64,000 nt of DNA from Candidatus Omnitrophota bacterium (lineage in GTDB: Bacteria > Omnitrophota > Gorgyraeia > Pluralincolimonadales > Pluralincolimonadaceae). Numbering within the stretch: position 1 is the stretch's first letter; every line of letters begins with the position of its first letter. The DNA is taken from the NCBI GenBank assembly GCA_041651455.1, contig JBAZJG010000005.1, forward strand, positions 3,882 to 67,881. The letters run 5' to 3'. A model generated the notes under the pieces. It made no database searches. It was given only the letters and a program-made list of their open reading frames with translations, and was not told the origin of the DNA. Positions 1 through 64,000 of the stretch are shown one piece after another. Position numbers and translations under genes: made by a program.

Positions 1-1184
1 TCAGGCCGAACACGCAGAGCGTTTTTGTCAGGGTGTTTGTCAAGGAGCCGGCTCCATCAAGCCGTATAGCATGGCGCGGGACAGGAACAGTGTATCCGCT
101 GGCGTTCCCGCCGCCCACAACGCCGCTTTACTCGGGCAGCAGCAGGCGGATCTATTACTACGATAAGGACGGGAATGACATCAGAAATGCGGATTTGAAC
201 GGAGTCATGGAACCGGAAGTCTATCCTGTGTATGATATAAACGGTAACCCGACATACATATATAACCCTTCGCGCCCGGCCAGCTGGACCCTTGAAAGCA
301 TACCGGCACCCGGAACCTACATCTACTGGCAACCGGAAGCGCCGTTCTGCGGGTGCTGGCTGTTCGCAAAAGGTGTCCAGGATGATACTTGGCCTACGGG
401 GGTCGGAGGGGAGACCTTCACGGCGAGGGGTTTCAAGTCGCTCGTAACGGACAGCCACGGCACGGGTGTTGTAAATACCGAGCCGAAGCCCCTCTATTGC
501 TTCGGTGATGTCAGCGAGATAAGGATGTATTCAAAAATGTATTACTCGCAATTCAATTATTCTGCGGATAAAACATTGGGTATGATTGGTTCAGATAACG
601 GGGCATCAACGTCTTATAGGGCCTGGATTAACGGAAGCATGGGGAGGCTTTCAACTTGGACCCCGACATATCCGGCCGCGAACACGACGATATTCAAATA
701 TGTCGCGAACAATCAGTATCTCGGCTGGGATTGGTCGGATTTCGACAGGGGCCAGTGCACTATTGGCCCTAGCGACTGGGACAAGGCAGGCGCTGTCACG
801 AAGATGCAGACGCACTGGGACAATTTACGCGGGATCCCTGAGAGCGGTTATATAACGTCGACTCCTTTCTACGCGGGATCTTTCGTGAAATGGGGGACGG
901 TTACGTGGTCTCCCCAGACCCAGCCAATGGCAAATACGGCGGTCACCATGTACCTAAGGAAGACATCTACGGCGCTCCCGTCCGCGGATGTCTCGTGGAC
1001 CGCGCTCGCGAACGGCGCGGCGATATCGGGGACGGACCCATGGATTCAGTATAAAGCGGTTCTCTCCACTACAAATATAAGCAGGGACCAGTATGCGGCA
1101 AGTTCAAGGACCCCCGTCCTTGCGGACGTAACGATAACGTATTTGCCCGCGATAAAAATAGAATATTGGAGGGAAGGGCTATGA
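1..1184 (+). CDS. 3' part of a large exported protein of unknown function; the gene starts upstream of the window
   Basis: The frame of ORF 33..1184 stays open back to nt 3 with no in-frame stop, so the CDS is 5'-truncated by the window edge. Its C-terminus TPVLADVTITYLPAIKIEYWREGL is paralogous to the C-terminus of the 1038-aa GspK-like protein. Its stop overlaps the next start (ATGA at 1181-1184). Confidence 0.6.
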   Translation, partial: RPNTQSVFVRVFVKEPAPSSRIAWRGTGTVYPLAFPPPTTPLYSGSSRRIYYYDKDGNDIRNADLNGVMEPEVYPVYDINGNPTYIYNPSRPASWTLESIPAPGTYIYWQPEAPFCGCWLFAKGVQDDTWPTGVGGETFTARGFKSLVTDSHGTGVVNTEPKPLYCFGDVSEIRMYSKMYYSQFNYSADKTLGMIGSDNGASTSYRAWINGSMGRLSTWTPTYPAANTTIFKYVANNQYLGWDWSDFDRGQCTIGPSDWDKAGAVTKMQTHWDNLRGIPESGYITSTPFYAGSFVKWGTVTWSPQTQPMANTAVTMYLRKTSTALPSADVSWTALANGAAISGTDPWIQYKAVLSTTNISRDQYAASSRTPVLADVTITYLPAIKIEYWREGL

Positions 1185-2176
1185 CGACGAGGATATTTAT
1201 GGCCGTATTTATAGTTTTTTGCGTGGTGGCTTCGACACGTGCCGACACGGTAGTTCTGCAGAACGGAAGGACACTGGAAGGCAGGATACTTGAACAAACA
1301 GACGACTACATTGAGATAAAACTCGGGTCGGGCAAGATGAAGCTCGGTAAGAAAGACATAAAATCATTCGAGATTAAGGAGCCGGCCGAAGGTTATTCAA
1401 CAGTAGAACTTCCCGATATCGAAGTGATGCCCGAGGAAGCGGCGGTACGGAAGCCGGTTGCTGCGGATATCAAGTTGAAGGCGGAGTATACGAAGGGCAA
1501 GGTCTTCGTGAGCGGCACGAGCTCCTATCCGAACAACACGCCGCTGAGGGTCTATTTTATGCAGGGCGAGAGCGTCGTGATGGTCAAGGAATCCCGCGTC
1601 AAGAGAGGGGAGTTCTATATCGCGTTCGGGCCTTTCGAGAAGGAAATTATGGCGGGCAAGTATTCGGTGCGTGCAGAGGCGACCATAGACGGCTCTAAGG
1701 CCTATTCGGAGCCCTTTGCGCTGGTCATCGGAAGCGGAGAGCGCGTAAAGGTCGACGAGACAAGGGAGAAACAGTACCTGCAGGATAAAGCGCAGGAAGT
1801 GTCGGAACTTTATGCAGAGCTGAACAGGGCGTATGATAACGCAAAGGCCTCTTATGACGGGCGGAAATGGAAGGGGTGGTCGAAGGGATGGCTTGAAAAG
1901 GTAAATTCAGCGGCCGCGGAATTCAACGATGATTCCCGGAAGTACATAGCGTCCGTCCGTCCCGTTTCGCAGAGGAGGCTTCAGTTCTGTTTCCACCAAC
2001 TTCCTCTCCTGCTTCGTGCATATACGATAGAGTTCAATTCAAAGAGCGCAAAATCCCCCGGGCAGGTGCTTCCGGTGCAGGATGCGCAGGCGCTGAGGCA
2101 GTCCTTTGACAGGGCACTGTCCGAGACGGTACAGGACGTATCCGCCGTCGCCGTGGACTTGAACCATACGAGATAA
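1181..2176 (+). CDS. Exported protein of unknown function, paralogue A (signal peptide, beta-domain, Trp-rich helical tail)
   Basis: ATG 1181 is preceded by GGAGGG (1169-1174) and overlaps the upstream stop. The N-terminus MTTRIFMAVFIVFCVVASTRA-DT looks like a signal peptide. It shares the ..GEFYIAFGPFEKEIMAGKYSV.. domain and the ELYAEL..W..W..W tail with the next gene. Confidence 0.7.
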   Translation: MTTRIFMAVFIVFCVVASTRADTVVLQNGRTLEGRILEQTDDYIEIKLGSGKMKLGKKDIKSFEIKEPAEGYSTVELPDIEVMPEEAAVRKPVAADIKLKAEYTKGKVFVSGTSSYPNNTPLRVYFMQGESVVMVKESRVKRGEFYIAFGPFEKEIMAGKYSVRAEATIDGSKAYSEPFALVIGSGERVKVDETREKQYLQDKAQEVSELYAELNRAYDNAKASYDGRKWKGWSKGWLEKVNSAAAEFNDDSRKYIASVRPVSQRRLQFCFHQLPLLLRAYTIEFNSKSAKSPGQVLPVQDAQALRQSFDRALSETVQDVSAVAVDLNHTR

Positions 2177-2232
2177 TGTGATATATTTATATAGATAGAA
2201 ACGCATCTGACTGTCGGGTGGGGGAGTATTCT

Positions 2233-3432
2233 GTGGGCAAAACGACTTCGTATAAAGCCGTTAGGACTGTAGCATTTCTGACCGGCTTTTTTTGTTTTTT
2301 ATGCCTTGCCCGGGCGGAGGTATTGCCCTCGCCGAAGATCACGATACTGAAAGTCGAGTATAATGTATCAGAAGGGAAGCCTATTATAGAGGTTGAGGGC
2401 GAAACGGACCTTCCGGAAGGCGCAGTGCTTTCGGTCTCCATAAGGAATGGCCCGGAACTTACGGCTTACAAGGATATAAAAGCAGTGCCGGGCAGGTTCA
2501 GCGTAAAACTTGGCCCGCTGGACAAGGAACTTGACGGGGAATACAGCGTGCAGGTCATGCTGGGCCATGAACAGCCGCAGGAGATTATAGACCGCCTTAA
2601 AAGGGACTCTTCGGATCTGTCCCTCAAGAGCATACAGGCGGTATCGCTTTTCAAGGCGGTCGCCGTAAGCCGTGAAAAATCCCCTTACGGGATCGAGGTC
2701 TGGGCATACAACGAGCAGTACGGCAAGCAGGTAATAGTGCATGCGGACGGCAAGACAAGCCTGCCTGACGGCGCGGTCCTTAAGGTATACCTGAAGCGCA
2801 TAGATACTATTATTGTCTTCGGAGAATGCATGGTAGCCGAGGGCTCATTCAGTATTTCGTTCGGGCCTTTCGGAAAAGAGCTGGCGCCGGGGACGTATAC
2901 GATCGAAGCGGAGTTCTTCCCCGACCTGCAGAGGCCCGAGTTCAAGAAGGTTGCCAACAACGAGAAGATACCCGCAGCGAAAAGTTCCTGCGAGGCAGTG
3001 GTAGGAAAGGTCTCGGACGTCTCAAAGGCCGAGAATGCGGCGTGGCAGGAAATCAACTCGGCGGTGATGTCCATCGATGAATTATATTGGGAGTTGAAGG
3101 ATGTCTACGCTCTGTCACAAACGCATTTCGACCCTGCCGCCTGGGACGAATGGTCAGACAGGTGGCGTTTCCACCTTAAGAAGGTAAGCAATAGCCTGAA
3201 AGACGGCACGGGCAGGGACAAGTCCCTGTCGTTGTATCCGGAGGCCGAAAAGGGCCTGCCGCTGGCGGTAAAGTACCTTTCGGAGATATATGTTATAATG
3301 ACCGACACGCTGAAGAACCGCGCCCCGGCAAAAAAGGGGGAGCTCGAAAAGCGCTGTTATGCCCTGGAAAACGAACTGGTAAAGCTTATGAAAAAGATGA
3401 AAGCCGAACTGGCGAACTCGCCGAAGGTGTAA
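2233..3432 (+). CDS. Exported protein of unknown function, paralogue B (two copies of the beta-domain)
   Basis: GTG 2233 lies 6 nt after GGGGGAG (2220-2226); the ORF-track start at 2218 would leave no RBS. The signal peptide is ..FLTGFFCFLCLARA-EV. There are two internal copies of the LP(E/D)GAVL..G.F...(L/F)GP..KEL..G.Y domain. The helical tail is ELYWEL..AAWDEWSDRW. Confidence 0.65.
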   Translation: MGKTTSYKAVRTVAFLTGFFCFLCLARAEVLPSPKITILKVEYNVSEGKPIIEVEGETDLPEGAVLSVSIRNGPELTAYKDIKAVPGRFSVKLGPLDKELDGEYSVQVMLGHEQPQEIIDRLKRDSSDLSLKSIQAVSLFKAVAVSREKSPYGIEVWAYNEQYGKQVIVHADGKTSLPDGAVLKVYLKRIDTIIVFGECMVAEGSFSISFGPFGKELAPGTYTIEAEFFPDLQRPEFKKVANNEKIPAAKSSCEAVVGKVSDVSKAENAAWQEINSAVMSIDELYWELKDVYALSQTHFDPAAWDEWSDRWRFHLKKVSNSLKDGTGRDKSLSLYPEAEKGLPLAVKYLSEIYVIMTDTLKNRAPAKKGELEKRCYALENELVKLMKKMKAELANSPKV

Positions 3433-3436
3433 GAGG

Positions 3437-6400
3437 ATGATAAAGAAGGGTGTGGCTATAGTATTTGCGCTCGGTGTCCTGGCGATGCTCTCATTGATCG
3501 GCTCGACGATGGTCCTGTCGGTCATAATGGAGCGGAAGGGGACCGTCAATTCCACCGCAAAGATAAAGGCGAGATATCTCGCCGATGCGGGTGTCGCGCG
3601 GGCTATCGCAGAGCTCAAATACGGCAATCAGGGTGCGCGCAATGATTCGGTCGATACGCTGGCGGAGACGATATTCGCGAGCGGACTGTCCGACAATACG
3701 TTGCTGAACGGCCGCGGCAGCTACAGCGTCACGGTTATCGATTGCGCGAGCCGCATAAACCTCAATGGCGGTAACTGCGACGCGCGCCTGTCTCTGATGC
3801 TCCAGAACCTCAGTACGGTCACTGCGGCGGGGCTTACGGTCGCGGAATGCGATACGATTGCCTCGAGGCGCCCATATGTCTGCATAGAAGAGGTGAAATC
3901 AAGGGCTGGTATATCAAGCACCAAATTCGCAAAAATTGAGAATTTTATCACGGTATTCGGTTATATAGACCCGAAGACCGTGGATCCGCAGAACCTCGCT
4001 TCTCCTTACGTGCTTCAGCCCCGTTCACCCGTCAATGTCAATACCGCTTCGGAGGAGGTCCTCAGGGCGGTGCTTATGGGCATTGAGGCGATCCATTCCT
4101 GCCCCAAGTGCGGCGGCGACGGGTACTACTTTGATGTTCTCGGGAACCATCTCGATTGCCCTTATTGTGATGGGTCGGGTTCGTCGGGCTCAATAACGGG
4201 CAACCTTGTTATAAACTCGACAGAAGCGCAGAACCTCGCACAGTACATTGTGACGCACAGGCCGTACTTGAACTGGGAATCTTTTTATGCTTCTATAAAG
4301 TCGTTCTTCAACAACGGGACGACGTCATCCGACCAGGAAGTGGTCATGGCGAACGCGAACCCGAATACCGGCTTCTCTTGGGTGCGCAACGATGCCTGGG
4401 CATCAAGGCTCGGCTATGTCGGCAAATACGTCATAGATATAAACAAGAACGGGACGGTCGAGGCATCGGATAGGGGCCTTACCAAGAGCACTACGGAATT
4501 TAGTTTCAACTCCGGGGGTTTCTACGAGATAAGGTCTACGGGCGTTTACAGGACGGCAGGCGGAGTTCCGCTGGCCCAGCGCGGTGTCGTGACGATTGTT
4601 AAGCTCTTCGGTACGATCAGGGCGACATCTCAGTCCGATTTCGACGGGGCGGGTAATACGAAGACCAATATCTCGACGTATCCGGAACCGGCAGGCGTGG
4701 GGGTTTCCGCGGCGGCTTATGACGGGCAGATAATGCTCTCGAGGATAAACCGCGCGACTCCGAGCTCGGGCAAATACTTCAGGGCAAATTATAATACTAC
4801 GTTGAATGCCGATGCAGGAGGAGGTAACACTGCCCTGCAGAACCCCCCGAATCCAGGGTCCGGGGTTATAGGCACGAAGCCGAACATAGGCAGTATTGCC
4901 TCATACAGCTCTAGGGGTGAGCTGGTGCCGGACGGGATGCTTGTGGATTCTTACGATGTCGTATGTCCGGACTACCTGCCCTCAAATAATATAACCTATA
5001 ATGCGGGGACGATGGAAGTATGGTTCAAGACGATGTGGAACAGCAACGACACGTTGATGTATAACGATAATTGCAAAGACCGCAAGGTCTATCGCCTCAT
5101 GAGCAGGGACGAGATAACCGGTGCCGGTACGAAGACATGGCCTTTCTCGACTTATGTCTTTTATTCTCAGAATTTCGGAGGAGTACAGAAGGGGTGTTCG
5201 ATAGGCGCCCAGGGTTACGGATACTACCAGAGCGGCAATTGGTCTTATATACCGAACACGCCGGAAGGTTCCGGGGATTATAAGATAGAGTTTTGCAGGA
5301 ATTATGTAGGCACCGAGGCATTGGGGATCTGGAATTCCGGCAAGTGGCGCCATTATGTCATTACATGGAAAGAGCCGCCGAACGGAGGCGCGTGTGACCC
5401 GGCGAATACCGGTAATTGGCCCGGTGTTTATCCGAATGACCTGAAGGTATACATGGACGGTACCGAGAGGAGCGCGGACCAGTATTTCCACCACTTTGAA
5501 TACCTTGACAATACCTCGGCGCAATACCTGATGCTCGGCCATGAATGGTGGGCGGGTTCGGGGTCGGTATCGCATTACGAACGCAACCAGCTGAACGGCG
5601 TAATAGGTTCGGTAAGGATATGGGATACACAGTTGTCCACGGCGCAGATATTGGCCGAATACGGCGCGGGGCTTTTTCAGAAGACCGGGACATATGTCTC
5701 GCCTACACTGGCCGTACCGGCCTCCGACGGCCCGACGGTAGAGTGGGGCACGGCAAGCTGGACAGGCATAGTGCCCAGCAGTGATGAATCGATAACCATG
5801 GGCGTGGATACGAATATCTCAGGGACTTATCACGGCAACTGGACATCTACCGGGACCGGCGAGGCTATTGTCGACGGATCCGGCAACCGGCTCAGGAGCG
5901 GCTCAATACGATTCAGGAGTATTTTAAGTTCCACTAAAGGCACGGCAGCCCAGCCGGACGCGGATATAATGCAGAATTATACCGATCCGACCTTCGAGAC
6001 GCATCCTCCGGGAGCCGGCGGGAATGAAGCGCCGCTTCCTCCGGGGTGGGGCGCCTCCGGAAGCTGGGGCACTTTCCTTTCCACTAAGGGAAGGCCTGTC
6101 CACGGAGGCACGTGGTGCGCCGGAAATTTCGGCAGCGGCAGGACTTTCATAAATATACCGGTCACCGGAGGCAAGTCCTACAAGTTCGTGGGTTACTCAT
6201 ACCTGCCGAGCGACCCGGACACCATAAATTGCTATTATACGATGCGGTTCAACGGGACGGGCGGATATAATAGCGGGGAGGTCTCCATAATGGGGACGCG
6301 GGACGCATGGCTCTATACCCGTATACCCACCAACGGAGGCTGGGTCACAGCGCCGTTGGATGCCACGCAATGTACTATCTCGCTGTGCTCGTGGCATACG

Positions 6401-6553
6401 GGGTCCGGATGGATAGCCGCAAGCTTCGACGACCTTAAGCTTATAGAGCAGGGCGCTACGGTCCTGGTCCCGCTTACGGATACGCCCGTCATAGAGGATG
6501 TCAGCATAACCTACCTGCCCAGGACGCAGGTGTTATACAGCAGGGAATTTTAA
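3437..6553 (+). CDS. GspK/PilX-like minor pseudopilin fused to a DnaJ-type zinc-finger insert, a LamG-like domain and a CBM4/9-like jelly-roll domain
   Basis: The N-terminus KKGVAIVFALGVLAMLSLIGSTMVL and the ..PVNVNTASEEVLRAVL.. block are typical of T2SS protein K-type pseudopilins. The LamG-type edges are GTMEVWFKT ... VIGSVRIWDTQLSTAQILAEY. The C-terminal NYTDPTFE...GKSYKFVGYSY...ASFDDLKLIE resembles a CBM4/9 jelly-roll. Confidence 0.65.
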   Translation: MIKKGVAIVFALGVLAMLSLIGSTMVLSVIMERKGTVNSTAKIKARYLADAGVARAIAELKYGNQGARNDSVDTLAETIFASGLSDNTLLNGRGSYSVTVIDCASRINLNGGNCDARLSLMLQNLSTVTAAGLTVAECDTIASRRPYVCIEEVKSRAGISSTKFAKIENFITVFGYIDPKTVDPQNLASPYVLQPRSPVNVNTASEEVLRAVLMGIEAIHSCPKCGGDGYYFDVLGNHLDCPYCDGSGSSGSITGNLVINSTEAQNLAQYIVTHRPYLNWESFYASIKSFFNNGTTSSDQEVVMANANPNTGFSWVRNDAWASRLGYVGKYVIDINKNGTVEASDRGLTKSTTEFSFNSGGFYEIRSTGVYRTAGGVPLAQRGVVTIVKLFGTIRATSQSDFDGAGNTKTNISTYPEPAGVGVSAAAYDGQIMLSRINRATPSSGKYFRANYNTTLNADAGGGNTALQNPPNPGSGVIGTKPNIGSIASYSSRGELVPDGMLVDSYDVVCPDYLPSNNITYNAGTMEVWFKTMWNSNDTLMYNDNCKDRKVYRLMSRDEITGAGTKTWPFSTYVFYSQNFGGVQKGCSIGAQGYGYYQSGNWSYIPNTPEGSGDYKIEFCRNYVGTEALGIWNSGKWRHYVITWKEPPNGGACDPANTGNWPGVYPNDLKVYMDGTERSADQYFHHFEYLDNTSAQYLMLGHEWWAGSGSVSHYERNQLNGVIGSVRIWDTQLSTAQILAEYGAGLFQKTGTYVSPTLAVPASDGPTVEWGTASWTGIVPSSDESITMGVDTNISGTYHGNWTSTGTGEAIVDGSGNRLRSGSIRFRSILSSTKGTAAQPDADIMQNYTDPTFETHPPGAGGNEAPLPPGWGASGSWGTFLSTKGRPVHGGTWCAGNFGSGRTFINIPVTGGKSYKFVGYSYLPSDPDTINCYYTMRFNGTGGYNSGEVSIMGTRDAWLYTRIPTNGGWVTAPLDATQCTISLCSWHTGSGWIAASFDDLKLIEQGATVLVPLTDTPVIEDVSITYLPRTQVLYSREF

Positions 6554-6564
6554 GTATGTCTTTA

Positions 6565-6610
6565 AAGGCCGGCAGGGTACTTGTTATCCTGGCCGGCCTT
6601 TTTTTGTTTT
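6565..6610 (+). terminator. Rho-independent terminator after the pseudopilin cluster
   Basis: A GC-rich stem AAGGCCGGCAGG / CCTGGCCGGCCTT with one bulge is followed by TTTTTTTGTTTT, 12 nt after the stop at 6553. Confidence 0.7.
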
Positions 6611-6751
6611 CAGCCGTTCCGGAGCGGATGAGATTGTCCCCAGGAAAGATGTCGAATCAATAAAGAAGGAAGCGCTGCCTGAGGGTTATCCCGGGATCCC
6701 GGATAAGGAAGATGAGAAATCTCCCGCCGCGAATTTTAGGGCCATTTTTGC

Positions 6752-6780
6752 TTGACAACATTTTTCGGCGGAGTTATATT
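6752..6780 (+). promoter_or_regulatory. Sigma70-type promoter for the EF-G gene
   Basis: TTGACA (6752-6757), a 17-nt spacer, then TATATT (6775-6780), about 55 nt upstream of ATG 6837. Confidence 0.6.
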
Positions 6781-6836
6781 AACTGATACTTATCTGAAGA
6801 TGGACCTCACCAATAATATATTAAAGGAAGGCTTCC

Positions 6837-8885
6837 ATGGAAAGATACCCCGTTGAGAACATCCGCAACATAATCTTCGTGTCGCACTCCGGTTCGGGCA
6901 AGACCTCGTTGGTCGAGGCGTTGCTCTACGATGCCAAGATGACCACCCGTCTCGGGAAGATCTCGGAAGGCAACACGCATTCCGACTATAACTCCGACGA
7001 AATAGAGCGCAAGATATCCATTAGCTCGAAATTCCTGCACCTCATATGGAAGAATACGAGGGTCCACATACTCGATACGCCCGGTTACGCGGATTTCGTC
7101 GGCGACGTCATATCGCCGATGCGCGCAGCCGACGCGGCCGTGCTGCTGGTAGAGGCGGTCCACGGGATAGAGGTCGGCACCGAGCGCGTATGGGAATTCC
7201 TCGAGCAGAGGGGCCTTCCGCGAATAATATTCATAAACAAGCTGGACAAGGAGAACGCGAATTTCGAGAATACGCTGAACATGATACGCGAGAGGTTCGG
7301 CAGGCAGTGCGTGGCGCTGAACTCGCCTGTCGGCGAGCAGCAGTCGCTGAAATCGGTCGAGAGCGTGCTCGCGAAGGGCGGGAAACTGAAAGAGGACCTG
7401 CTCGATGCAGTCGTGGAGACCGACGATACGCTTACCGAGAAATACCTCGAAGGCAAGGAGCTTTCCGCGGACGAGATAACGAAAGCCCTTAAGTCCGCGT
7501 GCGTATCGGGCAAGATAATACCGGTATTCTGCGGTTCCGCCGTCCAGAACATCGGCGTCCAGGAACTGCTCGACGGCATCACGGGCCTTTTGCCTTCGCC
7601 GGCGGACCGTCCCGCGGTCGAGGGGATAAACCCAAAGACGAAGGAGGCCGTTACGAGAAAACCGTCGGAATCCGAACCGTTCTCGGCTTTCATATTCAAG
7701 GACATATTCGACCCGTATGTAGGGCACCTAACGCTCTTCAGGGTCTACTCCGGCTCGGTGGAGTCGAACACGGGTTTCTATAACTCGTCGAGGGACCTGA
7801 AAGAGAGGATAGGCCAGATATACATCCTGCAGGGCAAGGAACAGGTCCCGGTGCAGAAGGCCGGCGCGGGCGATATCGCGGCGGTCGCGAAGCTCAAGGA
7901 TACGCACAATAACGATACCGTATGCGATGAGAAGAACCCGGTTGTCTTCGAGCCGACCGCCTATCCCGAGCCGTGCATATCGAGCTCGGTAAAGCCGAAG
8001 ACGCGCCAGGACGAAGAGAAGATCATGGGCACGCTCACGCGCCTGGCTTCCGAGGACCCGACGTTCAGGATAAGCCGCGACGAGCAGACGCACGAACTGG
8101 TGATATCCGGCATGGGGGACCTGCATCTCGATGTGATGCTCGACAGGATGAAGAAGCGTTTCGGCGTCGACGTAGAAGTCGGCGTCCCGAAGGTCCCGTA
8201 CAAAGAGACGATAAAGAAGGCCGTAAAGATACAGGGAAAGTTCAAGAGGCAGTCCGGCGGCCGCGGACAGTACGGCGACTGCTGGCTTGAGCTCGAACCC
8301 CTGCCCCACGGGCAGCAGTTCGAGTTCGTGGACAAGGTCGTAGGCGGCGCGATACCGAGGCAGTTCATACCTTCCGTCGAGAAGGGCGTAAAGGAAGCGA
8401 TGACGAAGGGCTTCCTCGCGGGTTATCCTGTCGTCGACGTCAGGGTCACGGTGTTCGACGGCTCGTTCCACGAGGTCGACTCGTCTGATATGGCTTTCCA
8501 GATAGCCGGCTCCATGGCGTTCAAGAACGGCCAGGAGCAGGCGAGCCCGGTCCTGCTCGAGCCGATAATGAGCGTGGAGATAATCGTGCCGAACGATTAC
8601 CTCGGGCAGATAACGGGCGATATCAACTCCCGCCGCGGCAGGATCATGGGCATCGAGGGGAGGGGCAAGCAGGAGTACGTGAAGGCGTCCATACCCCTGT
8701 CCGAGATGTTCAAATACGCCACGGAACTGCGCTCGATGACGGGCGGCCGCGGCTCATATTCGATGAAATTCGACCATTACGAGGAAGTCCCGGCCAAGAT
8801 CACCCAGATCATAGTCGCCAACATGAAGAAGGCGGCTGAGGAAGCTGCCGGGGGCCACGCGGGGCACGGCCACGAGCATAAGTAA
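6837..8885 (+). CDS. fusA: Elongation factor G (EF-G2-like paralogue)
   Basis: The 682-aa product has GTPase motifs SHSGSGKTS, DTPGYADF and NKLD and a full-length EF-G domain order. An AAGGAAGG RBS precedes the ATG. The gene stands alone, not in an rpsL-rpsG-fusA-tuf context. Confidence 0.9.
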   Translation: MERYPVENIRNIIFVSHSGSGKTSLVEALLYDAKMTTRLGKISEGNTHSDYNSDEIERKISISSKFLHLIWKNTRVHILDTPGYADFVGDVISPMRAADAAVLLVEAVHGIEVGTERVWEFLEQRGLPRIIFINKLDKENANFENTLNMIRERFGRQCVALNSPVGEQQSLKSVESVLAKGGKLKEDLLDAVVETDDTLTEKYLEGKELSADEITKALKSACVSGKIIPVFCGSAVQNIGVQELLDGITGLLPSPADRPAVEGINPKTKEAVTRKPSESEPFSAFIFKDIFDPYVGHLTLFRVYSGSVESNTGFYNSSRDLKERIGQIYILQGKEQVPVQKAGAGDIAAVAKLKDTHNNDTVCDEKNPVVFEPTAYPEPCISSSVKPKTRQDEEKIMGTLTRLASEDPTFRISRDEQTHELVISGMGDLHLDVMLDRMKKRFGVDVEVGVPKVPYKETIKKAVKIQGKFKRQSGGRGQYGDCWLELEPLPHGQQFEFVDKVVGGAIPRQFIPSVEKGVKEAMTKGFLAGYPVVDVRVTVFDGSFHEVDSSDMAFQIAGSMAFKNGQEQASPVLLEPIMSVEIIVPNDYLGQITGDINSRRGRIMGIEGRGKQEYVKASIPLSEMFKYATELRSMTGGRGSYSMKFDHYEEVPAKITQIIVANMKKAAEEAAGGHAGHGHEHK

Positions 8886-8888
8886 ACT

Positions 8889-8918
8889 ATTGCCAATACC
8901 CTCCTAAAAGTGGTATAA
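8889..8918 (+). promoter_or_regulatory. Sigma70-type promoter with extended -10, upstream of yebC
   Basis: TTGCCA (8889-8894), an 18-nt spacer ending in TGg, then TATAAT (8913-8918). A GGAGG RBS sits at 8951-8955. Confidence 0.55.
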
Positions 8919-8967
8919 TTCCCTATCAAAATCCACAAGACAATCCTAATCGGAGGTATTTTCTGAG

Positions 8968-9717
8968 ATGTCCGGACATTCAAAATGGAAGACACAAAAG
9001 AACAAGAAGGCCGCTGCTGACGCGGTAAAGGGCAGGGCGTTCACGAAGGCGACAAAAGAGATCACCGTAGCCGCGAAAGACGGCGGCGGCGACCCCGATA
9101 CGAACCCGAGGCTGCGTTTCGCGCTGGCAAAAGCCAGGGAAGTGAACATGCCTAAGGATAACATCGAAAAGGCGATAAAAAAGGGCACCGGCGAGCTTCC
9201 CGGCGTCGTTTACGAGACGATCTACTACGAAGTATACGGGCCCGGCGGCGTGGCTATCATAGTCGAGGCGCTTACCGACAACAAGAACAGGGCTTCGGCG
9301 GAAATAAAGAACATCCTTTCGCGCAAGGGCGGCAGCATGGCGGGGACGGGCTCGGTATCGCGCCTGTTCCACAAGAAAGGCCTTATCGTCGTCGAGAAGT
9401 CGAAGATAGACGAGGATAAGCTCATGGATATCGTCCTCAACGCCGGCGCCGAGGACATGGCGACCGAGGATACCGTTTACGAGATAACGACGGACCCGAA
9501 GGATTTCGAAAAGGTAAAGAAGGCGCTTGACGACAACAAGGTCGAATGCCAGAGCGCGGAAGTCACGACGCTGCCGACGATGACGGTGAAGGTGGCGGGA
9601 GCCGCCGCGAAACAGGTGCTCGCGCTCGTCGAGATGCTGGAAGATTACGAGGACGTCCAGAACGTCTACGCGAATTTCGATATTCCCGACGACATACTGG
9701 AGCAGCCCAAGGACTGA
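8968..9717 (+). CDS. yebC: YebC/PmpR family DNA-binding transcriptional regulator
   Basis: The N-terminus MSGHSKWKTQKNKKAAADAVKGRAFTK..NPRLRFALAKAREVNMPKDNIEKAIKKG is diagnostic of the family. The gene lies in the conserved yebC-ruvCAB order. Confidence 0.9.
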   Translation: MSGHSKWKTQKNKKAAADAVKGRAFTKATKEITVAAKDGGGDPDTNPRLRFALAKAREVNMPKDNIEKAIKKGTGELPGVVYETIYYEVYGPGGVAIIVEALTDNKNRASAEIKNILSRKGGSMAGTGSVSRLFHKKGLIVVEKSKIDEDKLMDIVLNAGAEDMATEDTVYEITTDPKDFEKVKKALDDNKVECQSAEVTTLPTMTVKVAGAAAKQVLALVEMLEDYEDVQNVYANFDIPDDILEQPKD

Positions 9718-9719
9718 TA

Positions 9720-10241
9720 ATGAGGATACTGGGTATCGACCCAGGGTTATGCATAACGGGTTACGGGCTCATAGAAGCCGGCCCGCGCGGCCTCAGACTG
9801 ATAGAGGCGGGCGTGGTAAGGACGTCCGCAAAAGACGATATAGAAGCAAGGCTCGCAAGGATATATGAGGGCCTCGAAGGGCTCGTAAAGGAGCACAGGC
9901 CCGAAGTCTTCGTGCTCGAGCAGCTCTATTCGCATTACAAGCACCCGATGACGGCGATACTTATGGGGCACGCGAGGGGCGTCATATGCCTGCTCGCGAA
10001 GCGGTCGGGCGCTAAGCTCGTAGGGTATCCCGCGACCCGCATCAAGAAGGCTTTGACGGGCGCAGGGCATGCAAGCAAGAACCAGATACAGCGCATGATA
10101 CAGGGCGTCTTCGGCATGGCAGCGATGCCGGAACCGCCCGACATTTCGGACGCGCTGGCACTCGCGGTCGCCCATGCATACATGGCGCAGAAAGAGCCCG
10201 TCACTAAATTAACCCTGAAGGTCAACCGGGGGAACAGATGA
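9720..10241 (+). CDS. ruvC: Crossover junction endodeoxyribonuclease RuvC
   Basis: MRILGIDPGLCITGYGLIE... begins at ATG 9720, 2 nt after the yebC stop. The ORF-track start at 9546 is an Arg/Gly-rich extension overlapping yebC and is rejected. Confidence 0.9.
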   Translation: MRILGIDPGLCITGYGLIEAGPRGLRLIEAGVVRTSAKDDIEARLARIYEGLEGLVKEHRPEVFVLEQLYSHYKHPMTAILMGHARGVICLLAKRSGAKLVGYPATRIKKALTGAGHASKNQIQRMIQGVFGMAAMPEPPDISDALALAVAHAYMAQKEPVTKLTLKVNRGNR

Positions 10242-10870
10242 TATCCCATATCCGCGGAAAGATCGCCAAGCGCAAGCCGTCGTCTCTTATCCTCGACGTG
10301 GACGGCGGGTTCTCCTACGAAGTCCTTATACCGGGCTGCGTCATGAAGGCGATAGACGGCAGCACGGCTCCCGACGGAACGGTCAAGCTCATAACGTACC
10401 ACTACCACCATACCGACCCCGCCCGCAGCATACCGGTCCTCATAGGTTTCCTCAACGAGATAGAGAAGGAATTCTTCGAGAAGTTCATAACGGTTTCCGG
10501 CATAGGGCCGAAGGCCGCCGTAAAGGCGCTCAACGCCTCCATACCGCAGGTGGTCAAGGCGATAGCCGACGGCGACCTGTCCACGCTGAAGTCCCTTCCG
10601 GGCATAGGCGAGCAGAGGGCAAAGGAGATAGTCGCGAAACTGCAGAACAAGGTCGGGAAGTTCGGCCTGATACGCGAATACGGCATAGAGGTCACGGTAT
10701 CGAAGGGGCAGGATTTTGTCGAGGAGGCGGTCGATGTCCTGCTGCAGCTGCAGTATACGAAGCAGGAGGCGAAGGATATGGTGCAGAAGGCGCTGCAGCG
10801 TTCGCCGAAGATGGACACCGCCGAGGACCTCCTGAACGAAGTATACAAAAATAAGAAGGGCGCAAAGTGA
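10238..10870 (+). CDS. ruvA: Holliday junction branch migration complex subunit RuvA
   Basis: ATGA overlap with ruvC. The HhH motifs are [13 protein letters not shown] and [13 protein letters not shown]. Confidence 0.9.
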
Positions 10871-11919
10871 GCTCCGATAAGGCCAGAGAGGAAGGGCCGC
10901 TGCGCGAGAAACTGGTCGTCGCGCAGGAGGCCGAAGAAGACGCGATACTGAACCTGTCGCTGCGGCCGGCGAAGGTCGGTGATTTCGTCGGGCAGAAGGA
11001 CGTTGTCGATAACGTACTGATAGCTATCGCCGCCGCTAAAGGCCGCAAGGAGCCGCTCGAGCACGTGCTCTTCTCGGGCCCTCCCGGACTCGGCAAGACG
11101 ACGCTCGCCCATATAATCGCGGCCGAGATGGGTACTAAGATAACGGCGACATCGGGGCCCGCCATAGAACGCGCGGGGGACCTTATAGGGATCCTGACGA
11201 ACCTCGGGGAAGGCGATATACTTTTCATAGACGAGATACACCGGCTCTCTAAGGTCGTCGAGGAGTTCCTCTACCCTGCGATGGAGAATTACCAGATAGA
11301 TTTCACCATAGATAAGGGGCCGTACGCGAAAACGATAAAGTTCAACCTTAAGCGTTTCACGCTGATAGGCGCGACGACCCGTTCCGGACTGCTGAGCGCG
11401 CCGATGCGCGGAAGGTTCGGGATGCATTATACGCTGGATTTCTATTCCCCGGAGGACCTTGTCCGGATAGTGAAGAGATCGGCCGATATACTCAAGATCG
11501 GCCTCGATAAGGAGAGCGCCGCGGAGATATCCCGCCGCGCGCGCGGAACCCCGCGTATCGCGAACAGGCTGCTGCGAAGGGTAAGGGATTACGCCGAAGT
11601 CAAGAACGGCGGCAAGGTCGACGCGAATACGGTCGACAGGGCGCTCGCTATGCTCGGCATCGATAACATTGGCCTCGATGCGCTCGACAGGAAAGTGCTC
11701 AAGGCGGTCATAGAGACATACAAGGGCGGGCCGGTCGGCATAGAATCCCTTGCCGCGACGCTGAACGAAGAGCCCGATACGATATCCGACGTCGTCGAAC
11801 CGTTCCTGCTGAAGATTGGGTTCCTGAAACGGACCCCGAGAGGCAGGGAGGCGACGGACGCCGCCTGCGAACACATGAAAGTCCCCTCCAAAAAAGAGCC
11901 CCGGAAGGAGTTATTTTAG
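10867..11919 (+). CDS. ruvB: Holliday junction branch migration DNA helicase RuvB
   Basis: GTGA overlap with ruvA. Walker A is [11 protein letters not shown] and Walker B is LFIDEIHRL; [15 protein letters not shown] is also present. Confidence 0.95.
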
Positions 11920-11925
11920 CCGGTC

Positions 11926-13080
11926 ATGCGCAATCGCCTCCTGTTAACCATCCTGACCTTACTCGCAGTTAATCTTACCGACGCGGCAGCCGCGCCGGTG
12001 GTCCGCGTCGCCATAGCGAAGGATTTTGATTCGGTAAAGATATTCATAGCGGGCGATTACAGGGTAACAGACCTCATATCGAAAGCTGTGCTGCTCGAAG
12101 GCAAATATGCGGCCGAGACGGCTTTGGCCGCCGGCGGCGCGGGCGGTTTCAGAATGGGGGATTCCCGCTTATCCGCCGACGCGATAAGCATAGAGCCGCT
12201 CGGGGGCGCGAGGGCATATATAAACGACCGCATATTCAGGGGCGGCATAAGGGTATACAAGAACGCAGGGAAGATCACGGTGGTCAACGCGGTCGACCTC
12301 GAGGAATACCTTTACGGCGTCATACGCAACGAAGTGTCGACCTGGTGGCCGATGGAAGCGCTGAAGGCGCAGGCGATCGCGGCAAGGACATATGCGCTCA
12401 ACCAGATGAAGGAATCGAAGGGCAAGGACTACGACGTGCAGGCGGACGTCAGCTCGCAGGTCTACGGCGGGATATTCTCGGAGAAATGGAGGACGAACAG
12501 GGCGGTCGACCAGACGAAGGGCCTCGTGCTGACATATAACGGCGCGATATTCCCGGCGTTCTTCCACGCGACATGCGGCGGAAGCACCTTCGACGCCGCG
12601 AACCTCTGGAACATAAGCCTGCCCCCGCTCAAGGGGGTCAAATGCGACTGGTGCCGCAAGTCCCCGCATTATTATTGGGAGCGCTGGACGCCCGTGAACG
12701 AGGCGGAGAAGAAGCTTGAGGACGCCGGATACCCCGTCGGAGATATCCTCGGCTTCGAAGTGCTCAGGAAGGACCCGTCCGGCAGGGTACTCGAATTGAG
12801 GGTAAAGGGCAGCAAGGGAGACGCGGTCATGCTCGCAAAGGATTTCAGGAGGATCATCGGTTCGGACATAGTCAGGAGCACGAACTTCAAGGTGACGGTC
12901 GTCGGGGAATACGCCGCTTTTGAGGGGCTCGGCTGGGGGCACGGGGTAGGGTTTTGCCAGTGGGGCGCGTATTACATGTCGCGCGCGGGGAAGAAGGCGG
13001 ACGAGATACTGTATTTTTATTATCCGGGGGCGAAGATAATGGGGGATTACGGGGCCGGCGAGGCCAAGGGGAAGATATGA
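11926..13080 (+). CDS. spoIID: SpoIID/LytB domain protein (peptidoglycan lytic enhancer)
   Basis: A signal peptide is followed by EEYLYGVIRNEVSTWWPMEALKAQAIAARTYAL and ..FFHATCGGST.., which are typical of SpoIID. Confidence 0.8.
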   Translation: MRNRLLLTILTLLAVNLTDAAAAPVVRVAIAKDFDSVKIFIAGDYRVTDLISKAVLLEGKYAAETALAAGGAGGFRMGDSRLSADAISIEPLGGARAYINDRIFRGGIRVYKNAGKITVVNAVDLEEYLYGVIRNEVSTWWPMEALKAQAIAARTYALNQMKESKGKDYDVQADVSSQVYGGIFSEKWRTNRAVDQTKGLVLTYNGAIFPAFFHATCGGSTFDAANLWNISLPPLKGVKCDWCRKSPHYYWERWTPVNEAEKKLEDAGYPVGDILGFEVLRKDPSGRVLELRVKGSKGDAVMLAKDFRRIIGSDIVRSTNFKVTVVGEYAAFEGLGWGHGVGFCQWGAYYMSRAGKKADEILYFYYPGAKIMGDYGAGEAKGKI

Positions 13081-14120
13081 GGCTCAGCGAATTCGACTAC
13101 AGGCTGCCGGAAGAGCTTATTGCGCAGTATCCCGCGCAGGCACGTGACGCCTCGCGGCTCATGGTGGTCCACAAGATATCCAGGAAGATCGAGCACAGGA
13201 ACTTTTCCGACATCGCGGATTATATAGGCCCGGCGGACTGCGTCGTCGTCAACGATACGAAGGTCATAAAGGCGCGCATACCGGGCAAGCGCGCGGATAC
13301 CGGCGGCAAGGCCGAGGTCATGCTGATAGAGAAGCTCAGCGATAAGCTCTACAAGTGCCTGATAGACACCTCGACGAAGATAAAAGTGGGCACGAAGTTC
13401 GTCTTCGGCAGCGGGGAACTTACGGGAGTGATACGCGGGGAGAGCGAGGGCATCAGGCTCATAGAGTTCAGCATAAACGGCGCGGACTTCAACTCGATAC
13501 TCGAGAAGATAGGCATAGTGCCGCTGCCCCCGTATATCAAGAGGGCGCCCGAGAAGGCGGACGAGGAGAGGTACCAGACCGTCTACGCGAAATCACCCGG
13601 GGCGGTCGCGGCCCCGACGGCGGGCCTGCATTTCACCGGCGATGTCATAAATAAGATCAAGTCTACCGGCGCGTCCGTCGAATCCGTGACGCTGCACGTA
13701 GGGTACGGGACGTTCAAGCCGGTCACGTCCGATGACGTGACGAGGCATAAGGTGGAGCCCGAGCTCTTCGACCTGAAGCCCGAGACAGCCCAGAAGCTCA
13801 ACGGCATCAAGGAGAACGGCGGCAAGATATTCGCCGTCGGTACGACCACATGCAGGGTCCTCGAGAGCCAGGCGCAGCTCGTCAAGGGCTCGAAAAACAG
13901 GGTAGGTCCCGGGAAGGGATGGACGAACCTGTTCATATATCCTCCTTATAACTTCAAGTTCGTTGACGCGCTCGTTACGAATTTCCACCTTCCGAAGACG
14001 ACGCTGCTGATGCTCGTCGCCGCGTTCTGCGGCAGGGAGGTCATGCTGCAGGCGTATGAAGAGGCCGTGAAAGAGAAGTACAGGTTCTACAGCTACGGCG
14101 ATTCGATGCTGATAATATGA
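13077..14120 (+). CDS. queA: tRNA preQ1(34) S-adenosylmethionine ribosyltransferase-isomerase QueA
   Basis: MRLSEFDYRLPEELIAQYP.. begins at ATG 13077 (ATGA overlap with spoIID). TNFHLPKTTLLMLV is present. The ORF-track start at 12954 is rejected. Confidence 0.9.
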   Translation: MRLSEFDYRLPEELIAQYPAQARDASRLMVVHKISRKIEHRNFSDIADYIGPADCVVVNDTKVIKARIPGKRADTGGKAEVMLIEKLSDKLYKCLIDTSTKIKVGTKFVFGSGELTGVIRGESEGIRLIEFSINGADFNSILEKIGIVPLPPYIKRAPEKADEERYQTVYAKSPGAVAAPTAGLHFTGDVINKIKSTGASVESVTLHVGYGTFKPVTSDDVTRHKVEPELFDLKPETAQKLNGIKENGGKIFAVGTTTCRVLESQAQLVKGSKNRVGPGKGWTNLFIYPPYNFKFVDALVTNFHLPKTTLLMLVAAFCGREVMLQAYEEAVKEKYRFYSYGDSMLII

Positions 14121-15238
14121 AGATAGAGATAATAGCCAGGGATACGCATACGCGCGCAAGGGCCGGCAAGGCGGCCACTTCGCACGGGGAGTTCGAGACG
14201 CCGGCGTTCATGCCGGTCGGCACGCAGGCGACCGTAAAGACGCTTTCTAACGGCGATCTCACGGAATGCGGCGTGCAGATCCTGTTATCGAACGCGTACC
14301 ATTTATACCTGCGGCCGGGCGAAGATATCATAAGGAACGCCGGGGGCCTGCATAAGTTCATGGGCTGGGACAGGCCCATATTGACCGACTCGGGGGGTTT
14401 CCAGGTCTTCAGCCTGGCGGTCCTGCGCAAGGTCACCGATGAGGGCGTCGAGTTCCAGTCGCACATAGACGGCTCGAAGCACTTCCTGACCCCGGAGAAG
14501 ATGGTAGGGTTCCAAACCGCGCTCGGAAGTGATATAATGATGGTCCTTGACGAGTGCGTCCATTACCCGTGCGAACATGAGATGGCGAAGAGCGCGGTAA
14601 AGAGGACGCTCGACTGGGCGAAGCTATCGAAGAAGGCGTTCGACCCCGGAACAAGACAGCACCTCTTCGGCATAGTGCAGGGCGCTTCATACAAGGACCT
14701 GAGGCAGGAATGCGCCGAGGAGCTGGTTAAGATGGATTTTGACGGTTACGCGCTCGGGGGGCTTGCGGTGGGCGAGCCGAAGGAGATAACTGCGGAGATG
14801 ACGGCTTTCACGGCCGCGCTGCTTCCCGAAGGGAAGCCCCGATACCTTATGGGCGTCGGCGAGCCGCAGGATATCCTCGAGGCGGTATCGTCGGGCATAG
14901 ACATGTTCGACTGCGTCGTGCCCACGCGCAACGGGCGCAACGGGACCGCGTTCACGTCGAACGGGCGTTTTTCGGTCAGGAATGCCGCCAATTCGCGGGA
15001 CCTCGGGCCCATCGAAGAGGGATGCGGCTGTTACGCGTGCAGGAACCATACGCGCAGTTATATAAGGCACCTCTTCAATACGGACGAGATACTCGGCTTA
15101 AAGCTCGTCTCGCTGCATAACGTTTATTTTTACCAGAAACTCATGCGCGAGATAAGGCAGGCGATAAAGGACGGGAAGTTCACGGAATACAAAAACGAAA
15201 GGACAGGAAGATGGAACAGCAGGCAGCAGGTTCAGTGA
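14117..15238 (+). CDS. tgt: Queuine tRNA-ribosyltransferase
   Basis: ATGA overlap with queA. TPAFMPVGTQATVK, DSGGFQV, LGGLAVGE and the zinc site CGCYACRNHTRSYIRHL are present. Confidence 0.95.
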   Translation: MKIEIIARDTHTRARAGKAATSHGEFETPAFMPVGTQATVKTLSNGDLTECGVQILLSNAYHLYLRPGEDIIRNAGGLHKFMGWDRPILTDSGGFQVFSLAVLRKVTDEGVEFQSHIDGSKHFLTPEKMVGFQTALGSDIMMVLDECVHYPCEHEMAKSAVKRTLDWAKLSKKAFDPGTRQHLFGIVQGASYKDLRQECAEELVKMDFDGYALGGLAVGEPKEITAEMTAFTAALLPEGKPRYLMGVGEPQDILEAVSSGIDMFDCVVPTRNGRNGTAFTSNGRFSVRNAANSRDLGPIEEGCGCYACRNHTRSYIRHLFNTDEILGLKLVSLHNVYFYQKLMREIRQAIKDGKFTEYKNERTGRWNSRQQVQ

Positions 15239-15504
15239 TCAGTTTTTTGCCCCTGATACTTATATTTGTGGTATTCTATTTTTTACTTATCAAACCGCAG
15301 CAGAAGGAACGCAAACGCCACGAAGAGATGGTCAAGAACCTCGCGAAGAACGATGAGGTGGTCACCTCCGGAGGCATCCACGGCACGATAGTCAACGTCA
15401 AGGAGACGTCCGTGGTGCTGCGCGTCGACGAGAACGCGAAGATGGAAGTCGACAAATACGCGATAGCTTACACAGTGAAGAAGAGGTCAGGAGAAGAGAA
15501 ATGA
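15211..15504 (+). CDS. yajC: Preprotein translocase subunit YajC
   Basis: A single TM segment FLPLILIFVVFYFLLIKPQQKR.. is followed by ..GDEVVTSGGIHGTIV.. in the conserved tgt-yajC-secDF order. Confidence 0.85.
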   Translation: MEQQAAGSVISFLPLILIFVVFYFLLIKPQQKERKRHEEMVKNLAKNDEVVTSGGIHGTIVNVKETSVVLRVDENAKMEVDKYAIAYTVKKRSGEEK

Positions 15505-17738
15505 AAAAGGGTCTTATCTGGAAATTAGCGCTTGTCCTTTTGCTCGCGGGCGTCTCAGCATGGCTCATAAACCCTGTGCTCGACATCAAGGATAAGGACG
15601 GCAAGGTGGTCAGGGAAGGGAAGATAAACCTCGGCCTCGACCTGCAGGGCGGCATGCATCTCGTGCTGAAGGTCGATACCTCTAAGATACCCGAAGAAGC
15701 GAGGAAGGACGCGGCCGACCGCGCGCTTGAGGTCATCCGCAACAGGATAGACGAGTTCGGCGTGAAGGAACCGCAGATATCCCCGCAGGGCAAGGACGAG
15801 ATAGTCGTCCAGCTGCCGGGCATAACCGACAGGGACAGGGCGCTCCAGCTCATAGGCAAGACGGCGCTCCTCGAGTTCAAGCTTGTTTCCGATGACGCCG
15901 AGGCGATCAAGAAAGCCCTCGGAGGGGAGACGCCGGCCGGTTATGAGCTCAAGGAAGATGAGAACGGCGATAAGATCCTGCTTGAAAAAGAGGCCGTCCT
16001 GACCGGTTCCGCGATCATCACGGCATATATGAGTTTTGACAATTCGCGTTTCAATGAACCGTACGTGGCGCTGGAGTTGAATTCGGAAGGCGCAAAGAAG
16101 TTCGCCGAGATAACGAAGAAATTCTGCAGGAGGGGCGGGATACCGGGCAGGCAGCTTGCCATCGTGCTTGACGGGAAAGTCAAGTCGGCGCCCGAACTGA
16201 AAGATCCCATTACCGACGGCAAGGCCGTGATAACGGGCAGGTTCTCGAAAGAGGACGCCAACGACCTCGCTATAGTGCTTAAGGTCGGCGCGCTTCCGGC
16301 CCCCGTATACATCGAGGAGGAGAGGACCGTCGGCCCGCTGCTCGGGCAGGACTCTATAAATGACGGCATCAGGGCCACGCTTCTCGGCGCGGCTTTCGTC
16401 GGGATTTTCATATTGGTCTATTACCTGTTCGCGGGTTTTGTGGCGGACATCGCGATGGCGCTGAACATACTTTTGCTGTTGGGTGCCATGGCATATTTCA
16501 AGGTAACGATGACGCTGCCCGGCATCGCGGGTATCGTGCTTACCCTCGGCATGGCGGTCGACGCGAACGTGCTTATACAGGAGAGGATGCGCGAAGAGAT
16601 CGAGGCGGGCAAGACGCTCGCTCAGGCCATAAGGCTCGGTTACGACAGGGCCATGAGCGCGATCATCGATTCCAACCTGACGACGGTAGTAGCCGCCATA
16701 TTCCTGTTCCAGTTCGGCACGGGCCCTATACGCGGGTTCGCGCTGACGCTCATAATCGGTCTTCTGATAAGCATGTTCACGTCCGTTTTTGTGACAAGGG
16801 TCATATTCGAGACGCTGTTAGGGCTTAAACTGCTGAAGGGCCTGCCGATGCTCAAGATCATCGGGACCCCGAAGTTCGACTATATAAAGATCCGCTGGAT
16901 ATGCTACGCGCTTTCTATCACGGTGCTCGCGGTAGGCATGGGCACTTATTTCATGAAAGGCCCGGATGTATACGGCGTGGACTTCAGGGGCGGCCAGGTC
17001 CAGGAATTCAAGTTCCGCGATACGGTGGATGCGAAGGACGTGCGCGCGGCGCTCGCGGAGATAAACCTCGGCAACGCCTCCGTCCAGCAGCTAAGGGACG
17101 ACCCCAAGGTCTTCATAATCCGCACCCAGGAAGAGGTCACCGACGAGATATCGAAGAAATTCGCATCGACCTTCAAGGAGAACAAGGCCGAGATAATAAA
17201 GATAGACAAGGTCGGGCCTTCGGTAGGCGGCCAGCTGAGGATGAAAGCTTTATACGCGATCGTCTTTTCGATGCTCGGCATCATGGTATATGTCGCGTTC
17301 AGGTTCAAGCACTGGTATTTCGCGCTTGCGGGCGTCATCGCGCTGTTCCATGACGTATTCGTCGCGATGGGATTCATGGCGCTTTCCGGGCGCGAGATGA
17401 CGCTTCTGATCGTCTCGGCACTGCTGACTATCGCCGGTTTTTCGATAAACGACACTATAGTTATCTATGACAGGATAAGGGAGAACGCGAAGCTGAACCA
17501 TAAGATGTCCCTGAGAGACCTTATAAACCTCAGCGTGAACCAGACGATGTCGAGAACTCTGCTGACATCCTTCACGGTGCTCGTGGTCGTGGCCGTGCTT
17601 TATATGTACGGCGGCGAAGTCCTCAACGATTTCGCGTTCTGTCTTCTCGTAGGGTTCATATCGGGCATCTATTCGACGGTCTTCATCGCGAGCCCGCTGA
17701 TATTGCTGTTCCACGGGAATAAAAAAAGGAACCTATGA
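15501..17738 (+). CDS. secDF: Protein translocase subunit SecDF (fused SecD-SecF)
   Basis: A single 745-aa ORF with no internal stop. The SecD periplasmic head (LGLDLQGGMHLVL) plus 6 TM segments is followed by the SecF part (GVDFRGG ... FSINDTIVIYDRIRE). Confidence 0.9.
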   Translation: MKKGLIWKLALVLLLAGVSAWLINPVLDIKDKDGKVVREGKINLGLDLQGGMHLVLKVDTSKIPEEARKDAADRALEVIRNRIDEFGVKEPQISPQGKDEIVVQLPGITDRDRALQLIGKTALLEFKLVSDDAEAIKKALGGETPAGYELKEDENGDKILLEKEAVLTGSAIITAYMSFDNSRFNEPYVALELNSEGAKKFAEITKKFCRRGGIPGRQLAIVLDGKVKSAPELKDPITDGKAVITGRFSKEDANDLAIVLKVGALPAPVYIEEERTVGPLLGQDSINDGIRATLLGAAFVGIFILVYYLFAGFVADIAMALNILLLLGAMAYFKVTMTLPGIAGIVLTLGMAVDANVLIQERMREEIEAGKTLAQAIRLGYDRAMSAIIDSNLTTVVAAIFLFQFGTGPIRGFALTLIIGLLISMFTSVFVTRVIFETLLGLKLLKGLPMLKIIGTPKFDYIKIRWICYALSITVLAVGMGTYFMKGPDVYGVDFRGGQVQEFKFRDTVDAKDVRAALAEINLGNASVQQLRDDPKVFIIRTQEEVTDEISKKFASTFKENKAEIIKIDKVGPSVGGQLRMKALYAIVFSMLGIMVYVAFRFKHWYFALAGVIALFHDVFVAMGFMALSGREMTLLIVSALLTIAGFSINDTIVIYDRIRENAKLNHKMSLRDLINLSVNQTMSRTLLTSFTVLVVVAVLYMYGGEVLNDFAFCLLVGFISGIYSTVFIASPLILLFHGNKKRNL

Positions 17739-18601
17739 GCAATAACAAGTTTGCCCAGATACGCAAACTGCTCCTGGTCATCCTCGCGCTGAACTGGGGC
17801 GTGGCCATCGCGAAGATCGTATACGGCCACCTGACGAACTCCGTTTCGATGTTCGCGGACGGCATCCATTCGCTCTCGGACGGCTCGTCGAACATAATAG
17901 GGCTGATAGGCATAGGTGTGGCCGCGCGCCCGAGGGACGTCGGGCATCCTTACGGCCACAGGAAGTACGAGACGCTCGCGTCGATGGCGATAGCCGTTGC
18001 GCTCTTTATGATAGCGTTCAGGCTGCTGAGCGATTCGGTCCATAAGTTGTGGCACCAGGAGCTGATAAATCCCGAGGCGAACCTGTTGAGCTTCATCGTT
18101 ATGGGCGTCACGATCGCGGTCAACGTCAGCGTGATGAAGTATGAGCGCAGGAAGGGCAAGGAGCTTAACAGCGATTTCCTCATCGCGGATTCGCTGCATA
18201 CGGGCTCCGACATTCTCGCCTCCGTCATGGTCGTCGTCAGCTTAATAAGCGTAAGGCTCGGCCTGCCCATAATCGACGTCATCGCGGGCATGGTCATATC
18301 GCTTCTGGTCGGCTATGTCGGCGTAAGCATACTCAGGGACAGTTCGAGGGTCCTGACCGATTATGCGGTCATAAATTCCCAGCAGATTACGGAGACCCTG
18401 TCAGACATGAAAGAGGTCATCGGCTGCCACCGCATACGCACGCGCGGCCGCACCGACGATGTCCATGTCGACCTGCACATCACTGTGGACAGGAACATGA
18501 GCGTGGGAAAGGCCCATGACCTCTCCACGGCGATAGAGAAGCGCATACGCGAGAAGTTTTCCGGCGTTACCGACGTGATGGTACACGTCGAGCCCGCGTA
18601 G
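17735..18601 (+). CDS. Cation diffusion facilitator family transporter
   Basis: ATGA overlap with secDF. There are six TM segments with the HSLSDG and HTGSD metal-site motifs, and a C-terminal cytoplasmic domain ..HRIRTRGRTDDVHVDLHI.. Confidence 0.85.
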   Translation: MSNNKFAQIRKLLLVILALNWGVAIAKIVYGHLTNSVSMFADGIHSLSDGSSNIIGLIGIGVAARPRDVGHPYGHRKYETLASMAIAVALFMIAFRLLSDSVHKLWHQELINPEANLLSFIVMGVTIAVNVSVMKYERRKGKELNSDFLIADSLHTGSDILASVMVVVSLISVRLGLPIIDVIAGMVISLLVGYVGVSILRDSSRVLTDYAVINSQQITETLSDMKEVIGCHRIRTRGRTDDVHVDLHITVDRNMSVGKAHDLSTAIEKRIREKFSGVTDVMVHVEPA

Positions 18602-18602
18602 C

Positions 18603-20318
18603 ATGCAGAAGGCCTGGGAGGTAGATTCTCCGGATAAGAATTCCTGCGAAGCCCTCGCGAAAGAACTCAACGTTTCCCCGATTCTCGCCCACCTGCTGGC
18701 AAAAAGGGGAGTTAAGTCCGCCGAAGACGCTCGCGCTTTCCTCGAATGCGGCCTCGATTCACTGCACGACCCGTTCCTCTTCAAGGACATGCCGAAGGCC
18801 GTCTCCCGCATCAACTCCGCCATAGGCAAAAAGGAAAAGATAATAATCTTCGGCGACTACGATGTCGACGGGTTGACCGCCACGGCGCTACTTTATAATA
18901 CGCTTAGGTCATACGGCGCCGACGTCCATAACTACATCCCCGACCGTGTTAAAGAGGGCTATGGCTTGAATCTTTCCGCACTCGAAAAGGCGTGCGACGG
19001 AAAGATGAAACTCGCGATAGCCGTCGATTGCGGCATCACCTCGGCGGAAGAGATAGATTTCCTAAATAAGCACGGCATAGATTCCATAATAATAGACCAT
19101 CACGAACCGGTCGAAGGTAAAATTCCGCACGCGTACGGAATTTTAAACCCGCTGGTGCCGGGCTCAGGATATCCTTATAAGCACCTGGCCAGCGTGGGGC
19201 TGGTTTATAAGCTCTCACAGGCCATGTCCGGGGACTCAAAGCACGCAGGACGGCCCGTAGAAGAGGACCTCGACCTTGTCGCGCTCGGCACGATAGCCGA
19301 TGTCGCTCCGCTGACCGGCGAGAACAGGATCCTCGTAAAGCACGGCCTGAAATACCTTGCTAAGACGAAGAGGCCGGGGCTGCGCGCGCTCATGGAAGTC
19401 GCGGGCATCGGCAGGAAGAAGGAGTTCTATTCCGAGACGGTCGGTTTCATCCTCGGCCCCCGGATAAATGCCTCGGGAAGGATGAACTCTTCCTCGCATT
19501 CGCTGAAACTACTGCTTACCGAAGACAAGGAAGAAGCGATGAAGCTCGCGGAAGAACTCGACAAAAGCAACCGCGAACGGCAGAAGATGGAGGAGGTAAT
19601 ACTTAAGGAAGCCGTCTCGAAGGTCGAGCGCGAAGTCAACTTCAAGGAACATAAGGTAATAGTCCTGCACGGCGACACATGGCACCCCGGCGTTATAGGG
19701 ATAGTCGCATCGCGCATAGTCGAGAGGTTCTACCGTCCCACGATACTCGTCGCGTTCGACGGCGAAGGGGCCGGGCACGGCAAAGGTTCCGGGAGGTCGA
19801 TAAAGAGGTTCCATCTTTTTGACGCCATATCTAAATGCAAGGAACACCTCGTGGAATTTGGCGGGCACGAGCATGCGGCCGGCATAACTATAACGAAGGG
19901 CAACATGGATAATTTCCGCAACGCCTTGAACCTTGTCGCGCATGAGACGCTGCAACCGCTGGACCTCGTGCCGACGCTCGATATAGACGCCTGGATATCC
20001 CTAAAGGACATAACGCCGAAATTGATGAAGGAGCTTGCGCTGCTCGAGCCGTACGGCGTCGGCAACAGGAAGCCGGTCTTTGCGGTAAAGGGGCTGACCC
20101 TGAAGGCCCCGCCGAAGGTCCTCGGCTCGAATACGCTGAAGATATGGGTAACGGACGGGCAGATGACTTATGAGGCGGTGGGTTTCAGGAAAGCCCTGGA
20201 TTATAAACTCGATTCCGCCTCATTGAATTTCGATCTGGCTTTCACGCCATCGGTCAACGTATGGCAGGGGCAGGAGATGGTGCAGTTGCAGCTTAAGGAC
20301 CTGAAAGTAAAGCTTTAG
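18603..20318 (+). CDS. recJ: Single-stranded-DNA-specific exonuclease RecJ
   Basis: The DHH motifs FGDYDVDGLTA, VDCG and IIIDHH and the DHHA1 motif FGGHEHAAG are present. Confidence 0.9.
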   Translation: MQKAWEVDSPDKNSCEALAKELNVSPILAHLLAKRGVKSAEDARAFLECGLDSLHDPFLFKDMPKAVSRINSAIGKKEKIIIFGDYDVDGLTATALLYNTLRSYGADVHNYIPDRVKEGYGLNLSALEKACDGKMKLAIAVDCGITSAEEIDFLNKHGIDSIIIDHHEPVEGKIPHAYGILNPLVPGSGYPYKHLASVGLVYKLSQAMSGDSKHAGRPVEEDLDLVALGTIADVAPLTGENRILVKHGLKYLAKTKRPGLRALMEVAGIGRKKEFYSETVGFILGPRINASGRMNSSSHSLKLLLTEDKEEAMKLAEELDKSNRERQKMEEVILKEAVSKVEREVNFKEHKVIVLHGDTWHPGVIGIVASRIVERFYRPTILVAFDGEGAGHGKGSGRSIKRFHLFDAISKCKEHLVEFGGHEHAAGITITKGNMDNFRNALNLVAHETLQPLDLVPTLDIDAWISLKDITPKLMKELALLEPYGVGNRKPVFAVKGLTLKAPPKVLGSNTLKIWVTDGQMTYEAVGFRKALDYKLDSASLNFDLAFTPSVNVWQGQEMVQLQLKDLKVKL

Positions 20319-20319
20319 T

Positions 20320-20547
20320 CTATGCTTTTACTATCTTACCGGACCTGATGCAGGCGGTACAGACCTTGATCGTCTTTATAACGCCTTTCATGTTGACCTT
20401 GACCTTCTGCAGGTTGGGGGTAAAGCGCCTTATGCTCCTGCCGGTTATCTTGCGCCCGACACCGCCGTCCTTCTTGGCCATACCGCGGCGCTTGATCTTC
20501 ATGCCGGCCATCTTGCCTTTTCCGCATATATCGCATACTTTTGACAT
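20320..20547 (-). CDS. rpmB: 50S ribosomal protein L28
   Basis: The product is MSKVCDICGKGKMAGMKIKRRGMAKKDGGVGRKITGRS.RRF.PNLQKVKV... An AGGAGG RBS (reverse complement at 20553-20558) precedes it. It converges with recJ across a 1-nt gap. Confidence 0.95.
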   Translation of the reverse strand: MSKVCDICGKGKMAGMKIKRRGMAKKDGGVGRKITGRSIRRFTPNLQKVKVNMKGVIKTIKVCTACIRSGKIVKA

Positions 20548-20569
20548 TACTTCCTCCTTAATGTATTAT
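20541..20569 (+). promoter_or_regulatory. Candidate recG promoter overlapping the rpmB translation start
   Basis: TTGACA (20541-20546), a 17-nt spacer, then TATTAT (20564-20569). The predicted TSS near 20576 leaves only a 4-nt (ATG 20580) or 16-nt (ATG 20592) leader with no SD. Confidence 0.35.
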
Positions 20570-20579
20570 TGAGTGTATA

Positions 20580-20608
20580 ATGATAGCATATATGGATAAA
20601 AACATCAA
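20580..20608 (-). promoter_or_regulatory. Candidate rpmB promoter lying inside the recG 5' end
   Basis: On the minus strand: TTGATG (20608-20603), a 17-nt spacer, then TATCAT (20585-20580). The predicted TSS near 20573 gives a roughly 26-nt leader carrying the AGGAGG RBS. Confidence 0.4.
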
Positions 20609-22688
20609 CAGTAAAAAGCAGCCCTTATGCGATATTCCCGTCCGTTTCGTCAAGGGCGTAGGCCCGGCGAGGGCCGAGATACTGAAAAAGCTCGATATCG
20701 TGACTGTCGAGGACCTGCTTTACCATTTCCCGCGAAGGTATGAGGACCGCAGCCGCTTCAATCCGATCAACAAGCTCAAGGAGGGCGAGTACGCCGCCAT
20801 CAGGGGCGAGGTGCTGACGTCGGGCACGCGCAGCGGCAGGCCCCGTTTCGGCCGGGGCAAGGGCATGTCTTTATATAAGATGGCGTTCGGCGACGACACC
20901 GGCATTATCTATGCCGTCTGGTTCAACCAGCCCTATATGCAGGATGTCTTCAAGCAGGGGGATAAGGTCATATTGTACGGCAAAGTCGAGAGGTACAAGG
21001 ACCTCCAGATGTCAAACCCCGAATTCGAGATAATTAACGACGAGGACAAAGAAACGATCCATACAGGTAGGATAGTCCCCATATACCCGCTGACCGAAGG
21101 GGTCAGCCAGAGGGGCATGCGCGGCATAATCAAAAATATGCTCGACAGGTATCTTGGAGACGCGGAGGAGTTCCTGCCAGAAGAGGTCAGGCAGAGGAAT
21201 AACCTGCCAGCGCTGGAGCGGGCCCTTTCCAATATGCATTTCCCCGAGAGCGAGGAGCTGCGCAGGGCCGCGTACGAGAGGGTCGTCTTCGACGAATTCT
21301 TCGTGTTGCAGGTCGCGCTTGCGCAGAGGCGGCAGAAGATAAAAGGGCTCGGCACCGGCGTCGCGCATAAGACGGGCGGTGAGCTGATGGAGTCGTTCAG
21401 GGCCATGCTGCCATTCAAGCTTACCGGTGCGCAGGAGCGGGCCGTAGAAGATATCGAAAAGGACATGGCGAGCGATAAGCCGATGAACCGCCTGCTTGAG
21501 GGCGATGTCGGGTCGGGAAAGACCATAGTTGCCGCCCACGCGCTCGTGCTTACGGTATCGAACGGCTACCAGGGCGCGTTGATGGCGCCGACGCAGATAC
21601 TCGCGCAGCAGCACTTTACCGGCCTTAACAGGCTCCTGAGCCCTCTAGGGATAAATGTGATGCTGCTTCGGGATGAGGCCCGGGAGGAGGCCCTGCGGAT
21701 GATAGAGGAGGGCCGCGCGAATATTGTTGTCGGCACGCACGCGCTCATACAGGAAGGTGTCAGGTTCAAGCGCCTCGGGCTTGCCGTTGTGGACGAGCAG
21801 CATAAGTTCGGCGTCGACCAGAGGGCGCAGCTGAAGCAGAAGGGCATCAATCCCGACATGCTGTTCATGACCGCCACGCCTATACCGCGGACGCTTGCGA
21901 TGACGCTCTACGGCGACCTCGACCTTTCGGTGCTGGATGAGCTGCCGAAAGGCAGGATACCGTCTAAGTCATTCCTTGTCGGGGAGGACAAGCGCGAAGG
22001 CGTATACAAGTTCATAGCGCAGGAGGCCGCCGCCGGCAGCCAGGTATTCATAATATGCCCGCTTATCAAGAAAAAGGATGGCGAGCTGAAAGCGGCTACC
22101 GAGATGTACGACAGGTTCAGGAAAGGGGTCTTCCCGGGGCTCAATGTCGGGCTCATCCACGGGAAGCTCGATAACGACGAGAAAGAGCGCGTGATGCGGG
22201 ATTTCGGGGCAGGGAAGGTGCAGATACTCGTCTCGACCACGGTGGTCGAGGTCGGCATCGATAACCCGAACGTCTCTGTAATGCTTATAGAGAACCCCGA
22301 AAGGTTCGGGCTTAGCCAGCTGCACCAGCTGCGCGGCAGGATCGGAAGGGGCAACCAGCGCTCGTACTGCATAATGATCTCGGATACGGGTTCCGAAACG
22401 GCGCGCAAGCGCATAAAAGCCCTTGTCAGCAACACGAGCGGGTTCAGTATCGCCGAAGAGGACCTGCAGCTGCGCGGCCCGGGGCAGTTCTTCGGGACCA
22501 GGCAGCACGGCCTCCCGGAACTGCGCTACGCAAACCTGCTTGCCAACGTCAGGCAGCTCGAAGCGGCGCGCAGGGAAGCGTTCGGGCTGGTCGGCGCCGA
22601 CGCGGAACTCGCGAAACCCCGGAACAGGCACCTAAAAGAGACCGTCAGGAGGAAGTTCCCCGATGAGGATAACAAGCGGGACTCATAA
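20580..22688 (+). CDS. recG: ATP-dependent DNA helicase RecG
   Basis: The wedge-domain region is followed by helicase motifs GDVGSGKT, VDEQHKFG, TATPIPRT and QLRGRIGRG. The start may be ATG 20592 instead. Confidence 0.9.
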   Translation: MIAYMDKNINSKKQPLCDIPVRFVKGVGPARAEILKKLDIVTVEDLLYHFPRRYEDRSRFNPINKLKEGEYAAIRGEVLTSGTRSGRPRFGRGKGMSLYKMAFGDDTGIIYAVWFNQPYMQDVFKQGDKVILYGKVERYKDLQMSNPEFEIINDEDKETIHTGRIVPIYPLTEGVSQRGMRGIIKNMLDRYLGDAEEFLPEEVRQRNNLPALERALSNMHFPESEELRRAAYERVVFDEFFVLQVALAQRRQKIKGLGTGVAHKTGGELMESFRAMLPFKLTGAQERAVEDIEKDMASDKPMNRLLEGDVGSGKTIVAAHALVLTVSNGYQGALMAPTQILAQQHFTGLNRLLSPLGINVMLLRDEAREEALRMIEEGRANIVVGTHALIQEGVRFKRLGLAVVDEQHKFGVDQRAQLKQKGINPDMLFMTATPIPRTLAMTLYGDLDLSVLDELPKGRIPSKSFLVGEDKREGVYKFIAQEAAAGSQVFIICPLIKKKDGELKAATEMYDRFRKGVFPGLNVGLIHGKLDNDEKERVMRDFGAGKVQILVSTTVVEVGIDNPNVSVMLIENPERFGLSQLHQLRGRIGRGNQRSYCIMISDTGSETARKRIKALVSNTSGFSIAEEDLQLRGPGQFFGTRQHGLPELRYANLLANVRQLEAARREAFGLVGADAELAKPRNRHLKETVRRKFPDEDNKRDS

Positions 22689-23229
22689 AAGCAGGATAAT
22701 CAAGGCCCCGGACAGCATAAGGCCCACGCTCGATAACGTCCGGAAAGCCATATTTGACATACTCGGCGAGGGCGTAAAGGGCTCCAGGGTGCTAGACCTT
22801 TTCGCCGGCTCGGGCGCGCTGGGTATTGAAGCCCTCAGCAGGGGGGCGGCCTCATGCACGTTCGTCGACAACAGCCGCGCCTCCATAAAGGCCATAAAGG
22901 CGAACCTTGAGGGTTTGGGGCTCAGCGCCGCCGGGCGCGGGCCGTCGGAAAGCTCCGTCATATACGCCGATTCCGAGGCCGCCATTGGCAGGCTCGCGGA
23001 AGACGGAGCCGCATTCGACATAATACTGATGGACCCCCCCTATTATAAGGAATTAGCCAAAAAAACCTTGTCTTTGCTGGGCAATTGTGATATATTATCC
23101 GGGACTGGCGTAGCGGTTATAGAGCAGTCTAAGCACGATGGCCCACTACCGCCTGTATGCGGGGGCCTAAAGCTCTTGCGTACCGCCAGGTACGGTGATA
23201 CGCTGGTTTCATTTTATCGCAAGGATTAA
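22663..23229 (+). CDS. rsmD: 16S rRNA (guanine966-N2)-methyltransferase RsmD
   Basis: MRITSG..KSRIIKAP, the SAM motif VLDLFAGSGALGIEALSRGA and the MDPPY motif are present. Confidence 0.85.
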   Translation: MRITSGTHKSRIIKAPDSIRPTLDNVRKAIFDILGEGVKGSRVLDLFAGSGALGIEALSRGAASCTFVDNSRASIKAIKANLEGLGLSAAGRGPSESSVIYADSEAAIGRLAEDGAAFDIILMDPPYYKELAKKTLSLLGNCDILSGTGVAVIEQSKHDGPLPPVCGGLKLLRTARYGDTLVSFYRKD

Positions 23230-23237
23230 CGCAAATC

Positions 23238-23717
23238 ATGAAGAATAAGGCAGTCTATCCGGGGACTTTTGACCCTGTAACATTCGGCCATATCGACCTG
23301 ATAAAAAGGGCCCTGAAGATCTTTGATACCGTCATAATAGCCGTTGCGCACAATGCGGACAAGGGGCCGCTATTCGGCGTTGAGGAGCGCATCGCGATGC
23401 TGAGACAGGCGACCGGGGGCATGAAGGGCGTCGTCATAGAGAGCTTTGACGGGCTCGCGGTGGATTACGTCAGGAAGAAGGGTTCCGTCGTCATGGTCCG
23501 CGGCCTAAGGATGCTCTCTGACTTCGAATACGAGTTCCAGATGGCGCTGACGAACAGGAAGCTCGGACAGGATATAGAGACGATATTCATGATGCCTTCG
23601 GAATCCTACTCATACCTTTCATCAAAACTCATCAAGGAGGCGTTCGCGCTCGGCGCAGACGTAAAGGACTTTGTCCCGCCGTTCGTCGCCAAGGCGCTCG
23701 CGAAAAAACTAAGATGA
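23238..23717 (+). CDS. coaD: Phosphopantetheine adenylyltransferase
   Basis: The N-terminus is AVYPGTFDPVTFGHIDLI, and the ..SSKLIKE.. C-terminal motif is present. Confidence 0.9.
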   Translation: MKNKAVYPGTFDPVTFGHIDLIKRALKIFDTVIIAVAHNADKGPLFGVEERIAMLRQATGGMKGVVIESFDGLAVDYVRKKGSVVMVRGLRMLSDFEYEFQMALTNRKLGQDIETIFMMPSESYSYLSSKLIKEAFALGADVKDFVPPFVAKALAKKLR

Positions 23718-24160
23718 AGATAAAGATAAACGACATACCGAAGGACGGCATCACGCTGGAAGAGAGACAGGACGCCGCGGCGCTTGACCTCGCGCGCGAC
23801 GACCTCAAGTTCGTGACCCCCGTGGCCCTCTCGGCGTTCCTGACGCGCGATAAGGACGACGTGTACGCGCACGTGAAGGCGAGCGGGCGCATAGAGGCGG
23901 TATGCGGCAGGTGCCTTGCGGCATATACGATAGATTTCGACAAGGAATTCGATTTCAGCTACGATGTGAAGGGCAAGAACATCCTCGACTTGACGGACGA
24001 CATAAGGGCGGAGATAATATTGGAGTATCCGATCAAGCCGCTTTGCAGGGAGAACTGCAAGGGGTTGTGCCAGGTATGCGGCAAGAGCCTCAACGAGGGC
24101 GATTGCGGGCACACACCTGACGCGCAAAAATGGAACGAAGCGAAAAAGAACGGTAATTAA
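23714..24160 (+). CDS. yceD: YceD/DUF177 family protein (large-subunit rRNA accumulation protein)
   Basis: ATGA overlap with coaD. The gene sits immediately upstream of rpmF as in many bacteria. The Cys pairs CGRC and CQVCGKSLNEGDCGH are present. Confidence 0.75.
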   Translation: MKIKINDIPKDGITLEERQDAAALDLARDDLKFVTPVALSAFLTRDKDDVYAHVKASGRIEAVCGRCLAAYTIDFDKEFDFSYDVKGKNILDLTDDIRAEIILEYPIKPLCRENCKGLCQVCGKSLNEGDCGHTPDAQKWNEAKKNGN

Positions 24161-24181
24161 GGAAAGAAGGAGAAGAGATAA

Positions 24182-24379
24182 ATGGCACTGCCAAAGAGAA
24201 AACATTCGAAAGCAAGGCGCGACAAATCCCGCACACACCAGGTACTGTCGGCACCCCAGGTGACGAAGTGCCCGCAATGTTTCGCGTTCGTAAAGACGCA
24301 TTGCGCGTGCCCGAGCTGCGGATATTATAAGGGGCGCAAGGTCCTTGACGTCAAGGTCAAGGAAGAGAAGAAGAAATGA
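24182..24379 (+). CDS. rpmF: 50S ribosomal protein L32
   Basis: MALPKRKHSKARRDKSRTH with the CPQC...CPSCG zinc ribbon. Confidence 0.95.
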   Translation: MALPKRKHSKARRDKSRTHQVLSAPQVTKCPQCFAFVKTHCACPSCGYYKGRKVLDVKVKEEKKK

Positions 24380-25368
24380 GGATAGCCGTAGATGGGATGG
24401 GGGGCGACTACGCGCCTAAGGTAGTCGTCGAAGGCGCCGTAATGGCCGCATCCGAATACGGACATGAGGTAATAATAGTCGGCGACAAGCCGAGGATAGA
24501 CGCGGAACTCGGCAGGATCGGCCCGGTCCCGCAGAGCATCAGCGTCGTGCACGCCTCGGAAGTCATCGATATGCACGAGCCCGGCGCCACGAGCGCTCGC
24601 GCGAAGAAGGACTCCTCGATATGCGTCGCGACGGAGCTTGTGAAGGAAGGCAAGGCCGACGCGGTCGTATCGGCCGGCAATACGGCCGCTTTCGTAAGCG
24701 CGGCGATGCTGTCGCTGCGCAGGCTCCCGGGGGTCGAACGCCCCGGCATCGCGATACCGCTGCCCTCGATCAAGGGGCCGGTAGTGCTGATAGACGTCGG
24801 AGCGACGATAAACCCCGAGCCGGAGCACCTCCTGGGCTTCGCCGTAATGGGCGGCGTATATGCCCGCCATATATTGCGGATGGAAGATCCCTCGATAGGC
24901 CTGTTGAATATCGGCGAGGAGTCATCGAAGGGCCCAGATTACCTTAAGCAGGCGCACCAGTTGCTGGAATCGAGCAACCTGAATTTCAAAGGCAACGCAG
25001 AGGGCAAGGATATATTCGCCGGACATTTCGACGTCGTGGTATGCGACGGTTATACGGGCAACGTGGTGCTGAAGGTATCCGAATCCATTGCGACCACGAT
25101 CTCCTCGTTCATAAAGGACCAGATAAAGAAAGATCCGCTGAGGATAATCGGCGGGCTGCTTACAAAGCCGGCGTTCGAGGCCGTCAAGAAGCAGATAGAC
25201 TATGCCGAATACGGCGGCGCCCCGCTGCTCGGCGTCAACGGCATATGCATAATCAGCCACGGCCGCTCTTCGGCTAAGGCAGTCAAGAACGCGATCAGGG
25301 TCGCGGGCGAGTTCGTAGAGCACAAGGTGAACAACCATATCCTCGAAGCGGTAAAGACCCTCAAATGA
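24376..25368 (+). CDS. plsX: Phosphate acyltransferase PlsX
   Basis: ATGA overlap with rpmF. MRIAVDGMGGDYAP, SAGNTAA and GAPLLGVNG.ISHG.S are present. Confidence 0.9.
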   Translation: MRIAVDGMGGDYAPKVVVEGAVMAASEYGHEVIIVGDKPRIDAELGRIGPVPQSISVVHASEVIDMHEPGATSARAKKDSSICVATELVKEGKADAVVSAGNTAAFVSAAMLSLRRLPGVERPGIAIPLPSIKGPVVLIDVGATINPEPEHLLGFAVMGGVYARHILRMEDPSIGLLNIGEESSKGPDYLKQAHQLLESSNLNFKGNAEGKDIFAGHFDVVVCDGYTGNVVLKVSESIATTISSFIKDQIKKDPLRIIGGLLTKPAFEAVKKQIDYAEYGGAPLLGVNGICIISHGRSSAKAVKNAIRVAGEFVEHKVNNHILEAVKTLK

Positions 25369-26381
25369 CGCCAAAACCCAAAACTATAAAGAAAAACCCG
25401 AAGAAGGCGAAAGCCGGCATAATAGGCCTCGGCGCGTACCTTCCGAGCAAGGTCATGACGAACCTCGACCTCGAGAAGCTCGTCGAGACCTCGGACGAAT
25501 GGATACGCACAAGGACCGGCATCTCCGAACGCAGGATAGCCTGCAAGGAAGAGACCACCTCGGACCTTGCGGCATATGCAGCTACGGCGGCTATAAAAGA
25601 CGCGAAGCTCGACCCGAAGGACATAGAGCTAATAATACTCGCTACGATAACCCCGGATATGCCTTTCCCGGCAACGAGCTGTTTTGTGCAGGCGAAGATC
25701 GGCGCGGTGAACGCGGCATGCTTCGATATCAACGCCGCATGTTCCGGTTTTATACATGAACTTACGATAGCGCAGCAGTTCATAGAGAGCGGGATGTATA
25801 AGAATATACTCGTGATAGGGGTGGAACTGCTCTCCCGTTTTGTCGACTGGAAAGACCGTTCGACCTGCGTGCTCTTCGGCGACGGCGCCGGCGCGGCCGT
25901 AATTGCGCCGGTCAAGAAGGGCGGGCTGCTGTCCTCATATATCGGCGCAGACGGGACGAAGAGCAACCTGCTGATGTTCCCGGCCGGCGGTTCCGTGAAT
26001 CCCGCGTCGCACGAGACGGTGACGCAGGGGCTGCATTTCCTGAAGATGGAGGGCAATGAGGTCTTCAAGAACGCCGTACGCGTCATGACGACGGCGGCGG
26101 GCAAGGCAGTAGAGAAGGCGGGGCTTACGATAAAAGATATCGATTGCGTCATACCGCACCAGGCAAATATAAGGATAATCGAAGCGGTCATCGCCCGCGT
26201 CGGTATCCCGCTCGAGAAGGTATTTGTGAACGTTGAAAAATACGGCAACATGTCTGCCGCCTCGGCGATCGTCGCGCTGTTCGAAGCCGTTGAGGCGGGG
26301 CGCGTGAAGAAGGGCGACAAGGTCCTTCTCGTCGCGTTCGGGAGCGGTTTTGTCTGGGGGTCGTGCGTAATAGAATGGTAG
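25365..26381 (+). CDS. fabH: Beta-ketoacyl-ACP synthase III
   Basis: ATGA overlap with plsX. The catalytic triad contexts are NAACSGF (Cys), IPHQANIRI (His) and GNMSAAS (Asn). Confidence 0.9.
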   Translation: MTPKPKTIKKNPKKAKAGIIGLGAYLPSKVMTNLDLEKLVETSDEWIRTRTGISERRIACKEETTSDLAAYAATAAIKDAKLDPKDIELIILATITPDMPFPATSCFVQAKIGAVNAACFDINAACSGFIHELTIAQQFIESGMYKNILVIGVELLSRFVDWKDRSTCVLFGDGAGAAVIAPVKKGGLLSSYIGADGTKSNLLMFPAGGSVNPASHETVTQGLHFLKMEGNEVFKNAVRVMTTAAGKAVEKAGLTIKDIDCVIPHQANIRIIEAVIARVGIPLEKVFVNVEKYGNMSAASAIVALFEAVEAGRVKKGDKVLLVAFGSGFVWGSCVIEW

Positions 26382-27310
26382 ATACCGCTATAATATTCCC
26401 CGGCCAGGGGGCCCAGTATGTAGGCATGGGCAAGGAGCTTTACGGGCAGTTTCCCGCCTCGAAGGTAATATTCGAAAAAGCCAACCAGATCCTCAGTTTC
26501 GATATCGCCAAACTCTGTTTCGAAGGGCCCAAGGAAGAACTTACGAGGACCGATATCTGCCAGCCGGCGATCCTTACCGTCTCGATAGCCGCGCTGAGGG
26601 CGCTTGAATCCGCGCTGCCGGTCCAGTTGGCGCCGAAAGCGGTTCTGGGCCTTAGCCTCGGAGAATATACCGCGCTTGTTGCGGCGGGATCGATCGCTTT
26701 CGACGACGCGGTCACGCTCGTAAGGAAACGCGGGCAGTTCATGGAGGAGGCCTCGCGCGAGAACCCCGGCACTATGGCATCGGTCATAGGTTTCCCGCTC
26801 GAAGAGACGAAGAAGGCCTGCGCCGAGACGGGCGCCCAGATAGCGAACCTGAACTCACCCGGTCAGATAGTGATATCCGGTACCAAGGAGAAAGTAGAAG
26901 CGGCCTCTAACCTGGCCAGGGAGAGGGGCGCGAGGAAAGTTATACCGCTCGATGTAAGCGGTGCTTTCCACTCGGACCTCATGGAGCCTGCCGCACGCAG
27001 GCTGAAGGCCGAGGTGGATAATATTGATATAAAGGAACCGAAGATAAAAGTGGTAACGAACGTCAACGCGGGCTATGAATCCTCTCCGGACGAGATCAAG
27101 GCGAACCTTGTGACGCAGGTGAAGTCGTCCGTGCTCTGGGAGGACTCGATAAAGCTCCTCGCGCATGAAGGGATAAAGAGGTATATTGAAGTGGGGCCGG
27201 GAAAGGTGCTCGCAGGGCTGTTACGCAGGATCGACCCGGGGCTCGAGTGCCTTAACGTGGAGACCGCCTCCGACGTTTCAGCCGTAAAAGAAGCGTTGGC
27301 GCAGGGGTAG
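26375..27310 (+). CDS. fabD: ACP S-malonyltransferase
   Basis: MVDTAIIFPGQGAQYVGMG is the N-terminus and GLSLGEYTAL carries the active-site Ser. ATG 26375 is preferred over the GTG at 26363, but the start remains uncertain. Confidence 0.85.
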   Translation: MVDTAIIFPGQGAQYVGMGKELYGQFPASKVIFEKANQILSFDIAKLCFEGPKEELTRTDICQPAILTVSIAALRALESALPVQLAPKAVLGLSLGEYTALVAAGSIAFDDAVTLVRKRGQFMEEASRENPGTMASVIGFPLEETKKACAETGAQIANLNSPGQIVISGTKEKVEAASNLARERGARKVIPLDVSGAFHSDLMEPAARRLKAEVDNIDIKEPKIKVVTNVNAGYESSPDEIKANLVTQVKSSVLWEDSIKLLAHEGIKRYIEVGPGKVLAGLLRRIDPGLECLNVETASDVSAVKEALAQG

Positions 27311-27323
27311 AGAGGAGAAACGC

Positions 27324-28064
27324 ATGATATTCAAGGACAGGGTGTGCCTCGTGACAGGTGGAGCAAGGGGAATAGGCAGGGAGATAGCGCTTGCGTTCGC
27401 AAAACAGGGCTCGGATATAGCGCTTTGCGACGTGAACCAGGAAGCTCTCGACGTCACGAGCAAGGAGATAGAGGCCCTCGGGCGCAAAGCGGCGACATTC
27501 GTCGTCGACGTGACGAACCTGTCGCAGGTCGAGGATATGGTCAATAAGACGCTTGACAAATTCCAGAAAATCGATATACTGATTAACAACGCAGGCATTA
27601 CCAGAGACGCCTTGATAGTCCGTATGAGCGAGCAGGAGTTCGACTCCGTTATCGCCGTAAACCTAAAGGGGACATTCAATTGCACCAAGGCGTGCTCAAA
27701 GGTAATGATGAAGCAGAGATACGGGAAGATCGTGTCTATAGCTTCGATCATAGGGATAATGGGTAATGCCGGACAAGCCAATTACGCGGCTTCGAAGGCG
27801 GGCATAATAGGGATAACGAAGAGCGTCGCCAAGGAACTGGCGTCAAGGAACGTGAACGTGAACGCGATCGCTCCGGGCTTCATAGAGACCGATATGACGG
27901 CCAAACTTCCCGAGAACGTAAAGGCCCAAATGTTGTCGCTTATCCCTTTGAGCAGGTTCGGAAAAGCCAGCGACGTAGCTGAACTTGCGATGTTCCTGGC
28001 GTCGGAAGCGTCGTCATATATAACCGGACAGGTAATAAAGATCGACGGCGGGATGGTCATGTAG
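27324..28064 (+). CDS. fabG: 3-oxoacyl-ACP reductase FabG
   Basis: The SDR motifs [13 protein letters not shown] and YAASKAG are present. Confidence 0.9.
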
Positions 28065-28086
28065 TCAACCCAACAAGGAGGAGTAC

Positions 28087-28332
28087 ATGTCAGCTGTAGC
28101 AGATAAAGTCAGGGAGATCATAGCAAAGCAGTTAGGCGTAAAACTCGAAGAAGTCACACCCCAGGCGACGTTCATAGACGACCTCGGCGCAGATTCGCTT
28201 GATACGGTCGAGATAGTCATGGCTTTGGAAGAGGAGTTCAAGGCCGAGATACCGGATGAAGATGCCGAAAAGATGAAGACGGTCGGCGAAGCCATCAAAT
28301 ACATCGAAGAAAAATCGGGCGGTAAGGCCTAG
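28087..28332 (+). CDS. acpP: Acyl carrier protein
   Basis: [19 protein letters not shown] contains the phosphopantetheine-attachment Ser. Confidence 0.95.
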
Positions 28333-28342
28333 CCCAGGGGGC

Positions 28343-28382
28343 AGGCCTACCTAATCCACTAAAGGTAGGGCCTATATTTTTT
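28343..28382 (+). terminator. Intrinsic terminator or attenuator between acpP and fabF
   Basis: The stem AGGCCTACCT / AGGTAG(G)GCCT (10 bp, one bulged G, 10-nt loop) is followed by ATATTTTTT. The T-tract abuts the fabF ATG at 28383, which has no visible SD. Confidence 0.55.
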
Positions 28383-29630
28383 ATGGAAAGAAGAAGAGTC
28401 GTAGTTACCGGCCTTGGCGCCATCACCCCGGTAGGGAACAGCAAAGATGAACTCTGGGCTTCCCTCCTCGCGGGTAAAAGCGGCGCAGGCAGGATAACCC
28501 AATTCGATCCCACGGAATTCGACAGCCAGATAGCCTGCGAGGTCAAGGATTTTGACCCCTCCAAGTATATTGCGAACCAGAAGGACATAAGGAGGATGGA
28601 CAGGTTTGTCCAGTTCGCGGTCAGTTCGACGAAAATGGCTATCGATGATTCCGGGCTGGACATATCGAAAGAGGACCCCTACAGGATCGGCGTGCTTGTC
28701 GGTTCCGGCATAGGCGGCCTCAAGGTCATCCAGGACCAGACCCTCGTCTGGAAGGAGAAAGGCCCCGGAAGGCTCGCCCCTCTTCTGATCCCCATGCTTA
28801 TAGTCAATATGGCCCCCGGCCAGATATCCATACAGTTCGGGCTCAAAGGCCCGAACTCGTGCGTTGCGACGGCATGCGCGACGGGTAACCATTCGATAGG
28901 GGAAGCCCTGAGGCTTATCCAGCACGGGTATGCCGATGTAATGATCGCCGGAGGAACGGAGGCGGCGGTCGTACCTACGGGCGTTGGCGGTTTTTGCGCG
29001 CTGACCGCCCTTTCGAAGAGGAATAACGACCCGGAACACGCGAGCAGGCCGTTCGACAAGAACAGGGACGGTTTCGTCATCGGCGAGGGCTGCGGTATAG
29101 CGGTGCTCGAATCTCTAGAGCATGCGCAGAAGCGCGGCGCGAAGATATACGCCGAGGTCGCCGGATACGGGATGTCGGGCGATGCCTATCATATGACGGC
29201 CCCTGACCCGAACGGCGAAGGCGCGGCGATGTGCATGAAACTCGCGCTTAAGGACGGCGGGTTGGATCTTGGGGACGTCTCCTACATAAATGCCCACGGG
29301 ACTTCCACGGAACTTAACGACAAGATAGAGACGCTCGCGATAAAGAAGGTCTTCGGCGAACTGGCATACAAGATACCGGTCAGCTCGACGAAATCAATGA
29401 CGGGCCACTGCCTCGGCGCGGCCGGCGGCGTGGAATTCGCCGCCTGCGTCATGGCGATAAAGGAGGATATCGTGCCTCCGACCATAAATTACGAGACGCC
29501 CGACCCGGCCTGCGATCTCGATTATGTACCGAATAAGGCAAGGAAGGTCAAGGTCAACGTCGCGATATCCAACGCCTTCGGCTTTGGCGGGCACAATGCG
29601 TGCGTCGCCGTCAAGAAATTCCTGCCTTAA
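28383..29630 (+). CDS. fabF: Beta-ketoacyl-ACP synthase II
   Basis: [18 protein letters not shown] is the N-terminus. The active-site contexts are VATACATG (Cys), NAHGTST and GHCLGAAG (His). Confidence 0.9.
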
Positions 29631-29648
29631 CAATTATGGAGTAAAAAA

Positions 29649-30803
29649 ATGGATTACCTTTTAACCGAACAGCAGATAATGGTGCGCGATCTCGCGCGCA
29701 AGATCGCGAAAGAGAAGATAGCTCCGGTAGCGGCCGAGCATGACGAGAAAGAGACGTTCCCGTGGGAGATAATGAAGGTCATGGCCGAATCCGACCTCTG
29801 CGGCGTATATATAGAGGAGAAGTACGGCGGCCTCGGCGGCGGCGCGATGGAACTCTGCCTCGTGACCGAGGAGCTCTCCCGCGCGTGCGGCGGCATAGCT
29901 ATATGCTTCGCGGCGACTGCGCTCGGCACTTACCCTATAATACTGTTCGGCAATGACGCGCAGAAGCAGAAATACCTGCCGGAGATTGCGAGCGGCAGGA
30001 AGCTCGCGGCTTTTGCCCTGACCGAAGCGGGGGCGGGCTCGGACGCCGGCGCCATCGCCACGACAGCAAGGAAAGAGGGCGACTATTACGTGCTGAACGG
30101 CGTGAAGCAGTGGATAACCAACGGCGGGGAAGCGGAGATATATACGGTCATCGCGATGACCGACAGGGATAAGGGCGCTCGCGGGGCAAGCTTCTTTATA
30201 GTCGAGAAGGGGACTCCCGGTTTTGATTTCGGCAAGAAAGAGAAGAAACTCGGGATCCGCGCCTCGGCGACGCGCGAGCTCATATTCAACGAATGCAAGG
30301 TCCATAAGGATAACCTGCTCGGCCGCGAAGGCATGGGTTTTATAGTCGCCATGAAGACCTTCGACAAGTCGCGCCCGGGTGTCGCGGCGCAGGCCGTGGG
30401 CATTGCGCAGGGCGCATTGGACCACGCGGTCAAGTATTCGCGCGAACGCAAACAGTTCGGCAAGACGATATCGTCGTTCCAGGGCCTCCAGTTCATGCTC
30501 GCGGACATGGCCACGCAGGTAGAGGCGGCGCGCGCGTTGACTTACGCCACCGCGAGGATGGTCGATTCCGGCGCAAGGGATGTCTCGAAGGAATCGGCAA
30601 TGGTGAAATTGTTCGCGTCCGATACGGCGATGAAGGTCACGACCGACGCGATACAGGTCCTCGGCGGTTACGGTTACATGCGCGATTACCCGGTAGAGAA
30701 GTATATGCGCGACGCGAAGATAACCCAGATATACGAAGGCACGAACCAGATACAGCGCAACATAATAGCGCTTGAAGTGCTGAAAGAGCAGCTGAAGAAA
30801 TGA
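29649..30803 (+). CDS. Acyl-CoA dehydrogenase (short-chain/butyryl-CoA dehydrogenase-like)
   Basis: [19 protein letters not shown] and the catalytic-base region ..[17 protein letters not shown] are present. The gene is followed by ATGA-coupled etfB. Confidence 0.85.
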
Positions 30804-31606
30804 ACATAATCGTCTGCATAAAACAGGTCCCCGATACGCAGGACATCAGGATAAACCCCGAGACGAACACGCTGATGCGCGAGGGCGTCCAGTCGATAGT
30901 CAACCCGTTCGACATGTACGCGATAGAAGAGGCGCTCAGGATAAAGGAAAAGGCCGGCGCCGCCACGACGAAGGTAACGGTGCTTTCGATGGGCCCGCAG
31001 CAGGCCGAGGAGGCGCTGCGCGAGGCGGTATCGATGGGCGTAGACGAGATGGTGCTGATGTGCGACCGCGCGTTCGCGGGTTCCGACACCTGGGCGACGA
31101 GCTATACCCTTGCCAAGGGCATACAGAAGCTCGGGAAGTTCGACCTTATAATATGCGGCAAACAGGCGATAGACGGCGATACGGCCCAGGTTGGCCCCGG
31201 CATCGCCGCCACGCTTGACATCCCGCAGGTGACTTATGTCAAGAAGACCGAAGAGATCAAGGAAGGTTCCGCGCGTTTCGAGAGGATGACCGAGGAGGGT
31301 TACGAGGTCATAGAGACGCCGCTGCCCTGCCTGATAACGGTCGTAAAAGAGATAAATATCCCGCGCCTCCCGTCCCTGAAAGGGAAGATAAAAGCGAAAC
31401 AGTCGAAGGCAGCGGTCATATGCGCGAAGGACATAGACGCGGACCCGGATAGGCTCGGCCTTAAGGGATCGCCTACCGTGGTCAACAAGATATTTTCCCC
31501 GCCGAAGAGGACGGGCGGCCAGATGCTCCAGGGGGAGGTCCCGGAGATAGTCGGCAAGCTGGCGGATTCCATCAAGGATGTAGTCATATCAGTGAGCAAG
31601 ACATAA
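30800..31606 (+). CDS. etfB: Electron transfer flavoprotein subunit beta
   Basis: [12 protein letters not shown].. is the N-terminus, with ..[18 protein letters not shown].. The length and context are typical of EtfB. Confidence 0.9.
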
Positions 31607-31607
31607 A

Positions 31608-32852
31608 ATGGCTGATAATAATTCAAGGGAATGTTCGATACAGATACTCGCGGATAAATGCACGGGCTGCACGCTCTGCGTGAAGGCGTGCCCGTTCGGC
31701 GCGATATCTATGAAGGATGACGCGCAGGCCAAGAAGGGCAAGCTCGCAGTAATAGATTTCGTTAAATGCACGCTCTGCGGCGCGTGCGTCGAGGCATGCA
31801 AGTTCAACGCGATCGAGAAGACCGTATGCAAAGTCCAGCCGAAGGTGCGGCTCGACGACTATAAGGGCGTATGGGTCTTTGCCGAACAGAAAAAAGGCAA
31901 AGTCCAGAGCGTAGCGTTCGAGCTCCTCGGGAAGGGCAGGGAACTAGCTAACGACCTCGGTGTGGAGCTTGCGGCGGTACTGGTCGGCGATAACGTAGCC
32001 AGCCAGGCGGACGAGCTTTTCTCCCGCGGCGCGGACAAGGTCTACCTTGTCGAAAGCCCGAAGCTCAAGGATTACCAGGACGAGCCCTACACGAACATAA
32101 TTGTAGAGCTCGTGAAGGAGTTCAAGCCCGAGATACTGTTGTACGGGGCTACATCGATAGGAAGGTCCCTCGCGTCGCGCATCGCCGTGAAGATATACAC
32201 GGGCCTCACGGCCGACTGCACAGGCCTCGCGATAGACAAACAGAAGAGATTATTATTGCAGACCCGTCCGGCGTTCGGAGGCAATATAATGGCCACGATC
32301 CTCTGCGAGAACTACCGGCCGCAGATGGCAACGGTGCGCCACAAGGTCTTTAAGGAAGCCGCCGTGGACAAGGCGAAAAAAGGCCAGGTTATCAAGAAGG
32401 ATTACCCGGGCAACATTTACGACTCACGCACGAAGATAACGAACGTCGTGGAAGAGCTGTCGGCCACGGTCAACCTTACCGAGGCGGACATAATCGTCTC
32501 CGGAGGCAGGGGGCTCGGAAAGGCCGAAAACTTCAAGGTAATAGAGGAACTCGCGAAAGTGCTCGGGGGCGCCGTGGGCGCCTCGCGTTCGGCGGTAGAC
32601 GCCGAGTGGATACCTTACTCGCACCAGGTGGGCCAAACGGGCAAGACCGTTTGTCCCAAGATATACATAGCGTGCGGCATCTCGGGGCAGATACAGCATC
32701 TTGCCGGGATGTCTTCCTCGGAGATCATAATCGCGGTCAATAAAGACCCCCAGGCGCCTATATTCTCCGTGGCGACCTACGGGATCGTCGGGGACCTGTT
32801 TGAGGTAGTCCCCGCGCTGACGCAGAAGTTCAAGGAGATCCTTAAAAAGTAG
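31608..32852 (+). CDS. etfA: Electron transfer flavoprotein subunit alpha with an N-terminal 2x[4Fe-4S] ferredoxin domain
   Basis: Two cluster motifs, CTGCTLCVKACP and CTLCGACVEACK, precede a normal EtfA body (..SGGRGLG.., ..YIACGISGQIQHLAGM..). Confidence 0.85.
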   Translation: MADNNSRECSIQILADKCTGCTLCVKACPFGAISMKDDAQAKKGKLAVIDFVKCTLCGACVEACKFNAIEKTVCKVQPKVRLDDYKGVWVFAEQKKGKVQSVAFELLGKGRELANDLGVELAAVLVGDNVASQADELFSRGADKVYLVESPKLKDYQDEPYTNIIVELVKEFKPEILLYGATSIGRSLASRIAVKIYTGLTADCTGLAIDKQKRLLLQTRPAFGGNIMATILCENYRPQMATVRHKVFKEAAVDKAKKGQVIKKDYPGNIYDSRTKITNVVEELSATVNLTEADIIVSGGRGLGKAENFKVIEELAKVLGGAVGASRSAVDAEWIPYSHQVGQTGKTVCPKIYIACGISGQIQHLAGMSSSEIIIAVNKDPQAPIFSVATYGIVGDLFEVVPALTQKFKEILKK

Positions 32853-32876
32853 CTTCTCTTTAACAGGGGGATCCAA

Positions 32877-34454
32877 TTGGCAGAAGTCCCGCTTAGCAGC
32901 ACAAGAGAGAAGATCCCTTTTACCTCAAGCATAAACTTCAGGTTCATCCTCATATTCATCCTGCTCGTCACCGTTACGACATTCCTCAGCGGCATCATAC
33001 TGATATACCAGGGCCAGAGGTCGCTCGAGGACGCGGTCCTCAAGAGGAACCTGACCGCGTGCGAGAATGTCCGCAGCAAGATAGAAAATTTTATACAGGG
33101 GGCCAAATCCTCCGTTGAACTGATGACCCTGATGCCCGGGATAAAAGACCTCGACCTTTTCCAGATAGACAAGATGATGTACGAGGTCATATCGGAGCAT
33201 GAGCGCCTGGACCCCGTGGCGGTCCTCAACGACCAGGGCATAATGATATCCTCGCGCAATCCCGCAGACCAGAACAAGGACATGTCCGGCAGCGATCTTT
33301 TCCTGAAGACCAAGAGCAAGAGCTACATATCGGACATATATTTTTCCTCCGACGGACAGCCGCTGATAACCATAGCGGCGCCGATATTCGATTACGACAG
33401 CTTCGGCAGGAGGATAGGCGTGCTTGTGACTGCCGTCAAACTTCGCAGCCTCTGGCCGACCCTCGACGGGACCAAGGTCGGGGAGAAGGGCATGATAGTG
33501 GTGACGGACAGGAAGGGCGAACTGGTCTACAGGTCCGGAGAAGTGAAGACGGGCAACGTCGGCAATGACAGGACCGTAAAGCTCGCGCTTGAAGGCAGGA
33601 CGGGCAGCGTAAATTACGGGAACATGCTAAGCTCATACATGCCGCTTACCGGGATGGTTACCGGGTCCGTGGTCGTTAAGCAGCCGGCAAGGGAGGCCCT
33701 TTACGGCGTGGCGAAGATGAGGAGCCAATCGATGATCCTGCTGGTCCTGAGCATAATGGTTGCCATCGCGATAGGCCTCGTGTTGTCGAACAGCATGCTC
33801 ATCTCGGTCAGGAAACTTCTTGTAGGTACGAAGATAGTCGCCGAGGGCGACCTCGGATATAAGATAGACATAAAGACGGATGACGAGATCGGCGAGCTCG
33901 CGAGGTCGTTCAACGCGATGACGGTCGAGCTCAAAAAGCAAAGGGAGCGGGCGATAACCGACGAGCTTACGCATCTCTATACGCATTCGTATTTCCTTGA
34001 GACGCTTAAGGCGGAGGTCTACAGGTCGAAGAGGTACAGGGTCCGCCTGTCGCTGATGATGCTCGACATCGACCATTTTAAGTCGTTCAACGACAACTAC
34101 GGGCACCAGGTCGGCGATGAGGTGCTTATCAAGATATCCGATATGCTGAAGTCGAGCCTCAGGGAATCCGATGTCGCGTCAAGGTACGGCGGCGAGGAGC
34201 TCGTCGTGCTCGCGGCCGAGACCGACAAGGAGGGAATATACATACTTGCCGAAAGGGTGCGCAAGAAGATCGCCGAGGACGTGATCGTCGAGTATGAGGA
34301 CAAGAAGCTAAGGGTCACCGTAAGTATAGGCGTCACGACACTTACCGAGGACGACATAAAGAGGGACATATTCCCGGATGACTTCCTGAAGCGGGTCGAT
34401 ATGGCGCTCTATAAGGCAAAGGACAAAGGAAGAAATTGCGTCGTACAATTATAG
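32877..34454 (+). CDS. Membrane diguanylate cyclase (TM, Cache-like periplasmic sensor, TM, HAMP, GGDEF)
   Basis: Two TM segments flank a roughly 250-aa extracytoplasmic region. The HAMP motif is DEIGELARSFNAM. The GGDEF domain carries an I-site plus A-site, RESDVASRYGGEELVVL. The start is TTG after AGGGGGA. Confidence 0.85.
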   Translation: MAEVPLSSTREKIPFTSSINFRFILIFILLVTVTTFLSGIILIYQGQRSLEDAVLKRNLTACENVRSKIENFIQGAKSSVELMTLMPGIKDLDLFQIDKMMYEVISEHERLDPVAVLNDQGIMISSRNPADQNKDMSGSDLFLKTKSKSYISDIYFSSDGQPLITIAAPIFDYDSFGRRIGVLVTAVKLRSLWPTLDGTKVGEKGMIVVTDRKGELVYRSGEVKTGNVGNDRTVKLALEGRTGSVNYGNMLSSYMPLTGMVTGSVVVKQPAREALYGVAKMRSQSMILLVLSIMVAIAIGLVLSNSMLISVRKLLVGTKIVAEGDLGYKIDIKTDDEIGELARSFNAMTVELKKQRERAITDELTHLYTHSYFLETLKAEVYRSKRYRVRLSLMMLDIDHFKSFNDNYGHQVGDEVLIKISDMLKSSLRESDVASRYGGEELVVLAAETDKEGIYILAERVRKKIAEDVIVEYEDKKLRVTVSIGVTTLTEDDIKRDIFPDDFLKRVDMALYKAKDKGRNCVVQL

Positions 34455-35668
34455 CGTTAGCCGCATTCGTCGCCGTTGCGGCGTTCCTGCCCGCGGAAGT
34501 CCTGGTCCGCGAAAGGGTCCTCAAGAAACCCGAGACGATCCAGAACATCGGCTTCACAAAAGGCACTACGGTGTATTTCGACGAATCCGGCAGGCTGCAA
34601 TTCGCGAGCCTCGGCGCCGACCAGCAGGTCGGGGGCATCAGGTTCGCTAAACGAACGTCCGTTTATTTCGACGGCTCCGGAAGGATCGATTATGTATACC
34701 TCGCCGCCGACCAGCAGGTGCTCGGGGTGGACGTAAGAAAGGGGACCTCGGTATATTTTACCAAGAACGGGAAGCTTGACTACATCATGGTCGCCGGTGA
34801 CGAAGAGATCGGCGGCCTTCTCTGTGCGAATGGCTCAAAGGCGGGTTTCTATGAGTCGGGAAAACTCCGGTATGCCACGCTCGGCAAGGACCAGCAGGTG
34901 CAGGGGATACCGTGCGCTAAGGGCTCAATAGCGGGTTTTTATGAATCGGGGAAACTGCGGCACGGGATATTATCAGATGACTCATGCGTGCAGGGCATAA
35001 TGTTCGCGAAAGGCACCTACCTTCTTTTTTATGAGACGGGCGGCATAAAGAGCGCATACCTCGTTGCGCCTACCGAAATAATGGGCATTACCTGCGCGAA
35101 CGGTCCGAGCGCGAGTTTTTATGAGAACGGTAAACTTGACTGGGCTGTCCTTGCGAACGTAAGCGAGGTCCAGGGGATATCATGCGCGAAGGGTTCGACG
35201 ATCGGGTTTTATAATACCGGAAAGCTCCAGTACGCTACGCTGTCTTACGAACAGGAAATCGACGGCATCGCATGCGCAAAAGGCGCGAAGGCCGGTTTTT
35301 ACCAGTCGGGTAAACTCCAGTTCACGACTCTTGCGGCAGACCAGCAGGTCTTCGGCATTCCTTGCGCAAAGGGCACGGTCGCCGGCCTGTATGAGAACGG
35401 CAAGCTGCAGTATGCGACCCTCAGCTCCGACAGGGAGATAAACAGCATACCCTGCGCGAAGGGAACGAAAGTTGATTTTTATGAGTCCGGAAGCCTGCAG
35501 AATGCTACGCTGTCCAAAGACCACAGGATAGGCAATATCGACTGTCCTAAAGGAGCAGTTGTCGGTATACGCGAATCCGGCACGCTTAAATACCTGATAT
35601 CCGAAGGGTCTAAGGCGAGTTTCGACGAGAACGGAAACCAGAGAGATATCGAAAAGACTGCAGATTGA
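34436..35668 (+). CDS. Exported tandem-repeat protein (12 x about 30 aa, MORN/YwqK-like beta-hairpin repeats)
   Basis: The TTG start lies 19 nt inside the cyclase gene, after an AAGGAAG RBS. The signal peptide is MRRTIIALAAFVAVAAFLPA. The repeat unit is G-I-x-C-A-K-G-x4-F-Y-E-S-G-K-L-x-Y-A-T-L-x3-Q-x-V. Confidence 0.75.
   Translation: MRRTIIALAAFVAVAAFLPAEVLVRERVLKKPETIQNIGFTKGTTVYFDESGRLQFASLGADQQVGGIRFAKRTSVYFDGSGRIDYVYLAADQQVLGVDVRKGTSVYFTKNGKLDYIMVAGDEEIGGLLCANGSKAGFYESGKLRYATLGKDQQVQGIPCAKGSIAGFYESGKLRHGILSDDSCVQGIMFAKGTYLLFYETGGIKSAYLVAPTEIMGITCANGPSASFYENGKLDWAVLANVSEVQGISCAKGSTIGFYNTGKLQYATLSYEQEIDGIACAKGAKAGFYQSGKLQFTTLAADQQVFGIPCAKGTVAGLYENGKLQYATLSSDREINSIPCAKGTKVDFYESGSLQNATLSKDHRIGNIDCPKGAVVGIRESGTLKYLISEGSKASFDENGNQRDIEKTAD
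34550..35629 (+). repeat. 12 diverged in-frame 90-nt tandem repeats within the CDS
   Basis: The protein-level period is 30 aa, for example GIPCAKGSIAGFYESGKLRHGILSDDSCVQ / GISCAKGSTIGFYNTGKLQYATLSYEQEID / GIPCAKGTVAGLYENGKLQYATLSSDREIN. The nucleotide copies are clearly diverged. Confidence 0.8.
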
Positions 35669-35705
35669 GTTCCCGCCTATTTTTTAGTTTTTCCTTAAAA
35701 AATCC

Positions 35706-35734
35706 TTGACGACCTTCCGTACGCGTAATACAAT
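35706..35734 (+). promoter_or_regulatory. Sigma70-type promoter of the HTH / triple-TolC / GT48-like operon
   Basis: TTGACG (35706-35711), a 17-nt spacer, then TACAAT (35729-35734). A GGAGGAAGGAG RBS (35749-35759) precedes ATG 35767. Confidence 0.6.
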
Positions 35735-35766
35735 TATATACGAAATATGGAGGAAGGAGAGTCTAT

Positions 35767-35961
35767 ATGGACATAGGCGCGAAATACATAACTATGGAAG
35801 AGGTCGTGAATTACTTAAGCCTTAGCGAGGGCAGTATCCGTAAACTTATACGGGAACAGAGTTTCCCGCACGTAAAGGTGCTCAGGAAATATCTGTTCAA
35901 TAAGCAGGATGTCGACGCGTGGCTTAAGATGCATTCACAGGGCCTAAGGGCAAATAAGTAG
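35767..35961 (+). CDS. Small helix-turn-helix DNA-binding protein (excisionase/MerR-superfamily HTH_17 type)
   Basis: The 64-aa product ..ITMEEVVNYLSLSEGSIRKLIREQSFPHVKVLRKYLFNKQDVDAWL.. matches the 'helix-turn-helix, excisionase family' pattern. It is the first gene of the operon. Confidence 0.7.
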   Translation: MDIGAKYITMEEVVNYLSLSEGSIRKLIREQSFPHVKVLRKYLFNKQDVDAWLKMHSQGLRANK

Positions 35962-35985
35962 CATTACCTAACTATTAAAGGGGTC

Positions 35986-38900
35986 ATGCTAAGCCAAAAT
36001 TGTAAGAAATATATTATATCATTATCCATCGCGCTCGCGATGTCGTTTCCGTCGATGTCGTGCCCCGGGGAATTAGATTACAATAAGCTTTCGCTTGAAG
36101 CCGCGCTGAACAGGATGTATGAAGTAGACCCCGAAATACAGATAAGCAGACTCGCATGCGATGCGTCCCTCCTCGAGATAAAAGCAAGGAAACTCGATAC
36201 ATTCATGCCGAAGCTCAGCGTCGGCGTCAGTATAGTCAAGCCGGTCGATATCTTCACGAAACTTGACCAGCAAAAAGAGATGTTCTTTGAACAGCAGGTT
36301 ATCATAGAATTCGCCGTGACCTCAAACAGCTTCAACCATATCCTTAAGGACAGGAAAGGGTACGAAGCTAGCATGCTCGAATTGAAGCAGGCGGTTTCCG
36401 AAAGGAGCCGTGAGCTCATCACCGTATATTACGCCGTCGCAAGGGCCCAGGAGAATTACAGGTCCAGCTGCGATAACATCGAGACAGTCGAGAAGGTCCT
36501 GAAGATGGTCGAAAACAGCAATGAATATACGGACGTCGAAAAACTCGAGATAAGGAACTATCTTGCCGTGGTCACGGAAGAGAAGTTAGGCGCGCTGAAT
36601 ACGCTCATCAATACGAGAAGAGACCTCCGCGGGCTTCTCGGTCTGGAGAACAGGGAAGATATCGATATAACCGTCGAGGAACTGCCTGATAATATCAACA
36701 ATGACATCGCCTTCTATGAAAACCCGTTGATAAGGCCGGCGGATTACACCCTCGACATATATAAGAAAAGGGGTGAGGCTGCGGACGTGGCCTCCCGGAT
36801 CAGCGCGTCTCCCTTATTGAAATTTTCTTCCGCGACGATCCTCGGCATCGCCGAGGGCAGGTTCACGAAACTCCAGAAGAAAGTGATAACTGATACGGGA
36901 GTGGAGTTGCATATAACCGACTTTGGCTATACCGGAGGCCTCAATGATGTAAGCAAGATTAATTCGCAGATAGCGAGGTTGGAGGTATTGAAAGCAGAAG
37001 AGGACCTTGAGTATTCGGATTTAATAGCGAACGGCAAACTGGCCGAACTAAGCGGCCTAATAGATAATTACAGGGAATACATAACGAAGACGGAAGACAT
37101 GTTGAGGATGTTCAGGGAACGCCTCTCCTTGCCGGTCATCGAGATAATAAGGATGAACGATAATCTCTATAAGGCCAAGTATGCGATGCAACAGGCGCTC
37201 GTCGATTATACGGTCATGCTCTCGAACCTTAAAGGTGTCGAGCTGAAACCCGAACAGACCAGCCCTCAATACCAGGATATGAGCTTGGAAGACCTGCTTG
37301 CGAGGGGCGAGAGGAGTGACATCCTGACCGTCAAACAGATATCCGAGAAGAAGATGAGGATGGAAAACGTCAGGATCAACGCGACAAAGGCCGGATATTT
37401 CCCGAAGATCACCGGTGCGGCCATACTTGAGAACGCGAACATAGACGGCGTGCCGTCGCAGGCTACGAGGGCTTACGTTGCGCTTGAAGGGCAGCTCTTT
37501 AACTTCAAGAACGGGCAGGCCATCAGGGCAGCGAAGGCCAGCATGGAAGAAATCAGGTACGAGGGCGCCGCGCTGCAGAACGTGGTCGCGGATGAGATAA
37601 TAAAGAACTACCTGTTCATATTAAGGAGCAAGAATACCTTAAAATGGCTGAACGAGATCAAGGGGATAAAAGACGACATAATACGCGATATGCTGGAAAA
37701 TATGGAAGGCAAGGGCCCCAAATATAGTAATTCGGATATACTGCCGCTGGTCCTGCAGCAGATGGAGCTGGACAGGATGATGGCGGATGCCGAGTTCTCG
37801 CTGGCGGTCGTCGAGTATAGCCTCAAGAAATGGACCGGCATACCGCTCAACGAGACGATAAGCGTAAAGGAGCTCCCGGCGTTCGGGGAGGACGAAGGGC
37901 TCTCAGGGTTCATGGCGCTGATCCGGTCCAAGGTGGCGCCGTATTTCGACGGTAAGGCGCCGGTAAAACAAGCCCTGAGCGCCGTCGAAAAGAACAGGGC
38001 GGAAGAGGCGCGGGCCGTCGCGTATGATGGGGCGCTGCTCCAGGTAAAATGCGAGACGAAGGGCATGGAATATAAGGGATGGCATGATCCCGACAGGCAG
38101 GTGTCTTTCAGCGTCTCCGTGCCGTGGGGCGACCGCAGGGAAAAGATAGCCAGGTCTGAGGCGGCGAGGACCCGCATCAAGTCGGAGATCGAGTATTTGA
38201 AGAGCATGGATGCTTATGAAAAAGAGAGGTTATCCGTCAAGACCTCCTACGATTCATCGAAAGCGCTCCTTGAAGACCTGCGCAGCAAGAAGGAGAATAT
38301 GGAATCGCAGTACAGGATAACCGAGGAACTTTACCGGTTCGGCGGCCGGACAAAGAAGCAGATGGTTGATTCCAAGCTGGATTTCATAGTAGCGCAGATG
38401 AGCTATGAGGAAGCCGTCCTTGACAACTATTACCACAATGCGAGGGAGCTGCTGGTAGTGGAGAAAGATGCGGAACCCGAAGGCAGCGAAAGGATATTGC
38501 TGGCCGGATTGCAGGAAGCGATAGACCTTGCCATGCAGAACAGCCGCGAAATAAGGAAATACGAGGAGAGCCTCAAGCTCGAGAAGGAAACATTGGATTA
38601 TTACAAGACGGTGAGGATAAAGGGCGATATCGGAGGGGATTCCTATATAATAGATAACAAGGGCTGGAATGAGACAAAGAGGGTCAAGACCGCGGGGATC
38701 GTCGCGACCGCCGACATTGACCTCGTGAACAAATATATGGTGAAAGTCCAGCAGCGCAGGATCGAGCTTGCCGAAAAGGACCTCGAGCAGGCGAAGTTCG
38801 ACCTGACCCTGAAGGTCGCGGATGCCTACTCGGGCTACCTCGGTTCGCTCGCGGAGACCTCGGAAGTCCGCAAGGAATACGAGAGGCAGAAGACGGTCCT

Positions 38901-39795
38901 GGCGGAAATGGAAGAGCTTTTCAAGGCGAAAGCGATAGCGCATGTGGACCTGCTGAAGCAGAGGGAGTTCGTAGAGAGCCTTCTGCAGAAGTACATCGAC
39001 ACCAACAGGTATACCGAAGGGCACAGGAACAGCCTCGGCATTGCCGTCGGAGGCCTCGACCCGAGGTTTTCGGTCGTGAACACCGAGGTTTACGACAAGT
39101 CCGCCCGGCGCGTCGCGCTTACGGAAGATTTCGAGATCAAGCAGAGGCTGTTGGACGAGCTTACATCCGCGAGGCAGGCGCTCCAGGGACTGCTGCAGGA
39201 TGATCTGCTCAAGCGCGCGGAGATCAAACTCGACATGGCCAGGCTTGATACCCAAGCTATATCAAAACAGGTAAAGACGCTCGCGGTCAACCTCGAGTAC
39301 ATATACCTTACGGATTTCATGGGACTAATAATGAGGGATGAAGCCGCCTTCTCGCGTTATGACAACATGTCGGAGTTTTTCTCGCTGAACTCCATAGACC
39401 AGATATTCAATCCCGCCACCGGGACTAAGGCGAGGATTGCGGCGATAAGCGAGAAGGTCGCGGCATTAAGGTCGAAGTCATATACGAAAAACGTTGTCCA
39501 GGACGCGTTGAGGAGGTTTACCGATTACCAGGTGGCCGTGGCCGATTACGCCAACTACGAGAAGAACGAAACGGTGCTGGAAAACGAGATGGCCGAGAAG
39601 ATGCGTATGGAAGAGGCGGCAGGGAACACGGCCCTGATCAGGCAGAGGGAGCTAAAAGAGACGATACTTAACAACAAGATAAAGAAGATACAGGCATTCT
39701 ACAGGATGATGAAATTTATGAACGAACTGGACCGTTATCTGATAAGATATACTTCAAAAGGCATAGAATCATACGTAACATTCGTCACAAAATGA
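35986..39795 (+). CDS. Giant TolC-family outer-membrane factor with about six OEP-type repeats (three TolC-protomer equivalents in one polypeptide)
   Basis: The 1269-aa product has an N-terminal signal-like segment (..LSIALAMSFPSMSC). TolC-style module starts occur at aa ~35 (LSLEAALNRMYEVDPEIQ), aa 432 (MSLEDLLARGERSDILTVKQ) and aa 838 (LLAGLQEAIDLAMQNSREIR). Each is followed by long heptad-rich helical hairpins and short Gly/aromatic beta segments. Confidence 0.65.
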   Translation: MLSQNCKKYIISLSIALAMSFPSMSCPGELDYNKLSLEAALNRMYEVDPEIQISRLACDASLLEIKARKLDTFMPKLSVGVSIVKPVDIFTKLDQQKEMFFEQQVIIEFAVTSNSFNHILKDRKGYEASMLELKQAVSERSRELITVYYAVARAQENYRSSCDNIETVEKVLKMVENSNEYTDVEKLEIRNYLAVVTEEKLGALNTLINTRRDLRGLLGLENREDIDITVEELPDNINNDIAFYENPLIRPADYTLDIYKKRGEAADVASRISASPLLKFSSATILGIAEGRFTKLQKKVITDTGVELHITDFGYTGGLNDVSKINSQIARLEVLKAEEDLEYSDLIANGKLAELSGLIDNYREYITKTEDMLRMFRERLSLPVIEIIRMNDNLYKAKYAMQQALVDYTVMLSNLKGVELKPEQTSPQYQDMSLEDLLARGERSDILTVKQISEKKMRMENVRINATKAGYFPKITGAAILENANIDGVPSQATRAYVALEGQLFNFKNGQAIRAAKASMEEIRYEGAALQNVVADEIIKNYLFILRSKNTLKWLNEIKGIKDDIIRDMLENMEGKGPKYSNSDILPLVLQQMELDRMMADAEFSLAVVEYSLKKWTGIPLNETISVKELPAFGEDEGLSGFMALIRSKVAPYFDGKAPVKQALSAVEKNRAEEARAVAYDGALLQVKCETKGMEYKGWHDPDRQVSFSVSVPWGDRREKIARSEAARTRIKSEIEYLKSMDAYEKERLSVKTSYDSSKALLEDLRSKKENMESQYRITEELYRFGGRTKKQMVDSKLDFIVAQMSYEEAVLDNYYHNARELLVVEKDAEPEGSERILLAGLQEAIDLAMQNSREIRKYEESLKLEKETLDYYKTVRIKGDIGGDSYIIDNKGWNETKRVKTAGIVATADIDLVNKYMVKVQQRRIELAEKDLEQAKFDLTLKVADAYSGYLGSLAETSEVRKEYERQKTVLAEMEELFKAKAIAHVDLLKQREFVESLLQKYIDTNRYTEGHRNSLGIAVGGLDPRFSVVNTEVYDKSARRVALTEDFEIKQRLLDELTSARQALQGLLQDDLLKRAEIKLDMARLDTQAISKQVKTLAVNLEYIYLTDFMGLIMRDEAAFSRYDNMSEFFSLNSIDQIFNPATGTKARIAAISEKVAALRSKSYTKNVVQDALRRFTDYQVAVADYANYEKNETVLENEMAEKMRMEEAAGNTALIRQRELKETILNNKIKKIQAFYRMMKFMNELDRYLIRYTSKGIESYVTFVTK

Positions 39796-42700
39796 GCGGG
39801 AATATGTCAAAGAGCGGCAAAAAAATAGCCATAGTGCTGGTAGCGGTCGCGGCCATCTTCATCACGGCGCGCTCGTGTATGCACCGTTCCGCGGATGTAC
39901 GGGACGCGGCCGGCACACAGCAACCGATCGCAGCCGGTGCCGCGCGTACAGATAACCCGCTCGACCATGCGCGGCAGCGCGATTCGGCTTTAAATGCCGG
40001 AGAATTGATATCCTTCATATTGGAATGGACCAACCCGGAGACCGGGCTGGTGCCTACAATCATATCAAAGAGCGGGCAAAAGAACCCTTTTGCCGACCTG
40101 TCTTATACGTACGCGCAGGCGGTTGCGCACCAGAACCTCATAATTGCGGGATCAAACGACAGGTCGCAGGCCGCCGCGGAGATATTCAGGCAGAGGGGAG
40201 AGACGAGGGATATACCTAACTGCTTCAACGTCCGGACCGGGTTTAGCGAGGACCCTTTGGTAACTGCCGGGCCAAACGCGTACTGGGGCATAAGTTTCAT
40301 AAGGGAATACAAGGCAACCGGCGACGAAAAGTGGCTTACGGCAGCAAAGAGGCGCGCAGATTTCCTGCTAAAACTGCAGACGGATGACGGCGGGATAAGA
40401 AAGAACCCCTTCCAGGGCAACGCGGAATATAAAGCCAAGTCGACAGAGGAGAACCTCGATTGCTATGCGCTGTTCGTGATGCTTTCCGATATCACAAAGG
40501 AGAATAAGTATGCGGTTGCCGCGTCCGATGTGCTCAAATGGCTTGCGGAAAGCGGTGTATATGACATAGAAGCGGGTTATTTTATCGCAGGCACATCGGA
40601 TGATCAGATGAACCCGTTGTATGCAACAGACGCGAACGCGCTCGCTATCATAATACTCGGCCCTGAGCTGCTCGATTCAGAAGGCAAGGTCCGGTTCGGC
40701 GGGGCCGGCACAAGCCGCAGGATCCTGGACAGCCTTGATGCGGCCAAGGTCAAAGTAGATTATCTCCATCCGTCCGGCGTCACGATAAAAGACCTAGAAG
40801 GATTCGATTTTACCGACAAATTCGGCAGGCCAGGCAGGAAACCAGTCCTGAGCCCCGAGTTCACTTCCCAGGCGGTGCTGGCATATCTGGTAATGGCAAG
40901 GCACGCGAAAGAGAAAGGAGATGCCGAGTATTCGGCCAAGCTGATCGAAGACGCGCGGCGTTATCTCGATAACCTAGGGAGGATGGCAGCGCGCACAGGG
41001 AAGTCGGCGTCACTGCCTTATGCCTCGGAGAAAGGGATTAGGCGTTATCCGTTCGACAACTGGCTGACGCCGCAGGGAGATGCGGATATATCGGCGACAT
41101 GGGCGTCATTCCCATTATCGGGATTCAATCCGTTCGCGCTTGAAGGGTTAGGGCTGCGTGATGCGCTGAAGGACTCCGCGGAATGGATGTCCGATACGGG
41201 TGAGGTCATAAAGCCCGAAAAAGCTTTCGTTATCCCCGAACCGGAGAAGATCATATCCGAAGCAGAGCTCATTGCCCAGCAGGAAGCGGCAAGGGAAGAG
41301 GCGATGAGGAAGCCGATCGTGTATTATAAGGTCCTTTACGACCAGGTCAATAAGGATGCGACTATTGCGAGAAGGAGAGTGATAGCCGTCCTGATGACAA
41401 GCTACAATTGCTGGTTCGACGGCGTGCTGGATACGGCGTCGCGGGACTATGACGTGATCGGCGTTGACGGGAATTATAAGGTTTTCTACAAAAGATTCCA
41501 GGACCTTCCGGAAGCGACAAGGAAAGCCGTGCAATCGGAATATGCCTATTTTGACGAGCCAACCGGCATAAAATGGAGGATGGCCCCGAAATACAATTTG
41601 TATCTAGACGGGCAGTATAAGCCGTATTATGCCTTCGAGATAGACGGCGATTACAACATAATCAGGCAGTTTGCGTCCGAGAGCGACATCCCTGAAGAGA
41701 ACAGGGCCGATCTCAAGAGCGCAAAAGCCCAATTCCAGTCCTCCCGCGGCCTTCCCGAGGGCCATCTTATAGCAAGGTATTTCACCGCGCTCGAAGTGGA
41801 CGACGAGATGAATATAACGAACTATTACGAAGCGATAGATGACCTTCCCGGCCTTGTCTCTAAAGTCCCGATAAGCGAGGATGAGTTCAGGAGGTATATA
41901 AAGGCGAAGGACTGGGAGAGGCTGGACCTGGTCTCTGCTGGCATCATACCTGATGAAAAAGGGATGCTTGCCGTACAGGAGAGAGGTATGTATTACGCAA
42001 GGGTCCTCGGCCTCGATGAGACGAGGAGGCTGCGTGTCGGTGGTGTCTCCGTAGCCAGCGGACGCGAGATAATCATGGGAACGAGGTTCAGTCTTACTAA
42101 CTGGCGCATAGGAGAGGCATCGAAAACTAACGCCGTCAAATACGAGATCGGGCTCATAAAAGGCATGGTCATAAAGCCGCGTGAACAGTTTACCGGAAGC
42201 GGCCCTTCACCGACGCAGCCGCTTTGGATATACCTCGGGGAAGATATGATCGCGTCCGAGACCGCGGAATTCAAGAGAAGGCTCATGAGCTTGTTGAAGC
42301 GCATCAAATCAGAGAAGGATGCGCAGACACGCCTCGAGCTCGTGGAACAATACGACCGGTTGGCCGGAGAGCTCGCCTGGTACGACGAGAACGGGTTCAT
42401 ACATGTTATCTATTATGGTGTAAAAGCTGCCGAAAAGAGGTTCGGGGATTTTGCGTCGGCAAAGGCAAGAGCGGAGAACAGCCTGAGGACCTACGAATCG
42501 ATCCTGGGTAAGGACCAACTCGGGCGGGACCTGCGCGATTCATACGGCCGCGTATGGCTAAAGGTCATAAACGAGGCGACCGGACGCATATTATACGTCG
42601 AGGTCTATGATATGGCGGGAAATCTCGAGACGATATATTCCGGGAAAATCGATATCGACCCGCTAACTAAGGAGGTCAGGTCCGAAATAAGGACCGATCT

Positions 42701-45700
42701 CGAGTACGACAAGGAGACCCTGCAGGTAGTCGGCAGCCACACATACCGCACGGACGAGAACGGGGATTGGGTGTCCGATATATCCGAGAGCATATTCAAA
42801 GGGTATACGCCCGACAAGAAGTATTTCGTTTCGGAGGTGCATATATTCGATAGGGACGAGGACGGCAGGATAATATTCGAGGACGGGAAAGCCAGGTATA
42901 CAAAGAAGATAGAATATTACACGCCTGAAGGCGATATATCGGCCCAGATGGTGAAGAATATAATTACTATAGTCAAGTACGGCGCCAACCATGAGGTCGT
43001 GAAAGAGGTATTTCTCGAGCGGCCCGGAAAGGTCCTGACAGGGGAGAACACGAACCTCGATAACCTGACGCAGGGCCTTGCGTGGGTCCGCAGGTACAAG
43101 ACGACAGGCAAGATCTTGACTTTCAAGGATTCGCTCGTGAAGTCCCTGACATCGCTGCCGGAAGAAGAAAGGGAAACGGCCGCGCTGCTGATATTGAACA
43201 GGCTCGGCGCGGAGAAGGTGGGCAGGATCAGCGATATCCTTATGCTGGAAGAGAACGAGGTCACGAACAACCTGACCGGCGACCCTGCCGCGGCCGGGGA
43301 GGCGCCCTATTTTGTGTTCTATGAACCGGGCGACAGTTTAGGCCGGCAAAGGCTCATAGTGCGCGGCGGTACGATGGAGGTCCCCGTTGACTGGATAGCC
43401 GAGGCCGATATACCTTCGAAGACGCTCACCTTCAACCTTGCCGGTGAATTGGTCTCGATAAGCGATGTCGACAGCTCTGTCCGCGCGGATTCCGTACTGC
43501 CTCCCGGATATATAGAAAGGATGGCGCCGCTCGGTATCAACGCCGATACGCTGCTGCCCCAGATGAAGAAGAGGATATTCAGGATGGTGACCGGCGAGGA
43601 CGGCCTGCCGCATTTCACGAATACGGTGGCCATAACGACGGTCAGCTACATGATACCCGACGACGTTCTCGGCAGGGAGCTCTTGAATGTCAAGTTTGTC
43701 ATGCTCGGGGACGAGACGACGCTCCACAGCGGCAGCGCGCTGAAGCTCAAGCGAAATATATTCGGCAGGGACACGCTTATCGAGTCGTGGAAGGACGAAA
43801 GGGGCGAGGCCCGCACCCGTGCTATAGCCAAGAAAGAGGATACCGTAGTATATGAATGGTATAAGGAAGGCCTCGGCACCGGCGAGCTGCGAGAGCGCCT
43901 GAAGTCCGAATGCGGCAAGATCGTGAAACGCAAGATACTGGAAGAGGCGCTTGAGAACGTCGCGGAGGCGCCGTTCGGCACAATGCCCGGCTATCACGTC
44001 ATAAAGCCGAACGGGCGTATAGGCGAGATCAAATATTTCTCCGGCACAGTCGAATATCCGCGCAGCGTCTTCAGTCATCCCGGGGTAAAGGTGCCTTATG
44101 AGACGGAAGCGCCGCCGTTCAAGCTTCCGGACGGTCCCCTGATAAGGGGAGTGAAATACGGCGTGTTGAATTCCGATTACGCGTTCTATGACGTGCATTC
44201 GCTCAGCGGCCAGCTGATAGTCCTCGAACGCCGTTTCATAATCCTGCGCCTCATGAACATACTGCCGGTGCAGGGCGGCAGGCAGACTGAATATTATGAC
44301 CCGCTCGTCCCGTATTCATACCTGAGGCCGATAAAGATAGAAAGGGATTTCAGGCCCGGCACACAACCCGAGGGCACGCAGCCGGGCACCCAGATCGTTG
44401 CGGTCTTTATCGGCGATGCGAGCATCTACCACCGTAACGGATGGCAGACCCAGACTTTCCTCGAGAGGAGGCCGTTCGATATAGAGCACTGGATACGCTC
44501 TGATTACGAGTTCGACGATAACGGCGTATATAAGTTCAAGAAAGAGCATATCGAAAGCAGTTCGATATACCTGATGAGGTCTATAAAATGGCAGAAGCCG
44601 CTAGCTTTCTTCGCGTTTGTGGCAGGCCTCTTCTTCCTGGCCGGGTATGTCTCGCGCAGCAGGCTTAAGGCAGGTAAGAGGTCCAGGATGGCTGTCGCGC
44701 GTGCGGCATCGCGGCCGTTCAGCAGGGAAGTGCTTGCGCGGCTCTCGGTACCTGAAGAGCTGAAAGCCGCCTGTATAAGGGTTTATGAAGGACATGAGCC
44801 GGTATCGGAACTCTTCGCCGCATCCGAAAAGGTCTTCAGGCCCAGGATCGAGGAATGCCTTCGCGGTTTCGGGGCCGACCCTGCCGGACATACGGCAAGC
44901 GTAAATGTCCTGCTGGACAGGATCGCGTGCCGGATCGGAAGGGAGGATATAAATTTAAGCAACCTGTTCGCAGTTGAAGCGAAAGAGTTCGGGGAATGGT
45001 CTAAGAAGAACGGGCATTCCGTCAACATTGCCGCAGGCAGGCCCGGCAGGGACGACCTGTCGGTGATAGTCCTCTTCAGGCTGGTATTCGACGAATCGAT
45101 GGAATTCAGGGCCGCCGTCACCGGGTTCAGGAATTACCTGCTCGATAAGTCGCTCGGGCTCCTTGACGAAGGCAGGAAAGGCGATATATTGCGCGAGATA
45201 CGCGGCGATACTCTCGCTTTCCTCGAGGCCTTAAGGCCTGGTTATGACAGGAAGCTCGGGCTCACTAAGGAATATATATTCACGTATGATGACATGAGCG
45301 AGCTCTTTGAAGGAAAGAGGCCAGGTTTCATCGCCTCATTCTCCCAGCTGGCAGGAAAGACCGCCGAGCAAAAACTCTCCTGGCTCGCGTCAAGGGCGGG
45401 CAAGGATGCCGCCGCGGACGTGAAGTCATACAAGAGCTACATATGGCTCAAGACGTTCCCTGATAAGGCCGGCGTTCCGCAGTTCGTCTGGAACCTTAGG
45501 CGCTTCTGGGAATTTCTCGTGCCGATGTTCGCGGCAGTGACTCTGGGCGGCGTAGCGATAGCCCTGAAACGGATACCGTTCGCCCAACGCCTCTCCGGTG
45601 CGATGGGCCCGATAGGAGCCACCTTTGTCGAGGTAACGGCCCTGATATTTATCGGCCTCATCATAACTATGGCCTTCAAGAGGCGGACACTCGGCGATTA

Positions 45701-48700
45701 CAGGCCCGCGCTGAGGGATGCGGCCGGGAGCAAGGAGCTCAGGCGCTCGATCAGGCTGTTCTGGATAATGTTCGGCTCGGCTTCTTATCTCTGGGGCCTC
45801 TTCAGCATATTCGTGATAATCTGGACCGTCAGGATCATAAGCAAACTCACGTTCGTGAGCGCCGGATGGGGCCTGTTCATCAACGTGAGCGCGCTGCTGC
45901 TCACCTTCACGTTCATACTGTCGAGCTTCTTCTCGCTCTTTTATATCATAATAGCGTTGATAGGGTTTTACCGCGGCAAGAGGGAAGGCATCGGCCAGGT
46001 CATATCATGGGCCCAGATGAGGAGGAAGTTCGAGGCATCCAGGCGGTGCTTCGGGCAGATCATCACTCCGTCCGAAGCGTTTTGGAAATCATATTGGAAT
46101 TCCATGATAACGGAACTCTACGATTATTATGTCATCAGTGCCGCGGAGAGGGATGGGCTGGTTTATTCGGAAAAGAACGCGGTGCCGAAGCTATCCTCAC
46201 AGCCGCGTGCCGAAGAGGCCTCCGAAAGGATGCGCCTGTACGTAAACAGCTGGCTTATGGAGATGCCGAAGGCATGCTCCTGGAACGACCTGCCGACCTT
46301 CACGGCAATGGTAACGGCTTTCAATGAGCCGGTAAGCTTCTCGTTCGACGAGCTGAACGGCTGCGACAGGGGGGCCGAGGTCACGAGGCTTAACCACCTG
46401 ATCGGGTTCTATAGGCCGCAGTGGGAAGAATTTGTCGGCAGGCTAAATTCCGCCGACCTCGGGCATTATATCACGAGGGAACAGCTAAAGCTGCTCTTCG
46501 GCCTGAAGAAGCTGCCCGAAGGGCTCCCTGAACAACTGAAGGAAAAGATCAGGAAGTGGGCAAACCTGACGGTCCAGTGCGTCGAGAAGACGGCCGTGGA
46601 GGTATACAGGATACGCGACGCTTTCGCGGCATACGCACGGGCCTGCTATCCCGGAATCTCCGAGAAGGCGGTATCGGAGATGGTCTCTGATAAGGTCCAG
46701 ATACTGCTGAATTACGAGGGCTACCACAGCGCCGCGACCCGCGATTCCGACAAGGAGGCCCTGAGGAGGATCATGAAGGAGCTCCCGTTCCTTGACGTAT
46801 ACTGGGCGGCGCCGGAAGGCGACGAGAAGGGAACGGACCGCGGGCTCCACCGCTATAACCCGTCGACAGACAGCATAGAGCTTATAGAGACCGCGCCGTT
46901 CACCTCCACGGTCAAGAAAGGCAAGCCGAGCGGGCTGAACCAGGCGCTGCCGTTCGTGAAGGGCGAGACGGTCCTTTTCTTCGACGCGAACTGCTCGGTC
47001 AGGATAGAGGACGCCCTGAAACTGCCCGTCGCGCTTTCCGAGTTCGCGGACGACCCGTCGCTCGGCGAAGTCCTGTTCGCGGAATACATATTCAACAAGA
47101 ACTACTCCTGGATCTCCCAGGCGATAGGTTTCAACGAGGAGACCTTCGTTTCGGTGACCCAGAGGACGCTTAACATCTTCCAGGCCTGCGGTTTCTACGG
47201 CCACAGCGCGATAATAAAGACAGACATGATAACCGCGGCCTGCGGCCTGCCGCAGGATTACATATCGGAGGACATACTCCTTGCCACGGCATTATGGAAA
47301 AAGGGCCTGAGGACCTCGCACAAAGAATACCTGACCTTCGGGAAGGGCAGGGAGACCTCGTATTTCACGAGCCTCGTGCCGCTGACGAAGTGGGCGATGG
47401 GTTCTTCCGACGCCGCGATAGGCCGCGTCATGCGCGGCATACTCGATTCGAGGAATGTCCATGTCGCGCAGAAGTTCATGCTGATGTTCGGGTTCTCGTT
47501 CTTCTACCAGACCCCGCTGATGTTCGTGATAAACTTCCTTTACCTGTGGCTGATGATCTGCTGGGGCATAAACGGTTTCATGGCGGTCCCGTACCCGATA
47601 GTCTTCGGTATCCTCGGCCTGCTCTTCAACCAGGCGATAACCGCTACCGGCGTCGCGTACCTCGTGGAACATTACGGTTTCAGGAAGTCCTTCTCCGCAT
47701 ACATGAAGCTTGTCGCGAAGAACCATTTCTTTTACGCGTCGGTCATACCCGCGTACGCGTTCGGTTTCCTCGCAGGCCTGAAGGGAAAGGCAGTCTTTAT
47801 CATAAGCCCGAAGGGATGGAACCTGGGCCACCTGCCCCTCAAGACGATATGGGGGGAGAAGAGGGCCATACTGAAGGCGGCGCTCTTCAGCACCATGGTA
47901 GGCCTTCCGCTCGCATACCTGTTCGTGTCGACCGAGACGGTCCCGTTATGGATAAGCCCGTTCATACCGTTCCTGCCGTTCGCCGTAGTTGCGGCTATGT
48001 ACTTGGCCGGCCTCAGGTGGAAAGAGACGGGATTGGGTTTCCTGAAGGATTGGCGCGACGAGATAGTCCCCGACGGCGACATCCGCAAGATGTCCGTCAT
48101 AAAGCTGCAGATGATATACGCGATGGTCTTGCTTGTCTTCACGGGAGTCGGCTTCGTCATGTGGGGCCTTATATTCTCATCCCTGGCGGTCAAGGCGCTG
48201 TTCATATTCTCGGTCCTTTACATAAGCACGACGCTGTCGTTCATAATAATGCCGCTCTTTGCGCATTCGCAGCCGGTCGCGCTGTTCAAGGAGATAACGA
48301 TATCCAAGTTCTGGAATTACGCGGTGATACCGATGCTGCTGGCGAGCATTGTTCTCGGCGCGGTCTCTATAATGTCGAGCCCCGCGACGGCATCGCCCGA
48401 ATCCGTCGTCTATACGCTTCTCGGCATATCGATGCTTGTCGGATGGGCGCTGCTTAAGTGGAAGCTCAGCGGGTATGCGAGGCTTGACAGGTGGCTCAGG
48501 CAGAACCTGGCCGGATACGCATCCTCTTCGCCGGTACGCAAAGCCGACCTCATGGATGACATATACTTCGCTCACCAGGAGTTGATCCAGAGCGACAGGC
48601 AGGAGGAGCTTAAATACAGCAGGAAGGCCGGGAAGGCCAAAGCCGTGTTCGTGTTCACGCTGTCGGCCGCGTTGCTGATGTATTTCACGTCGGAATTCTA

Positions 48701-49019
48701 CCCGAGGTTCTTCAGCAACTGGATATGGATCGTTATCGCGATCGAGGCGGTCTACCTGCTGATATTGAACGTCGAGCATACTAAGGGCGACAGGATATAC
48801 CTGGGCAAGTTATTCAGCGAAATAATGATTAATGATTTCAACAGGCTCAATGAGAATGTCAGGGCCATGGAAGACATCTGGAAGAAACTGGACAGGATAT
48901 ACAAGGCCAAGCTTATCAGGACCTATGAGGACGAAGTCAGGGCCAAGAGGGCGATGACCGTTTACATGTCCAGGTGCATAAGGTCGTGGGAGGCGGGACA
49001 GCAGCAGAAGCCTACTTAG
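39792..49019 (+). CDS. 3075-aa envelope-spanning protein. Order: N-terminal TM anchor, ~1570-aa periplasmic region (alpha/alpha-toroid-like plus beta-rich), TM, cytoplasmic linker, TM cluster, FKS1/callose-synthase-like (GT48-like) glucan synthase core, ~10-TM C-terminal cluster
   Basis: ATGA overlap with the TolC-like gene, then one uninterrupted ORF. The GT48-type blocks are EEASERMRLYVNSW..MP..LPTFTAMV, YRPQWEEFV, IRKWANLTVQ, GKPSGLNQALPFVKGETVLFFDAN, EDALKLPVALSEF, AEYIF, FYGHSA, SEDILLA and EYLTFGKGRE. Hydrophobic clusters lie at 45.5-46.0 kb and 47.5-48.8 kb. Confidence 0.75.
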   Translation: MSGNMSKSGKKIAIVLVAVAAIFITARSCMHRSADVRDAAGTQQPIAAGAARTDNPLDHARQRDSALNAGELISFILEWTNPETGLVPTIISKSGQKNPFADLSYTYAQAVAHQNLIIAGSNDRSQAAAEIFRQRGETRDIPNCFNVRTGFSEDPLVTAGPNAYWGISFIREYKATGDEKWLTAAKRRADFLLKLQTDDGGIRKNPFQGNAEYKAKSTEENLDCYALFVMLSDITKENKYAVAASDVLKWLAESGVYDIEAGYFIAGTSDDQMNPLYATDANALAIIILGPELLDSEGKVRFGGAGTSRRILDSLDAAKVKVDYLHPSGVTIKDLEGFDFTDKFGRPGRKPVLSPEFTSQAVLAYLVMARHAKEKGDAEYSAKLIEDARRYLDNLGRMAARTGKSASLPYASEKGIRRYPFDNWLTPQGDADISATWASFPLSGFNPFALEGLGLRDALKDSAEWMSDTGEVIKPEKAFVIPEPEKIISEAELIAQQEAAREEAMRKPIVYYKVLYDQVNKDATIARRRVIAVLMTSYNCWFDGVLDTASRDYDVIGVDGNYKVFYKRFQDLPEATRKAVQSEYAYFDEPTGIKWRMAPKYNLYLDGQYKPYYAFEIDGDYNIIRQFASESDIPEENRADLKSAKAQFQSSRGLPEGHLIARYFTALEVDDEMNITNYYEAIDDLPGLVSKVPISEDEFRRYIKAKDWERLDLVSAGIIPDEKGMLAVQERGMYYARVLGLDETRRLRVGGVSVASGREIIMGTRFSLTNWRIGEASKTNAVKYEIGLIKGMVIKPREQFTGSGPSPTQPLWIYLGEDMIASETAEFKRRLMSLLKRIKSEKDAQTRLELVEQYDRLAGELAWYDENGFIHVIYYGVKAAEKRFGDFASAKARAENSLRTYESILGKDQLGRDLRDSYGRVWLKVINEATGRILYVEVYDMAGNLETIYSGKIDIDPLTKEVRSEIRTDLEYDKETLQVVGSHTYRTDENGDWVSDISESIFKGYTPDKKYFVSEVHIFDRDEDGRIIFEDGKARYTKKIEYYTPEGDISAQMVKNIITIVKYGANHEVVKEVFLERPGKVLTGENTNLDNLTQGLAWVRRYKTTGKILTFKDSLVKSLTSLPEEERETAALLILNRLGAEKVGRISDILMLEENEVTNNLTGDPAAAGEAPYFVFYEPGDSLGRQRLIVRGGTMEVPVDWIAEADIPSKTLTFNLAGELVSISDVDSSVRADSVLPPGYIERMAPLGINADTLLPQMKKRIFRMVTGEDGLPHFTNTVAITTVSYMIPDDVLGRELLNVKFVMLGDETTLHSGSALKLKRNIFGRDTLIESWKDERGEARTRAIAKKEDTVVYEWYKEGLGTGELRERLKSECGKIVKRKILEEALENVAEAPFGTMPGYHVIKPNGRIGEIKYFSGTVEYPRSVFSHPGVKVPYETEAPPFKLPDGPLIRGVKYGVLNSDYAFYDVHSLSGQLIVLERRFIILRLMNILPVQGGRQTEYYDPLVPYSYLRPIKIERDFRPGTQPEGTQPGTQIVAVFIGDASIYHRNGWQTQTFLERRPFDIEHWIRSDYEFDDNGVYKFKKEHIESSSIYLMRSIKWQKPLAFFAFVAGLFFLAGYVSRSRLKAGKRSRMAVARAASRPFSREVLARLSVPEELKAACIRVYEGHEPVSELFAASEKVFRPRIEECLRGFGADPAGHTASVNVLLDRIACRIGREDINLSNLFAVEAKEFGEWSKKNGHSVNIAAGRPGRDDLSVIVLFRLVFDESMEFRAAVTGFRNYLLDKSLGLLDEGRKGDILREIRGDTLAFLEALRPGYDRKLGLTKEYIFTYDDMSELFEGKRPGFIASFSQLAGKTAEQKLSWLASRAGKDAAADVKSYKSYIWLKTFPDKAGVPQFVWNLRRFWEFLVPMFAAVTLGGVAIALKRIPFAQRLSGAMGPIGATFVEVTALIFIGLIITMAFKRRTLGDYRPALRDAAGSKELRRSIRLFWIMFGSASYLWGLFSIFVIIWTVRIISKLTFVSAGWGLFINVSALLLTFTFILSSFFSLFYIIIALIGFYRGKREGIGQVISWAQMRRKFEASRRCFGQIITPSEAFWKSYWNSMITELYDYYVISAAERDGLVYSEKNAVPKLSSQPRAEEASERMRLYVNSWLMEMPKACSWNDLPTFTAMVTAFNEPVSFSFDELNGCDRGAEVTRLNHLIGFYRPQWEEFVGRLNSADLGHYITREQLKLLFGLKKLPEGLPEQLKEKIRKWANLTVQCVEKTAVEVYRIRDAFAAYARACYPGISEKAVSEMVSDKVQILLNYEGYHSAATRDSDKEALRRIMKELPFLDVYWAAPEGDEKGTDRGLHRYNPSTDSIELIETAPFTSTVKKGKPSGLNQALPFVKGETVLFFDANCSVRIEDALKLPVALSEFADDPSLGEVLFAEYIFNKNYSWISQAIGFNEETFVSVTQRTLNIFQACGFYGHSAIIKTDMITAACGLPQDYISEDILLATALWKKGLRTSHKEYLTFGKGRETSYFTSLVPLTKWAMGSSDAAIGRVMRGILDSRNVHVAQKFMLMFGFSFFYQTPLMFVINFLYLWLMICWGINGFMAVPYPIVFGILGLLFNQAITATGVAYLVEHYGFRKSFSAYMKLVAKNHFFYASVIPAYAFGFLAGLKGKAVFIISPKGWNLGHLPLKTIWGEKRAILKAALFSTMVGLPLAYLFVSTETVPLWISPFIPFLPFAVVAAMYLAGLRWKETGLGFLKDWRDEIVPDGDIRKMSVIKLQMIYAMVLLVFTGVGFVMWGLIFSSLAVKALFIFSVLYISTTLSFIIMPLFAHSQPVALFKEITISKFWNYAVIPMLLASIVLGAVSIMSSPATASPESVVYTLLGISMLVGWALLKWKLSGYARLDRWLRQNLAGYASSSPVRKADLMDDIYFAHQELIQSDRQEELKYSRKAGKAKAVFVFTLSAALLMYFTSEFYPRFFSNWIWIVIAIEAVYLLILNVEHTKGDRIYLGKLFSEIMINDFNRLNENVRAMEDIWKKLDRIYKAKLIRTYEDEVRAKRAMTVYMSRCIRSWEAGQQQKPT

Positions 49020-50391
49020 TATTGTAGCTTTCTTTCAAAACCTCGTGGTAGTAGAGCCAATCGTCGCTAACCTTCTTCATCGCGCTGTAGAGGTTCCTGT
49101 AATCGTCGTAGATATCGCATTCGAACTCGATATTACGCCTTCCGCTCAGGAAATGCGCGAAGAGCTTGTAGTTCATCTCCTTGCGCAGGAAGTTCTTCTT
49201 CTTGAGGGCATAGAAGAGCGATCCGCTGCCTTCGAAGCAGTTCATTATCCTTACCCATTCGCAGGCGATGAATATGCAGTTCTTGTAGCTTCCGAACAGG
49301 TCGACCGTGTCGCAGTCGATGAATACGCATGATTCGAGCTTGCTCGACGGTTTTATCTTCTTGCTCCTGACGAAATAGTTGCCGTTCTCGTCCGGTTTGG
49401 ATATCTGCGCGGTCAGCTTGCGCAGCAATTCGAGATATGTCATTATGTTTGACGCCCAGTCGATCCAGTAGCCCCTGGCGATGGCGCCGCCGACGCTTAT
49501 CTCGTATTGCTGAAGGCATTCCCTCATTGCGAGCTGTATCTTCGATAGCGCCTTCTTCTCCAGGACGAGCGACTCGCAGACCAGCTTGTTGAAGCTCCAT
49601 TCGGTCGCGTTCAGGTGCGCGATGAAGTCCTTGTTCTTCTCCTTGGAGCAGAAGAGGTCGACCGCGTTCTGCAGCTTATCCAGGCTGTCTTTTGTGGTGA
49701 ATAGCTGGAACGTATTCGCGAGCGTCATACCCTTTGTATATTTAGGTATCAATTTTTCGTCGAAGGTCTTTTCGTAAAAAGAGGATATGCCGTTATTAGA
49801 GTCGAGCTTAGCCGTGCCGAGGCTCCCGAGGGCCCTGTTTATCTGTATCGGGGTCAGCAGCATGGAAGCCGTATGCGAGTTAAGCGATCTCAGCAGGCCG
49901 TTTATGTCCACATCGGCGTAATCGAAACACTGGTCGATCGGAAGTATGATAACCGTGTTCTTCAAAAGCGGGATGCTCTTGGCGATGCACGGAAGAAGCA
50001 TGTCCGGCGCCCGGCCTTCGGGGAACCTTATGCTCGCCTTTGACGGCGTGCCGAATTCATAAGAGAGGGGGAATATCCTCGTGGCGAGGCCGGCGTCATG
50101 GATATATACAATAGTATCGAAGGAATCAAGCTTCTTCTTGGAAAGGAGCCTCTTTATACGCTCGTGGGTCTTGAGGTAACCGGTAAGGTTACCGCGGGTC
50201 TGGCCCATCTCGGCCATCCCGACAAGCTCGACGTCTATCGTCTTGTTATACCGCTCCCTGAGCTTCTTCTTGAAGAGCTGTTTGAGGTCGAGAGAGAACT
50301 CAAGCTTATCATAAGAGTTCAGTACGAGCAGTACCCTGTCCGCGACCTCATTTTTTACTTTTAGGTTCTCCAGTACGGTAGTCTTAGCCAT
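49012..50391 (-). CDS. Hypothetical cytoplasmic protein; weak motif-level resemblance to nucleotide-sugar pyrophosphorylase-type folds
   Basis: The 459-aa ORF has clean coding character, is Lys/Asn/Phe-rich and has no TM segment. The motif VYIHDAGLATRIFPLSYEFGTPSKASIRFP loosely recalls the G-x-x-(S/T)-R-x-x-P-(L)-(S/T)...K loop of NDP-sugar pyrophosphorylases and fucokinase-N-type domains. Its 3' end overlaps the giant gene by 8 bp. Confidence 0.6.
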   Translation of the reverse strand: MAKTTVLENLKVKNEVADRVLLVLNSYDKLEFSLDLKQLFKKKLRERYNKTIDVELVGMAEMGQTRGNLTGYLKTHERIKRLLSKKKLDSFDTIVYIHDAGLATRIFPLSYEFGTPSKASIRFPEGRAPDMLLPCIAKSIPLLKNTVIILPIDQCFDYADVDINGLLRSLNSHTASMLLTPIQINRALGSLGTAKLDSNNGISSFYEKTFDEKLIPKYTKGMTLANTFQLFTTKDSLDKLQNAVDLFCSKEKNKDFIAHLNATEWSFNKLVCESLVLEKKALSKIQLAMRECLQQYEISVGGAIARGYWIDWASNIMTYLELLRKLTAQISKPDENGNYFVRSKKIKPSSKLESCVFIDCDTVDLFGSYKNCIFIACEWVRIMNCFEGSGSLFYALKKKNFLRKEMNYKLFAHFLSGRRNIEFECDIYDDYRNLYSAMKKVSDDWLYYHEVLKESYNTK

Positions 50392-50398
50392 TTACGAA

Positions 50399-50427
50399 AA
50401 TATACCCTTTTTTATTAAAAAAGTCAA
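50399..50427 (-). promoter_or_regulatory. Promoter of the 459-aa gene; predicts a leaderless mRNA
   Basis: On the minus strand: TTGACT (50427-50422), a 17-nt spacer, then TATATT (50404-50399). Only 7 nt (TTCGTAA) separate it from ATG (50391-50389), and there is no SD. Confidence 0.55.
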
Positions 50428-50442
50428 GCATTTTGGCCTGCC

Positions 50443-50471
50443 TTGACATTTCTAACCCTATGTGGTATACT
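50443..50471 (+). promoter_or_regulatory. Sigma70-type promoter of cvpA
   Basis: TTGACA (50443-50448), a 17-nt spacer, then TATACT (50466-50471). Confidence 0.6.
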
Positions 50472-50491
50472 TGCTTCCAAATATCAGGAGA

Positions 50492-51028
50492 ATGATCTTG
50501 CCGGAAGCGGTCCAGCGTATAAATTGGGTTGATGTCTTAACCGTAATCCTTTTGCTAAGAACATGTTATATCGGCGCCAGGACCGGCCTATCGGAAGAGG
50601 TCTTCAGGATGATAGGCGTCATTTTCGCCCTGTATATTTCAATGAGTTTTTACTCTCCGCTCGGGAGCAGGATCAATGCGAGTTTTTCCCTGCCTCAGGA
50701 ACTTGTCGACGGGGTTTCTTTTTTAATTCTAATTTTACTGTCTATGTTAAGTCTTAAGTTAGTCGCCCTCGGCGTGACGAAGGTGGTCAAGCTCGCGTTC
50801 GCCGACAAGATAAACCAGTGGGGCGGGTTCATATCGGGATTGCTGAGGGGCGCTTTACTCCTCAGCCTGCTCTTCACGCTGTTCGGGATATTGCAGGTGG
50901 ATTACCTCGTGAAGTCGGTCGAAGAACGTTCCCTGACCGGCCCGTATATAAGCAAGATCGCGCCGTACGCATACCAGGTTGTCGTAAGGAACTCCCCCGA
51001 AGCAATAAAAATAGAAGAACAAAAATAA
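50492..51028 (+). CDS. cvpA: CvpA family (colicin V production) membrane protein
   Basis: ..INWVDVLTVILLLRTCYIGARTGLSEEVFRMIGVIFALYISMSFY.. with 4 TM segments. The ORF-track start at 50462 lies inside the promoter. The likely start is ATG 50492, or the in-frame TTG 50498, which is better spaced from AGGAG at 50486-50490. Confidence 0.75.
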   Translation: MILPEAVQRINWVDVLTVILLLRTCYIGARTGLSEEVFRMIGVIFALYISMSFYSPLGSRINASFSLPQELVDGVSFLILILLSMLSLKLVALGVTKVVKLAFADKINQWGGFISGLLRGALLLSLLFTLFGILQVDYLVKSVEERSLTGPYISKIAPYAYQVVVRNSPEAIKIEEQK

Positions 51029-51040
51029 CAGGAGGATGAG

Positions 51041-52000
51041 TTGAAATTATCGAAGATCTATGATCTCGTGGTAAGGGAAGGTATTGCCGCCGACCCGCGC
51101 GGAAAAGATGCGGTCGCGAAAGTCCTCTCGAAAGCCGGTAGGGATTACGAGGCGCTGAAGGAGAAGGATAAGCAGTATTTCGACAAGGAGAGGCTGCGGA
51201 ACCCTTACGCGGACACGAGGATACTTTACGGCAGCGGCTCTACGGAGGTCAAGCGTATAATCGTAGGCGTCGATATGGAAGTGGGCGAGGTCGTCCTGGC
51301 CGACAGGCTCAGGGAGAAAGGGATGAAGATAGACCTCATACTGGCCCACCACCCGGAAGGCCGCGCATGGGCGAATTTTTATGAGGTGATGAATATGCAG
51401 CCGGACATATGGGCGAAGTTCGGCGTACCGATAAATGTCGCGGAAGGGATAATGAAGGACAGGGTAAAAGAGGTCGAGCGCAGGGTCATGCCGGCCAACC
51501 ATACGCGCACGGTCGACGCCGCGAGATTGCTCGACATCCCCATGATGTGCGCGCATACGGTGGCGGACAACCATGTCGTCTCGTATTTGCAGAAGCTCAT
51601 GGACTCGAAAGCGCCGGACACGGTTGCCGAGGTCATAGACATACTGAAAGAGATACCCGAATACCAGCAAGCGATGAAGGTCAACGCCGGGCCGCGCGTA
51701 TTTTTCGGGGATCCGAAGAACAGGGCGGGCAAGGTCTTCGTGGACATGACCGGAGGCACCGAAGGCCCGACCAACATGTTCGAGAAGCTCGAAGACGCCG
51801 GGGTCGGCACGATCGTCGCGATGCACCTCGGAGAGGACCACCTGAAGAACGCGCAGAAAGGCCACCTGAACGTGGTCATCGCAGGGCACATATCGAGCGA
51901 TAACCTCGGCCTGAACCTGCTCTTCGACAAGCTCGCGAAAGAGGAAAAGCTTGAGTTCATCGGTTGTTCGGGCTTCGAAAGGGTAAGCCGCGGCAAATAA
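51041..52000 (+). CDS. Nif3-like dinuclear metal center protein
   Basis: The HHP motif (LILAHHPEG), MCAHTVADN and the C-terminal VIAGHISSD metal ligands are present. The start is TTG after AGGAGGA. Confidence 0.8.
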   Translation: MKLSKIYDLVVREGIAADPRGKDAVAKVLSKAGRDYEALKEKDKQYFDKERLRNPYADTRILYGSGSTEVKRIIVGVDMEVGEVVLADRLREKGMKIDLILAHHPEGRAWANFYEVMNMQPDIWAKFGVPINVAEGIMKDRVKEVERRVMPANHTRTVDAARLLDIPMMCAHTVADNHVVSYLQKLMDSKAPDTVAEVIDILKEIPEYQQAMKVNAGPRVFFGDPKNRAGKVFVDMTGGTEGPTNMFEKLEDAGVGTIVAMHLGEDHLKNAQKGHLNVVIAGHISSDNLGLNLLFDKLAKEEKLEFIGCSGFERVSRGK

Positions 52001-53772
52001 TGGCGTTTTCGGAACAGGTATTAGAAGAGATACAGAGCAAGTCCGATATCGTCGAGATCATCGGAAGCTACATACCGCTCAGGCGCGCCGGAAGGAATTA
52101 CAAGGCGAACTGCCCGTTCCATAAGGAAAAGACCCCGTCATTCATGATTAGCCCCGCGAAACAGATCTTCCATTGTTTCGGGTGCGGCGCGGGCGGGAAC
52201 GTCTTCGGGTTCGTGATGAAGATGGAGAACATAGATTTCCCGGAGGCGGTAAGGACCCTGGCGGAAAAAGCCGGCGTAAAACTCCCGAGCTTCACGCGCA
52301 GCCAGTTCGAGACGAGCAGTTACGCGGTGCAGATATACAAGACGAACGAGATGGCAGCGGCATATTACCGTTCTATGCTGTTGAGCACGGATGCCGGAAA
52401 GCGCGCGGCGGCATACCTGAAGAACCGCGGCATAAGCGAAGAGGCAGCTAAGAAGGCGGGCCTCGGGTTCGCGCCGGACGAATGGAGCGGGCTCATAAAC
52501 TACGCGAAGGGCAAGGGCGTAGACATAGCGGTGCTCGAGCGTTCGGGCCTCGTCGTCCCGAAAGAGGGAGGCGGGCACTACGACAGGTTCAGGAACAAGG
52601 TCATCTTCCCGATATTTGACATAAAGGACAGGGTTGTCGCTTTCGGCGCAAGGGTGCTGGACAACTCGGTCCCGAAGTACATAAATTCTCCCGAGACTGA
52701 GGTCTATATAAAGAGCAGGCACCTCTACGGCCTTAACTTTTCGGTCAAGGAGGTAAAGGAGAAGGACCTCTGCATAATCGTGGAGGGCTATCTCGATTTC
52801 CTTGTGCCATACGATATGGGCGCCGGGAATATCGCGGCTTCCCTCGGGACGAGCCTCACGGACTCGCAGGCGAGGCTTATCAAAAGATATACGAAGAACG
52901 TGGTCATGCTCTATGACGGGGATTCCGCAGGCGAGGCAGCGTCGTTGCGCGGACTGGATGTTTTCCTCCAGGAGAACATCACCGTGAAGGTCGCGGTTCT
53001 GCCGAAGGGTTTCGACCCGGATTCCTTCATAAGGGGCAAAGGACTCGCGGCGTTCGAGGCGCTCATCTCGTCGGCTTCGGACCTGTTCGATTACAAGTTA
53101 GGGATATTGTCGTCGAGATACGACGGCCGCACTTCATCGGGCAAGGCGAAGATATGCTCCGAGATGCTGCCGACGATAGCGAAGGTCTCCGACGCGGTAC
53201 TGAAGTTCGAGTTCATAAGGAGGCTGTCGGAGAAGCTCCAGATACGGGAAGAGGCGCTCCTTTCGGAGATAAAGAAGGTAAAGCCCCAGGACCGCGGCTA
53301 TGAGCTCCCGGAGGAGTTCGCCTCAGAGAGCAGGCCGCAGGCCGCGATGGCCGAGAAGATAATTGTCGGGCTTATGCTCGAGGACCCGGACGTCATAGCC
53401 GAGGTAAAGGGAAAGCTGAAACCCTCGGATTTCGAGGACCAGGCGGCCAGGAAGGTCGTCGAGGAGATATTCGCGAATTACGGCGACGGGAAGTCGTTCA
53501 ACCCTTCCCGGCTCATAAACAAATTGTCGGACCCGGAACTTACGAGGCTCATTGCGGAGTCGACAAGCCTGATCGAAGATATAAAGGACAAGCAGAAGAA
53601 CCTCGAGGATTGCATCAGGTGGATGGCGGCCAAGCACGCGAAGGCGCGGCTCGCGGAATTACAGAACCTTATTAAGGCGGCCCAGGTCATGGGCGACGAA
53701 GGCAAGGTAAACCAGCTCGTCGCCGAATACAGCGGCCTGATAAAATACCAGAAAGAATTTGCCAGGAGATGA
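52000..53772 (+). CDS. dnaG: DNA primase
   Basis: [67 protein letters not shown] is the zinc-ribbon N-terminus. The TOPRIM motif is IIVEGYLD...YDGDSAG. ATG 52000 overlaps the upstream TAA by 1 nt. Confidence 0.9.
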
Positions 53773-55364
53773 CTGCAGTGAAGAAGACGGACATTAGGAA
53801 AAGGATAAAGGGCCTTGAGAAGCTCATAGCCCTCGGCAAGGAGAAGGGGCACCTCACTTTCGAGGAGGTAAACAACCTGCTTCCCGAGGAAGTGACGTCC
53901 TCCGAGGATATCGACGAGATATTCGCGGTCCTCGACAAGGAGAAGATCGAGATAATCGACTCCGAAGAGGAGAAGGAGCTCAAGGAAGAGGCGATGGAGG
54001 AGGAGAAGGAAGAGCACCATAAGCACGAGGCAGAGGCAGAAGAGCTCCCCCGCATGGCCGTCATGGAAGACCCTGTCCGCATGTACCTGAAGCAGATGGG
54101 GCAGATCTCGCTCTTGACGCGCGAGCAGGAGTTAGAGCTCGCGAAGAAGATAAAAGAAGCGGAGTTCAGGTTCCGCGAAGCGGTCTTCGAGTGCAAGTTC
54201 TGCAGGAGGGAGATCCTCCAGCTCGTAAACGATATCCTCGCGAGGCAGGTCAACATAGACGAGGTCGTCGATATAGACCCGACCGAGAAGATAGAGAAGG
54301 TCGTGAAGAAGATGCAGCGCCTGACCAAGAGGCTGCGCGGCGCAAAGAAGACGACGAACCTCGTGCCGCTTCTGATGGAATTCAGGTTCTCGACTTCCGT
54401 GGTCGAAGACCTTTCGAACATGATGAAATACCTTGTCGCCGACATAGAGAAGATAGACAGGGACGTCGTCAGGTTAAGGGGCAGGGCGCCGAGGGGGCAT
54501 ATCTCCGGGATCAAGGAGAGGAAGCGCAAGATACTCCGCGATTTCGGCGAGCCGCTGCTGAAGATAAAGGACAGGTTGGCTTACGTTAGGCGCCGCGAAA
54601 GGCAGTTCGAGAGCGCGCAGAAGAAACTCGTCGAGGCGAACCTCAGGCTCGTTGTGTCGATCGCTAAAAAATACACGAACAGGGGCTTATCGTTCCTCGA
54701 CCTCATACAGGAAGGCAATATCGGCCTGATGCGCGCGGTCGACAAGTTCGAATACGAGCGCGGATACAAGTTCTCGACGTACGCGACGTGGTGGATAAGG
54801 CAGGCGATAACCCGCGCTATTGCGGACCAGGCGCGCACTATCAGGATCCCGGTCCATATGACCGAGACGATAAACAAGCTCATACGCGTATCGCGCAACC
54901 TCGTGCAGGAGACAGGCCGCGAGCCGCTTCCCGAGGAGATCGCGCACGAGATGAGGATGGCGACCGAGAAGGTGCGCGGTATCCTCAAGATAGCTCAGGA
55001 ACCCATATCCCTGCAGACGCCGGTCGGCGACGAGGGAGATACGCATTTCGGCGATTTCATCGAGGACAAACGTGCCGTCTCCCCTGCAAATGCCACGGCA
55101 TATTCGATGCTCAAGGAACAGCTCGAGGACGTGCTGACCACGCTGACCGAAAGGGAGAAGAAGGTACTGAAGCTCCGTTTCGGCATCGGCGACGGCTGCC
55201 CGAGGACGCTCGAAGAGGTCGGCTCGATATTCAATGTCACGAGGGAGAGGGTAAGACAGATAGAAGCTAAGGCCCTGCGCAAGCTGCGCCATCCGATACG
55301 CTCGAAGAAGCTCAAGACGTTCCTCGAGATGGGATTGGGCCTGGGAGAGGAGAGTGCTTCCTAA
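53769..55364 (+). CDS. rpoD: RNA polymerase sigma factor RpoD
   Basis: ATGA overlap with dnaG. The acidic region 1 is followed by region 2 ([30 protein letters not shown]) and region 4 ([30 protein letters not shown]). Confidence 0.95.
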
Positions 55365-56325
55365 GGGTTTGAAGTTATCGCGTCGCAGGTTCATGAGGTA
55401 TTCCTTTGCCGGACTGGCTTTCCTAGCAGCCGGCAGTTTTATTTCCGGGGCCCGCCCGCTTCTCGCGCAATCGGGCGCTTCTAGCGGACGTCCGAAAAAG
55501 AGAATAAAAGGCGAACACGATCTCGTGTGCGCCAGGAATTCGGACCCGTATTCGATGACCGTAAAAGCCATAGGCGCGATGGGCGGGATGGAGAGGTTCG
55601 TGAAGAAAGGCAGCACGGTCGTCGTGAAGCCGAACATCGGCTGGGACCGCACGCCGGAACAGGCGGCGAACACGAACCCGCTTGTTGTCGCCGCGGTCGT
55701 AGAGCTCTGCTTCAAGGCCGGCGCGAAGAAGGTGAACGTATTCGATAATACCTGCAACGACCCGCGCCGCTGTTATGATTCGAGCGGCATCCGGGAGGCG
55801 GCAAAGGGGAAGGGCGCGAACGTATTCTTCCCGGACCTTAAGGACACCGTCCCCGCGAAGTTCCCTTACGAGAGCCCTATGGAGGGCTGGCCGATACTGC
55901 GCGCGGCGCTCGAATGCGATACTTTCATAAACGTCCCCGTGTTGAAACACCACGGCGGACCGGGGCTCACGCTCTCTATGAAGAACCTCATGGGTGTCTG
56001 CTCGGGCAGCCGCGGGCTTATGCATGACGGCCTTGGCAGGAAGATAGTCGACCTGACGGACTTCATAAATCCCGAACTTACGGTGATCGACGGCATAAAA
56101 TACCTCGAGAGGCACGGCCCGACCGGCGGCAGCCTTTCGGATGTGCGCGAGCTCAATACGGTGATCGTCTCGACGGACCCGACGCTCGCGGATGCCTACG
56201 CGTCGGACGCGGCAGGAAAGGGCCCGCTGTTCCTCGAAAGCGTCAGAATAGCCGCGCAACGCAAGCTTGGTAACGCTGATATCGGCAAGGCCGATATACT
56301 TGTAATGGACCCGCGGCTCGTATGA
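55354..56325 (+). CDS. DUF362 domain protein with a twin-arginine signal peptide
   Basis: The TAT motif [21 protein letters not shown] is followed by ..VVVKPNIGW.. and ..NVPVLKHHG.., which are typical of DUF362. The start is probably GTG 55354. Confidence 0.7.
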
Positions 56326-57731
56326 AAGCCAGAAAGTGGGTCGCCATCCGCAGGTCCTCCCAGATACTTTCCTTTTTGCTTTTCACGGCCATTCTCTGGT
56401 CGACGACTTACCCTCTTAAGGGCGGCCCCGTGCCCCCCGAAACATTATTCAGACTCGACCCGCTCGTGATCTTCATCACTTCGCTGAGCGAGAGGGTCCT
56501 GCTGCCGGGCATCGTACTATCCTCGATGATGATATTGCTGACCTTGATATTCGGCAGGTTCTTTTGCGGATGGGTATGCCCGCTCGGCGCGGCTTTCGAC
56601 CTTGCAGGCCTGGCGGCAAGGAAGAGGGAAAAGGAGAACGGGAAAGCCAACGCGAGGAACAGGAAGCTCAAATATGTCATACTGGCCGCCGTCGTGTTGT
56701 CCGCCCTTTTCGGCATCCAGGCGGCATGGGTGCTCGACCCGCTCGGTATAATGTCGCGGTTCCTTTCGCTCTCGTTCATACCGTCAGTATCGTCGGCGCT
56801 GCGGGTGCAGTTCAACAATACGTTCATCAATACGCAGTCCATGTCCGTACTGTTCCTCGTCGCTGCCGCCACGGTCCTGGTAAAAAAGCGTTTCTGGTGC
56901 CGCAGCGTATGCCCGCTCGGCGCGATATATGCACTTACGGCAAAAGCCGCGTTACTGAACCGCAGGGTCCGCGGGTGCAGCGATTGCGGGGCGTGCGCGG
57001 CGAACTGCAGGATGGGTGCGATCAGGGATGACTTCAGCTATTCGAAAGGGGAGTGCATCCTCTGCATGGACTGCGTTTATGACTGCCCGGCCGCCGGGAC
57101 GAAATTCGCGTTCGGCGGACAAGACGGGACGCGCGGTGCCGGTACTGACGCGTCGAGGAGGAATATCCTGATATTGATATCGTCCTCGGTGTTGTTGTCG
57201 GGGTTCGGGAGACTCAGGTTTCCCGCGCGCGCTCGCACGGTCATAAGGCCGCCTGCCGCGCTGCCGGAGGATGAGTTCGTCGACCGGTGTATCAGGTGCG
57301 GCAACTGCATGAGGGTATGTATAACGAACGGCCTGCAGCCCGCAATGGGAGAGTGCGGCGTTACAGGCATATGGACGCCGAAACTTGTTCCTGAGATAGG
57401 GTATTGCGAGTATAATTGTACGTTGTGCGGCAACACATGCCCGACCGGCGCGATACGCAGGATATCGCTCGCGCAGAAGCACGATACGGATCTCGGGCTC
57501 GCCGTTGTGGACCGCGAAAGGTGTATATCGTGGGCCGACGGGAAACAGTGCATGGTATGCGAGGAACACTGCCCCGTTCCGCGGAAAGCGATCAAGGCGG
57601 TAGAAGAGGCCGTCAACGGCAGGGTAATACGAAAGCCGGTAGTAGACGGCAACCTCTGCGTCGGCTGCGGCATCTGCCAGAACAAATGCCCGGTGGACCC
57701 CGTAAGGGCCATCAGGGTCAGGCCATTCTGA
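56322..57731 (+). CDS. Membrane-bound polyferredoxin (NapH/MauN-like 4Fe-4S binding protein)
   Basis: ATGA overlap with the DUF362 gene. TM segments carry FCGWVCPLGA and FWCRSVCPLGA. At least five CxxCxxC(xxx)C motifs follow, including CIRCGNCMRVC and CVGCGICQNKCP. Confidence 0.8.
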   Translation: MKARKWVAIRRSSQILSFLLFTAILWSTTYPLKGGPVPPETLFRLDPLVIFITSLSERVLLPGIVLSSMMILLTLIFGRFFCGWVCPLGAAFDLAGLAARKREKENGKANARNRKLKYVILAAVVLSALFGIQAAWVLDPLGIMSRFLSLSFIPSVSSALRVQFNNTFINTQSMSVLFLVAAATVLVKKRFWCRSVCPLGAIYALTAKAALLNRRVRGCSDCGACAANCRMGAIRDDFSYSKGECILCMDCVYDCPAAGTKFAFGGQDGTRGAGTDASRRNILILISSSVLLSGFGRLRFPARARTVIRPPAALPEDEFVDRCIRCGNCMRVCITNGLQPAMGECGVTGIWTPKLVPEIGYCEYNCTLCGNTCPTGAIRRISLAQKHDTDLGLAVVDRERCISWADGKQCMVCEEHCPVPRKAIKAVEEAVNGRVIRKPVVDGNLCVGCGICQNKCPVDPVRAIRVRPF

Positions 57732-57745
57732 AAGGAGAGCGAAAA

Positions 57746-58867
57746 ATGTTCGGAAGGAGAGCAGTGCCGAAGGTAAAATCATCCGATACGATCTACGCTT
57801 ACCTTAAACGCGGGATAAGGGAAGGCGCATCCGATATCCACTGGGAGCCGTACAACGACGGAAACAGGGAGAGCATAGTGATACGCTTCAGGGTAGACGG
57901 GATCCTGAAGGATGCGGGTAAGCTCTCCAGCGAGACGTTCTCGAGCACCGTAATAAACGCGATAAAGATAATGTCCGCGATGGACCCTACGAAGAAGCGC
58001 ACCAACCAGGACGGCCGCTTCAATTTTACGCAGGACGGCACCGGATACGACGTAAGGGTCGCTATCATGCCGACGATATCCGGCGAGAAGGTCGTCATGA
58101 GGATAACGAACAGGGGCACTTACTGCAAGAACATCTCCGAGCTCGGCATGGGCGGGGAAGCCCTGAAAAATTTCGAACAGATGATACACAGGCCGGAAGG
58201 CTTCGTGCTGATAACCGGCCCGTCCGGCGCCGGCAAGACGACGACGCTCTATTCGATACTGCAGAACGTCTACAGGCGCGAGATAAACATCTGCACGATC
58301 GAGGACCCGGTCGAGCTGCAGTTCGCCGGGATAAACCAGATACAGGTCAACTACGAATACGGCATGACGTTCGTCACGGGACTGCGCGCGATAATGAGGC
58401 AGGACCCCAATATAGTGGCGGTAGGCGAGATAAGGGACCTCGAGACAGTCCGGATAGCGTTCCAGGCGTCGCTCGCCGGCTCCATGGTGTTCTCGACGCT
58501 GCACGCGAGGGACGCGGTCAACACCGTGACGAGGCTCATGGACATGGGAGTCGAGCCGTTCTTCATTGCGACCGCGCTGACCGGCATAGTATCGCAGCGG
58601 CTCATCCGCCTCACATGCCGCGACTGCAGCGGCCAGGGCTGCAAACAGTGCAACTTTACCGGGTTCAGGAAGAGGATAGGCGTCTTCGAAGTGCTCCGCA
58701 TGAACGATCCCCTGAGGCAGCTGATATTGAAACGGCCGAATTTCGAGGAACTGAAGGCCGCGGCGATAGGCCAGGGGATGGTGCCGTTCGCGTCGCTTAT
58801 AGAGCCGATGATAAAGCAGGGCCTGACCACTGCCGAAGAGGTCAACAGGGTCCTCGCGCTGGAATAA
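57746..58867 (+). CDS. GspE/PilB-family type II/IV secretion ATPase, short form lacking the N-terminal domains
   Basis: ATG 57746 follows AAAGGAGAG; the ORF-track start at 57416 overlaps the polyferredoxin gene. ASDIHWEP, Walker A GPSGAGKTTT, the Asp box, Walker B and the C-terminal tetracysteine CRDCSGQGCKQCNFTG are present. Confidence 0.85.
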   Translation: MFGRRAVPKVKSSDTIYAYLKRGIREGASDIHWEPYNDGNRESIVIRFRVDGILKDAGKLSSETFSSTVINAIKIMSAMDPTKKRTNQDGRFNFTQDGTGYDVRVAIMPTISGEKVVMRITNRGTYCKNISELGMGGEALKNFEQMIHRPEGFVLITGPSGAGKTTTLYSILQNVYRREINICTIEDPVELQFAGINQIQVNYEYGMTFVTGLRAIMRQDPNIVAVGEIRDLETVRIAFQASLAGSMVFSTLHARDAVNTVTRLMDMGVEPFFIATALTGIVSQRLIRLTCRDCSGQGCKQCNFTGFRKRIGVFEVLRMNDPLRQLILKRPNFEELKAAAIGQGMVPFASLIEPMIKQGLTTAEEVNRVLALE

Positions 58868-58875
58868 GCCGCCCC

Positions 58876-58897
58876 GGCGCGCCGCGCGCCTTATTTT
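58876..58897 (+). terminator. Probable intrinsic terminator
   Basis: The GGCGCG-CCG-CGCGCC hairpin is followed by TTATTTT, 9 nt after the stop at 58867. The loop is tight (3 nt). Confidence 0.5.
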
Positions 58898-58942
58898 GGG
58901 CTTGCTAAATCCGACTTAAAATAGTATCATATCTATCACTTT

Positions 58943-59019
58943 GGGCCCATAGCTCAGTTGGTTAGAGCAGCTGACTCATAATCAGCGGGTCATAGGTTCA
59001 AGTCCTATTGGGCCCACCA
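58943..59019 (+). tRNA. tRNA with anticodon CAU, elongator type (Met or lysidine-modified Ile2), CCA encoded
   Basis: The cloverleaf reads GGGCCCA / TAGCTCAGTTGGTTAGAGC / GCTGA-CTCATAA-TCAGC / GGTC / ATAGG-TTCAAGT-CCTAT / TGGGCCC-A-CCA. G1:C72 is paired, so it is not an initiator. The acceptor pairs C4:G69 and C5:G68 resemble E. coli tRNA-Ile2. A candidate promoter TTGCTA-17-TATCAT lies at 58902-58930. Confidence 0.9.
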
Positions 59020-59027
59020 AATTTTTC

Positions 59028-59104
59028 GGGCGATTGGCTCAGTTGGTTAGAGCGCCACATTCACATTGTGGAGGTCAAAGGTTCGAATCCTTTATCGCCC
59101 ACCA
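59028..59104 (+). tRNA. tRNA-Val (anticodon CAC), CCA encoded
   Basis: The cloverleaf reads GGGCGAT / TGGCTCAGTTGGTTAGAGC / CCACA-TTCACAT-TGTGG / AGGTC / AAAGG-TTCGAAT-CCTTT / ATCGCCC-A-CCA. It starts 8 nt after the previous tRNA. Confidence 0.9.
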
Positions 59105-59126
59105 TCTCACACCCCGGGAGCGCCAC

Positions 59127-59861
59127 ATGCAAAAGATTAATGTTGAAGAGCAGATAGGCTACCTGAAAAAACTCCAGGCCGTCGACGGCGATATCTTCCG
59201 GCTGCGCAGGGATAGGGCGTCGAAGCCCAAGCTTATCGAGGACCTCGAAGCGCGCCGTAACGACGAGCAGGCCGCGGTCAGGGGCATCGAGGAGAAGATA
59301 AAGGCGAACCAGGTAAAGCGCAAACAGCGCGAGCTCGACCTGCAGGCGAAAGAGGACGGGGTCAAGAAGCTCCAGGCCCAGCTCTACCAGCTGAAGACGA
59401 ATAAAGAATACCAGACGATGCAGCAGGAGATAGAGGGCCATAAGGCGGACAAGTCCCGCGTCGAGGACGACATACTCGTGCTTATGGAAGAGGCGGACAC
59501 GCTGAATAGGGACCTCGCGAAGGAGAGGGCGCTTTTTGCCGACGCGGAGAAGCACCTGAACGAGGACAAGAAGGTCATAGAGGACGAGATCGCCGCGCTC
59601 GACAAACGGATCGCGGAACTCGAGGCGGAACGCGCCGCCGCGGCCGCTCAGGTCGATAAGAAGGTCCTCGCGCATTACGAGAAGGTATTGTCGGGCAGGG
59701 ACGGTGTCGCGATAGTCGCCGTAAAAGACAACGCGTGCCAGGGTTGCTTCATGAACCTTCCGCCGCAGATGATAAACGAGATCAAGATGAACGACAAGGT
59801 CATCACCTGCGAGAGCTGCGCGCGCATATTGTACATTGAGAAAGAAGCCGATGCGTCATAA
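59127..59861 (+). CDS. COG1579/DUF164-type coiled-coil protein with a C-terminal C4 zinc ribbon
   Basis: ATG 59127 follows GGGAG; the ORF-track start at 59034 lies inside tRNA-Val. A long coiled coil is followed by CQGCFMNLPPQ...ITCESCARILY. Confidence 0.8.
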   Translation: MQKINVEEQIGYLKKLQAVDGDIFRLRRDRASKPKLIEDLEARRNDEQAAVRGIEEKIKANQVKRKQRELDLQAKEDGVKKLQAQLYQLKTNKEYQTMQQEIEGHKADKSRVEDDILVLMEEADTLNRDLAKERALFADAEKHLNEDKKVIEDEIAALDKRIAELEAERAAAAAQVDKKVLAHYEKVLSGRDGVAIVAVKDNACQGCFMNLPPQMINEIKMNDKVITCESCARILYIEKEADAS

Positions 59862-60267
59862 GCGCCTCGTCATATATACGGACGGCGGTTCCCACGGTAA
59901 TCCAGGGCCGTCGGGCATAGGCGTCATCCTGTGCGCCGAAGGCGGAGAGACCGTAAAGAATATATCGAAGTATATCGGAGAGACGACGAACAACGTCGCG
60001 GAATACATGGCGCTGATATACGGCCTTCAGGAGGCCTTGATTTTAAGGGCCGATGAGGTTATAATCAATTCGGATTCGGAATTGCTTGTAAGGCAGCTGA
60101 AAAAGGAATATAAGGTAAAAGACAGGGACCTTAAGGTGCTCAACGGACAGGTAGAGCACCTGTTGTCGGGTTTCAGGAAATACGAGATAAACCATATCGA
60201 CCGTTCCCTTAACAAGGGCGCGGACAGGCTGGCCGATAAGGCCGTAGGCCAGGAGTCGCTCTTTTAG
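59851..60267 (+). CDS. rnhA: Ribonuclease HI family protein
   Basis: MRHKRLVIYTDGGSHGNPGPSGIGV..TNNVAEYMALIYGLQEAL..SDSELLVRQL...NKGADRLA carries the DEDD-type RNase H motifs. It overlaps the upstream gene by 11 nt. Confidence 0.85.
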   Translation: MRHKRLVIYTDGGSHGNPGPSGIGVILCAEGGETVKNISKYIGETTNNVAEYMALIYGLQEALILRADEVIINSDSELLVRQLKKEYKVKDRDLKVLNGQVEHLLSGFRKYEINHIDRSLNKGADRLADKAVGQESLF

Positions 60268-60276
60268 ATCACAGGA

Positions 60277-60610
60277 TTTGGGCAGGCCGGATGGTCGCTT
60301 CCAGCGATGGAGGAGGAAAGTCCGAGCTCCAAAGGACAGCGTAGCGGGTAACGCCCGTCTGCCGTAAGGCAAGGATCAGAGCCACAGTGACGAACAATCC
60401 CATGCGGGAGGCCAGACGGCCTTAACGCCGGGACGAAGTGAAACGCGGCAATCTCTACGCGGAGCAAGGCCAAATAGGCGCATCTCCTGGGGCTGTCCGC
60501 CCCAAGCCCGCAAGGGCGGATGCGCGGGTTGGCTGCTTGAGCCCCGGAGCAATCCGGGGTCTAGATGGATGATCATCGAACACAAAACTCGGCTTATAGG
60601 CCTGCCCAAA
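60277..60610 (+). ncRNA. rnpB: RNase P RNA, bacterial type A (compact)
   Basis: P1 pairs TTTGGGCAGGCC (60277-60288) with GGCCTGCCCAAA (60599-60610). The universally conserved P4 strands are GGAGGAAAGTCCGAGCTCC and ACAAAACTCGGCTTATAGG. GGTAACGCC, GAGCAAGGCCAAATAGG and GGCTGCTTGAGCC..CTAGATGGATGA are also present. Confidence 0.85.
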
Positions 60611-60630
60611 ATAATTTTCAGGAGAAGGAA

Positions 60631-61002
60631 TTGGCTATAGAAAGCCGCGCCGGCATAAGGGTTAAGATAGACGCGACCATAATGGTCGAGATCGACACGG
60701 GCATGAAGGACAAGATCCGCATAATCCGCGAGCCCCAGAAGGCCGTCGTCGTAGATATAAGCATCATCGGGCTTGGCGTGATATCGCCGATATTCCTTCC
60801 GAAAGGCGCCATTCTCGTCATTCAGCTCGATGCCTCGATATTCAATATCGGCAAACCCGCGAGGGTCATAGGAGAGGTCCGGTATTGCAGGCCGTCGAAG
60901 AACAAGGATTACAGGACCGGCGTAAAGTTCCTGGACATAGACAATGTCCTTCTGGCGAAGATAAAGGAATACGTCGAGCAGTATAAGCATAACGCGGTAT
61001 GA
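60631..61002 (+). CDS. Single-domain PilZ c-di-GMP receptor
   Basis: TTG 60631 lies 6 nt after AGGAG (60620-60624); the ORF-track ATG at 60565 lies inside rnpB. The canonical motifs are RAGIR (RxxxR) and DISIIG (DxSxxG). Confidence 0.75.
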   Translation: MAIESRAGIRVKIDATIMVEIDTGMKDKIRIIREPQKAVVVDISIIGLGVISPIFLPKGAILVIQLDASIFNIGKPARVIGEVRYCRPSKNKDYRTGVKFLDIDNVLLAKIKEYVEQYKHNAV

Positions 61003-61027
61003 ATCTACGGGAGACGCGGCACGGCAT

Positions 61028-62128
61028 ATGGACATAAAAACGATATTCAAATCAATGGTAGATACCGGGGCTTCCGACATCTTCTTCAAGGTGGGAAGCC
61101 CCGTTAATTTTCGCGTGGATGGGCTGCTGGTCCCGCAGGGTTCCGAAGCCCTTACCGAAAAAGACATCTCGAAAATGATCGACGATGTCCTGGGCGCGGA
61201 GCAGAAGAAGGCTTTTGAAAGGGACCGCGAGATAGATTTCGGCGTAAACTTCGAGGGGCTCGGAAGGTTCCGCGGAAGCATATTCCACCAGAACGGCCTG
61301 CCCGGCGCCGTCTTCAGGTTCATAAAGGGCAAGATAGAGGCGTTCGACCCGCTGAACCTGCCGTCGAAAGTGCTCAGCAAACTCGCGCTCGAGAAGAGGG
61401 GCCTGATACTTGTCACGGGCGCGACCGGAAGCGGCAAGTCCACGACTATCGCGAGCATAATTGAATATATCAACCAGAACCTCCCGTCCCATATAGTCAC
61501 GATCGAGGACCCGATAGAGTTTGTCTTCGAGGACAAGAGGTCTCTTGTCGAACAGCGCGAACTCGGCCTCGATACGCCGTCTTACATCGACGCGCTGAAG
61601 CATGTCATGTACCAGAGCCCGGACGTAATATTCATCGGCAACATACGCGACATGGAGACGATGGCGGCCGCCATGACAGCCGCCGAGACAGGCCAGCTCG
61701 TCGTGAGCACGATCCATTCCGTTAACGCTATACAGACCGTCGAGAGGATAGTGAATTTCTACCCGCCCCACCAGCATGAGGAGATACGCATGCAGCTCTC
61801 GCTGTTGCTGAAAGGCGTCATCTCGCAGAGGCTGATCCCCGTAAAGGAAGGCAAGGGCAGGATGCCTGCCTGCGAGGTCATGCTTAATACCCCGACTATC
61901 TCCGCCCTCATCAGGGAAGGCAAGACGAACGAACTTCTGCATTATATAGAGGAAGGCGGAATATTCGGCATGCAGACATTCGACCAGTGCCTCGCCAAGC
62001 TTTGCCTCGACGGCCGCATCTCCGTCGAAGAGGCAAAGCGATTCTGCGATTCCGTCGCGATACTCGACCTCGCCCTCAAAGGCATCAAGCGCACAGAGCG
62101 CGGCACCCCGTTCACCCCCAACCGCTAA
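61028..62128 (+). CDS. pilT: Type IV pilus retraction ATPase PilT family
   Basis: GASDIFFKVGSP, Walker A GATGSGKSTT, IVTIEDPIEF, TISALIREGK and GMQTFDQCL are present. Confidence 0.85.
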   Translation: MDIKTIFKSMVDTGASDIFFKVGSPVNFRVDGLLVPQGSEALTEKDISKMIDDVLGAEQKKAFERDREIDFGVNFEGLGRFRGSIFHQNGLPGAVFRFIKGKIEAFDPLNLPSKVLSKLALEKRGLILVTGATGSGKSTTIASIIEYINQNLPSHIVTIEDPIEFVFEDKRSLVEQRELGLDTPSYIDALKHVMYQSPDVIFIGNIRDMETMAAAMTAAETGQLVVSTIHSVNAIQTVERIVNFYPPHQHEEIRMQLSLLLKGVISQRLIPVKEGKGRMPACEVMLNTPTISALIREGKTNELLHYIEEGGIFGMQTFDQCLAKLCLDGRISVEEAKRFCDSVAILDLALKGIKRTERGTPFTPNR

Positions 62129-62236
62129 TTTAGGAGCCACTAGTCTGGTCCAGAGGGACACCCTAAGATAATAAAGGACGGAGTCTGTCCAGCATGTCCC
62201 CTCGGAGGATGGCTCCTACTACTACTATTATTTCCC

Positions 62237-62265
62237 TTGACATGAGTGGGGGAGGGGTGTATACT
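62237..62265 (+). promoter_or_regulatory. Sigma70-type promoter of the mraZ/dcw cluster
   Basis: TTGACA (62237-62242), a 17-nt spacer, then TATACT (62260-62265). It shares the CCTTGACAT...GTATACTT context with the cvpA promoter. Confidence 0.6.
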
Positions 62266-62277
62266 TTGTAGCGTCAG

Positions 62278-62317
62278 GTGGAGTAAAGTGGTTTAAAGTG
62301 GAGAATATGGTTGTGGG
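62278..62317 (+). promoter_or_regulatory. Candidate MraZ operator: phased GTGG direct repeats just downstream of the promoter
   Basis: GTGGAGTAAA GTGGTTTAAA GTGGAGAATA, with GTGG at 62278, 62288 and 62298 at exact 10-bp spacing. Further ATGG (62307) and GTGGG (62313) copies follow. AAAGTGG occurs twice. Confidence 0.5.
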
Positions 62318-62445
62318 TCCAAATTAGCCTTTGTCGGGGAGCCCTCGCAAGAGGGAAAGGCAAAGCAAAAAGGGTCCAGCCGGTCCTTATAAATTTTGGG
62401 CCCACAACCTTTTATTCTTGTCTTCGCTATTTGGGGGGATGATAG

Positions 62446-62892
62446 ATGTTTTACGGAGAATACGAACATACTATCGACAGGAAGGGCAGGATCATAATAC
62501 CCTCCAAGTTCCGCGAGGTCTTCAAGGAAAATTTCGTCGAAAAATTCTACGTGACGCGCGGCCTCGACAAGTGCCTCTTCGTTTTCACCGAGGAAGAATG
62601 GAAGCTCGCCGAGCAGAAGTTCAAAGGCATGTCTTTCACTAAAGCCGATTCGAGGAAGTTCAACCGCCTGTTCTTCTCGGGCGCCGTCGACGTCACATGC
62701 GACAAGCAGGGAAGGGTCCTGCTGCCGCAGTACCTGAAGGATTACGCGGGGATCAAGCGGGACGTGATGATAGTCGGCGTCTCGAACAGGATGGAGATCT
62801 GGTCGAAGGAGGAGTGGAACAGGTACTACGATAACGCGGCGCCTTCGTTCGAGAAGACCGCGGAGAATCTTTTGGAACTTGACAATACATAA
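62446..62892 (+). CDS. mraZ: Transcriptional regulator MraZ
   Basis: MFYGEYEHTIDRKGRIIIPSKFRE.. and a second SpoVT-AbrB repeat ..DKQGRVLLPQYLKDYAGI.. are present. Confidence 0.95.
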   Translation: MFYGEYEHTIDRKGRIIIPSKFREVFKENFVEKFYVTRGLDKCLFVFTEEEWKLAEQKFKGMSFTKADSRKFNRLFFSGAVDVTCDKQGRVLLPQYLKDYAGIKRDVMIVGVSNRMEIWSKEEWNRYYDNAAPSFEKTAENLLELDNT

Positions 62893-63778
62893 GCCCGTTC
62901 TTTTGAAAGAGGTTCTTGAGGCGCTTGAGCCCGCGCCGGGAAAGACGATAGTCGACTGCACGGTCGGCCTCGGAGGACATGCCGAGGCGATTGTTGCGGC
63001 GATATCGCCCGGAGGGCGGCTGGTCGGAATTGACAGGGACGCGCAGGCGCTTGAGATAGCGAAGGAGAGATTAGGGAGGCCCGGGGAGAGGGTAGACCTG
63101 ATCAAGGGAAGGTTTGACGAGCTCGACGCGATCTTTGAGAAGGCCGGGATAAAAGGGGCCGACGGTTTCCTGTTCGACCTCGGCGTATCCTCGATGCAGT
63201 TCGATGAGGCGGCCCGCGGGTTCAGTTTCCGCGCCGACGCCCCTCTCGATATGCGCATGGATACGGCTGCGGCAAAAGACGCCGCCGAGGTCGTCAATAC
63301 CGCGAGCGAGGCGGAGCTGGACCGCATACTCGACGAATACGGAGAGGAGAGGTTCCACCGGAGGATCGCCGCGGCGATAGTAGAGGAGAGGAAGAAGGCC
63401 CGGATAGAGACGACCGGAAGGCTTGTCGATATAATCGTGCACGCGATGCCTTATAAGATGAGGCACGGCAGGGTGCATGCGGCGACAAGGAGCTTCCAGG
63501 CGTTCAGGATAGCGGTGAACGACGAGCTGGGGGCGCTCGAAAGGGCGCTGGACCAGGCTATAGGGCTGCTGAACACGGCGGGTGTCATATGCGTGATATC
63601 CTACCACTCGCTGGAAGACAGGATAGTGAAGAACAAGTTCAGGGAAGCCAAGGCCCGAAAGATATTGGAATTGAAGAGCAAGAAGCCGGTGACGCCGACG
63701 GAGCAGGAGATAGGCGATAATCCGCGGGCACGCAGCGCAAAGATGCGCGCCGCAGCCAAAATGGCGGCAAGCGGCTAG
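62879..63778 (+). CDS. rsmH: 16S rRNA (cytosine1402-N4)-methyltransferase RsmH
   Basis: ..HKPVLLKEVLEAL..DCTVGLGGHAE..DLGVSSMQFD...SYHSLEDRIVK..NPRARSAKMR. The TTG start overlaps the mraZ 3' end. Confidence 0.9.
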   Translation: MTIHKPVLLKEVLEALEPAPGKTIVDCTVGLGGHAEAIVAAISPGGRLVGIDRDAQALEIAKERLGRPGERVDLIKGRFDELDAIFEKAGIKGADGFLFDLGVSSMQFDEAARGFSFRADAPLDMRMDTAAAKDAAEVVNTASEAELDRILDEYGEERFHRRIAAAIVEERKKARIETTGRLVDIIVHAMPYKMRHGRVHAATRSFQAFRIAVNDELGALERALDQAIGLLNTAGVICVISYHSLEDRIVKNKFREAKARKILELKSKKPVTPTEQEIGDNPRARSAKMRAAAKMAASG

Positions 63779-63798
63779 GACGCCGCAAAACGGCGTCC
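63778..63798 (+). other. Perfect 8-bp intercistronic hairpin between rsmH and ftsL
   Basis: GGACGCCG-CAAAA-CGGCGTCC overlaps the last base of the rsmH stop codon. No T-tract follows, so it is not a classical terminator. Confidence 0.4.
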
Positions 63799-63811
63799 AG
63801 ACAGGGGAGAG

Positions 63812-64000
63812 ATGAGAGTTTATAAGTTCCTTATAATGACGGTATCGGTCACGGCGGTTGCGCTGGTCTATGTGACGCAGCAGACCTCGCTGATACGCCT
63901 AAGCTACGACATAAAAGCCAAGGAGCAGGCCTACTCGGAGCTCCTTGACCGCAATAAGATACTGCTGTATAATGTGAGGCAGCTGGAATCCCCGGCGCGT
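63812..64000 (+). CDS. ftsL: Cell division protein FtsL-like, 3' end beyond the window
   Basis: ATG 63812 follows AGGGGAGAG. The translation MRVYKFLIMTVSVTAVALVYVTQQTSLIRLSYDIKAKEQAYSELLDRNKILLYNVRQLESPAR has one TM segment plus a coiled coil, in the conserved mraZ-rsmH-ftsL order. The frame is open to the window end and is not in the ORF track. Confidence 0.7.
   Translation, partial: MRVYKFLIMTVSVTAVALVYVTQQTSLIRLSYDIKAKEQAYSELLDRNKILLYNVRQLESPAR

What the first reader, a model, noticed from the sequence alone, without database searches (positions are those of the whole stretch)
45510..48780. FKS1/callose-synthase-type (GT48-like) beta-glucan synthase core in a bacterial protein
The translation of about 46.2-47.5 kb reproduces, in the same order, the sequence blocks that define the catalytic region of fungal Fks1 and plant callose synthases (Pfam Glucan_synthase, CAZy GT48). 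I am comparing against yeast Fks1 as I recall it.
- Window EEASERMRLYVNSWLMEMP..LPTFTAMVTAFNEPV..EVTRLNHLIGFYRPQWEEFV versus Fks1 SEAERRISFFAQSL..P..MPTFTVLTPHYAE..VTLLEYLKQLHPVEWECFV.
- Window IRKWANLTVQCVEKT versus RIWASLRSQTLYRT.
- Window GKPSGLNQALPFVKGETVLFFDANCSVRIEDALKLPVALSEF versus [42 protein letters not shown].
- Window AEYIFNKN..EETFVSVTQRTL..FYGHSA..ISEDILLA..HKEYLTFGKGRETS versus REYIFSEN..EQTFGTLFARTL..HYGHPD..LNEDIYAG..HCEYYQCGKGRDLG.

The core is bracketed by a TM cluster of about 4-5 helices (45.5-46.0 kb) and one of about 10 helices (47.5-48.8 kb), which is the Fks1/CalS layout.

Every characterised GT48 enzyme is eukaryotic. Known bacterial curdlan and cellulose synthases are GT2. 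A GT48-type synthase embedded among unmistakably bacterial genes (ruv, fab, dnaG-rpoD, dcw) would therefore be either an undescribed bacterial polysaccharide synthase class or a window onto the origin of the eukaryotic enzyme. I cannot check from here whether uncharacterised bacterial homologues are already catalogued.
Basis: partly seen in the sequence, partly recalled or inferred. Interest (0 to 1): 0.95.

Follow-up and report, generated by a model that had tools for sequence, protein, structure and literature searches.

The report
Bacterial Fks1/callose-synthase-type glucan synthase operon
An uncultured bacterium (Candidatus Omnitrophota) encodes a 3075-residue membrane protein whose C-terminal half is a full-length relative of the fungal and plant beta-1,3-glucan synthases (family GT48, known functionally only from eukaryotes), set in a conserved gene cluster that looks like an envelope-spanning polysaccharide export machine.

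Summary
Window 45510-48780 lies inside one 3075-aa ORF (39792-49019, +). Its C-terminal 1175 aa pass Pfam's curated cut-off for Glucan_synthase (PF02364: 86 bits, cut-off 37). In the PDB sequence search they match only Fks1/Fks2. A family profile aligns with eukaryotic GT48 over 991 columns (hhalign E 1.7e-51), covering the N-terminal cytosolic domain, both TM bundles and the GT domain. Twelve of 15 experimentally important Fks1 active-site residues are kept (K, DAN, ED, KGR and others). A pLDDT-83 model matches Fks1/Fks2 first by Foldseek.

It is not a chimera: independent Omnitrophota MAGs carry the same gene order. The gene sits in a conserved cluster:
- a roughly six-repeat TolC-like outer-membrane protein;
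- a 1570-aa periplasmic domain, fused here and a separate gene elsewhere;
- a dCache-HAMP-GGDEF cyclase;
- a divergent GlgC-like nucleotidyltransferase.

Best reading: a synthase-dependent, probably c-di-GMP-linked, beta-glucan export system. The beta-1,3 linkage is inferred, not shown.

The wider family holds hundreds of clusters, mostly giant Omnitrophota or Elusimicrobiota proteins, some as Fks-like as protist enzymes. All are annotated as hypothetical, GH76 or GT2. I found no paper on it. The direction of bacteria-eukaryote transfer is unresolved.

The parts
32877..34454 (+). Sensor diguanylate cyclase: two TM helices, periplasmic dCache_1, HAMP, GGDEF (GGEEL active site, with an RESD I-site five residues upstream)
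   Evidence: Pfam GGDEF 1e-42, dCache_1 7e-17, HAMP 5e-10. Sequence and TM helices. The gene stays linked to the synthase in rearranged loci: upstream in L021/L022, directly downstream in L003, L012 and L019/L020, at 44-49% identity.
34436..35668 (+). Secreted 410-aa protein made of about 29-aa repeats (MORN_2-like); function unknown; travels with the GGDEF gene
   Evidence: N-terminal hydrophobic signal and visible repeats. MORN_2 6.6e-9. Follows the GGDEF gene in L019/L020 (36% identity) and L012.
35706..35734 (+). Promoter-like site (TTGACG, 17 nt, TACAAT) ahead of the operon
   Evidence: 10 of 12 consensus matches. A consensus match only.
35767..35961 (+). Small 64-aa HTH_17 (excisionase/MerR-like) protein, first gene of the operon in the window's subclade
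   Evidence: ORF. PF12728 on the L021 orthologue. Found only in the close relatives L005-L011, L016, L021 and L022.
35986..39795 (+). 1269-aa outer-membrane TolC-like (OEP) protein with about six OEP repeats, the equivalent of three TolC protomers in one chain; proposed outer-membrane duct
   Evidence: PF02321 OEP 8.8e-23, 81.5 bits (cut-off 22), 5 stretches. OEP hits in 5 of 6 sixths. Signal-like N-terminus. Present next to the synthase in every locus with enough flank, 27-88% identity. Its stop overlaps the synthase start (ATGA).
39792..49019 (+). Giant 3075-aa fusion protein: periplasmic module plus GT48-type synthase
   Evidence: Single ORF. The same fusion of 3038-3136 aa occurs in L005, L011, L014, L019 and L021 and in P0161-P0171. 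It is split into a 1661-aa and a 1447-aa gene in L001/L002. NCBI holds the 100%-identical C-terminal region as a 3071-aa 'glycoside hydrolase family 76 protein [Candidatus Omnitrophota bacterium]' (P0161).
39825..39881 (+). N-terminal signal-anchor TM helix (aa 12-30)
   Evidence: Hydropathy scan.
39882..44597 (+). Periplasmic domain of about 1570 aa (aa 31-1602), with an (alpha/alpha)6-like segment near aa 162-271 (nt 40275-40604); proposed BcsB-like guide or processing module
   Evidence: Lies between two TM helices. Partial GH76 match only: 1.5e-9, profile positions 89-206 of 366; Aman6 E 6e-4 over 87 residues. Uniformly conserved, 60-78% column identity over 7 diverse sequences, but the DD pair is not conserved.
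44598..44654 (+). TM anchor (aa 1603-1621) at the C-terminal end of the periplasmic module. In split versions it is the C-terminal anchor of the separate periplasmic protein.
   Evidence: Hydropathy. The L001 periplasmic protein ends with this TM plus a short tail.
44655..45509 (+). Cytosolic N-domain of the synthase (aa 1622-1906), homologous to the Fks1 N-terminal cytosolic (FKS1_dom1/accessory) region
   Evidence: The hhalign alignment starts in this domain: family consensus VLFRxVFxES..CPSFRYFLF against eukaryotic LWLLIWGEAANLR..PExLCFLF, and TxEDxExLF against YDDxNExFW. The window segment is 35-86% identical to the corresponding region of the relatives. No Pfam hit on its own.
45510..45968 (+). 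First TM bundle (aa 1907-2059; four long helices in the model)
45969..47471 (+). Cytosolic GT-A catalytic domain of GT48 type. Key residues: E2179, K2378, D2398-A-N2400 (nt 46983-46991), E2431, E2449, H2471, E2493-D2494 (nt 47268-47273), K2518-G-R2520, K2533.
   Evidence: PF02364. Fks1 alignment. Residue map and conservation, 12 of 12 in the window's clade for most positions. Invariant K/D/G/D in the 35-sequence alignment. Model pLDDT mostly above 90 here.
47472..48767 (+). Second TM cluster (aa 2561-2992, about 10-12 helices); with the first bundle, the presumed glucan channel
   Evidence: Aligned with Fks1 TM helices by hhalign up to template column 1249. Foldseek alignments to Fks1 span about 1350 columns.
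48768..49016 (+). C-terminal cytosolic helical tail (aa 2993-3075); no PilZ domain
   Evidence: Helices with pLDDT about 87-93. No Pfam hit.
49012..50391 (-). 459-aa soluble protein, a very divergent GlgC-like sugar-1-phosphate nucleotidyltransferase; proposed supplier of the NDP-glucose donor
   Evidence: Conserved at about 52% identity across phylum labels, and still linked after rearrangement (+ strand, upstream in L019). Five of 6 members hit TIGR02091 glgC (best 8.7e-5) and 4 of 6 hit PF00483 (best 1e-3), all far below curated cut-offs. Weak colinear hit to E. coli GlgC 5l6s. The invariant motif HDAGLATRxFPL resembles GGxGTRLxPLT (the motif comparison is from my own knowledge).

Best explanation
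The flagged region is the catalytic and channel-forming half of a bacterial member of the Fks1/callose-synthase (GT48) lineage, encoded by a Candidatus Omnitrophota genome.

SHOWN
- It is homologous to eukaryotic GT48 over the whole Fks1 architecture: cytosolic N-domain, TM bundle, GT-A domain and C-terminal multi-TM region.
- The residues needed for Fks1 activity are conserved.
- The gene is bacterial and intact.
- It belongs to a gene cluster whose members stay together through rearrangements.

INFERRED MECHANISM
1. The cytosolic GT domain takes an NDP-glucose, possibly made locally by the linked GlgC-like protein.
2. It polymerises a beta-glucan processively and without a metal ion (DAN instead of DxD, ED on the finger helix, KGR), and threads it through its own TM channel, as Fks1 and BcsA do.
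3. The nascent chain is received in the periplasm by the 1570-aa module, which is anchored by a TM helix next to the synthase. This is a BcsB-like arrangement, fused here as in AcsAB-type cellulose synthases.
4. The chain leaves the cell through the co-translated, roughly six-repeat TolC-like outer-membrane protein.
5. The adjacent dCache-HAMP-GGDEF cyclase suggests that output is tied to an external signal through c-di-GMP. No receptor site was identified.

Rough likelihoods:
- GT48 homology: 0.97
- Catalytically active polymerase: 0.85
- Glucose polymer: 0.7
- Beta-1,3 linkage specifically: 0.45
- Trans-envelope export through the OEP protein: 0.6
- c-di-GMP control: 0.5
For: Homology
- PF02364 at 86.1 bits, cut-off 37.2.
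- The only PDB sequence hits are Fks1/Gsc2.
- hhalign against eukaryotic GT48: E 1.7e-51 over 991 columns, including the N-domain and TM helices.
- AF2 model with pLDDT 82.8 and pTM 0.82. Foldseek ranks 1-13 are all Fks1/Fks2, E down to 2e-21, ahead of BcsA at 2e-10.

Active site
- Of the 15 Fks1 residues whose mutation abolishes function (PMC10499315), 12 are identical: E851, K1082, D1102, N1104, E1155, E1173, H1195, E1221, D1222, K1246, R1248 and K1261.
- One further change, N1220 to S, is also the majority state in the eukaryote-like set.
- K, D, G and D are invariant across 35 diverse sequences.

Bacterial origin and integrity
- The same order (acyl-CoA dehydrogenase, ETF, GGDEF, p410, HTH, OEP, synthase, p459, CvpA, NIF3, DnaG, RpoD) is in L021/L022. 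The fused gene is in L005, L011 and L014.
- GC content is even. RNase P class A and tRNAs are on the contig.
- The closest genomes are Candidatus Omnitrophota MAGs.

Gene cluster
- OEP, the periplasmic module, the synthase, the GGDEF gene, p410 and p459 recur at 27-52% identity in loci with different gene order and in different phylum labels: Omnitrophota, Auribacterota, UBP3 and a Spirochaetes-labelled MAG.
- The OEP stop and the synthase start overlap as ATGA.

Substrate hints
- GlgC-like p459.
- A phosphoglucomutase gene in L019.
- A relative, P0021, carries a GH72 (beta-1,3-glucanosyltransferase) hit above Pfam's cut-off.
- All characterised GT48 enzymes make beta-1,3-glucan (established knowledge; PMC12715860, PMC3797821).
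Against: - No biochemistry exists for any bacterial member. Identity to Fks1 in the core is only about 27%, and linkage cannot be read from sequence. Within GT2, similar folds make beta-1,4, beta-1,3 and mixed-linkage glucans.
- The window protein is among the more divergent members: 86 bits, against 205-323 bits for other Omnitrophota proteins.
- No PilZ or other known c-di-GMP receptor was found on the synthase, and no c-di-GMP riboswitch. Regulation rests on gene linkage alone.
- A TolC-like duct has no precedent that I know of in synthase-dependent polysaccharide export. Known systems use BcsC, AlgE or PgaA-type beta-barrels.
- The p459-GlgC link is sub-threshold (best E 8.7e-5; 13.5 bits for the window copy against a cut-off of 424.9).
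- The GH72 hit in P0021 overlaps an equally strong GH2_C hit, so it may only reflect generic clan GH-A similarity. The taxon of P0021 is unnamed.
Confidence: 0.72

Rival explanations
1. It is an ordinary GT2 cellulose/curdlan-type synthase, and the GT48 resemblance only reflects the shared 'cellulose-synthase-like' fold.
For: - Weak Glyco_trans_2_3 hit: 26.7 bits, E 5.8e-6.
- PGAP names several relatives 'glycosyltransferase family 2 protein'.
- Fks1 itself has a BcsA-like fold (PMC10499315, PMC12715860).
Against: - The GT2 hit is below its own cut-off, while PF02364 is 49 bits above its cut-off.
- No GT2 synthase appears in the PDB sequence search at E up to 1.
- The alignment with eukaryotic GT48 spans 991 columns, including the GT48-specific N-terminal domain and the TM helices.
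- The protein has DAN in place of the GT2 DxD, and a KGR motif.
- Foldseek, whose library demonstrably holds both families, ranks 13 Fks chains ahead of BcsA by 11 orders of magnitude.
Confidence: 0.04
2. The gene is eukaryotic DNA mis-assembled or mis-binned into a bacterial contig.
For: Until now GT48 has been described only in eukaryotes. The window comes from a metagenome assembly.
Against: - The same gene, with the same bacterial neighbours on both sides, occurs in independent assemblies from NCBI, JGI, ENA and Logan at 58-91% identity.
- It is one uninterrupted 9.2-kb ORF with an ATGA overlap to the upstream OEP gene.
- GC content is even.
- It is fused to a domain with a bacterial-type periplasmic topology.
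- The closest eukaryotic sequences are only about 27% identical in the core.
Confidence: 0.01
3. It is a real bacterial GT48 relative, but the polymer stays in the periplasm or cell envelope instead of being exported as an exopolysaccharide. Examples would be an osmoregulated or cyclic glucan, or a wall-like layer. In this reading the large periplasmic (alpha/alpha)6-containing module acts as a transglycosylase or cyclase, and the OEP protein serves another purpose.
For: - The periplasmic module is huge, uniformly conserved and carries an (alpha/alpha)6-like segment.
- Cyclic beta-1,2-glucan synthase combines a GT with (alpha/alpha)6 domains (my own knowledge), and Cgs chains appear among the weaker fold matches (rank 50; rank 24).
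- A relative carries a glucanosyltransferase-like domain.
Against: - The OEP gene is translationally coupled to the synthase and is present in every locus with enough flank.
- The GH76-type catalytic Asp pair is not conserved.
- Nothing else suggests cyclisation.
Confidence: 0.15
4. It is a degenerate, non-catalytic scaffold: a pseudo-enzyme within a giant envelope protein.
For: - Many Omnitrophota giant proteins are mosaics of domains (10.64898/2026.06.07.730766).
- The window protein is a divergent member (86 bits).
Against: - The catalytic and substrate-binding residues are invariant within the clade, 12 of 12 for K2378, D2398, N2400, E2431, H2471, E2493, D2494, K2518 and R2520.
- The GT domain is modelled with pLDDT above 90.
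- A putative donor-supplying enzyme is linked.
Confidence: 0.05

Closest known systems
Fungal Fks1/Fks2 and plant callose synthases (CAZy GT48; Pfam PF02364; PDB 7XE4, 7YUY, 8JZN, 9WZU)
   Same: - Same order of parts: cytosolic N-domain, TM bundle, GT-A domain, C-terminal multi-TM region.
- Same active-site set: K1082, DAN, E1155, E1173, H1195, ED, KGR and K1261 equivalents.
- Best sequence and Foldseek match.
   Different: - Bacterial host.
- Only about 27% identity in the core.
- Four rather than six helices before the GT domain in the model.
- Fused N-terminally to a 1600-aa periplasmic module.
- Encoded in an operon with an outer-membrane protein.
- No Rho1-type regulator is possible; it is linked instead to a diguanylate cyclase.
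- Donor and linkage are unknown.
Bacterial cellulose synthase complex BcsA-BcsB-BcsC (GT2; PDB 4P00, 4HG6)
   Same: - A periplasmic partner held by a C-terminal TM anchor beside the synthase, sometimes fused to it (AcsAB; my own knowledge).
- A dedicated outer-membrane component.
- Association with c-di-GMP signalling.
   Different: - The catalytic family is GT48-like, not GT2: DAN rather than DxD, and no QxxRW or PilZ.
- The periplasmic module is unrelated to BcsB by sequence and is N-terminal.
- The outer-membrane part is TolC-like rather than TPR plus a 16-strand barrel.
TolC/OEP outer-membrane factors (Pfam PF02321)
   Same: Significant OEP matches along the protein.
   Different: - About six OEP repeats in one 1269-aa chain, instead of two per protomer in a trimer.
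- Partnered with a glycan synthase rather than an ABC, RND or MFS pump.
- The internal three-fold repeat was not significant by hhalign.
Curdlan synthase CrdS (GT2), the known bacterial beta-1,3-glucan synthase
   Same: Would make the same kind of polymer if the linkage inference holds.
   Different: Different glycosyltransferase family. No sequence match was seen in any search. CrdS lacks the Fks1-type N-domain and the C-terminal TM cluster (my own knowledge).
Other Omnitrophota/Elusimicrobiota GT48-like domains inside giant proteins (for example RKY39097.1, MBU4311710.1, MDP8213471.1, MCG3204206.1)
   Same: Same catalytic domain family. Some score 205-323 bits on PF02364.
   Different: - They belong to other clades. 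The split that groups the more Fks-like clades with the eukaryote-like sequences, apart from the window's clade, has 99% bootstrap support.
- They are embedded in 2,000-7,900-aa proteins with other fused domains.
- Their gene context was not examined.

Membership tests
GT48 / Pfam Glucan_synthase (Fks1, callose synthase) | Significant match to the family profile above the curated threshold | tested here: met
   PF02364: 86.1 bits against a cut-off of 37.2, E 2.4e-24, aa 2139-2587 on profile positions 4-496 of 819. The hit is precomputed on all close relatives.
GT48 / Pfam Glucan_synthase (Fks1, callose synthase) | Closer to GT48 than to GT2 synthases by sequence and structure | tested here: met
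   [not shown]
GT48 / Pfam Glucan_synthase (Fks1, callose synthase) | Active-site residues shown by mutagenesis to be required in Fks1 (E851, D1080, K1082, D1102/N1104, E1155, K1172/E1173, H1195, N1220/E1221, D1222, K1246/R1248, K1261) | tested here: met
   Twelve of 15 are identical: E2179, K2378, D2398, N2400, E2431, E2449, H2471, E2493, D2494, K2518, R2520 and K2533. Three are changed: D1080 to K, K1172 to N, and N1220 to S. S is also the commonest state in the eukaryote-like set, 27 of 38.
GT48 / Pfam Glucan_synthase (Fks1, callose synthase) | Fks1 architecture: N-terminal cytosolic domain, TM helices, cytosolic GT domain, large C-terminal TM cluster | tested here: met
   Hydropathy, the model, and an hhalign alignment running from the N-domain to template column 1249 of 1632. 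Pfam's FKS1_dom1 model itself does not hit.
GT48 / Pfam Glucan_synthase (Fks1, callose synthase) | Makes linear beta-1,3-glucan from UDP-glucose | not testable with these tools
   Needs an enzyme assay and linkage analysis. There are only indirect hints: GlgC-like partner, PGM nearby, GH72-like fusion in a relative.
GT48 / Pfam Glucan_synthase (Fks1, callose synthase) | Assignment by CAZy/dbCAN | not tested
   No dbCAN or CAZy resource is available here.
Synthase-dependent exopolysaccharide secretion systems (Bcs/Alg/Pga type) | Inner-membrane processive GT that forms its own translocation channel | tested here: met
   [not shown]
Synthase-dependent exopolysaccharide secretion systems (Bcs/Alg/Pga type) | Outer-membrane beta-barrel porin with TPR scaffold (BcsC, AlgE/K, PgaA) | tested here: not met
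   The linked outer-membrane gene is OEP/TolC-like instead. No TPR or porin gene was seen in the cluster.
Synthase-dependent exopolysaccharide secretion systems (Bcs/Alg/Pga type) | c-di-GMP receptor on the synthase or a co-polymerase (PilZ, I-site) | tested here: not met
   No PilZ hit on the synthase. Only a conserved neighbouring GGDEF gene, plus a separate PilZ protein 6 kb away in L019.
Glycoside hydrolase family 76 (the PGAP name of this protein) | Full-length (alpha/alpha)6 GH76 domain with the catalytic Asp-Asp pair | tested here: not met
   Only profile positions 89-206 of 366 are matched, or 87 residues of Aman6 at E 6e-4. The window's D197-D198 is DN, AD, PD, ND or ID in relatives. 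That this DD is the catalytic pair rests on my memory of GH76.
TolC/OEP outer-membrane factor | OEP repeats above the Pfam threshold | tested here: met
   81.5 bits against a cut-off of 22. Hits in 5 of 6 sixths.
TolC/OEP outer-membrane factor | Two-repeat protomer that trimerises | tested here: not met
   1269 aa with about six repeats. A single-chain pseudo-trimer is my inference. The hhalign comparison of the thirds was not significant.
GlgC / NTP_transferase (for the 459-aa partner) | Match above the curated cut-off | tested here: not met
   The window copy scores 13.5 bits against 424.9. The best family member reaches E 8.7e-5 on glgC and 1e-3 on PF00483. This is distant superfamily similarity only.

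The most novel reading that the evidence does not exclude
Eukaryotic beta-1,3-glucan synthases (fungal Fks, plant callose synthases, protist laminarin and paramylon synthases) descend from a bacterial envelope-polysaccharide synthase of the kind still found in Omnitrophota and related uncultured phyla.

The bacterial proteins already have the complete Fks1 architecture. They form several deep clades that are more divergent from each other than all the sampled eukaryote-like sequences are. One group of bacterial clades groups with the eukaryote-like sequences, to the exclusion of the window's clade.

In that reading the window shows a possible ancestral context of the enzyme: a trans-envelope, second-messenger-linked glucan export machine using a TolC-like duct.
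Probability: 0.3. Interest if true: 0.9.

Novelty: new variant of a known kind. Interest (0 to 1): 0.8.

Why it matters
- GT48 enzymes build the fungal cell wall and are the target of the echinocandin and ibrexafungerp antifungals. They also make plant callose and algal storage glucans. They are treated as a eukaryotic invention, and their origin is unexplained.
- A bacterial lineage with the whole Fks1 architecture would make that origin testable by rooted phylogeny.
- It could offer smaller prokaryotic proteins for studying GT48 catalysis and glucan translocation; whether they are easier to express is untested.
- It would add a third glycosyltransferase solution to bacterial beta-glucan production, beside the GT2 enzymes for cellulose and curdlan.
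- It points to a new combination of parts for polysaccharide export: a GT48 synthase, a giant periplasmic module and a TolC-like duct.
- It gives a functional lead for some of the unexplained giant proteins of Omnitrophota, and it corrects misleading database names ('GH76', 'GT2').

Tried and rejected
- First structure prediction, with the 7-sequence alignment, was unusable (pLDDT 51). Adding 28 distant representatives raised it to 82.8.
- First exhaustive profile search failed because the profile had more than 1200 positions. I re-ran it with a trimmed alignment after checking the length locally.
- The word-index search finds only 7-19 close relatives. Taken alone, that would have suggested wrongly that the family is tiny.
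- Exact look-ups of the window protein and of P0161 found no record. The organism was identified through the genome scan and NCBI names instead.
- The afdb50 fold library was unavailable.
- GH76 membership of the N-terminal module was rejected.
- The three-fold internal repeat of the OEP protein was not significant by hhalign (E 0.02-0.12). The repeat count rests on Pfam hits in pieces of the protein.
- The PDB search with the 459-aa protein gave spurious gp41 helix matches.
- No c-di-GMP riboswitch and no PilZ on the synthase.
- L018 looked ORF-less. It is in fact one open frame across the whole 22.9-kb locus.
- Eight literature searches found no paper that links GT48, PF02364, Fks1 or callose synthase with bacteria or Omnitrophota. 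The library lacks most subscription journals, so absence is not proof.
- The NJ tree cannot be rooted, so I reject any firm statement on the direction of transfer.

Full report
**What is there.** The flagged interval (45510-48780) lies inside a single ORF, window 39792-49019 on the + strand, encoding 3075 residues. The one exception is RIWASLRSQTLYRT, which lies outside the aligned stretches and was checked only against the eukaryotic consensus.

A hydropathy scan gives this topology:

| Residues | Feature |
|---|---|
| 12-30 | signal-anchor TM helix |
| 31-1602 | periplasmic domain, about 1570 aa |
| 1603-1621 | TM anchor |
| 1622-1906 | cytosolic domain, 285 aa |
| 1907-2059 | first TM bundle |
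| 2060-2560 | cytosolic domain, about 500 aa (GT domain) |
| 2561-2992 | second TM cluster, 10-12 helices |
| 2993-3075 | short helical tail |

They cover only the last 38% of the protein.

**Is it GT48-like?** Yes, by several lines of evidence.
- Pfam Glucan_synthase (PF02364) hits aa 2139-2587 with 86.1 bits (curated cut-off 37.2, E 2.4e-24). The GT2 model Glyco_trans_2_3 reaches 26.7 bits, just under its cut-off.
- NCBIfam has no model for the protein.
- phmmer against all PDB sequences returns only Fks1 and Fks2/Gsc2.
- A profile of the bacterial family against an alignment of 14 eukaryotic GT48 representatives gives hhalign probability 100%, E 1.7e-51, over 991 columns.
- That alignment begins in the cytosolic N-domain. 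The family consensus VLFRxVFxES...CPSFRYFLF pairs with the eukaryotic LWLLIWGEAANLR...PExLCFLF, and TxEDxExLF pairs with YDDxNExFW. It then runs through the first TM bundle, the GT domain and into the second TM cluster. The whole Fks1 architecture is shared, not only the GT-A core.

**Active site.** Zhao et al. (PMC10499315) list 15 Fks1 residues whose mutation abolishes function.
- Twelve are identical in the window protein: E2179, K2378, D2398, N2400, E2431, E2449, H2471, E2493, D2494, K2518, R2520 and K2533.
- Three differ: D1080 to K, K1172 to N, and N1220 to S. Serine at the last position is also the majority state among the eukaryote-like sequences.
- The metal-independent DAN motif that distinguishes Fks1 from the DxD of GT2 synthases (PMC12715860) is present.
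- In a 35-sequence alignment of diverse relatives, the only invariant columns are the equivalents of K1082, D1102, the G of YGH, and D1222.

**Structure.**
- With 7 sequences the AlphaFold model was useless (pLDDT 51). With the 35-sequence alignment it reached pLDDT 82.8 and pTM 0.82, with the GT domain mostly above 90.
- Foldseek against the PDB ranks 13 Fks1/Fks2 chains first (E 2.2e-21 to 3.6e-13, about 1350 aligned columns, TM-score 0.37-0.49 normalised to the query). BcsA follows at 2e-10, then hyaluronan, cellulose and chitin synthases.

**Is it bacterial and intact?**
- The window carries acyl-CoA dehydrogenase, ETF, dnaG, rpoD, CvpA, RNase P class A and tRNA genes. GC content is even at 0.50-0.59.
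- A scan of one genome per GTDB species found 14 loci with this subfamily. The nearest (91%) are a Candidatus Omnitrophota MAG and a MAG labelled uncultured Planctomycetia. The others are labelled Omnitrophota, uncultured Planctomycetia, unclassified 'bacterium', Auribacterota, UBP3 and Spirochaetes.
- NCBI holds a 3071-aa protein that is 100% identical over the C-terminal query, named 'glycoside hydrolase family 76 protein [Candidatus Omnitrophota bacterium]'.
- L005, L011 and L014 have the same OEP gene followed by a fused gene of 3038-3121 aa.
- L021/L022 reproduce the window's gene order on both sides of the block.
- A chimera with eukaryotic DNA is excluded.

**The gene cluster.** Local tblastn of the window's proteins against all fetched loci, with the called genes, shows six components that stay together while their order changes.

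1. A dCache-HAMP-GGDEF cyclase (32877-34454). It lies upstream in the window's clade but immediately downstream of the synthase in L003, L012 and L019/L020.
2. A secreted repeat protein (34436-35668) that follows the cyclase.
3. A TolC-like OEP protein of 1269-1352 aa (35986-39795).
4. The periplasmic module.
5. The synthase.
6. A 459-aa soluble protein (49012-50391, minus strand). It keeps about 52% identity across phylum labels and has moved to the other side and the other strand in L019.

Further details on these components:
- In L001/L002 and L013 the periplasmic module is a separate gene. In L001/L002 its product ends with a C-terminal TM anchor. This is the arrangement of BcsB relative to BcsA.
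- The OEP stop codon overlaps the synthase start codon (ATGA).
- A promoter-like site and a small HTH_17 gene precede the OEP gene.
- The OEP protein has Pfam OEP matches in five of its six sixths. That makes about six repeats, the content of three TolC protomers. A single-chain duct is my inference, and the internal repeat was not significant by hhalign.
- The 459-aa protein has no hit at curated thresholds. Even so, 5 of 6 family members hit glgC (best E 8.7e-5) and 4 of 6 hit NTP_transferase. A weak colinear match to E. coli GlgC appears in the PDB. The invariant HDAGLATRxFPL resembles the nucleotidyltransferase G-x-G-T-R-L-x-P-L-T signature (the motif comparison is from my own knowledge).
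- L019 also has a phosphoglucomutase gene and a PilZ protein nearby.

**How it most likely works.**

Shown:
- a catalytically competent-looking GT48-type synthase with its own TM channel;
- covalent linkage to a large periplasmic module;
- translational coupling to an outer-membrane TolC-like protein;
- conserved linkage to a sensor diguanylate cyclase and to a GlgC-like protein.

Inferred:
- NDP-glucose is polymerised in the cytosol and the chain is pushed through the synthase channel.
- The periplasmic module handles the chain in the periplasm.
- The chain is released through the OEP duct.
- c-di-GMP couples output to an external signal.

Weak points:
- No receptor for c-di-GMP was found. 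There is no PilZ on the synthase and no riboswitch.
- The product linkage (beta-1,3) rests on three things. Every characterised GT48 enzyme makes beta-1,3-glucan. The active site is conserved. One Omnitrophota-clade relative carries a GH72 glucanosyltransferase-like hit, which overlaps a generic GH2_C hit.
- I put beta-1,3 at about 0.45 and a glucose polymer at about 0.7.

**The wider family.**
- An exhaustive HMM search of 1.84 billion cluster representatives found 667 with E up to 1e-3, 407 with E up to 1e-10 and 106 with E up to 1e-30.
- Many are giant proteins of 2,000-7,900 aa.
- Every named bacterial hit is from Omnitrophota, apart from one from Elusimicrobiota and one labelled only 'bacterium'. 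They are annotated as hypothetical or after an unrelated fused domain: LysM, NUDIX, CMP kinase, FAD oxidoreductase.
- Bona fide eukaryotic GT48 sequences appear from about rank 80.
- Several Omnitrophota proteins score 205-323 bits on PF02364. That is as high as divergent protist enzymes, which score 142-280 bits. The window's clade is one of the more divergent.
- In a bootstrapped NJ tree of 448 GT-core columns, the split separating {eukaryote-like sequences plus these Fks-like Omnitrophota clades} from {the window's clade plus other bacterial clades} has 99% support. The eukaryote-like set itself is recovered as a group in only 43% of replicates.
- Mean pairwise distance is 2.15 among the sequences outside the eukaryote-like set, against 1.45 within that set. 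Only a minority of sequences in either set carry a taxon name; the eukaryote-like set was defined by tree position and similarity to Fks1.
- The tree is unrooted and crude, so the direction of transfer between bacteria and eukaryotes is open.

**Comparison with what is known, and novelty.**
- The protein meets every sequence- and architecture-based criterion I could test for GT48. It differs in host, in its fusion partner, in operon context and in presumed regulation.
- It works like a synthase-dependent exopolysaccharide system of the Bcs type. It fails two defining features of those systems: a TPR/beta-barrel porin, and a PilZ or I-site receptor.
- The PGAP names 'GH76' and 'GT2' are not supported.
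- Eight full-text searches found nothing connecting GT48, PF02364, Fks1 or callose synthase to bacteria or Omnitrophota. A 2026 preprint on Omnitrophota giant proteins does not mention it.
- The sequences themselves are public and already carry precomputed PF02364 hits. The novelty therefore lies in recognising and interpreting them.
- I rate it a new variant of a known kind, with high interest (0.8).

Noticed in passing
window 35986-39795: The TolC-like protein is 1269 aa, with OEP matches in five of its six sixths. That is about six repeats, or three TolC protomers' worth in one chain, which suggests a single-chain pseudo-trimeric outer-membrane duct. The internal three-fold repeat was not significant by hhalign.
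   Followed up: partly
P0019, P0021, P0037, P0046, P0083 (representative search): Other Omnitrophota proteins (for example RKY39097.1, MBU4311710.1, and MDP8213471.1 from Ca. Zapsychrus exili) hit Pfam Glucan_synthase at 205-323 bits. That is as strong as divergent protist GT48 enzymes and much stronger than the window protein (86 bits).
   Followed up: partly
P0021 aa 231-434: A 2315-aa GT48-like protein that clusters with Omnitrophota sequences carries an N-terminal Glyco_hydro_72 (fungal-type beta-1,3-glucanosyltransferase) hit above Pfam's cut-off (34.9 against 25.9 bits). It overlaps an equally strong GH2_C hit. The taxon of this protein is unnamed.
   Followed up: no
L018 1-22904 (CAZFPS010000001.1): The whole 22.9-kb locus is one uninterrupted reading frame (more than 7634 codons) containing a GT48-like core. 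It appeared ORF-less only because ORFs that run off both ends are not listed.
   Followed up: yes
P0104 (MCG3204206.1): A 7525-aa protein from an Elusimicrobiota MAG also contains the GT48-like domain, so the domain is not confined to Omnitrophota and its neighbours.
   Followed up: no
window 39792-49019 and relatives P0004, P0161, P0165, P0171: NCBI's pipeline names these proteins 'glycoside hydrolase family 76 protein' or 'glycosyltransferase family 2 protein'. Neither name reflects the dominant GT48-type domain. NCBIfam has no model for it.
   Followed up: yes
window 34436-35668: A secreted 410-aa protein built almost entirely of tandem repeats of about 29 aa (G..FYESGKL.YATL, MORN_2-like). 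It moves together with the GGDEF gene in rearranged loci. Function unknown.
   Followed up: partly
L003 6447-15965: In this ENA contig the fused gene is called as 2513-aa and 631-aa products, split inside the GT domain. This is probably a frameshift or assembly error rather than a natural split.
   Followed up: no
L019 1-1039 and 22214-26686: The most divergent fused locus also carries a GT2 gene, a phosphoglucomutase and a 444-aa PilZ-domain protein within 7 kb. These are possible additional parts of the system in that lineage.
   Followed up: no
window 60279-60612 and 58943-59104: Bacterial RNase P RNA (class A) and tRNA-Met and tRNA-Val genes. Ordinary, but they confirm that the contig is bacterial.
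   Followed up: yes

Follow-up and report, generated by a model that had tools for sequence, protein, structure and literature searches.

A divergent nucleotidyltransferase-fold protein encoded beside a GT48-like synthase in an Omnitrophota genome, with a likely leaderless start

Introduction

The stretch analysed here (the window, 64,000 nucleotides of a Candidatus Omnitrophota contig) contains a gene, here called NTL, that runs tail to tail into a very large membrane protein gene and carries the label "hypothetical protein" in every source. The locus raises three questions: what kind of protein NTL encodes, whether that protein serves the neighbouring synthase, and how expression of the gene begins.

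The following features of the window bear on the first two questions:

49012–50391, minus strand: NTL coding sequence, a soluble protein of 459 aa with a divergent nucleotidyltransferase fold (from the ORF, 22 homologues, an AF2 model and fold matches)
39792–49019, plus strand: 3075-aa membrane protein with a GT48 (1,3-beta-glucan synthase) domain (PF02364, E 2.4e-24) and an N-terminal GH76-like domain (PF03663, E 1.5e-9)
35986–39795, plus strand: 1269-aa outer-membrane efflux protein (OEP/TolC-like; PF02321, E 8.8e-23)
32877–34454, plus strand: dCache-HAMP-GGDEF diguanylate cyclase, part of the conserved gene set
34436–35668, plus strand: MORN-repeat protein, part of the conserved gene set
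49012–49019, no strand assigned: tail-to-tail overlap of stop codons, 8 bp (CTACTTAG), read from the sequence

Results and discussion

A sequence-only reading of this DNA had proposed a 459-aa ORF without transmembrane segments. The ORF is present at 49012–50391 on the minus strand with an ATG start, and no TM-like segments were found in its product. The codon at −1 is an in-frame TAA and the next in-frame ATG, GTG or TTG is codon 59; because a start there would remove a conserved strand-helix unit, the ATG is the sole possible start. The gene is real. It encodes a protein of the sugar-1-phosphate nucleotidyltransferase superfamily, one that has diverged very far and carries no annotation.

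The homologues share 35–95% identity. The AF2 model (pLDDT 89.6, pTM 0.88) has a Rossmann-like alpha/beta nucleotidyltransferase fold that matches sugar-nucleotide pyrophosphorylases – FKP-NTD, GlgC, GMPPB and CugP. The best Foldseek matches, all full-length, were GlgC (E 6e-10, probability 1.0), VTC1 and CugP, and eIF2B subunits and GMPPA/B complexes are also among the structural neighbours. Pfam gave no match for the window protein itself at E <= 10, while PF00483 matches 11 of 20 family members (best E 2.2e-8) and is carried by the nearest outside relatives among 1.84 billion representatives. The loose resemblance to nucleotidyltransferases noticed earlier is thus borne out by the fold, by PF00483 in the homologues and by two aligned active-site residues, D153 and K208. 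The earlier suggestion of Fucokinase-N agrees with the best structural match, FKP-NTD.

Two narrower assignments were rejected. Against the glgC model TIGR02091 the window protein has a partial match of 13.5 bits (E 0.028), far under the cutoff of 424.9 bits, so it is not a GlgC equivalog. Nor did the Pfam profile of the FKP/GFPP family, PF07959 (Fucokinase), give a match.

Parts of the protein are encoded as follows:

50116–50391, minus strand: N-terminal beta-alpha-beta-alpha unit, residues 1–92, before the nucleotide-binding loop
50038–50100, minus strand: putative nucleotide-binding loop H98-D-A-G-L-A-T-R-I-F-P-L-S-Y-E-F-G-T-P-S-K118 (compare GxGTRxxPLT...PK)
49933–49935, minus strand: codon of D153 (motif ILPIDQ), an invariant Asp that HMM alignments pair with catalytic D142 of E. 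coli GlgC
49768–49770, minus strand: codon of K208 (motif FYEK), an invariant Lys that HMM alignments pair with K195 of E. coli GlgC, which binds the sugar phosphate
49114–49377, minus strand: C-terminal beta-helix domain, residues 339–426, with stacked invariant C355/C372 and C360/C377

The loop comes after strand 93–98 in the model, and ten of its residues (H98, D99, A100, G101, R105, F107, P108, L109, Y111 and K118) are invariant in 20 NTL sequences. D153 and K208 correspond to the catalytic or metal-binding Asp that follows the fourth strand and to the sugar-phosphate Lys of the EKP motif in the superfamily, and the motif GYWxDW (D311) is invariant across the family. The Cys-periodic C-terminal part, which had been taken as a hint of a beta-helix, is predicted by the model to be one – a coiled parallel beta-helix with a period of ~18 residues, as in left-handed beta-helices of the hexapeptide-repeat type.

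The loop also departs from the canonical pattern. Two glycines of GGxGTR are alanines in NTL (A100 and A103), and in sequence profiles the G-loop of NTL did not align with that of GlgC; no tool paired it residue for residue with the loop of a known enzyme. GlgC has ~50 more residues between the loop and the catalytic Asp, so NTL lacks the usual base-recognition motif at the expected position.

The data here and below establish the ORF, the fold, the conserved motifs, the synteny and the promoter geometry with its conservation. From them we infer catalysis, substrate, supply role and transcription start of NTL, and the interpretation that we favour, with moderate confidence, is a dedicated NDP-hexose pyrophosphorylase that supplies a GT48-like polysaccharide system and has leaderless or near-leaderless expression in its clade. 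The protein would consist of an FKP-NTD/GlgC-type Rossmann-like catalytic domain and a C-terminal left-handed beta-helix, the latter for oligomerisation and possibly allosteric control. The HDAGLATR...K118 loop would grip the NTP, with Mg2+ held by D153 and D311, and a hexose-1-phosphate whose phosphate is bound by K208 would attack the alpha-phosphate to give NDP-hexose and pyrophosphate.

The altered loop, together with the great distance of the family from active families, could instead point to a non-catalytic subunit, one that binds a nucleotide or sugar nucleotide, senses a metabolite or second messenger and tunes the GT48-like synthase as a regulator or scaffold. There are precedents with the same fold (GMPPA, eIF2B gamma/epsilon and the large subunits of plant AGPase), and the structural neighbours noted above include eIF2B and GMPPA/B complexes. 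NTL is tightly linked to a GGDEF cyclase, and the window proteins that were scanned include no PilZ receptor. In FKP-NTD an additional nucleotide site next to the beta-helix may have an allosteric role (PMC11982464). Such a subunit is nevertheless a rather unlikely reading of NTL. The loop Arg and Lys, the catalytic Asp, the EK Lys and the GYWxDW Asp are invariant across 35–95% identity, which is the pattern expected of an active site, and phosphoglucomutase and sugar-nucleotide dehydrogenase neighbours fit a precursor pathway. The first loop Ala is tolerable, since GalU-type enzymes also use A-G-L-G-T-R.

Gene neighbourhood

The NTL family is rare (16 loci in 185,579 species genomes). Its usual neighbours are a GT48-like giant synthase together with genes for an OEP channel, a GGDEF cyclase and a MORN protein. 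In the window the giant protein has ~15 TM-like segments flanking its GT domain, and the stop of the OEP gene overlaps the start of the giant gene; OEP homologues also adjoin the giant gene at loci L001, L033 and L035. The suspected link to the synthase stands: GT48-like genes adjoin NTL genes in three gene orders and in at least six separate lineage groups (68–95% identity in the window clade, ~50% in five others). The giant is adjacent to NTL in the window clade, in Auribacterota (L023), UBP3 (L024) and STD1_172 (L029), and at L012. At L012 a phosphoglucomutase adjoins the NTL homologue and a GGDEF/MORN pair lies between it and the giant gene, and at L014 a MORN protein precedes the NTL homologue.

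The linkage is not universal. The NTL homologue at L013 has as neighbours a UDP-glucose/GDP-mannose dehydrogenase, a GT2 synthase, an MFP, an OEP and an alginate lyase, with no GT48; at L004, among P0021-type homologues, it adjoins an unrelated giant protein of 2809 aa; and at L001 it shares an operon with genes for a GT2 synthase and an HlyD-like protein. At L034 the GT48 giant is followed by HlyD and an ABC transporter, with no NTL homologue within 4.5 kb. The first three loci would suit an active NTL whose sugar nucleotide, for example a GDP-hexose, serves a GT2-type synthase or the decoration of another glycan, its adjacency to GT48 reflecting general clustering of envelope genes. This seems improbable, as the GT48-like giant is the commonest and closest neighbour across phyla, with three gene orders seen, and even at L001 it is within 6 kb.

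As a dedicated pyrophosphorylase, NTL would feed its product to the adjacent machine, made up of the GT48-like synthase, the OEP outer-membrane channel, the GGDEF cyclase and the MORN protein. The candidate donors are UDP-glucose, by analogy with eukaryotic GT48, and GDP-hexose as an alternative. A closer association can be imagined, though it is speculative: NTL may be a dedicated cytosolic partner docked on the synthase, rather than a free metabolic enzyme, and there it would channel NDP-hexose or sense a nucleotide (c-di-GMP, GTP or an NDP-sugar).

Convergent overlap with the giant gene

The two genes share 8 bp, as had been noted, between the TAG at 49017–49019 on the plus strand and the TAG at 49014–49012 on the minus strand. 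The identical overlap is found in the P0002 contigs and at L010 and L011; L007–9 have a 4-nt gap between the stops instead. Neither a terminator-like site nor a stable hairpin is present at the junction (z = +1.0 and +1.9). The NTL transcript would run head-on into that of the giant gene.

Promoter and start of transcription

Three features lie at the upstream end of NTL:

50399–50427, minus strand: sigma-70-type NTL promoter, with −35 TTGACT at 50427–50422, a 17-nt spacer and −10 TATATT at 50404–50399
50391–50392, minus strand: predicted NTL transcription start, at the first base of the ATG or the A that precedes it, for a leader of 0–1 nt, judged from the −10-to-+1 distance
50443–50471, plus strand: divergent cvpA promoter TTGACA-17-TATACT, its −10 preceded by TG, placed back to back with that of NTL

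The near-consensus promoter described earlier matches 10 of 12 consensus positions, and its TATATT ends 7 nt (TTCGTAA) before the ATG at 50391. Sites matching at least 10 of 12 positions are 3-fold enriched in the whole window (15, against 4.5 ± 2.3 in first-order Markov simulations) and mostly intergenic; by arithmetic from the simulation, the chance that one would end 5–9 nt before any of ~40 start codons is of the order of 0.01. The Shine-Dalgarno (SD) core (GGAG, GAGG or AGGA) is absent from −17 to −4 of the ATG, again as claimed, and the sole G-rich run upstream is AAGGG, ~13 nt before the ATG and within the promoter spacer. The further statement that most other genes have clear GGAG-type ribosome-binding sites is about half true and was overstated: by a crude count, 18 of 40 long ORFs in the window have such a core before a plausible start (background 17%), and many operon-internal genes, the giant gene included, have none. 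What is distinctive at NTL is a promoter abutting the ATG, rather than the absent SD.

Nine distinct upstream sequences from the clade share this geometry. All of them have TTGACT and a 17-nt spacer, the −10 box (TATATT, TATGAT, TATCAT or TATTAT) lies 7–12 nt before the start codon, and the start codon is ATG in all nine. Distant homologues have ordinary GGAG-type ribosome-binding sites (GAAGGAG/AGGAGG) instead of an abutting promoter. The distance from the −10 hexamer to +1 is usually 6–7 nt. Because of the conserved clade spacing and the contrast with the distant homologues, a leaderless or near-leaderless NTL mRNA is likely; in the clade, transcription from the gene's own sigma-70-type promoter would start at the AUG or 1–2 nt before it.

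Consensus matches do not prove promoter function, and the mRNA could begin farther upstream or arise by readthrough, with AAGGG as a weak, long-spaced SD and TTGACT/TATATT not a working promoter. AAAAAGG(G) is kept in all clade members. At L014 and L012 the similar sites AAGGGG or AGGAGG stand ahead of TATAATA and the ATG, so that the motif upstream of NTL could be a displaced SD remnant. A conventional leader of this kind is doubtful. L011 and L033 retain TTGACT, a spacer of exactly 17 nt and the T-A-T...T of the −10 hexamer within intergenic DNA that has otherwise diverged. The NTL and cvpA promoters share an intergenic space of only ~100 nt; that of cvpA is followed by AGGAG and then by ATG/TTG at 50492/50498. 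A spacing of 13–14 nt between a 4-base SD and the ATG is poor, and every clade member starts with ATG, which leaderless translation requires.

Significance

A testable function is now proposed for the NTL family, and a conserved five-gene set – cyclase, MORN protein, OEP, synthase and NTL – is defined around a bacterial GT48-like synthase. GT48 has been studied almost only in fungi and plants, and the surveyed literature mentioning PF02364 concerns eukaryotes. Naming the sugar nucleotide made by NTL would be the quickest route to the polymer exported by these uncultured Omnitrophota and Auribacterota. NTL and the GT48-like cluster are not a new kind of system; if the docked arrangement were true, DGC-MORN-OEP-GT48-NTL would be a new type of synthase-dependent beta-glucan secretion with a built-in substrate gate. 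The proposed leaderless layout adds modestly to this: in this clade specifically, a promoter-abutted start takes the place of an SD-led one.

Comparison with known systems

Leaderless mRNAs are common in Actinobacteria and Deinococcus and occasional elsewhere. They share with NTL a −10 box 7–8 nt before the ATG, the absence of an SD and an obligatory AUG; the clade differs in that the leader of L033 is predicted to be ~5–6 nt.

The N-terminal domain of Bacteroides fragilis FKP (PDB 9iis/9iit), a GDP-fucose pyrophosphorylase, and the related GFPP enzymes have only 10% identity to NTL, and residue equivalences between FKP and NTL are putative. NTL is a stand-alone protein of 459 aa with no fused kinase, and its genes lie in a glucan-synthase-like export cluster, not in a fucose-salvage context. 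GlgC (E. coli 5l6s, A. tumefaciens 5w5r) lacks the extra N-terminal unit of NTL and has a longer segment between G-loop and Asp; NTL is outside any glycogen operon. GDP-mannose pyrophosphorylases (human GMPPB/GMPPA, Arabidopsis VTC1, T. maritima) and the cyanobacterial CugP-type UDP-glucose pyrophosphorylase (tlr0611, 8x7s) are 11–16% identical to NTL, and their family models gave no match to the window protein.

Outside the family, the closest relatives by sequence (E about 1e-5) are P0026–P0036, unnamed proteins of 570–810 aa with a PF00483 core. Their alignment with the NTL family (hhalign probability 97%, E 3e-11, 113 columns) spans ILPxD, GxxGxxKL, EKP and NTFQ. They are far longer than NTL, their loop has the canonical sequence AGGFGSR, and their N-terminal region of ~300 aa is unrelated.

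The gene and its convergent neighbour

The convergent gene of the sequence-only reading is present as an ORF of 459 codons with an ATG start (49012–50391, minus strand). The codon directly 5' of the ATG is an in-frame TAA, and the next in-frame ATG, GTG or TTG is codon 59; a start there would strip the protein of one conserved strand and one helix, which leaves no ambiguity about the start codon. The gene closes the following block in the window:

32877–34454, dCache-HAMP-GGDEF cyclase
34436–35668, MORN-repeat protein
35986–39795, OEP/TolC-like protein of 1269 aa, with its stop codon overlapping the start of the gene that follows (ATGA)
39792–49019, plus strand, giant gene: membrane protein of 3075 aa with a GH76-like N-terminal domain, two TM clusters and a PF02364 GT48 glucan-synthase domain
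49012–50391, minus strand, the 459-aa gene

The stop codons of the last two genes overlap by 8 bp (CTACTTAG, 49012–49019), and the junction has no terminator-like site, both as the sequence-only reading had it. Neither strand folds better here than shuffled sequence, and no unusually stable structure was found. It is reasonable to expect that each of the converging transcripts would extend into the coding region of the other gene. The contigs encoding the homologue P0002 and the loci L010 and L011 share the 8-bp overlap; L007–L009 have a 4-nt gap in its place, and L023 a gap of about 19 nt. Thus tight tail-to-tail packing is conserved, but not the precise overlap, and there is no sign that the overlap is a specific regulatory element.

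G+C is about 0.52 across the gene and its neighbours (48001–52000), compared to 0.55–0.59 in a large part of the window. AT skew is negative in 48–50 kb only, as expected where a block of plus-strand genes contains a single long gene on the minus strand. An Rfam scan of 48.5–51.2 kb found nothing, its single match (E 0.99) being far under the gathering score.

A conserved promoter-like site next to the start codon

The promoter-like site proposed for the minus strand was found as described: TTGACT (50427–50422), a 17-nt spacer and TATATT (50404–50399), after which come TTCGTAA and, at 50391, the ATG. The window contains three times as many promoter matches of 10/12 or better as expected (15, versus 4.5 ± 2.3). 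Since most of them are intergenic and precede genes, the consensus is predictive in the source organism, where an RpoD-type sigma factor is encoded as well.

The upstream DNA of every relative in the window clade (68–95% protein identity), drawn from Omnitrophota MAGs and from metagenomes, comes in nine distinct versions. All nine have an invariant TTGACT, a 17-nt spacer and an ATG start. Six have TATATT as the −10 box, and three have TATGAT, TATCAT or TATTAT. The box lies 7–8 nt from the ATG in all but one, where the distance is 12 nt, and the bases between are freely variable. At two loci, L011 and L033, the promoter elements are kept even where the remaining intergenic DNA has diverged beyond alignment. 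Distant homologues (ca. 35–52% identity; loci L001, L004, L012 and L014) have GAAGGAG, AGGAGG or AAGGGG 6–9 nt before the ATG, which indicates that a start led by a Shine-Dalgarno (SD) sequence was exchanged for a promoter-abutted one in the window clade.

The usual spacing of the −10 hexamer to +1 is 6–7 nt, so the predicted transcript start is at the A of the AUG or 1–2 nt before it; at L033 it would be about 5–6 nt before. The mRNA is thus probably leaderless or nearly so, judging from this layout. The main alternative is a longer transcript on which a conserved AAGGG about 13 nt upstream of the ATG acts as a long-spaced SD, a reading that we consider unlikely. A missing SD by itself was rejected as the mark of an unusual gene. 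The claim that most other genes in the window have GGAG-type ribosome binding sites was too strong: by a crude test, a GGAG, GAGG or AGGA core precedes a plausible start in 18 of the 40 long ORFs (background 17%), and the remaining 22 lack one, so the absence of an SD is not exceptional here. A literature search on leaderless mRNAs in Omnitrophota returned nothing relevant.

The recG gene (20580–22688, 702 aa) is a candidate for a second mRNA with a short leader or none: within 20541–20582, TTGACA-17-TATTAT ends 10 nt before its ATG with no SD, and an extended −10, TGTATAAT, overlaps the ATG itself. Back to back with the promoter of the 459-aa gene is a divergent cvpA promoter (within 50443–50498; TTGACA-17-TATACT with an upstream TG, 11/12). 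It covers GTG 50462, the start of the longest cvpA ORF, so the true start is probably ATG 50492 or TTG 50498; AGGAG at 50486–50490 lies upstream of both. Gene callers also differ on the length of cvpA in L007 and L008 (176 or 188 aa).

A rare family with a nucleotidyltransferase fold

The single 459-aa sequence matched no Pfam family and nothing useful among PDB sequences. The best PDB sequence matches were HIV gp41 constructs, which are spurious and drawn by a W-rich GGxxxxGxWxDWxxxIxxY stretch. This stretch (GGAIARGYWIDWASNIMTYLELLRKL, residues 295–335, 49387–49509) repeatedly gives weak matches to gp41 six-helix-bundle constructs, and these should be disregarded in automated annotation.

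The family is very small: a set of 5.8 billion proteins yielded 22 clusters, a set of 1.84 billion yielded five representative clusters with E < 1e-10, and 185,579 species genomes yielded 16 loci, in MAGs of Omnitrophota, Auribacterota, UBP3 and Polyangiales. Every member is named 'hypothetical protein' at source. An AlphaFold2 model from a 20-sequence alignment is confident (pLDDT 89.6, pTM 0.88), and no hydrophobic segment qualifies as transmembrane, in agreement with the sequence-only reading. In the PDB, Foldseek matches the model best to full-length ADP-glucose pyrophosphorylases (probability 1.0, E 6e-10), to the GDP-mannose pyrophosphorylase VTC1 and to a CugP-type UDP-glucose pyrophosphorylase. 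TM-scores to these are low (0.3–0.4), which may reflect a differing orientation of the two domains. PF00483 matches 11 of 20 family members (best E 2.2e-8), and the next-nearest proteins in the 1.84-billion library also bear PF00483 and align with the family at an hhalign probability of 97%. These nearest sequence relatives (P0026–P0036) are uncharacterised proteins of 570–810 aa with a canonical AGGFGSR loop and a PF00483 core, preceded by an N-terminal region of ca. 300 aa of unassigned nature.

HMM alignments to E. coli ADP-glucose pyrophosphorylase (GlgC) place the family-invariant D153 (ILPIDQ) on D142 (ILAGDH) and the family-invariant K208 (FYEK) on K195 (FVEKP), the catalytic Asp and the glucose-1-phosphate lysine of GlgC. 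The suspected resemblance to sugar-nucleotide pyrophosphorylases is borne out by the fold matches, PF00483 and these two residues, and the nucleotidyltransferase fold is nearly certain. The loop H98-DAGLATRIFPLS...K118 follows the first core strand; its Arg, Pro-Leu and Lys do not vary within the family, nor does GYWxDW (D311). A trimmed catalytic-core profile of the family, built to align the G-loop with GlgC, aligned over just the central Asp-to-Lys segment. The model has short strands across residues 339–426, where a beta-helix had been suspected, and invariant cysteines 17 residues apart (C355/C372 and C360/C377) fit an internal cysteine ladder.

Linkage to GT48-like synthases

The cyclase, MORN, OEP and GT48-giant components recur in L012, L001, L033 and L035. 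A giant gene and a homologue of the 459-aa gene are convergent and abutting throughout the window clade, and also at about 52% identity in Auribacterota L023, UBP3 L024 and STD1_172 L029. In L012 the order is co-directional giant-GGDEF-MORN-homologue, plus a convergent phosphoglucomutase; in L001–L003 the homologue is in a GT2-HlyD-248aa-gene operon 6 kb from the OEP-giant pair. A reverse search from the GT48 domain recovered the homologue in the three close loci.

Linkage to the GT48-like gene thus recurs in different gene orders; the exceptions are L013, L034 and the loci of the most divergent (P0021-type) homologues. Directly upstream of the latter is a 2809-aa protein (L004 1416–9845; also L005, L006 and L026) with an N-terminal signal-like segment and no Pfam domain; it was rejected as a relative of the GT48 giant, with no similarity by BLASTP, phmmer --max or Pfam. 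In the Polyangiales-like L013 (4709–12716), the homologue is beside a GT2 synthase, a membrane-fusion-like protein, an OEP, an alginate lyase and a UDP-glucose/GDP-mannose dehydrogenase, with no GT48; from its gene content, this is a putative alginate-like or other uronic-acid polymer locus. L034 (90–12695) has a GT48-like giant (2779-aa ORF, GT domain 65% identical), then an HlyD-type membrane-fusion protein and a fused ABC transporter, with no homologue of the 459-aa gene within 4.5 kb, which suggests an alternative export arrangement. What unites these loci appears to be synthase-dependent polysaccharide export, with the GT48-like kind the most frequent.

Literature searches on bacterial GT48/PF02364 proteins and Omnitrophota glucan synthases returned nothing relevant, and of 20 papers that mention PF02364, the 15 listed were all on eukaryotes. 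The GT48-like export cluster, on which no literature was found, is of more interest than the 459-aa gene alone.

Proposed function and comparison with known enzymes

The 459-aa protein is probably a dedicated NDP-hexose pyrophosphorylase. The A100–R105/K118 loop would bind the NTP, D153 and D311 Mg2+, and K208 the hexose-1-phosphate; the beta-helix would have a part in oligomerisation or allosteric control, as it does in GlgC, GMPPB and FKP (a Bacteroides fragilis protein with an N-terminal GDP-fucose pyrophosphorylase domain), and the NDP-hexose product would feed the neighbouring synthase. The chief alternative is a non-catalytic regulatory subunit, for which the nucleotidyltransferase fold has precedents; that all catalytic-site residues are invariant in the family speaks against it, and on balance we favour an active enzyme. 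That it supplies the adjacent synthase is an evenly balanced prediction. Eukaryotic GT48 enzymes use UDP-glucose; the best structural neighbours of the 459-aa protein are GDP-sugar enzymes, and the context in L013 hints at GDP-mannose chemistry.

An N-terminal beta-alpha-beta-alpha unit (residues ca. 15–92) precedes the nucleotide loop. The FKP base-binding residues Ser6, Asp31 and Gly38 likewise precede its His73/Gly75/Gly76 loop (PMC11982464), and the two pre-loop elements are putatively equivalent. This shared layout is the probable reason that more residues align with FKP than with GlgC. The protein is outside GlgC proper, as its match to the glgC model is partial, at just 13.5 bits, and below the equivalog cutoff, and outside the Pfam Fucokinase family, which it does not match. 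Within the wider NTP_transferase superfamily, the 459-aa protein and its homologues form a family of their own, rare and so far without annotation, and the protein probably works in the manner of an FKP-NTD/GlgC-type pyrophosphorylase.

Follow-up and report, generated by a model that had tools for sequence, protein, structure and literature searches.

A conserved structured RNA in the mraZ leader of Candidatus Omnitrophota, a candidate cis-acting element of the dcw operon

The control of dcw expression beyond repression by MraZ is still poorly understood, and the UpsM/StsR system is the only well-studied case of control at the RNA level. The locus described here raises the question of whether a further, RNA-based element could be at work in another bacterial group. 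It lies in a 64,000-nucleotide stretch of DNA (the window) from a Candidatus Omnitrophota genome assembled from a metagenome, where about 100 nt between the MraZ operator boxes and the RBS of mraZ can form an elaborate secondary structure. An initial annotation of the window proposed that this segment is a cis-regulatory RNA or a processing site rather than random leader sequence, and we asked whether its structure is conserved in related genomes, and which of the possible functions best agrees with the evidence.

At the end of the window, a gene for a type-IV-pilus-type (pilT-like) ATPase (61028-62128) is followed by a 317-nt intergenic region, mraZ (62446-62892, + strand, with the start codon at 62446-62448), rsmH (62879-63778, +), which overlaps mraZ, and an ftsL-like ORF. 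The MraZ protein (Pfam PF02381) is 100% identical to the one annotated in a metagenome-assembled Candidatus Omnitrophota genome, and 99-100% identical to those of two of the related loci collected for this study (L001 and L002). The mraZ/dcw promoter (62237-62265, +) is composed of TTGACA (62237-62242), a 17-nt spacer, and TATACT (62260-62265), with 11 of 12 consensus matches, and was seen in nearly all related loci, whether the element was present or not. From its position, transcription probably starts near 62272.

Three MraZ operator boxes come next (62274-62303, +), with GTGG at 62278, 62288, and 62298. They fall within the first ~30 nt of the predicted transcript, are kept in all related loci, and, with their six-nucleotide spacers, reproduce exactly the published MraZ operator pattern (PMC12957436). 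The canonical MraZ-repressed promoter has the same organization, with three GTG(G/T) boxes and 6-nt spacers (PMC12957436), and in E. coli a 5' UTR of 38 nt; the leaders described here differ in that ~140 nt of structured RNA are added between the boxes and the RBS. The RBS of mraZ (GGGGGGA, 62433-62439, +) stands ahead of the start codon, and the element (62309-62409, +) occupies roughly +37 to +138 of the predicted transcript. With only 36 nt between the end of its closing stem and the ATG, another promoter would not fit, and no further promoter-like site was detected before mraZ.

In the MFE fold, the element is a structured RNA of ~100 nt, closed by a helix (P1) around a three-way junction, with the helices P2, P2b, and P3 inside. 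P1 had been noted as a 14-bp stem with one G-U pair, formed by GTTGTGGGTCCAAA (62310-62323) and TTTGGGCCCACAAC (62395-62408); these coordinates are right, and the repeat finder extends the stem to 15 consecutive bp, one of them G-U. Its 5' strand (62309-62323, +; GGTTGTGGGTCCAAA) was found by the fold and the repeat finder, and its 3' strand (62395-62409, +; TTTGGGCCCACAACC) by these two and the type-A alignment described below. The conserved core (62327-62343, +; GCCTTTGTCGGGGAGCC) holds the 5' strand of P2 and an unpaired G-run, GGGG(A)G. The P2 helix (62329-62365, +) encloses an internal loop and the hairpin P2b (CCCTC-GCAA-GAGGG, 62342-62355, +), which was also recovered by the fold exactly as first described, and whose loop is of the GNRA type in most type-A members.

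P2 can be formed in two mutually exclusive registers, in which 62329-62335 pairs with 62359-62365 (register B) or 62327-62332 with 62356-62361 (register A). The initial annotation had pointed to this ambiguity, as 62328-62332 could pair either as CCTTT with AAAGG (62356-62360) or, within GCCTTTG, with CAAAGC (62361-62366). Both partners are present, and the MFE fold uses the second, pairing 62327-62335 with 62359-62366 around the bulged C62329. Register B is the one chosen by RNAalifold, and it is also kept by the covariance model in the second form of the element. Two features had escaped the first description: the hairpin P3 (62371-62388, +; AGGGTCCAGCCGGTCCTT), found in both the MFE fold and the terminator scan, and a conserved U-rich tract directly 3' of P1 (62410-62424, +; TTTTATTCTTGTCTT). 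The scan flagged P3 together with ATAAATTTTG as a terminator (62370-62388); this tail is not U-rich in type B, and P3 lies inside P1, so that P3 is read as an internal hairpin, not as a terminator.

Folding of 99 nt of the + strand gave −43.8 kcal/mol, far better than the −27.9 ± 3.4 kcal/mol of 200 dinucleotide-shuffled controls (z = −4.72, 0/200), and the same fold was retained when the whole leader (62272-62460) was folded. In the full-leader fold, the A-rich 5' flank additionally pairs with the U-tract, adding 7 pairs to P1 across a small internal loop. An RNA from the minus strand was rejected, since its fold is weaker (z = −2.2 only) and the G-U pairs of the + strand become C-A mismatches. 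The P1 helix by itself is only modestly unusual: a helix of at least 15 uninterrupted pairs, G-U allowed, arises in 23 of 1000 shuffles of the intergenic region, so that the case for the element rests on comparative conservation and covariation. This ~2% is among the points that would agree with a nonfunctional relic, either an inverted-repeat insertion (MITE-like) or a protein-bound DNA palindrome, kept by recent descent.

To collect homologs, we examined 80 Omnitrophota mraZ loci, 15 of which have the 13-mer GCCTTTGTCGGGG in the leader; in the others, the distance from the MraZ boxes to the ATG is 0-30 nt. A pattern scan that took no account of genomic context returned, from metagenome contigs, 11 true copies, all of them upstream of mraZ, and five chance matches. 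Through additional relatives of MraZ we obtained six more leaders, these of a second form (type B), and five without the element. The family defined in this way has 25 distinct sequences in two narrow clades, 18 of type A (the window included) and seven of type B (L016, L162-L165, L167, and L168). The type-A alignment used throughout is the one made with the covariance model, as the MAFFT version misaligned four divergent members. Searched with this model, each locus has exactly one copy, always between the MraZ boxes and mraZ, and no further copies were found in the 64-kb window or in ~1.1 Mb of collected loci. In viral and metagenome contigs, the core motif also turned up by chance in 65 cases, none of which gave a covariance-model match. 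A dispersed repeat or miniature transposable element was rejected on the basis of the single copy in the window and per locus. Likewise, the lack of dispersed copies and the distance of 71 nt between the arms speak against the relic. Among the leaders in which the core motif is absent, that of L053 extends for 197 nt before the mraZ ATG, with a predicted fold of −72.8 kcal/mol, and L169 has a 64-codon ORF (980-1174) between the MraZ boxes and mraZ.

In the 18 distinct type-A sequences, which all form the full three-way junction, standard pairs fill 98.2% of the pair cells, and no more than 60% once the partners are slid by one to three columns. Changes on both sides of a pair were counted in 26 cells, compared with 7.7 ± 2.5 in shuffles, and none of 500 shuffles reached 26. 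These two-sided changes map to the P1 pairs 1-110, 10-101, 12-99, and 14-97 and to the P2b pair 41-47, which switches between C-G and U-A in five sequences. The P2b loop itself varies among GCAA, GUAA, GUGA, GAGA, and GAAA, and is non-GNRA in four sequences. P2 and P3 (the latter with 99% of its cells paired) show only one-sided, wobble-compatible changes, and the two P2 registers are paired in 97.6% and 97.2% of the cells, with covariation for neither. RNAalifold gives the same junction, from an input alignment that had been fitted to that structure. G-U pairs are frequent on the + strand, with U-G at pair 11-100 in 9 of 18 sequences and at pair 29-56 in all 18, and, as judged from the alignment, these many pairs mark the + strand RNA as the functional molecule.

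The 13-nt core (GCCUUUGUCGGGG) is identical in all 25 distinct family members. At the four-fold degenerate sites of mraZ, type-A members share an identity of 0.37-0.64 with one another, and the window has 0.25-0.42 with type B; that the core has remained invariant while these synonymous sites are saturated implies selection on it. On this comparative evidence, the structure of the element is real and under selection, and the proposal that it is something other than random leader is borne out both by the fold relative to shuffles and by the compensatory changes that keep the stems in homologous mraZ leaders. The relic is largely refuted by the same covariation, as its pairing would not be expected to be maintained by compensatory changes, nor its core to be invariant next to saturated synonymous sites; moreover, its G-U pairs mean that the repeat is not symmetric as DNA. 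Although a distribution restricted to two clades, the absence from most Omnitrophota mraZ leaders, and the losses described below would agree with it, we regard this explanation as very improbable.

Type B preserves the same core with an unrelated P1 sequence, in which (A)UGGAUGCGYY-R-UGUGA pairs with UURCA-GG-CGCAUCCAU to give a helix of 16-18 bp. This P1 is 98.4% paired and has two double changes; the compensatory changes are of the kinds G-C to A-U and U-G to U-A. The type-A covariance model aligns type B from end to end, with P2b deleted and the type-B hairpin placed on P3. That hairpin, homologous to P3, is formed by six different complementary stems, and five of the six members in which it is present have a GAAA, GCAA, or GAGA loop; L164 is without even this variable hairpin. 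The GNRA hairpin P2b, initially taken as a feature of the element, is therefore present in the window and missing in the type-B relatives, a comparison by which it is an accessory module. Common to every member are the long closing stem, an A-rich linker and the core with its unpaired G-run, an A-rich segment, and the U-rich tract after the stem. The 5' strand of the type-A P1 also includes a fourth GTGG (62313-62316 in the window), 11 nt past the third MraZ box and out of phase with the 6-nt spacers; as it is missing in type B, it is probably not part of the operator.

In a neighbor-joining tree of MraZ plus RsmH, type A forms one clade and type B a separate one, and three lineages without the element (L157, L015, and L160) are nested within the type-A clade. 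These nested lineages, together with the separate position of type B, suggest that the element is either old, dispensable, and repeatedly lost, or else was transferred. The leaders of L015 and L160 have a short GTGGAGGAAG(T/C)ATTCCAC hairpin after the boxes, which might be a collapsed remnant of P1.

The identity of the element could not be derived from any described family. Neither type A nor type B matched any of the 4227 models of Rfam 15, including riboswitches, self-cleaving ribozymes, and the mraW motif (RF01746), at E ≤ 10, and ARAGORN found no tRNA or tmRNA. The mraW RNA motif of Actinomycetota is an orphan structured RNA in the 5' UTR of the mraZ/mraW (rsmH) operon and is transcribed in Corynebacterium (PMC3890552, PMC4046766). 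Both are orphan conserved structured RNAs in the leader of the same operon, but they differ in phylum, sequence, and architecture. In the literature that we searched, a structured mraZ leader has not been described for Omnitrophota. The element is best explained as a structured leader RNA that acts in cis on the mraZ-rsmH-ftsL... (dcw) operon and is specific to certain lineages of Omnitrophota, and we rate it as a new orphan RNA motif among the cis-regulatory structured leaders and attenuators.

Two more identities were considered for parts of the segment. A leader peptide attenuator was rejected, because the frame and length of the ORFs differ among relatives and L007 has none of at least 20 codons; the initial view that the segment has no real ORF thus holds. 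Many type-A members have TAG, TCG, or TTG in place of the ATG inside the core, and in type B the G-run differs by 1 nt, which shifts the frame. The loop between P2 and P2b of type A was compared with the kink-turn, in the consensus of which tandem sheared G.A and A.G pairs come after a 3-nt bulge. The GGG bulge and the 1b.1n G.A pair fit, but position 2n is A or U, not G, in all members, so that the loop is at best a rare kink-turn variant, and the whole module is absent in type B.

P1, a stable G-C-containing stem of 15 bp in the window, is followed within 0-2 nt by a U-rich tract. Such a tract (at least five T in eight, 0-2 nt from the stem end) is present in 25 of 30 leaders, compared with 3.9% of background windows, and in type B an invariant TTTTT (U5) directly follows the stem. 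The ordinary upstream terminators of related genomes have the same stem-plus-(A)U-run form. With its G-C-containing stem, U-rich tract, and A-rich 5' flank in a 5' leader, the element resembles an intrinsic terminator or attenuator, and the U-tract, its pairing with the A-rich flank, the terminator-like form, and the lack of room for another promoter favor an attenuator over the other readings. We tentatively propose, with a confidence that approaches an even chance, that the element is a leaky or regulated intrinsic-terminator-like attenuator in the leader of the dcw operon; termination, read-through, and the existence of an effector are what we infer from the observed features.

According to this proposal, transcription would begin at the conserved promoter near 62272 and the three MraZ boxes would be copied first. 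The next ~100 nt would then fold into P2 with its invariant G-rich loop or bulge and the apical hairpins P2b and P3, with P1 closing the structure; the prefolded apical domain would draw the distant P1 strands together and so nucleate P1. P1 and the U-tract would act as an intrinsic-terminator-like attenuator, part of the transcripts ending at ~62410-62424 and leaving a leader RNA of roughly 140-150 nt, and the division and cell-wall genes would be expressed only from transcripts that read through. The core, AAAAU-GCCUUUGUCGGGG, would be the probable docking site of a putative factor, be it protein, small RNA, or metabolite, by which the frequency of P1 formation is tuned.

Several observations weigh against the attenuator. 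The U-tracts are short or interrupted, as in UUUUAUUCUU, and five of the 30 leaders miss five T in eight. The loop of a normal intrinsic terminator has 3-8 nt. Here, a branched 71-nt domain, the three-way junction, takes its place, and as this is outside that range, P1 was not called by the terminator scan. No competing antiterminator was identified, as by-eye inspection for pairing between the core and P1 gave a few weak single-member pairs and no conserved pairing. A P1 of 15-18 bp is so stable that its modulation by an effector is hard to explain, and the losses nested in the type-A clade (L157; L015 and L160) argue that the element is dispensable. Within the subclade of the window, the G-rich RBS is a further possible pairing partner of the pyrimidine tract, which offers another reason for the composition of this tract. 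Sequestration of the RBS by the element itself was rejected, since the dominant partners of the RBS in ensemble folds are never nucleotides of the element and vary among relatives.

The length of P1 would be accounted for if the element served in RNA processing or stability, with P1 as a site for the double-strand-specific RNase III or a protective structure; cleavage by RNase III would remove the 5' segment encoded by the operator and set the half-life of the dcw mRNA. P1 has 15-18 bp, or ~22 bp with the pairing of the A-rich and U-rich flanks in the full-leader fold, its length is kept though its sequence is replaced between types A and B, and in Rhodobacter the dcw leader is controlled through cleavage by RNase E (PMC8266604). 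However, processing would leave unexplained both the invariant unpaired core and the U-rich composition after the stem, the pairing added by the flanks is weak, with many G-U and A-U pairs, and not conserved in sequence, and the element, which begins ~37 nt into the predicted transcript, is not a protective hairpin at the 5' terminus. We consider this function unlikely.

The conserved junction, on the other hand, could be the pocket of a riboswitch or protein-binding switch, in which the invariant G-run would bind a metabolite (e.g., a cell-wall precursor or a nucleotide signal) or a protein encoded by the operon, and thereby alter termination or translation of dcw. A three-way junction, covarying helices, strictly conserved unpaired nucleotides, an exclusive tie to one operon, the lack of a match to any known class, and the two exclusive registers of P2 would all be in agreement with a switch. 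The registers had been pointed out from the beginning as mutually exclusive pairings; both partners are compatible with the alignments, while covariation favors neither. Against a switch, modules are dispensable (P2b in type B, P3 in L164), which is unusual for a pocket built by a junction, P1 is far longer than typical aptamer P1 stems, and the phylogenetic range is very narrow, with nested losses. In addition, no conserved alternative pairing to an expression platform was found, and the element never pairs with the RBS in ensemble folds. On balance, a switch of this kind seems to us rather unlikely, if less so than processing.

In a variant that joins sensing to termination, the element would be the sensing part of a riboswitch, or of an attenuator that responds to a protein, belonging to a new class and gating the whole dcw operon. 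The invariant junction containing GUCGGGG would bind a growth or envelope signal, with a peptidoglycan precursor, a nucleotide second messenger, RsmH, or MraZ as candidates, and binding would decide whether the P1 terminator is formed. We regard this variant as doubtful; if true, it would add a layer of RNA control above the repression by MraZ.

The attenuator without such a specified signal, which we continue to prefer, has a parallel in Rhodobacter sphaeroides, where the 268-nt 5' UTR of dcw contains an intrinsic terminator that ~1 in 100 transcripts pass, while termination gives rise to the sRNA UpsM (PMC5089854). Cleavage of UpsM by RNase E, triggered by the sRNA StsR, tunes dcw mRNA levels (PMC8266604), and leaders of the UpsM type have been stated to be exclusive to Rhodobacteraceae (PMC5089854). 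The Omnitrophota element has the same position, between the only dcw promoter and mraZ, so that read-through is predicted to be needed for mraZ. In both cases, a long structured leader replaces the usual short one, ends in a hairpin and U-tract, and is restricted to one lineage. They differ in phylum and in size (a 268-nt UTR and 206-nt sRNA compared with a ~175-nt leader and ~100-nt element), and whereas termination, ~1% read-through, dependence on Hfq and RNase E, and targets in trans are experimental for UpsM, the features given here are based on sequence. We set the element beside UpsM by description, as an apparently unrelated analog, and claim analogy, not homology.

By the same parallel, the terminated leader of ~140-150 nt might itself be a trans-acting sRNA that base-pairs with mRNAs through the core. 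The order of promoter, structured RNA, and hairpin with U-tail, the invariant 13-mer capable of being single-stranded, the A-rich linkers, and the direct precedent at the same genomic position (PMC5089854; PMC8266604) are what one would expect of such an sRNA. Yet a search of the ~3 kb downstream in each genome gave no conserved target with complementarity, and the core is mostly buried in P2 in the predicted fold. The best recurring site, in rsmH, was rejected as a target of the core, as it is a conserved coding motif, ATR(S/T)FQ, that is equally complementary in genomes without the element. A trans-acting role is thus decidedly unlikely in our view.

If the attenuator is correct, a second, unrelated terminator-like dcw leader in a distant uncultured phylum suggests that gating of this operon by RNA evolved more than once. 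With a 13-nt core, a covarying closing stem, and optional apical hairpins, the motif is compact enough for tests of termination, processing, and sensing, and the orphan family could be deposited in RNA databases.

Some neighboring features of the locus were also recorded. Immediately past the stop codon of the pilT-like gene is an imperfect long hairpin (62131-62218, +; arms TAGGAGCCA and TGGCTCCTA; −36.2 kcal/mol, z = −2.1). In L002-L006, the arms of the equivalent hairpin differ from these yet are complementary to each other, and 6-8 consecutive T come next; for this reason the hairpin is probably the terminator of the upstream gene; in the window, the T-run has decayed to TACTACTACTATTATTT. 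Its similarities to the element are short and at chance level (GTCCAGCATGTCC compared with GTCCAGCCGGTCC). Between mraZ and rsmH, type-B genomes and some neighbors have an ORF of 55-57 codons with no Pfam match (L163 1954-2121, L164 1950-2117, L165 2022-2189, L167 1971-2138, L169 1647-1820, and L161 1030-1203). The clade of the window, in which mraZ and rsmH overlap, has no such ORF.

A scan of the whole window at the Rfam gathering thresholds detected only an RNase P RNA and two tRNAs. An RNase HI-like gene (59836-60267) directly precedes the RNase P RNA (bacterial class A, 215 bits; 60279-60612, +). In type-B genomes, the pair of RNase H gene and RNase P RNA (the latter at L163 773-1092 and L165 813-1126) is immediately upstream of the mraZ promoter, and in the window's clade an ORF (60565-61002) and the pilT-like gene (61028-62128) intervene between the RNase P RNA and that promoter. 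The former ORF overlaps the 3' end of the RNase P RNA by ~48 nt, and its true start is therefore probably later than listed. The two tRNA genes are adjacent (58943-59016 and 59028-59101, +; Rfam tRNA, 75 and 73 bits), and upstream of them are a terminator-like GC hairpin (58876-58890) and a promoter-like site (58902-58930). Another promoter-like site (50443-50471, +), TTGACA-17-TATACT with a TG extension, equals the mraZ promoter, and just upstream of it lies a divergent promoter-like site on the opposite strand (50427-50399, −).
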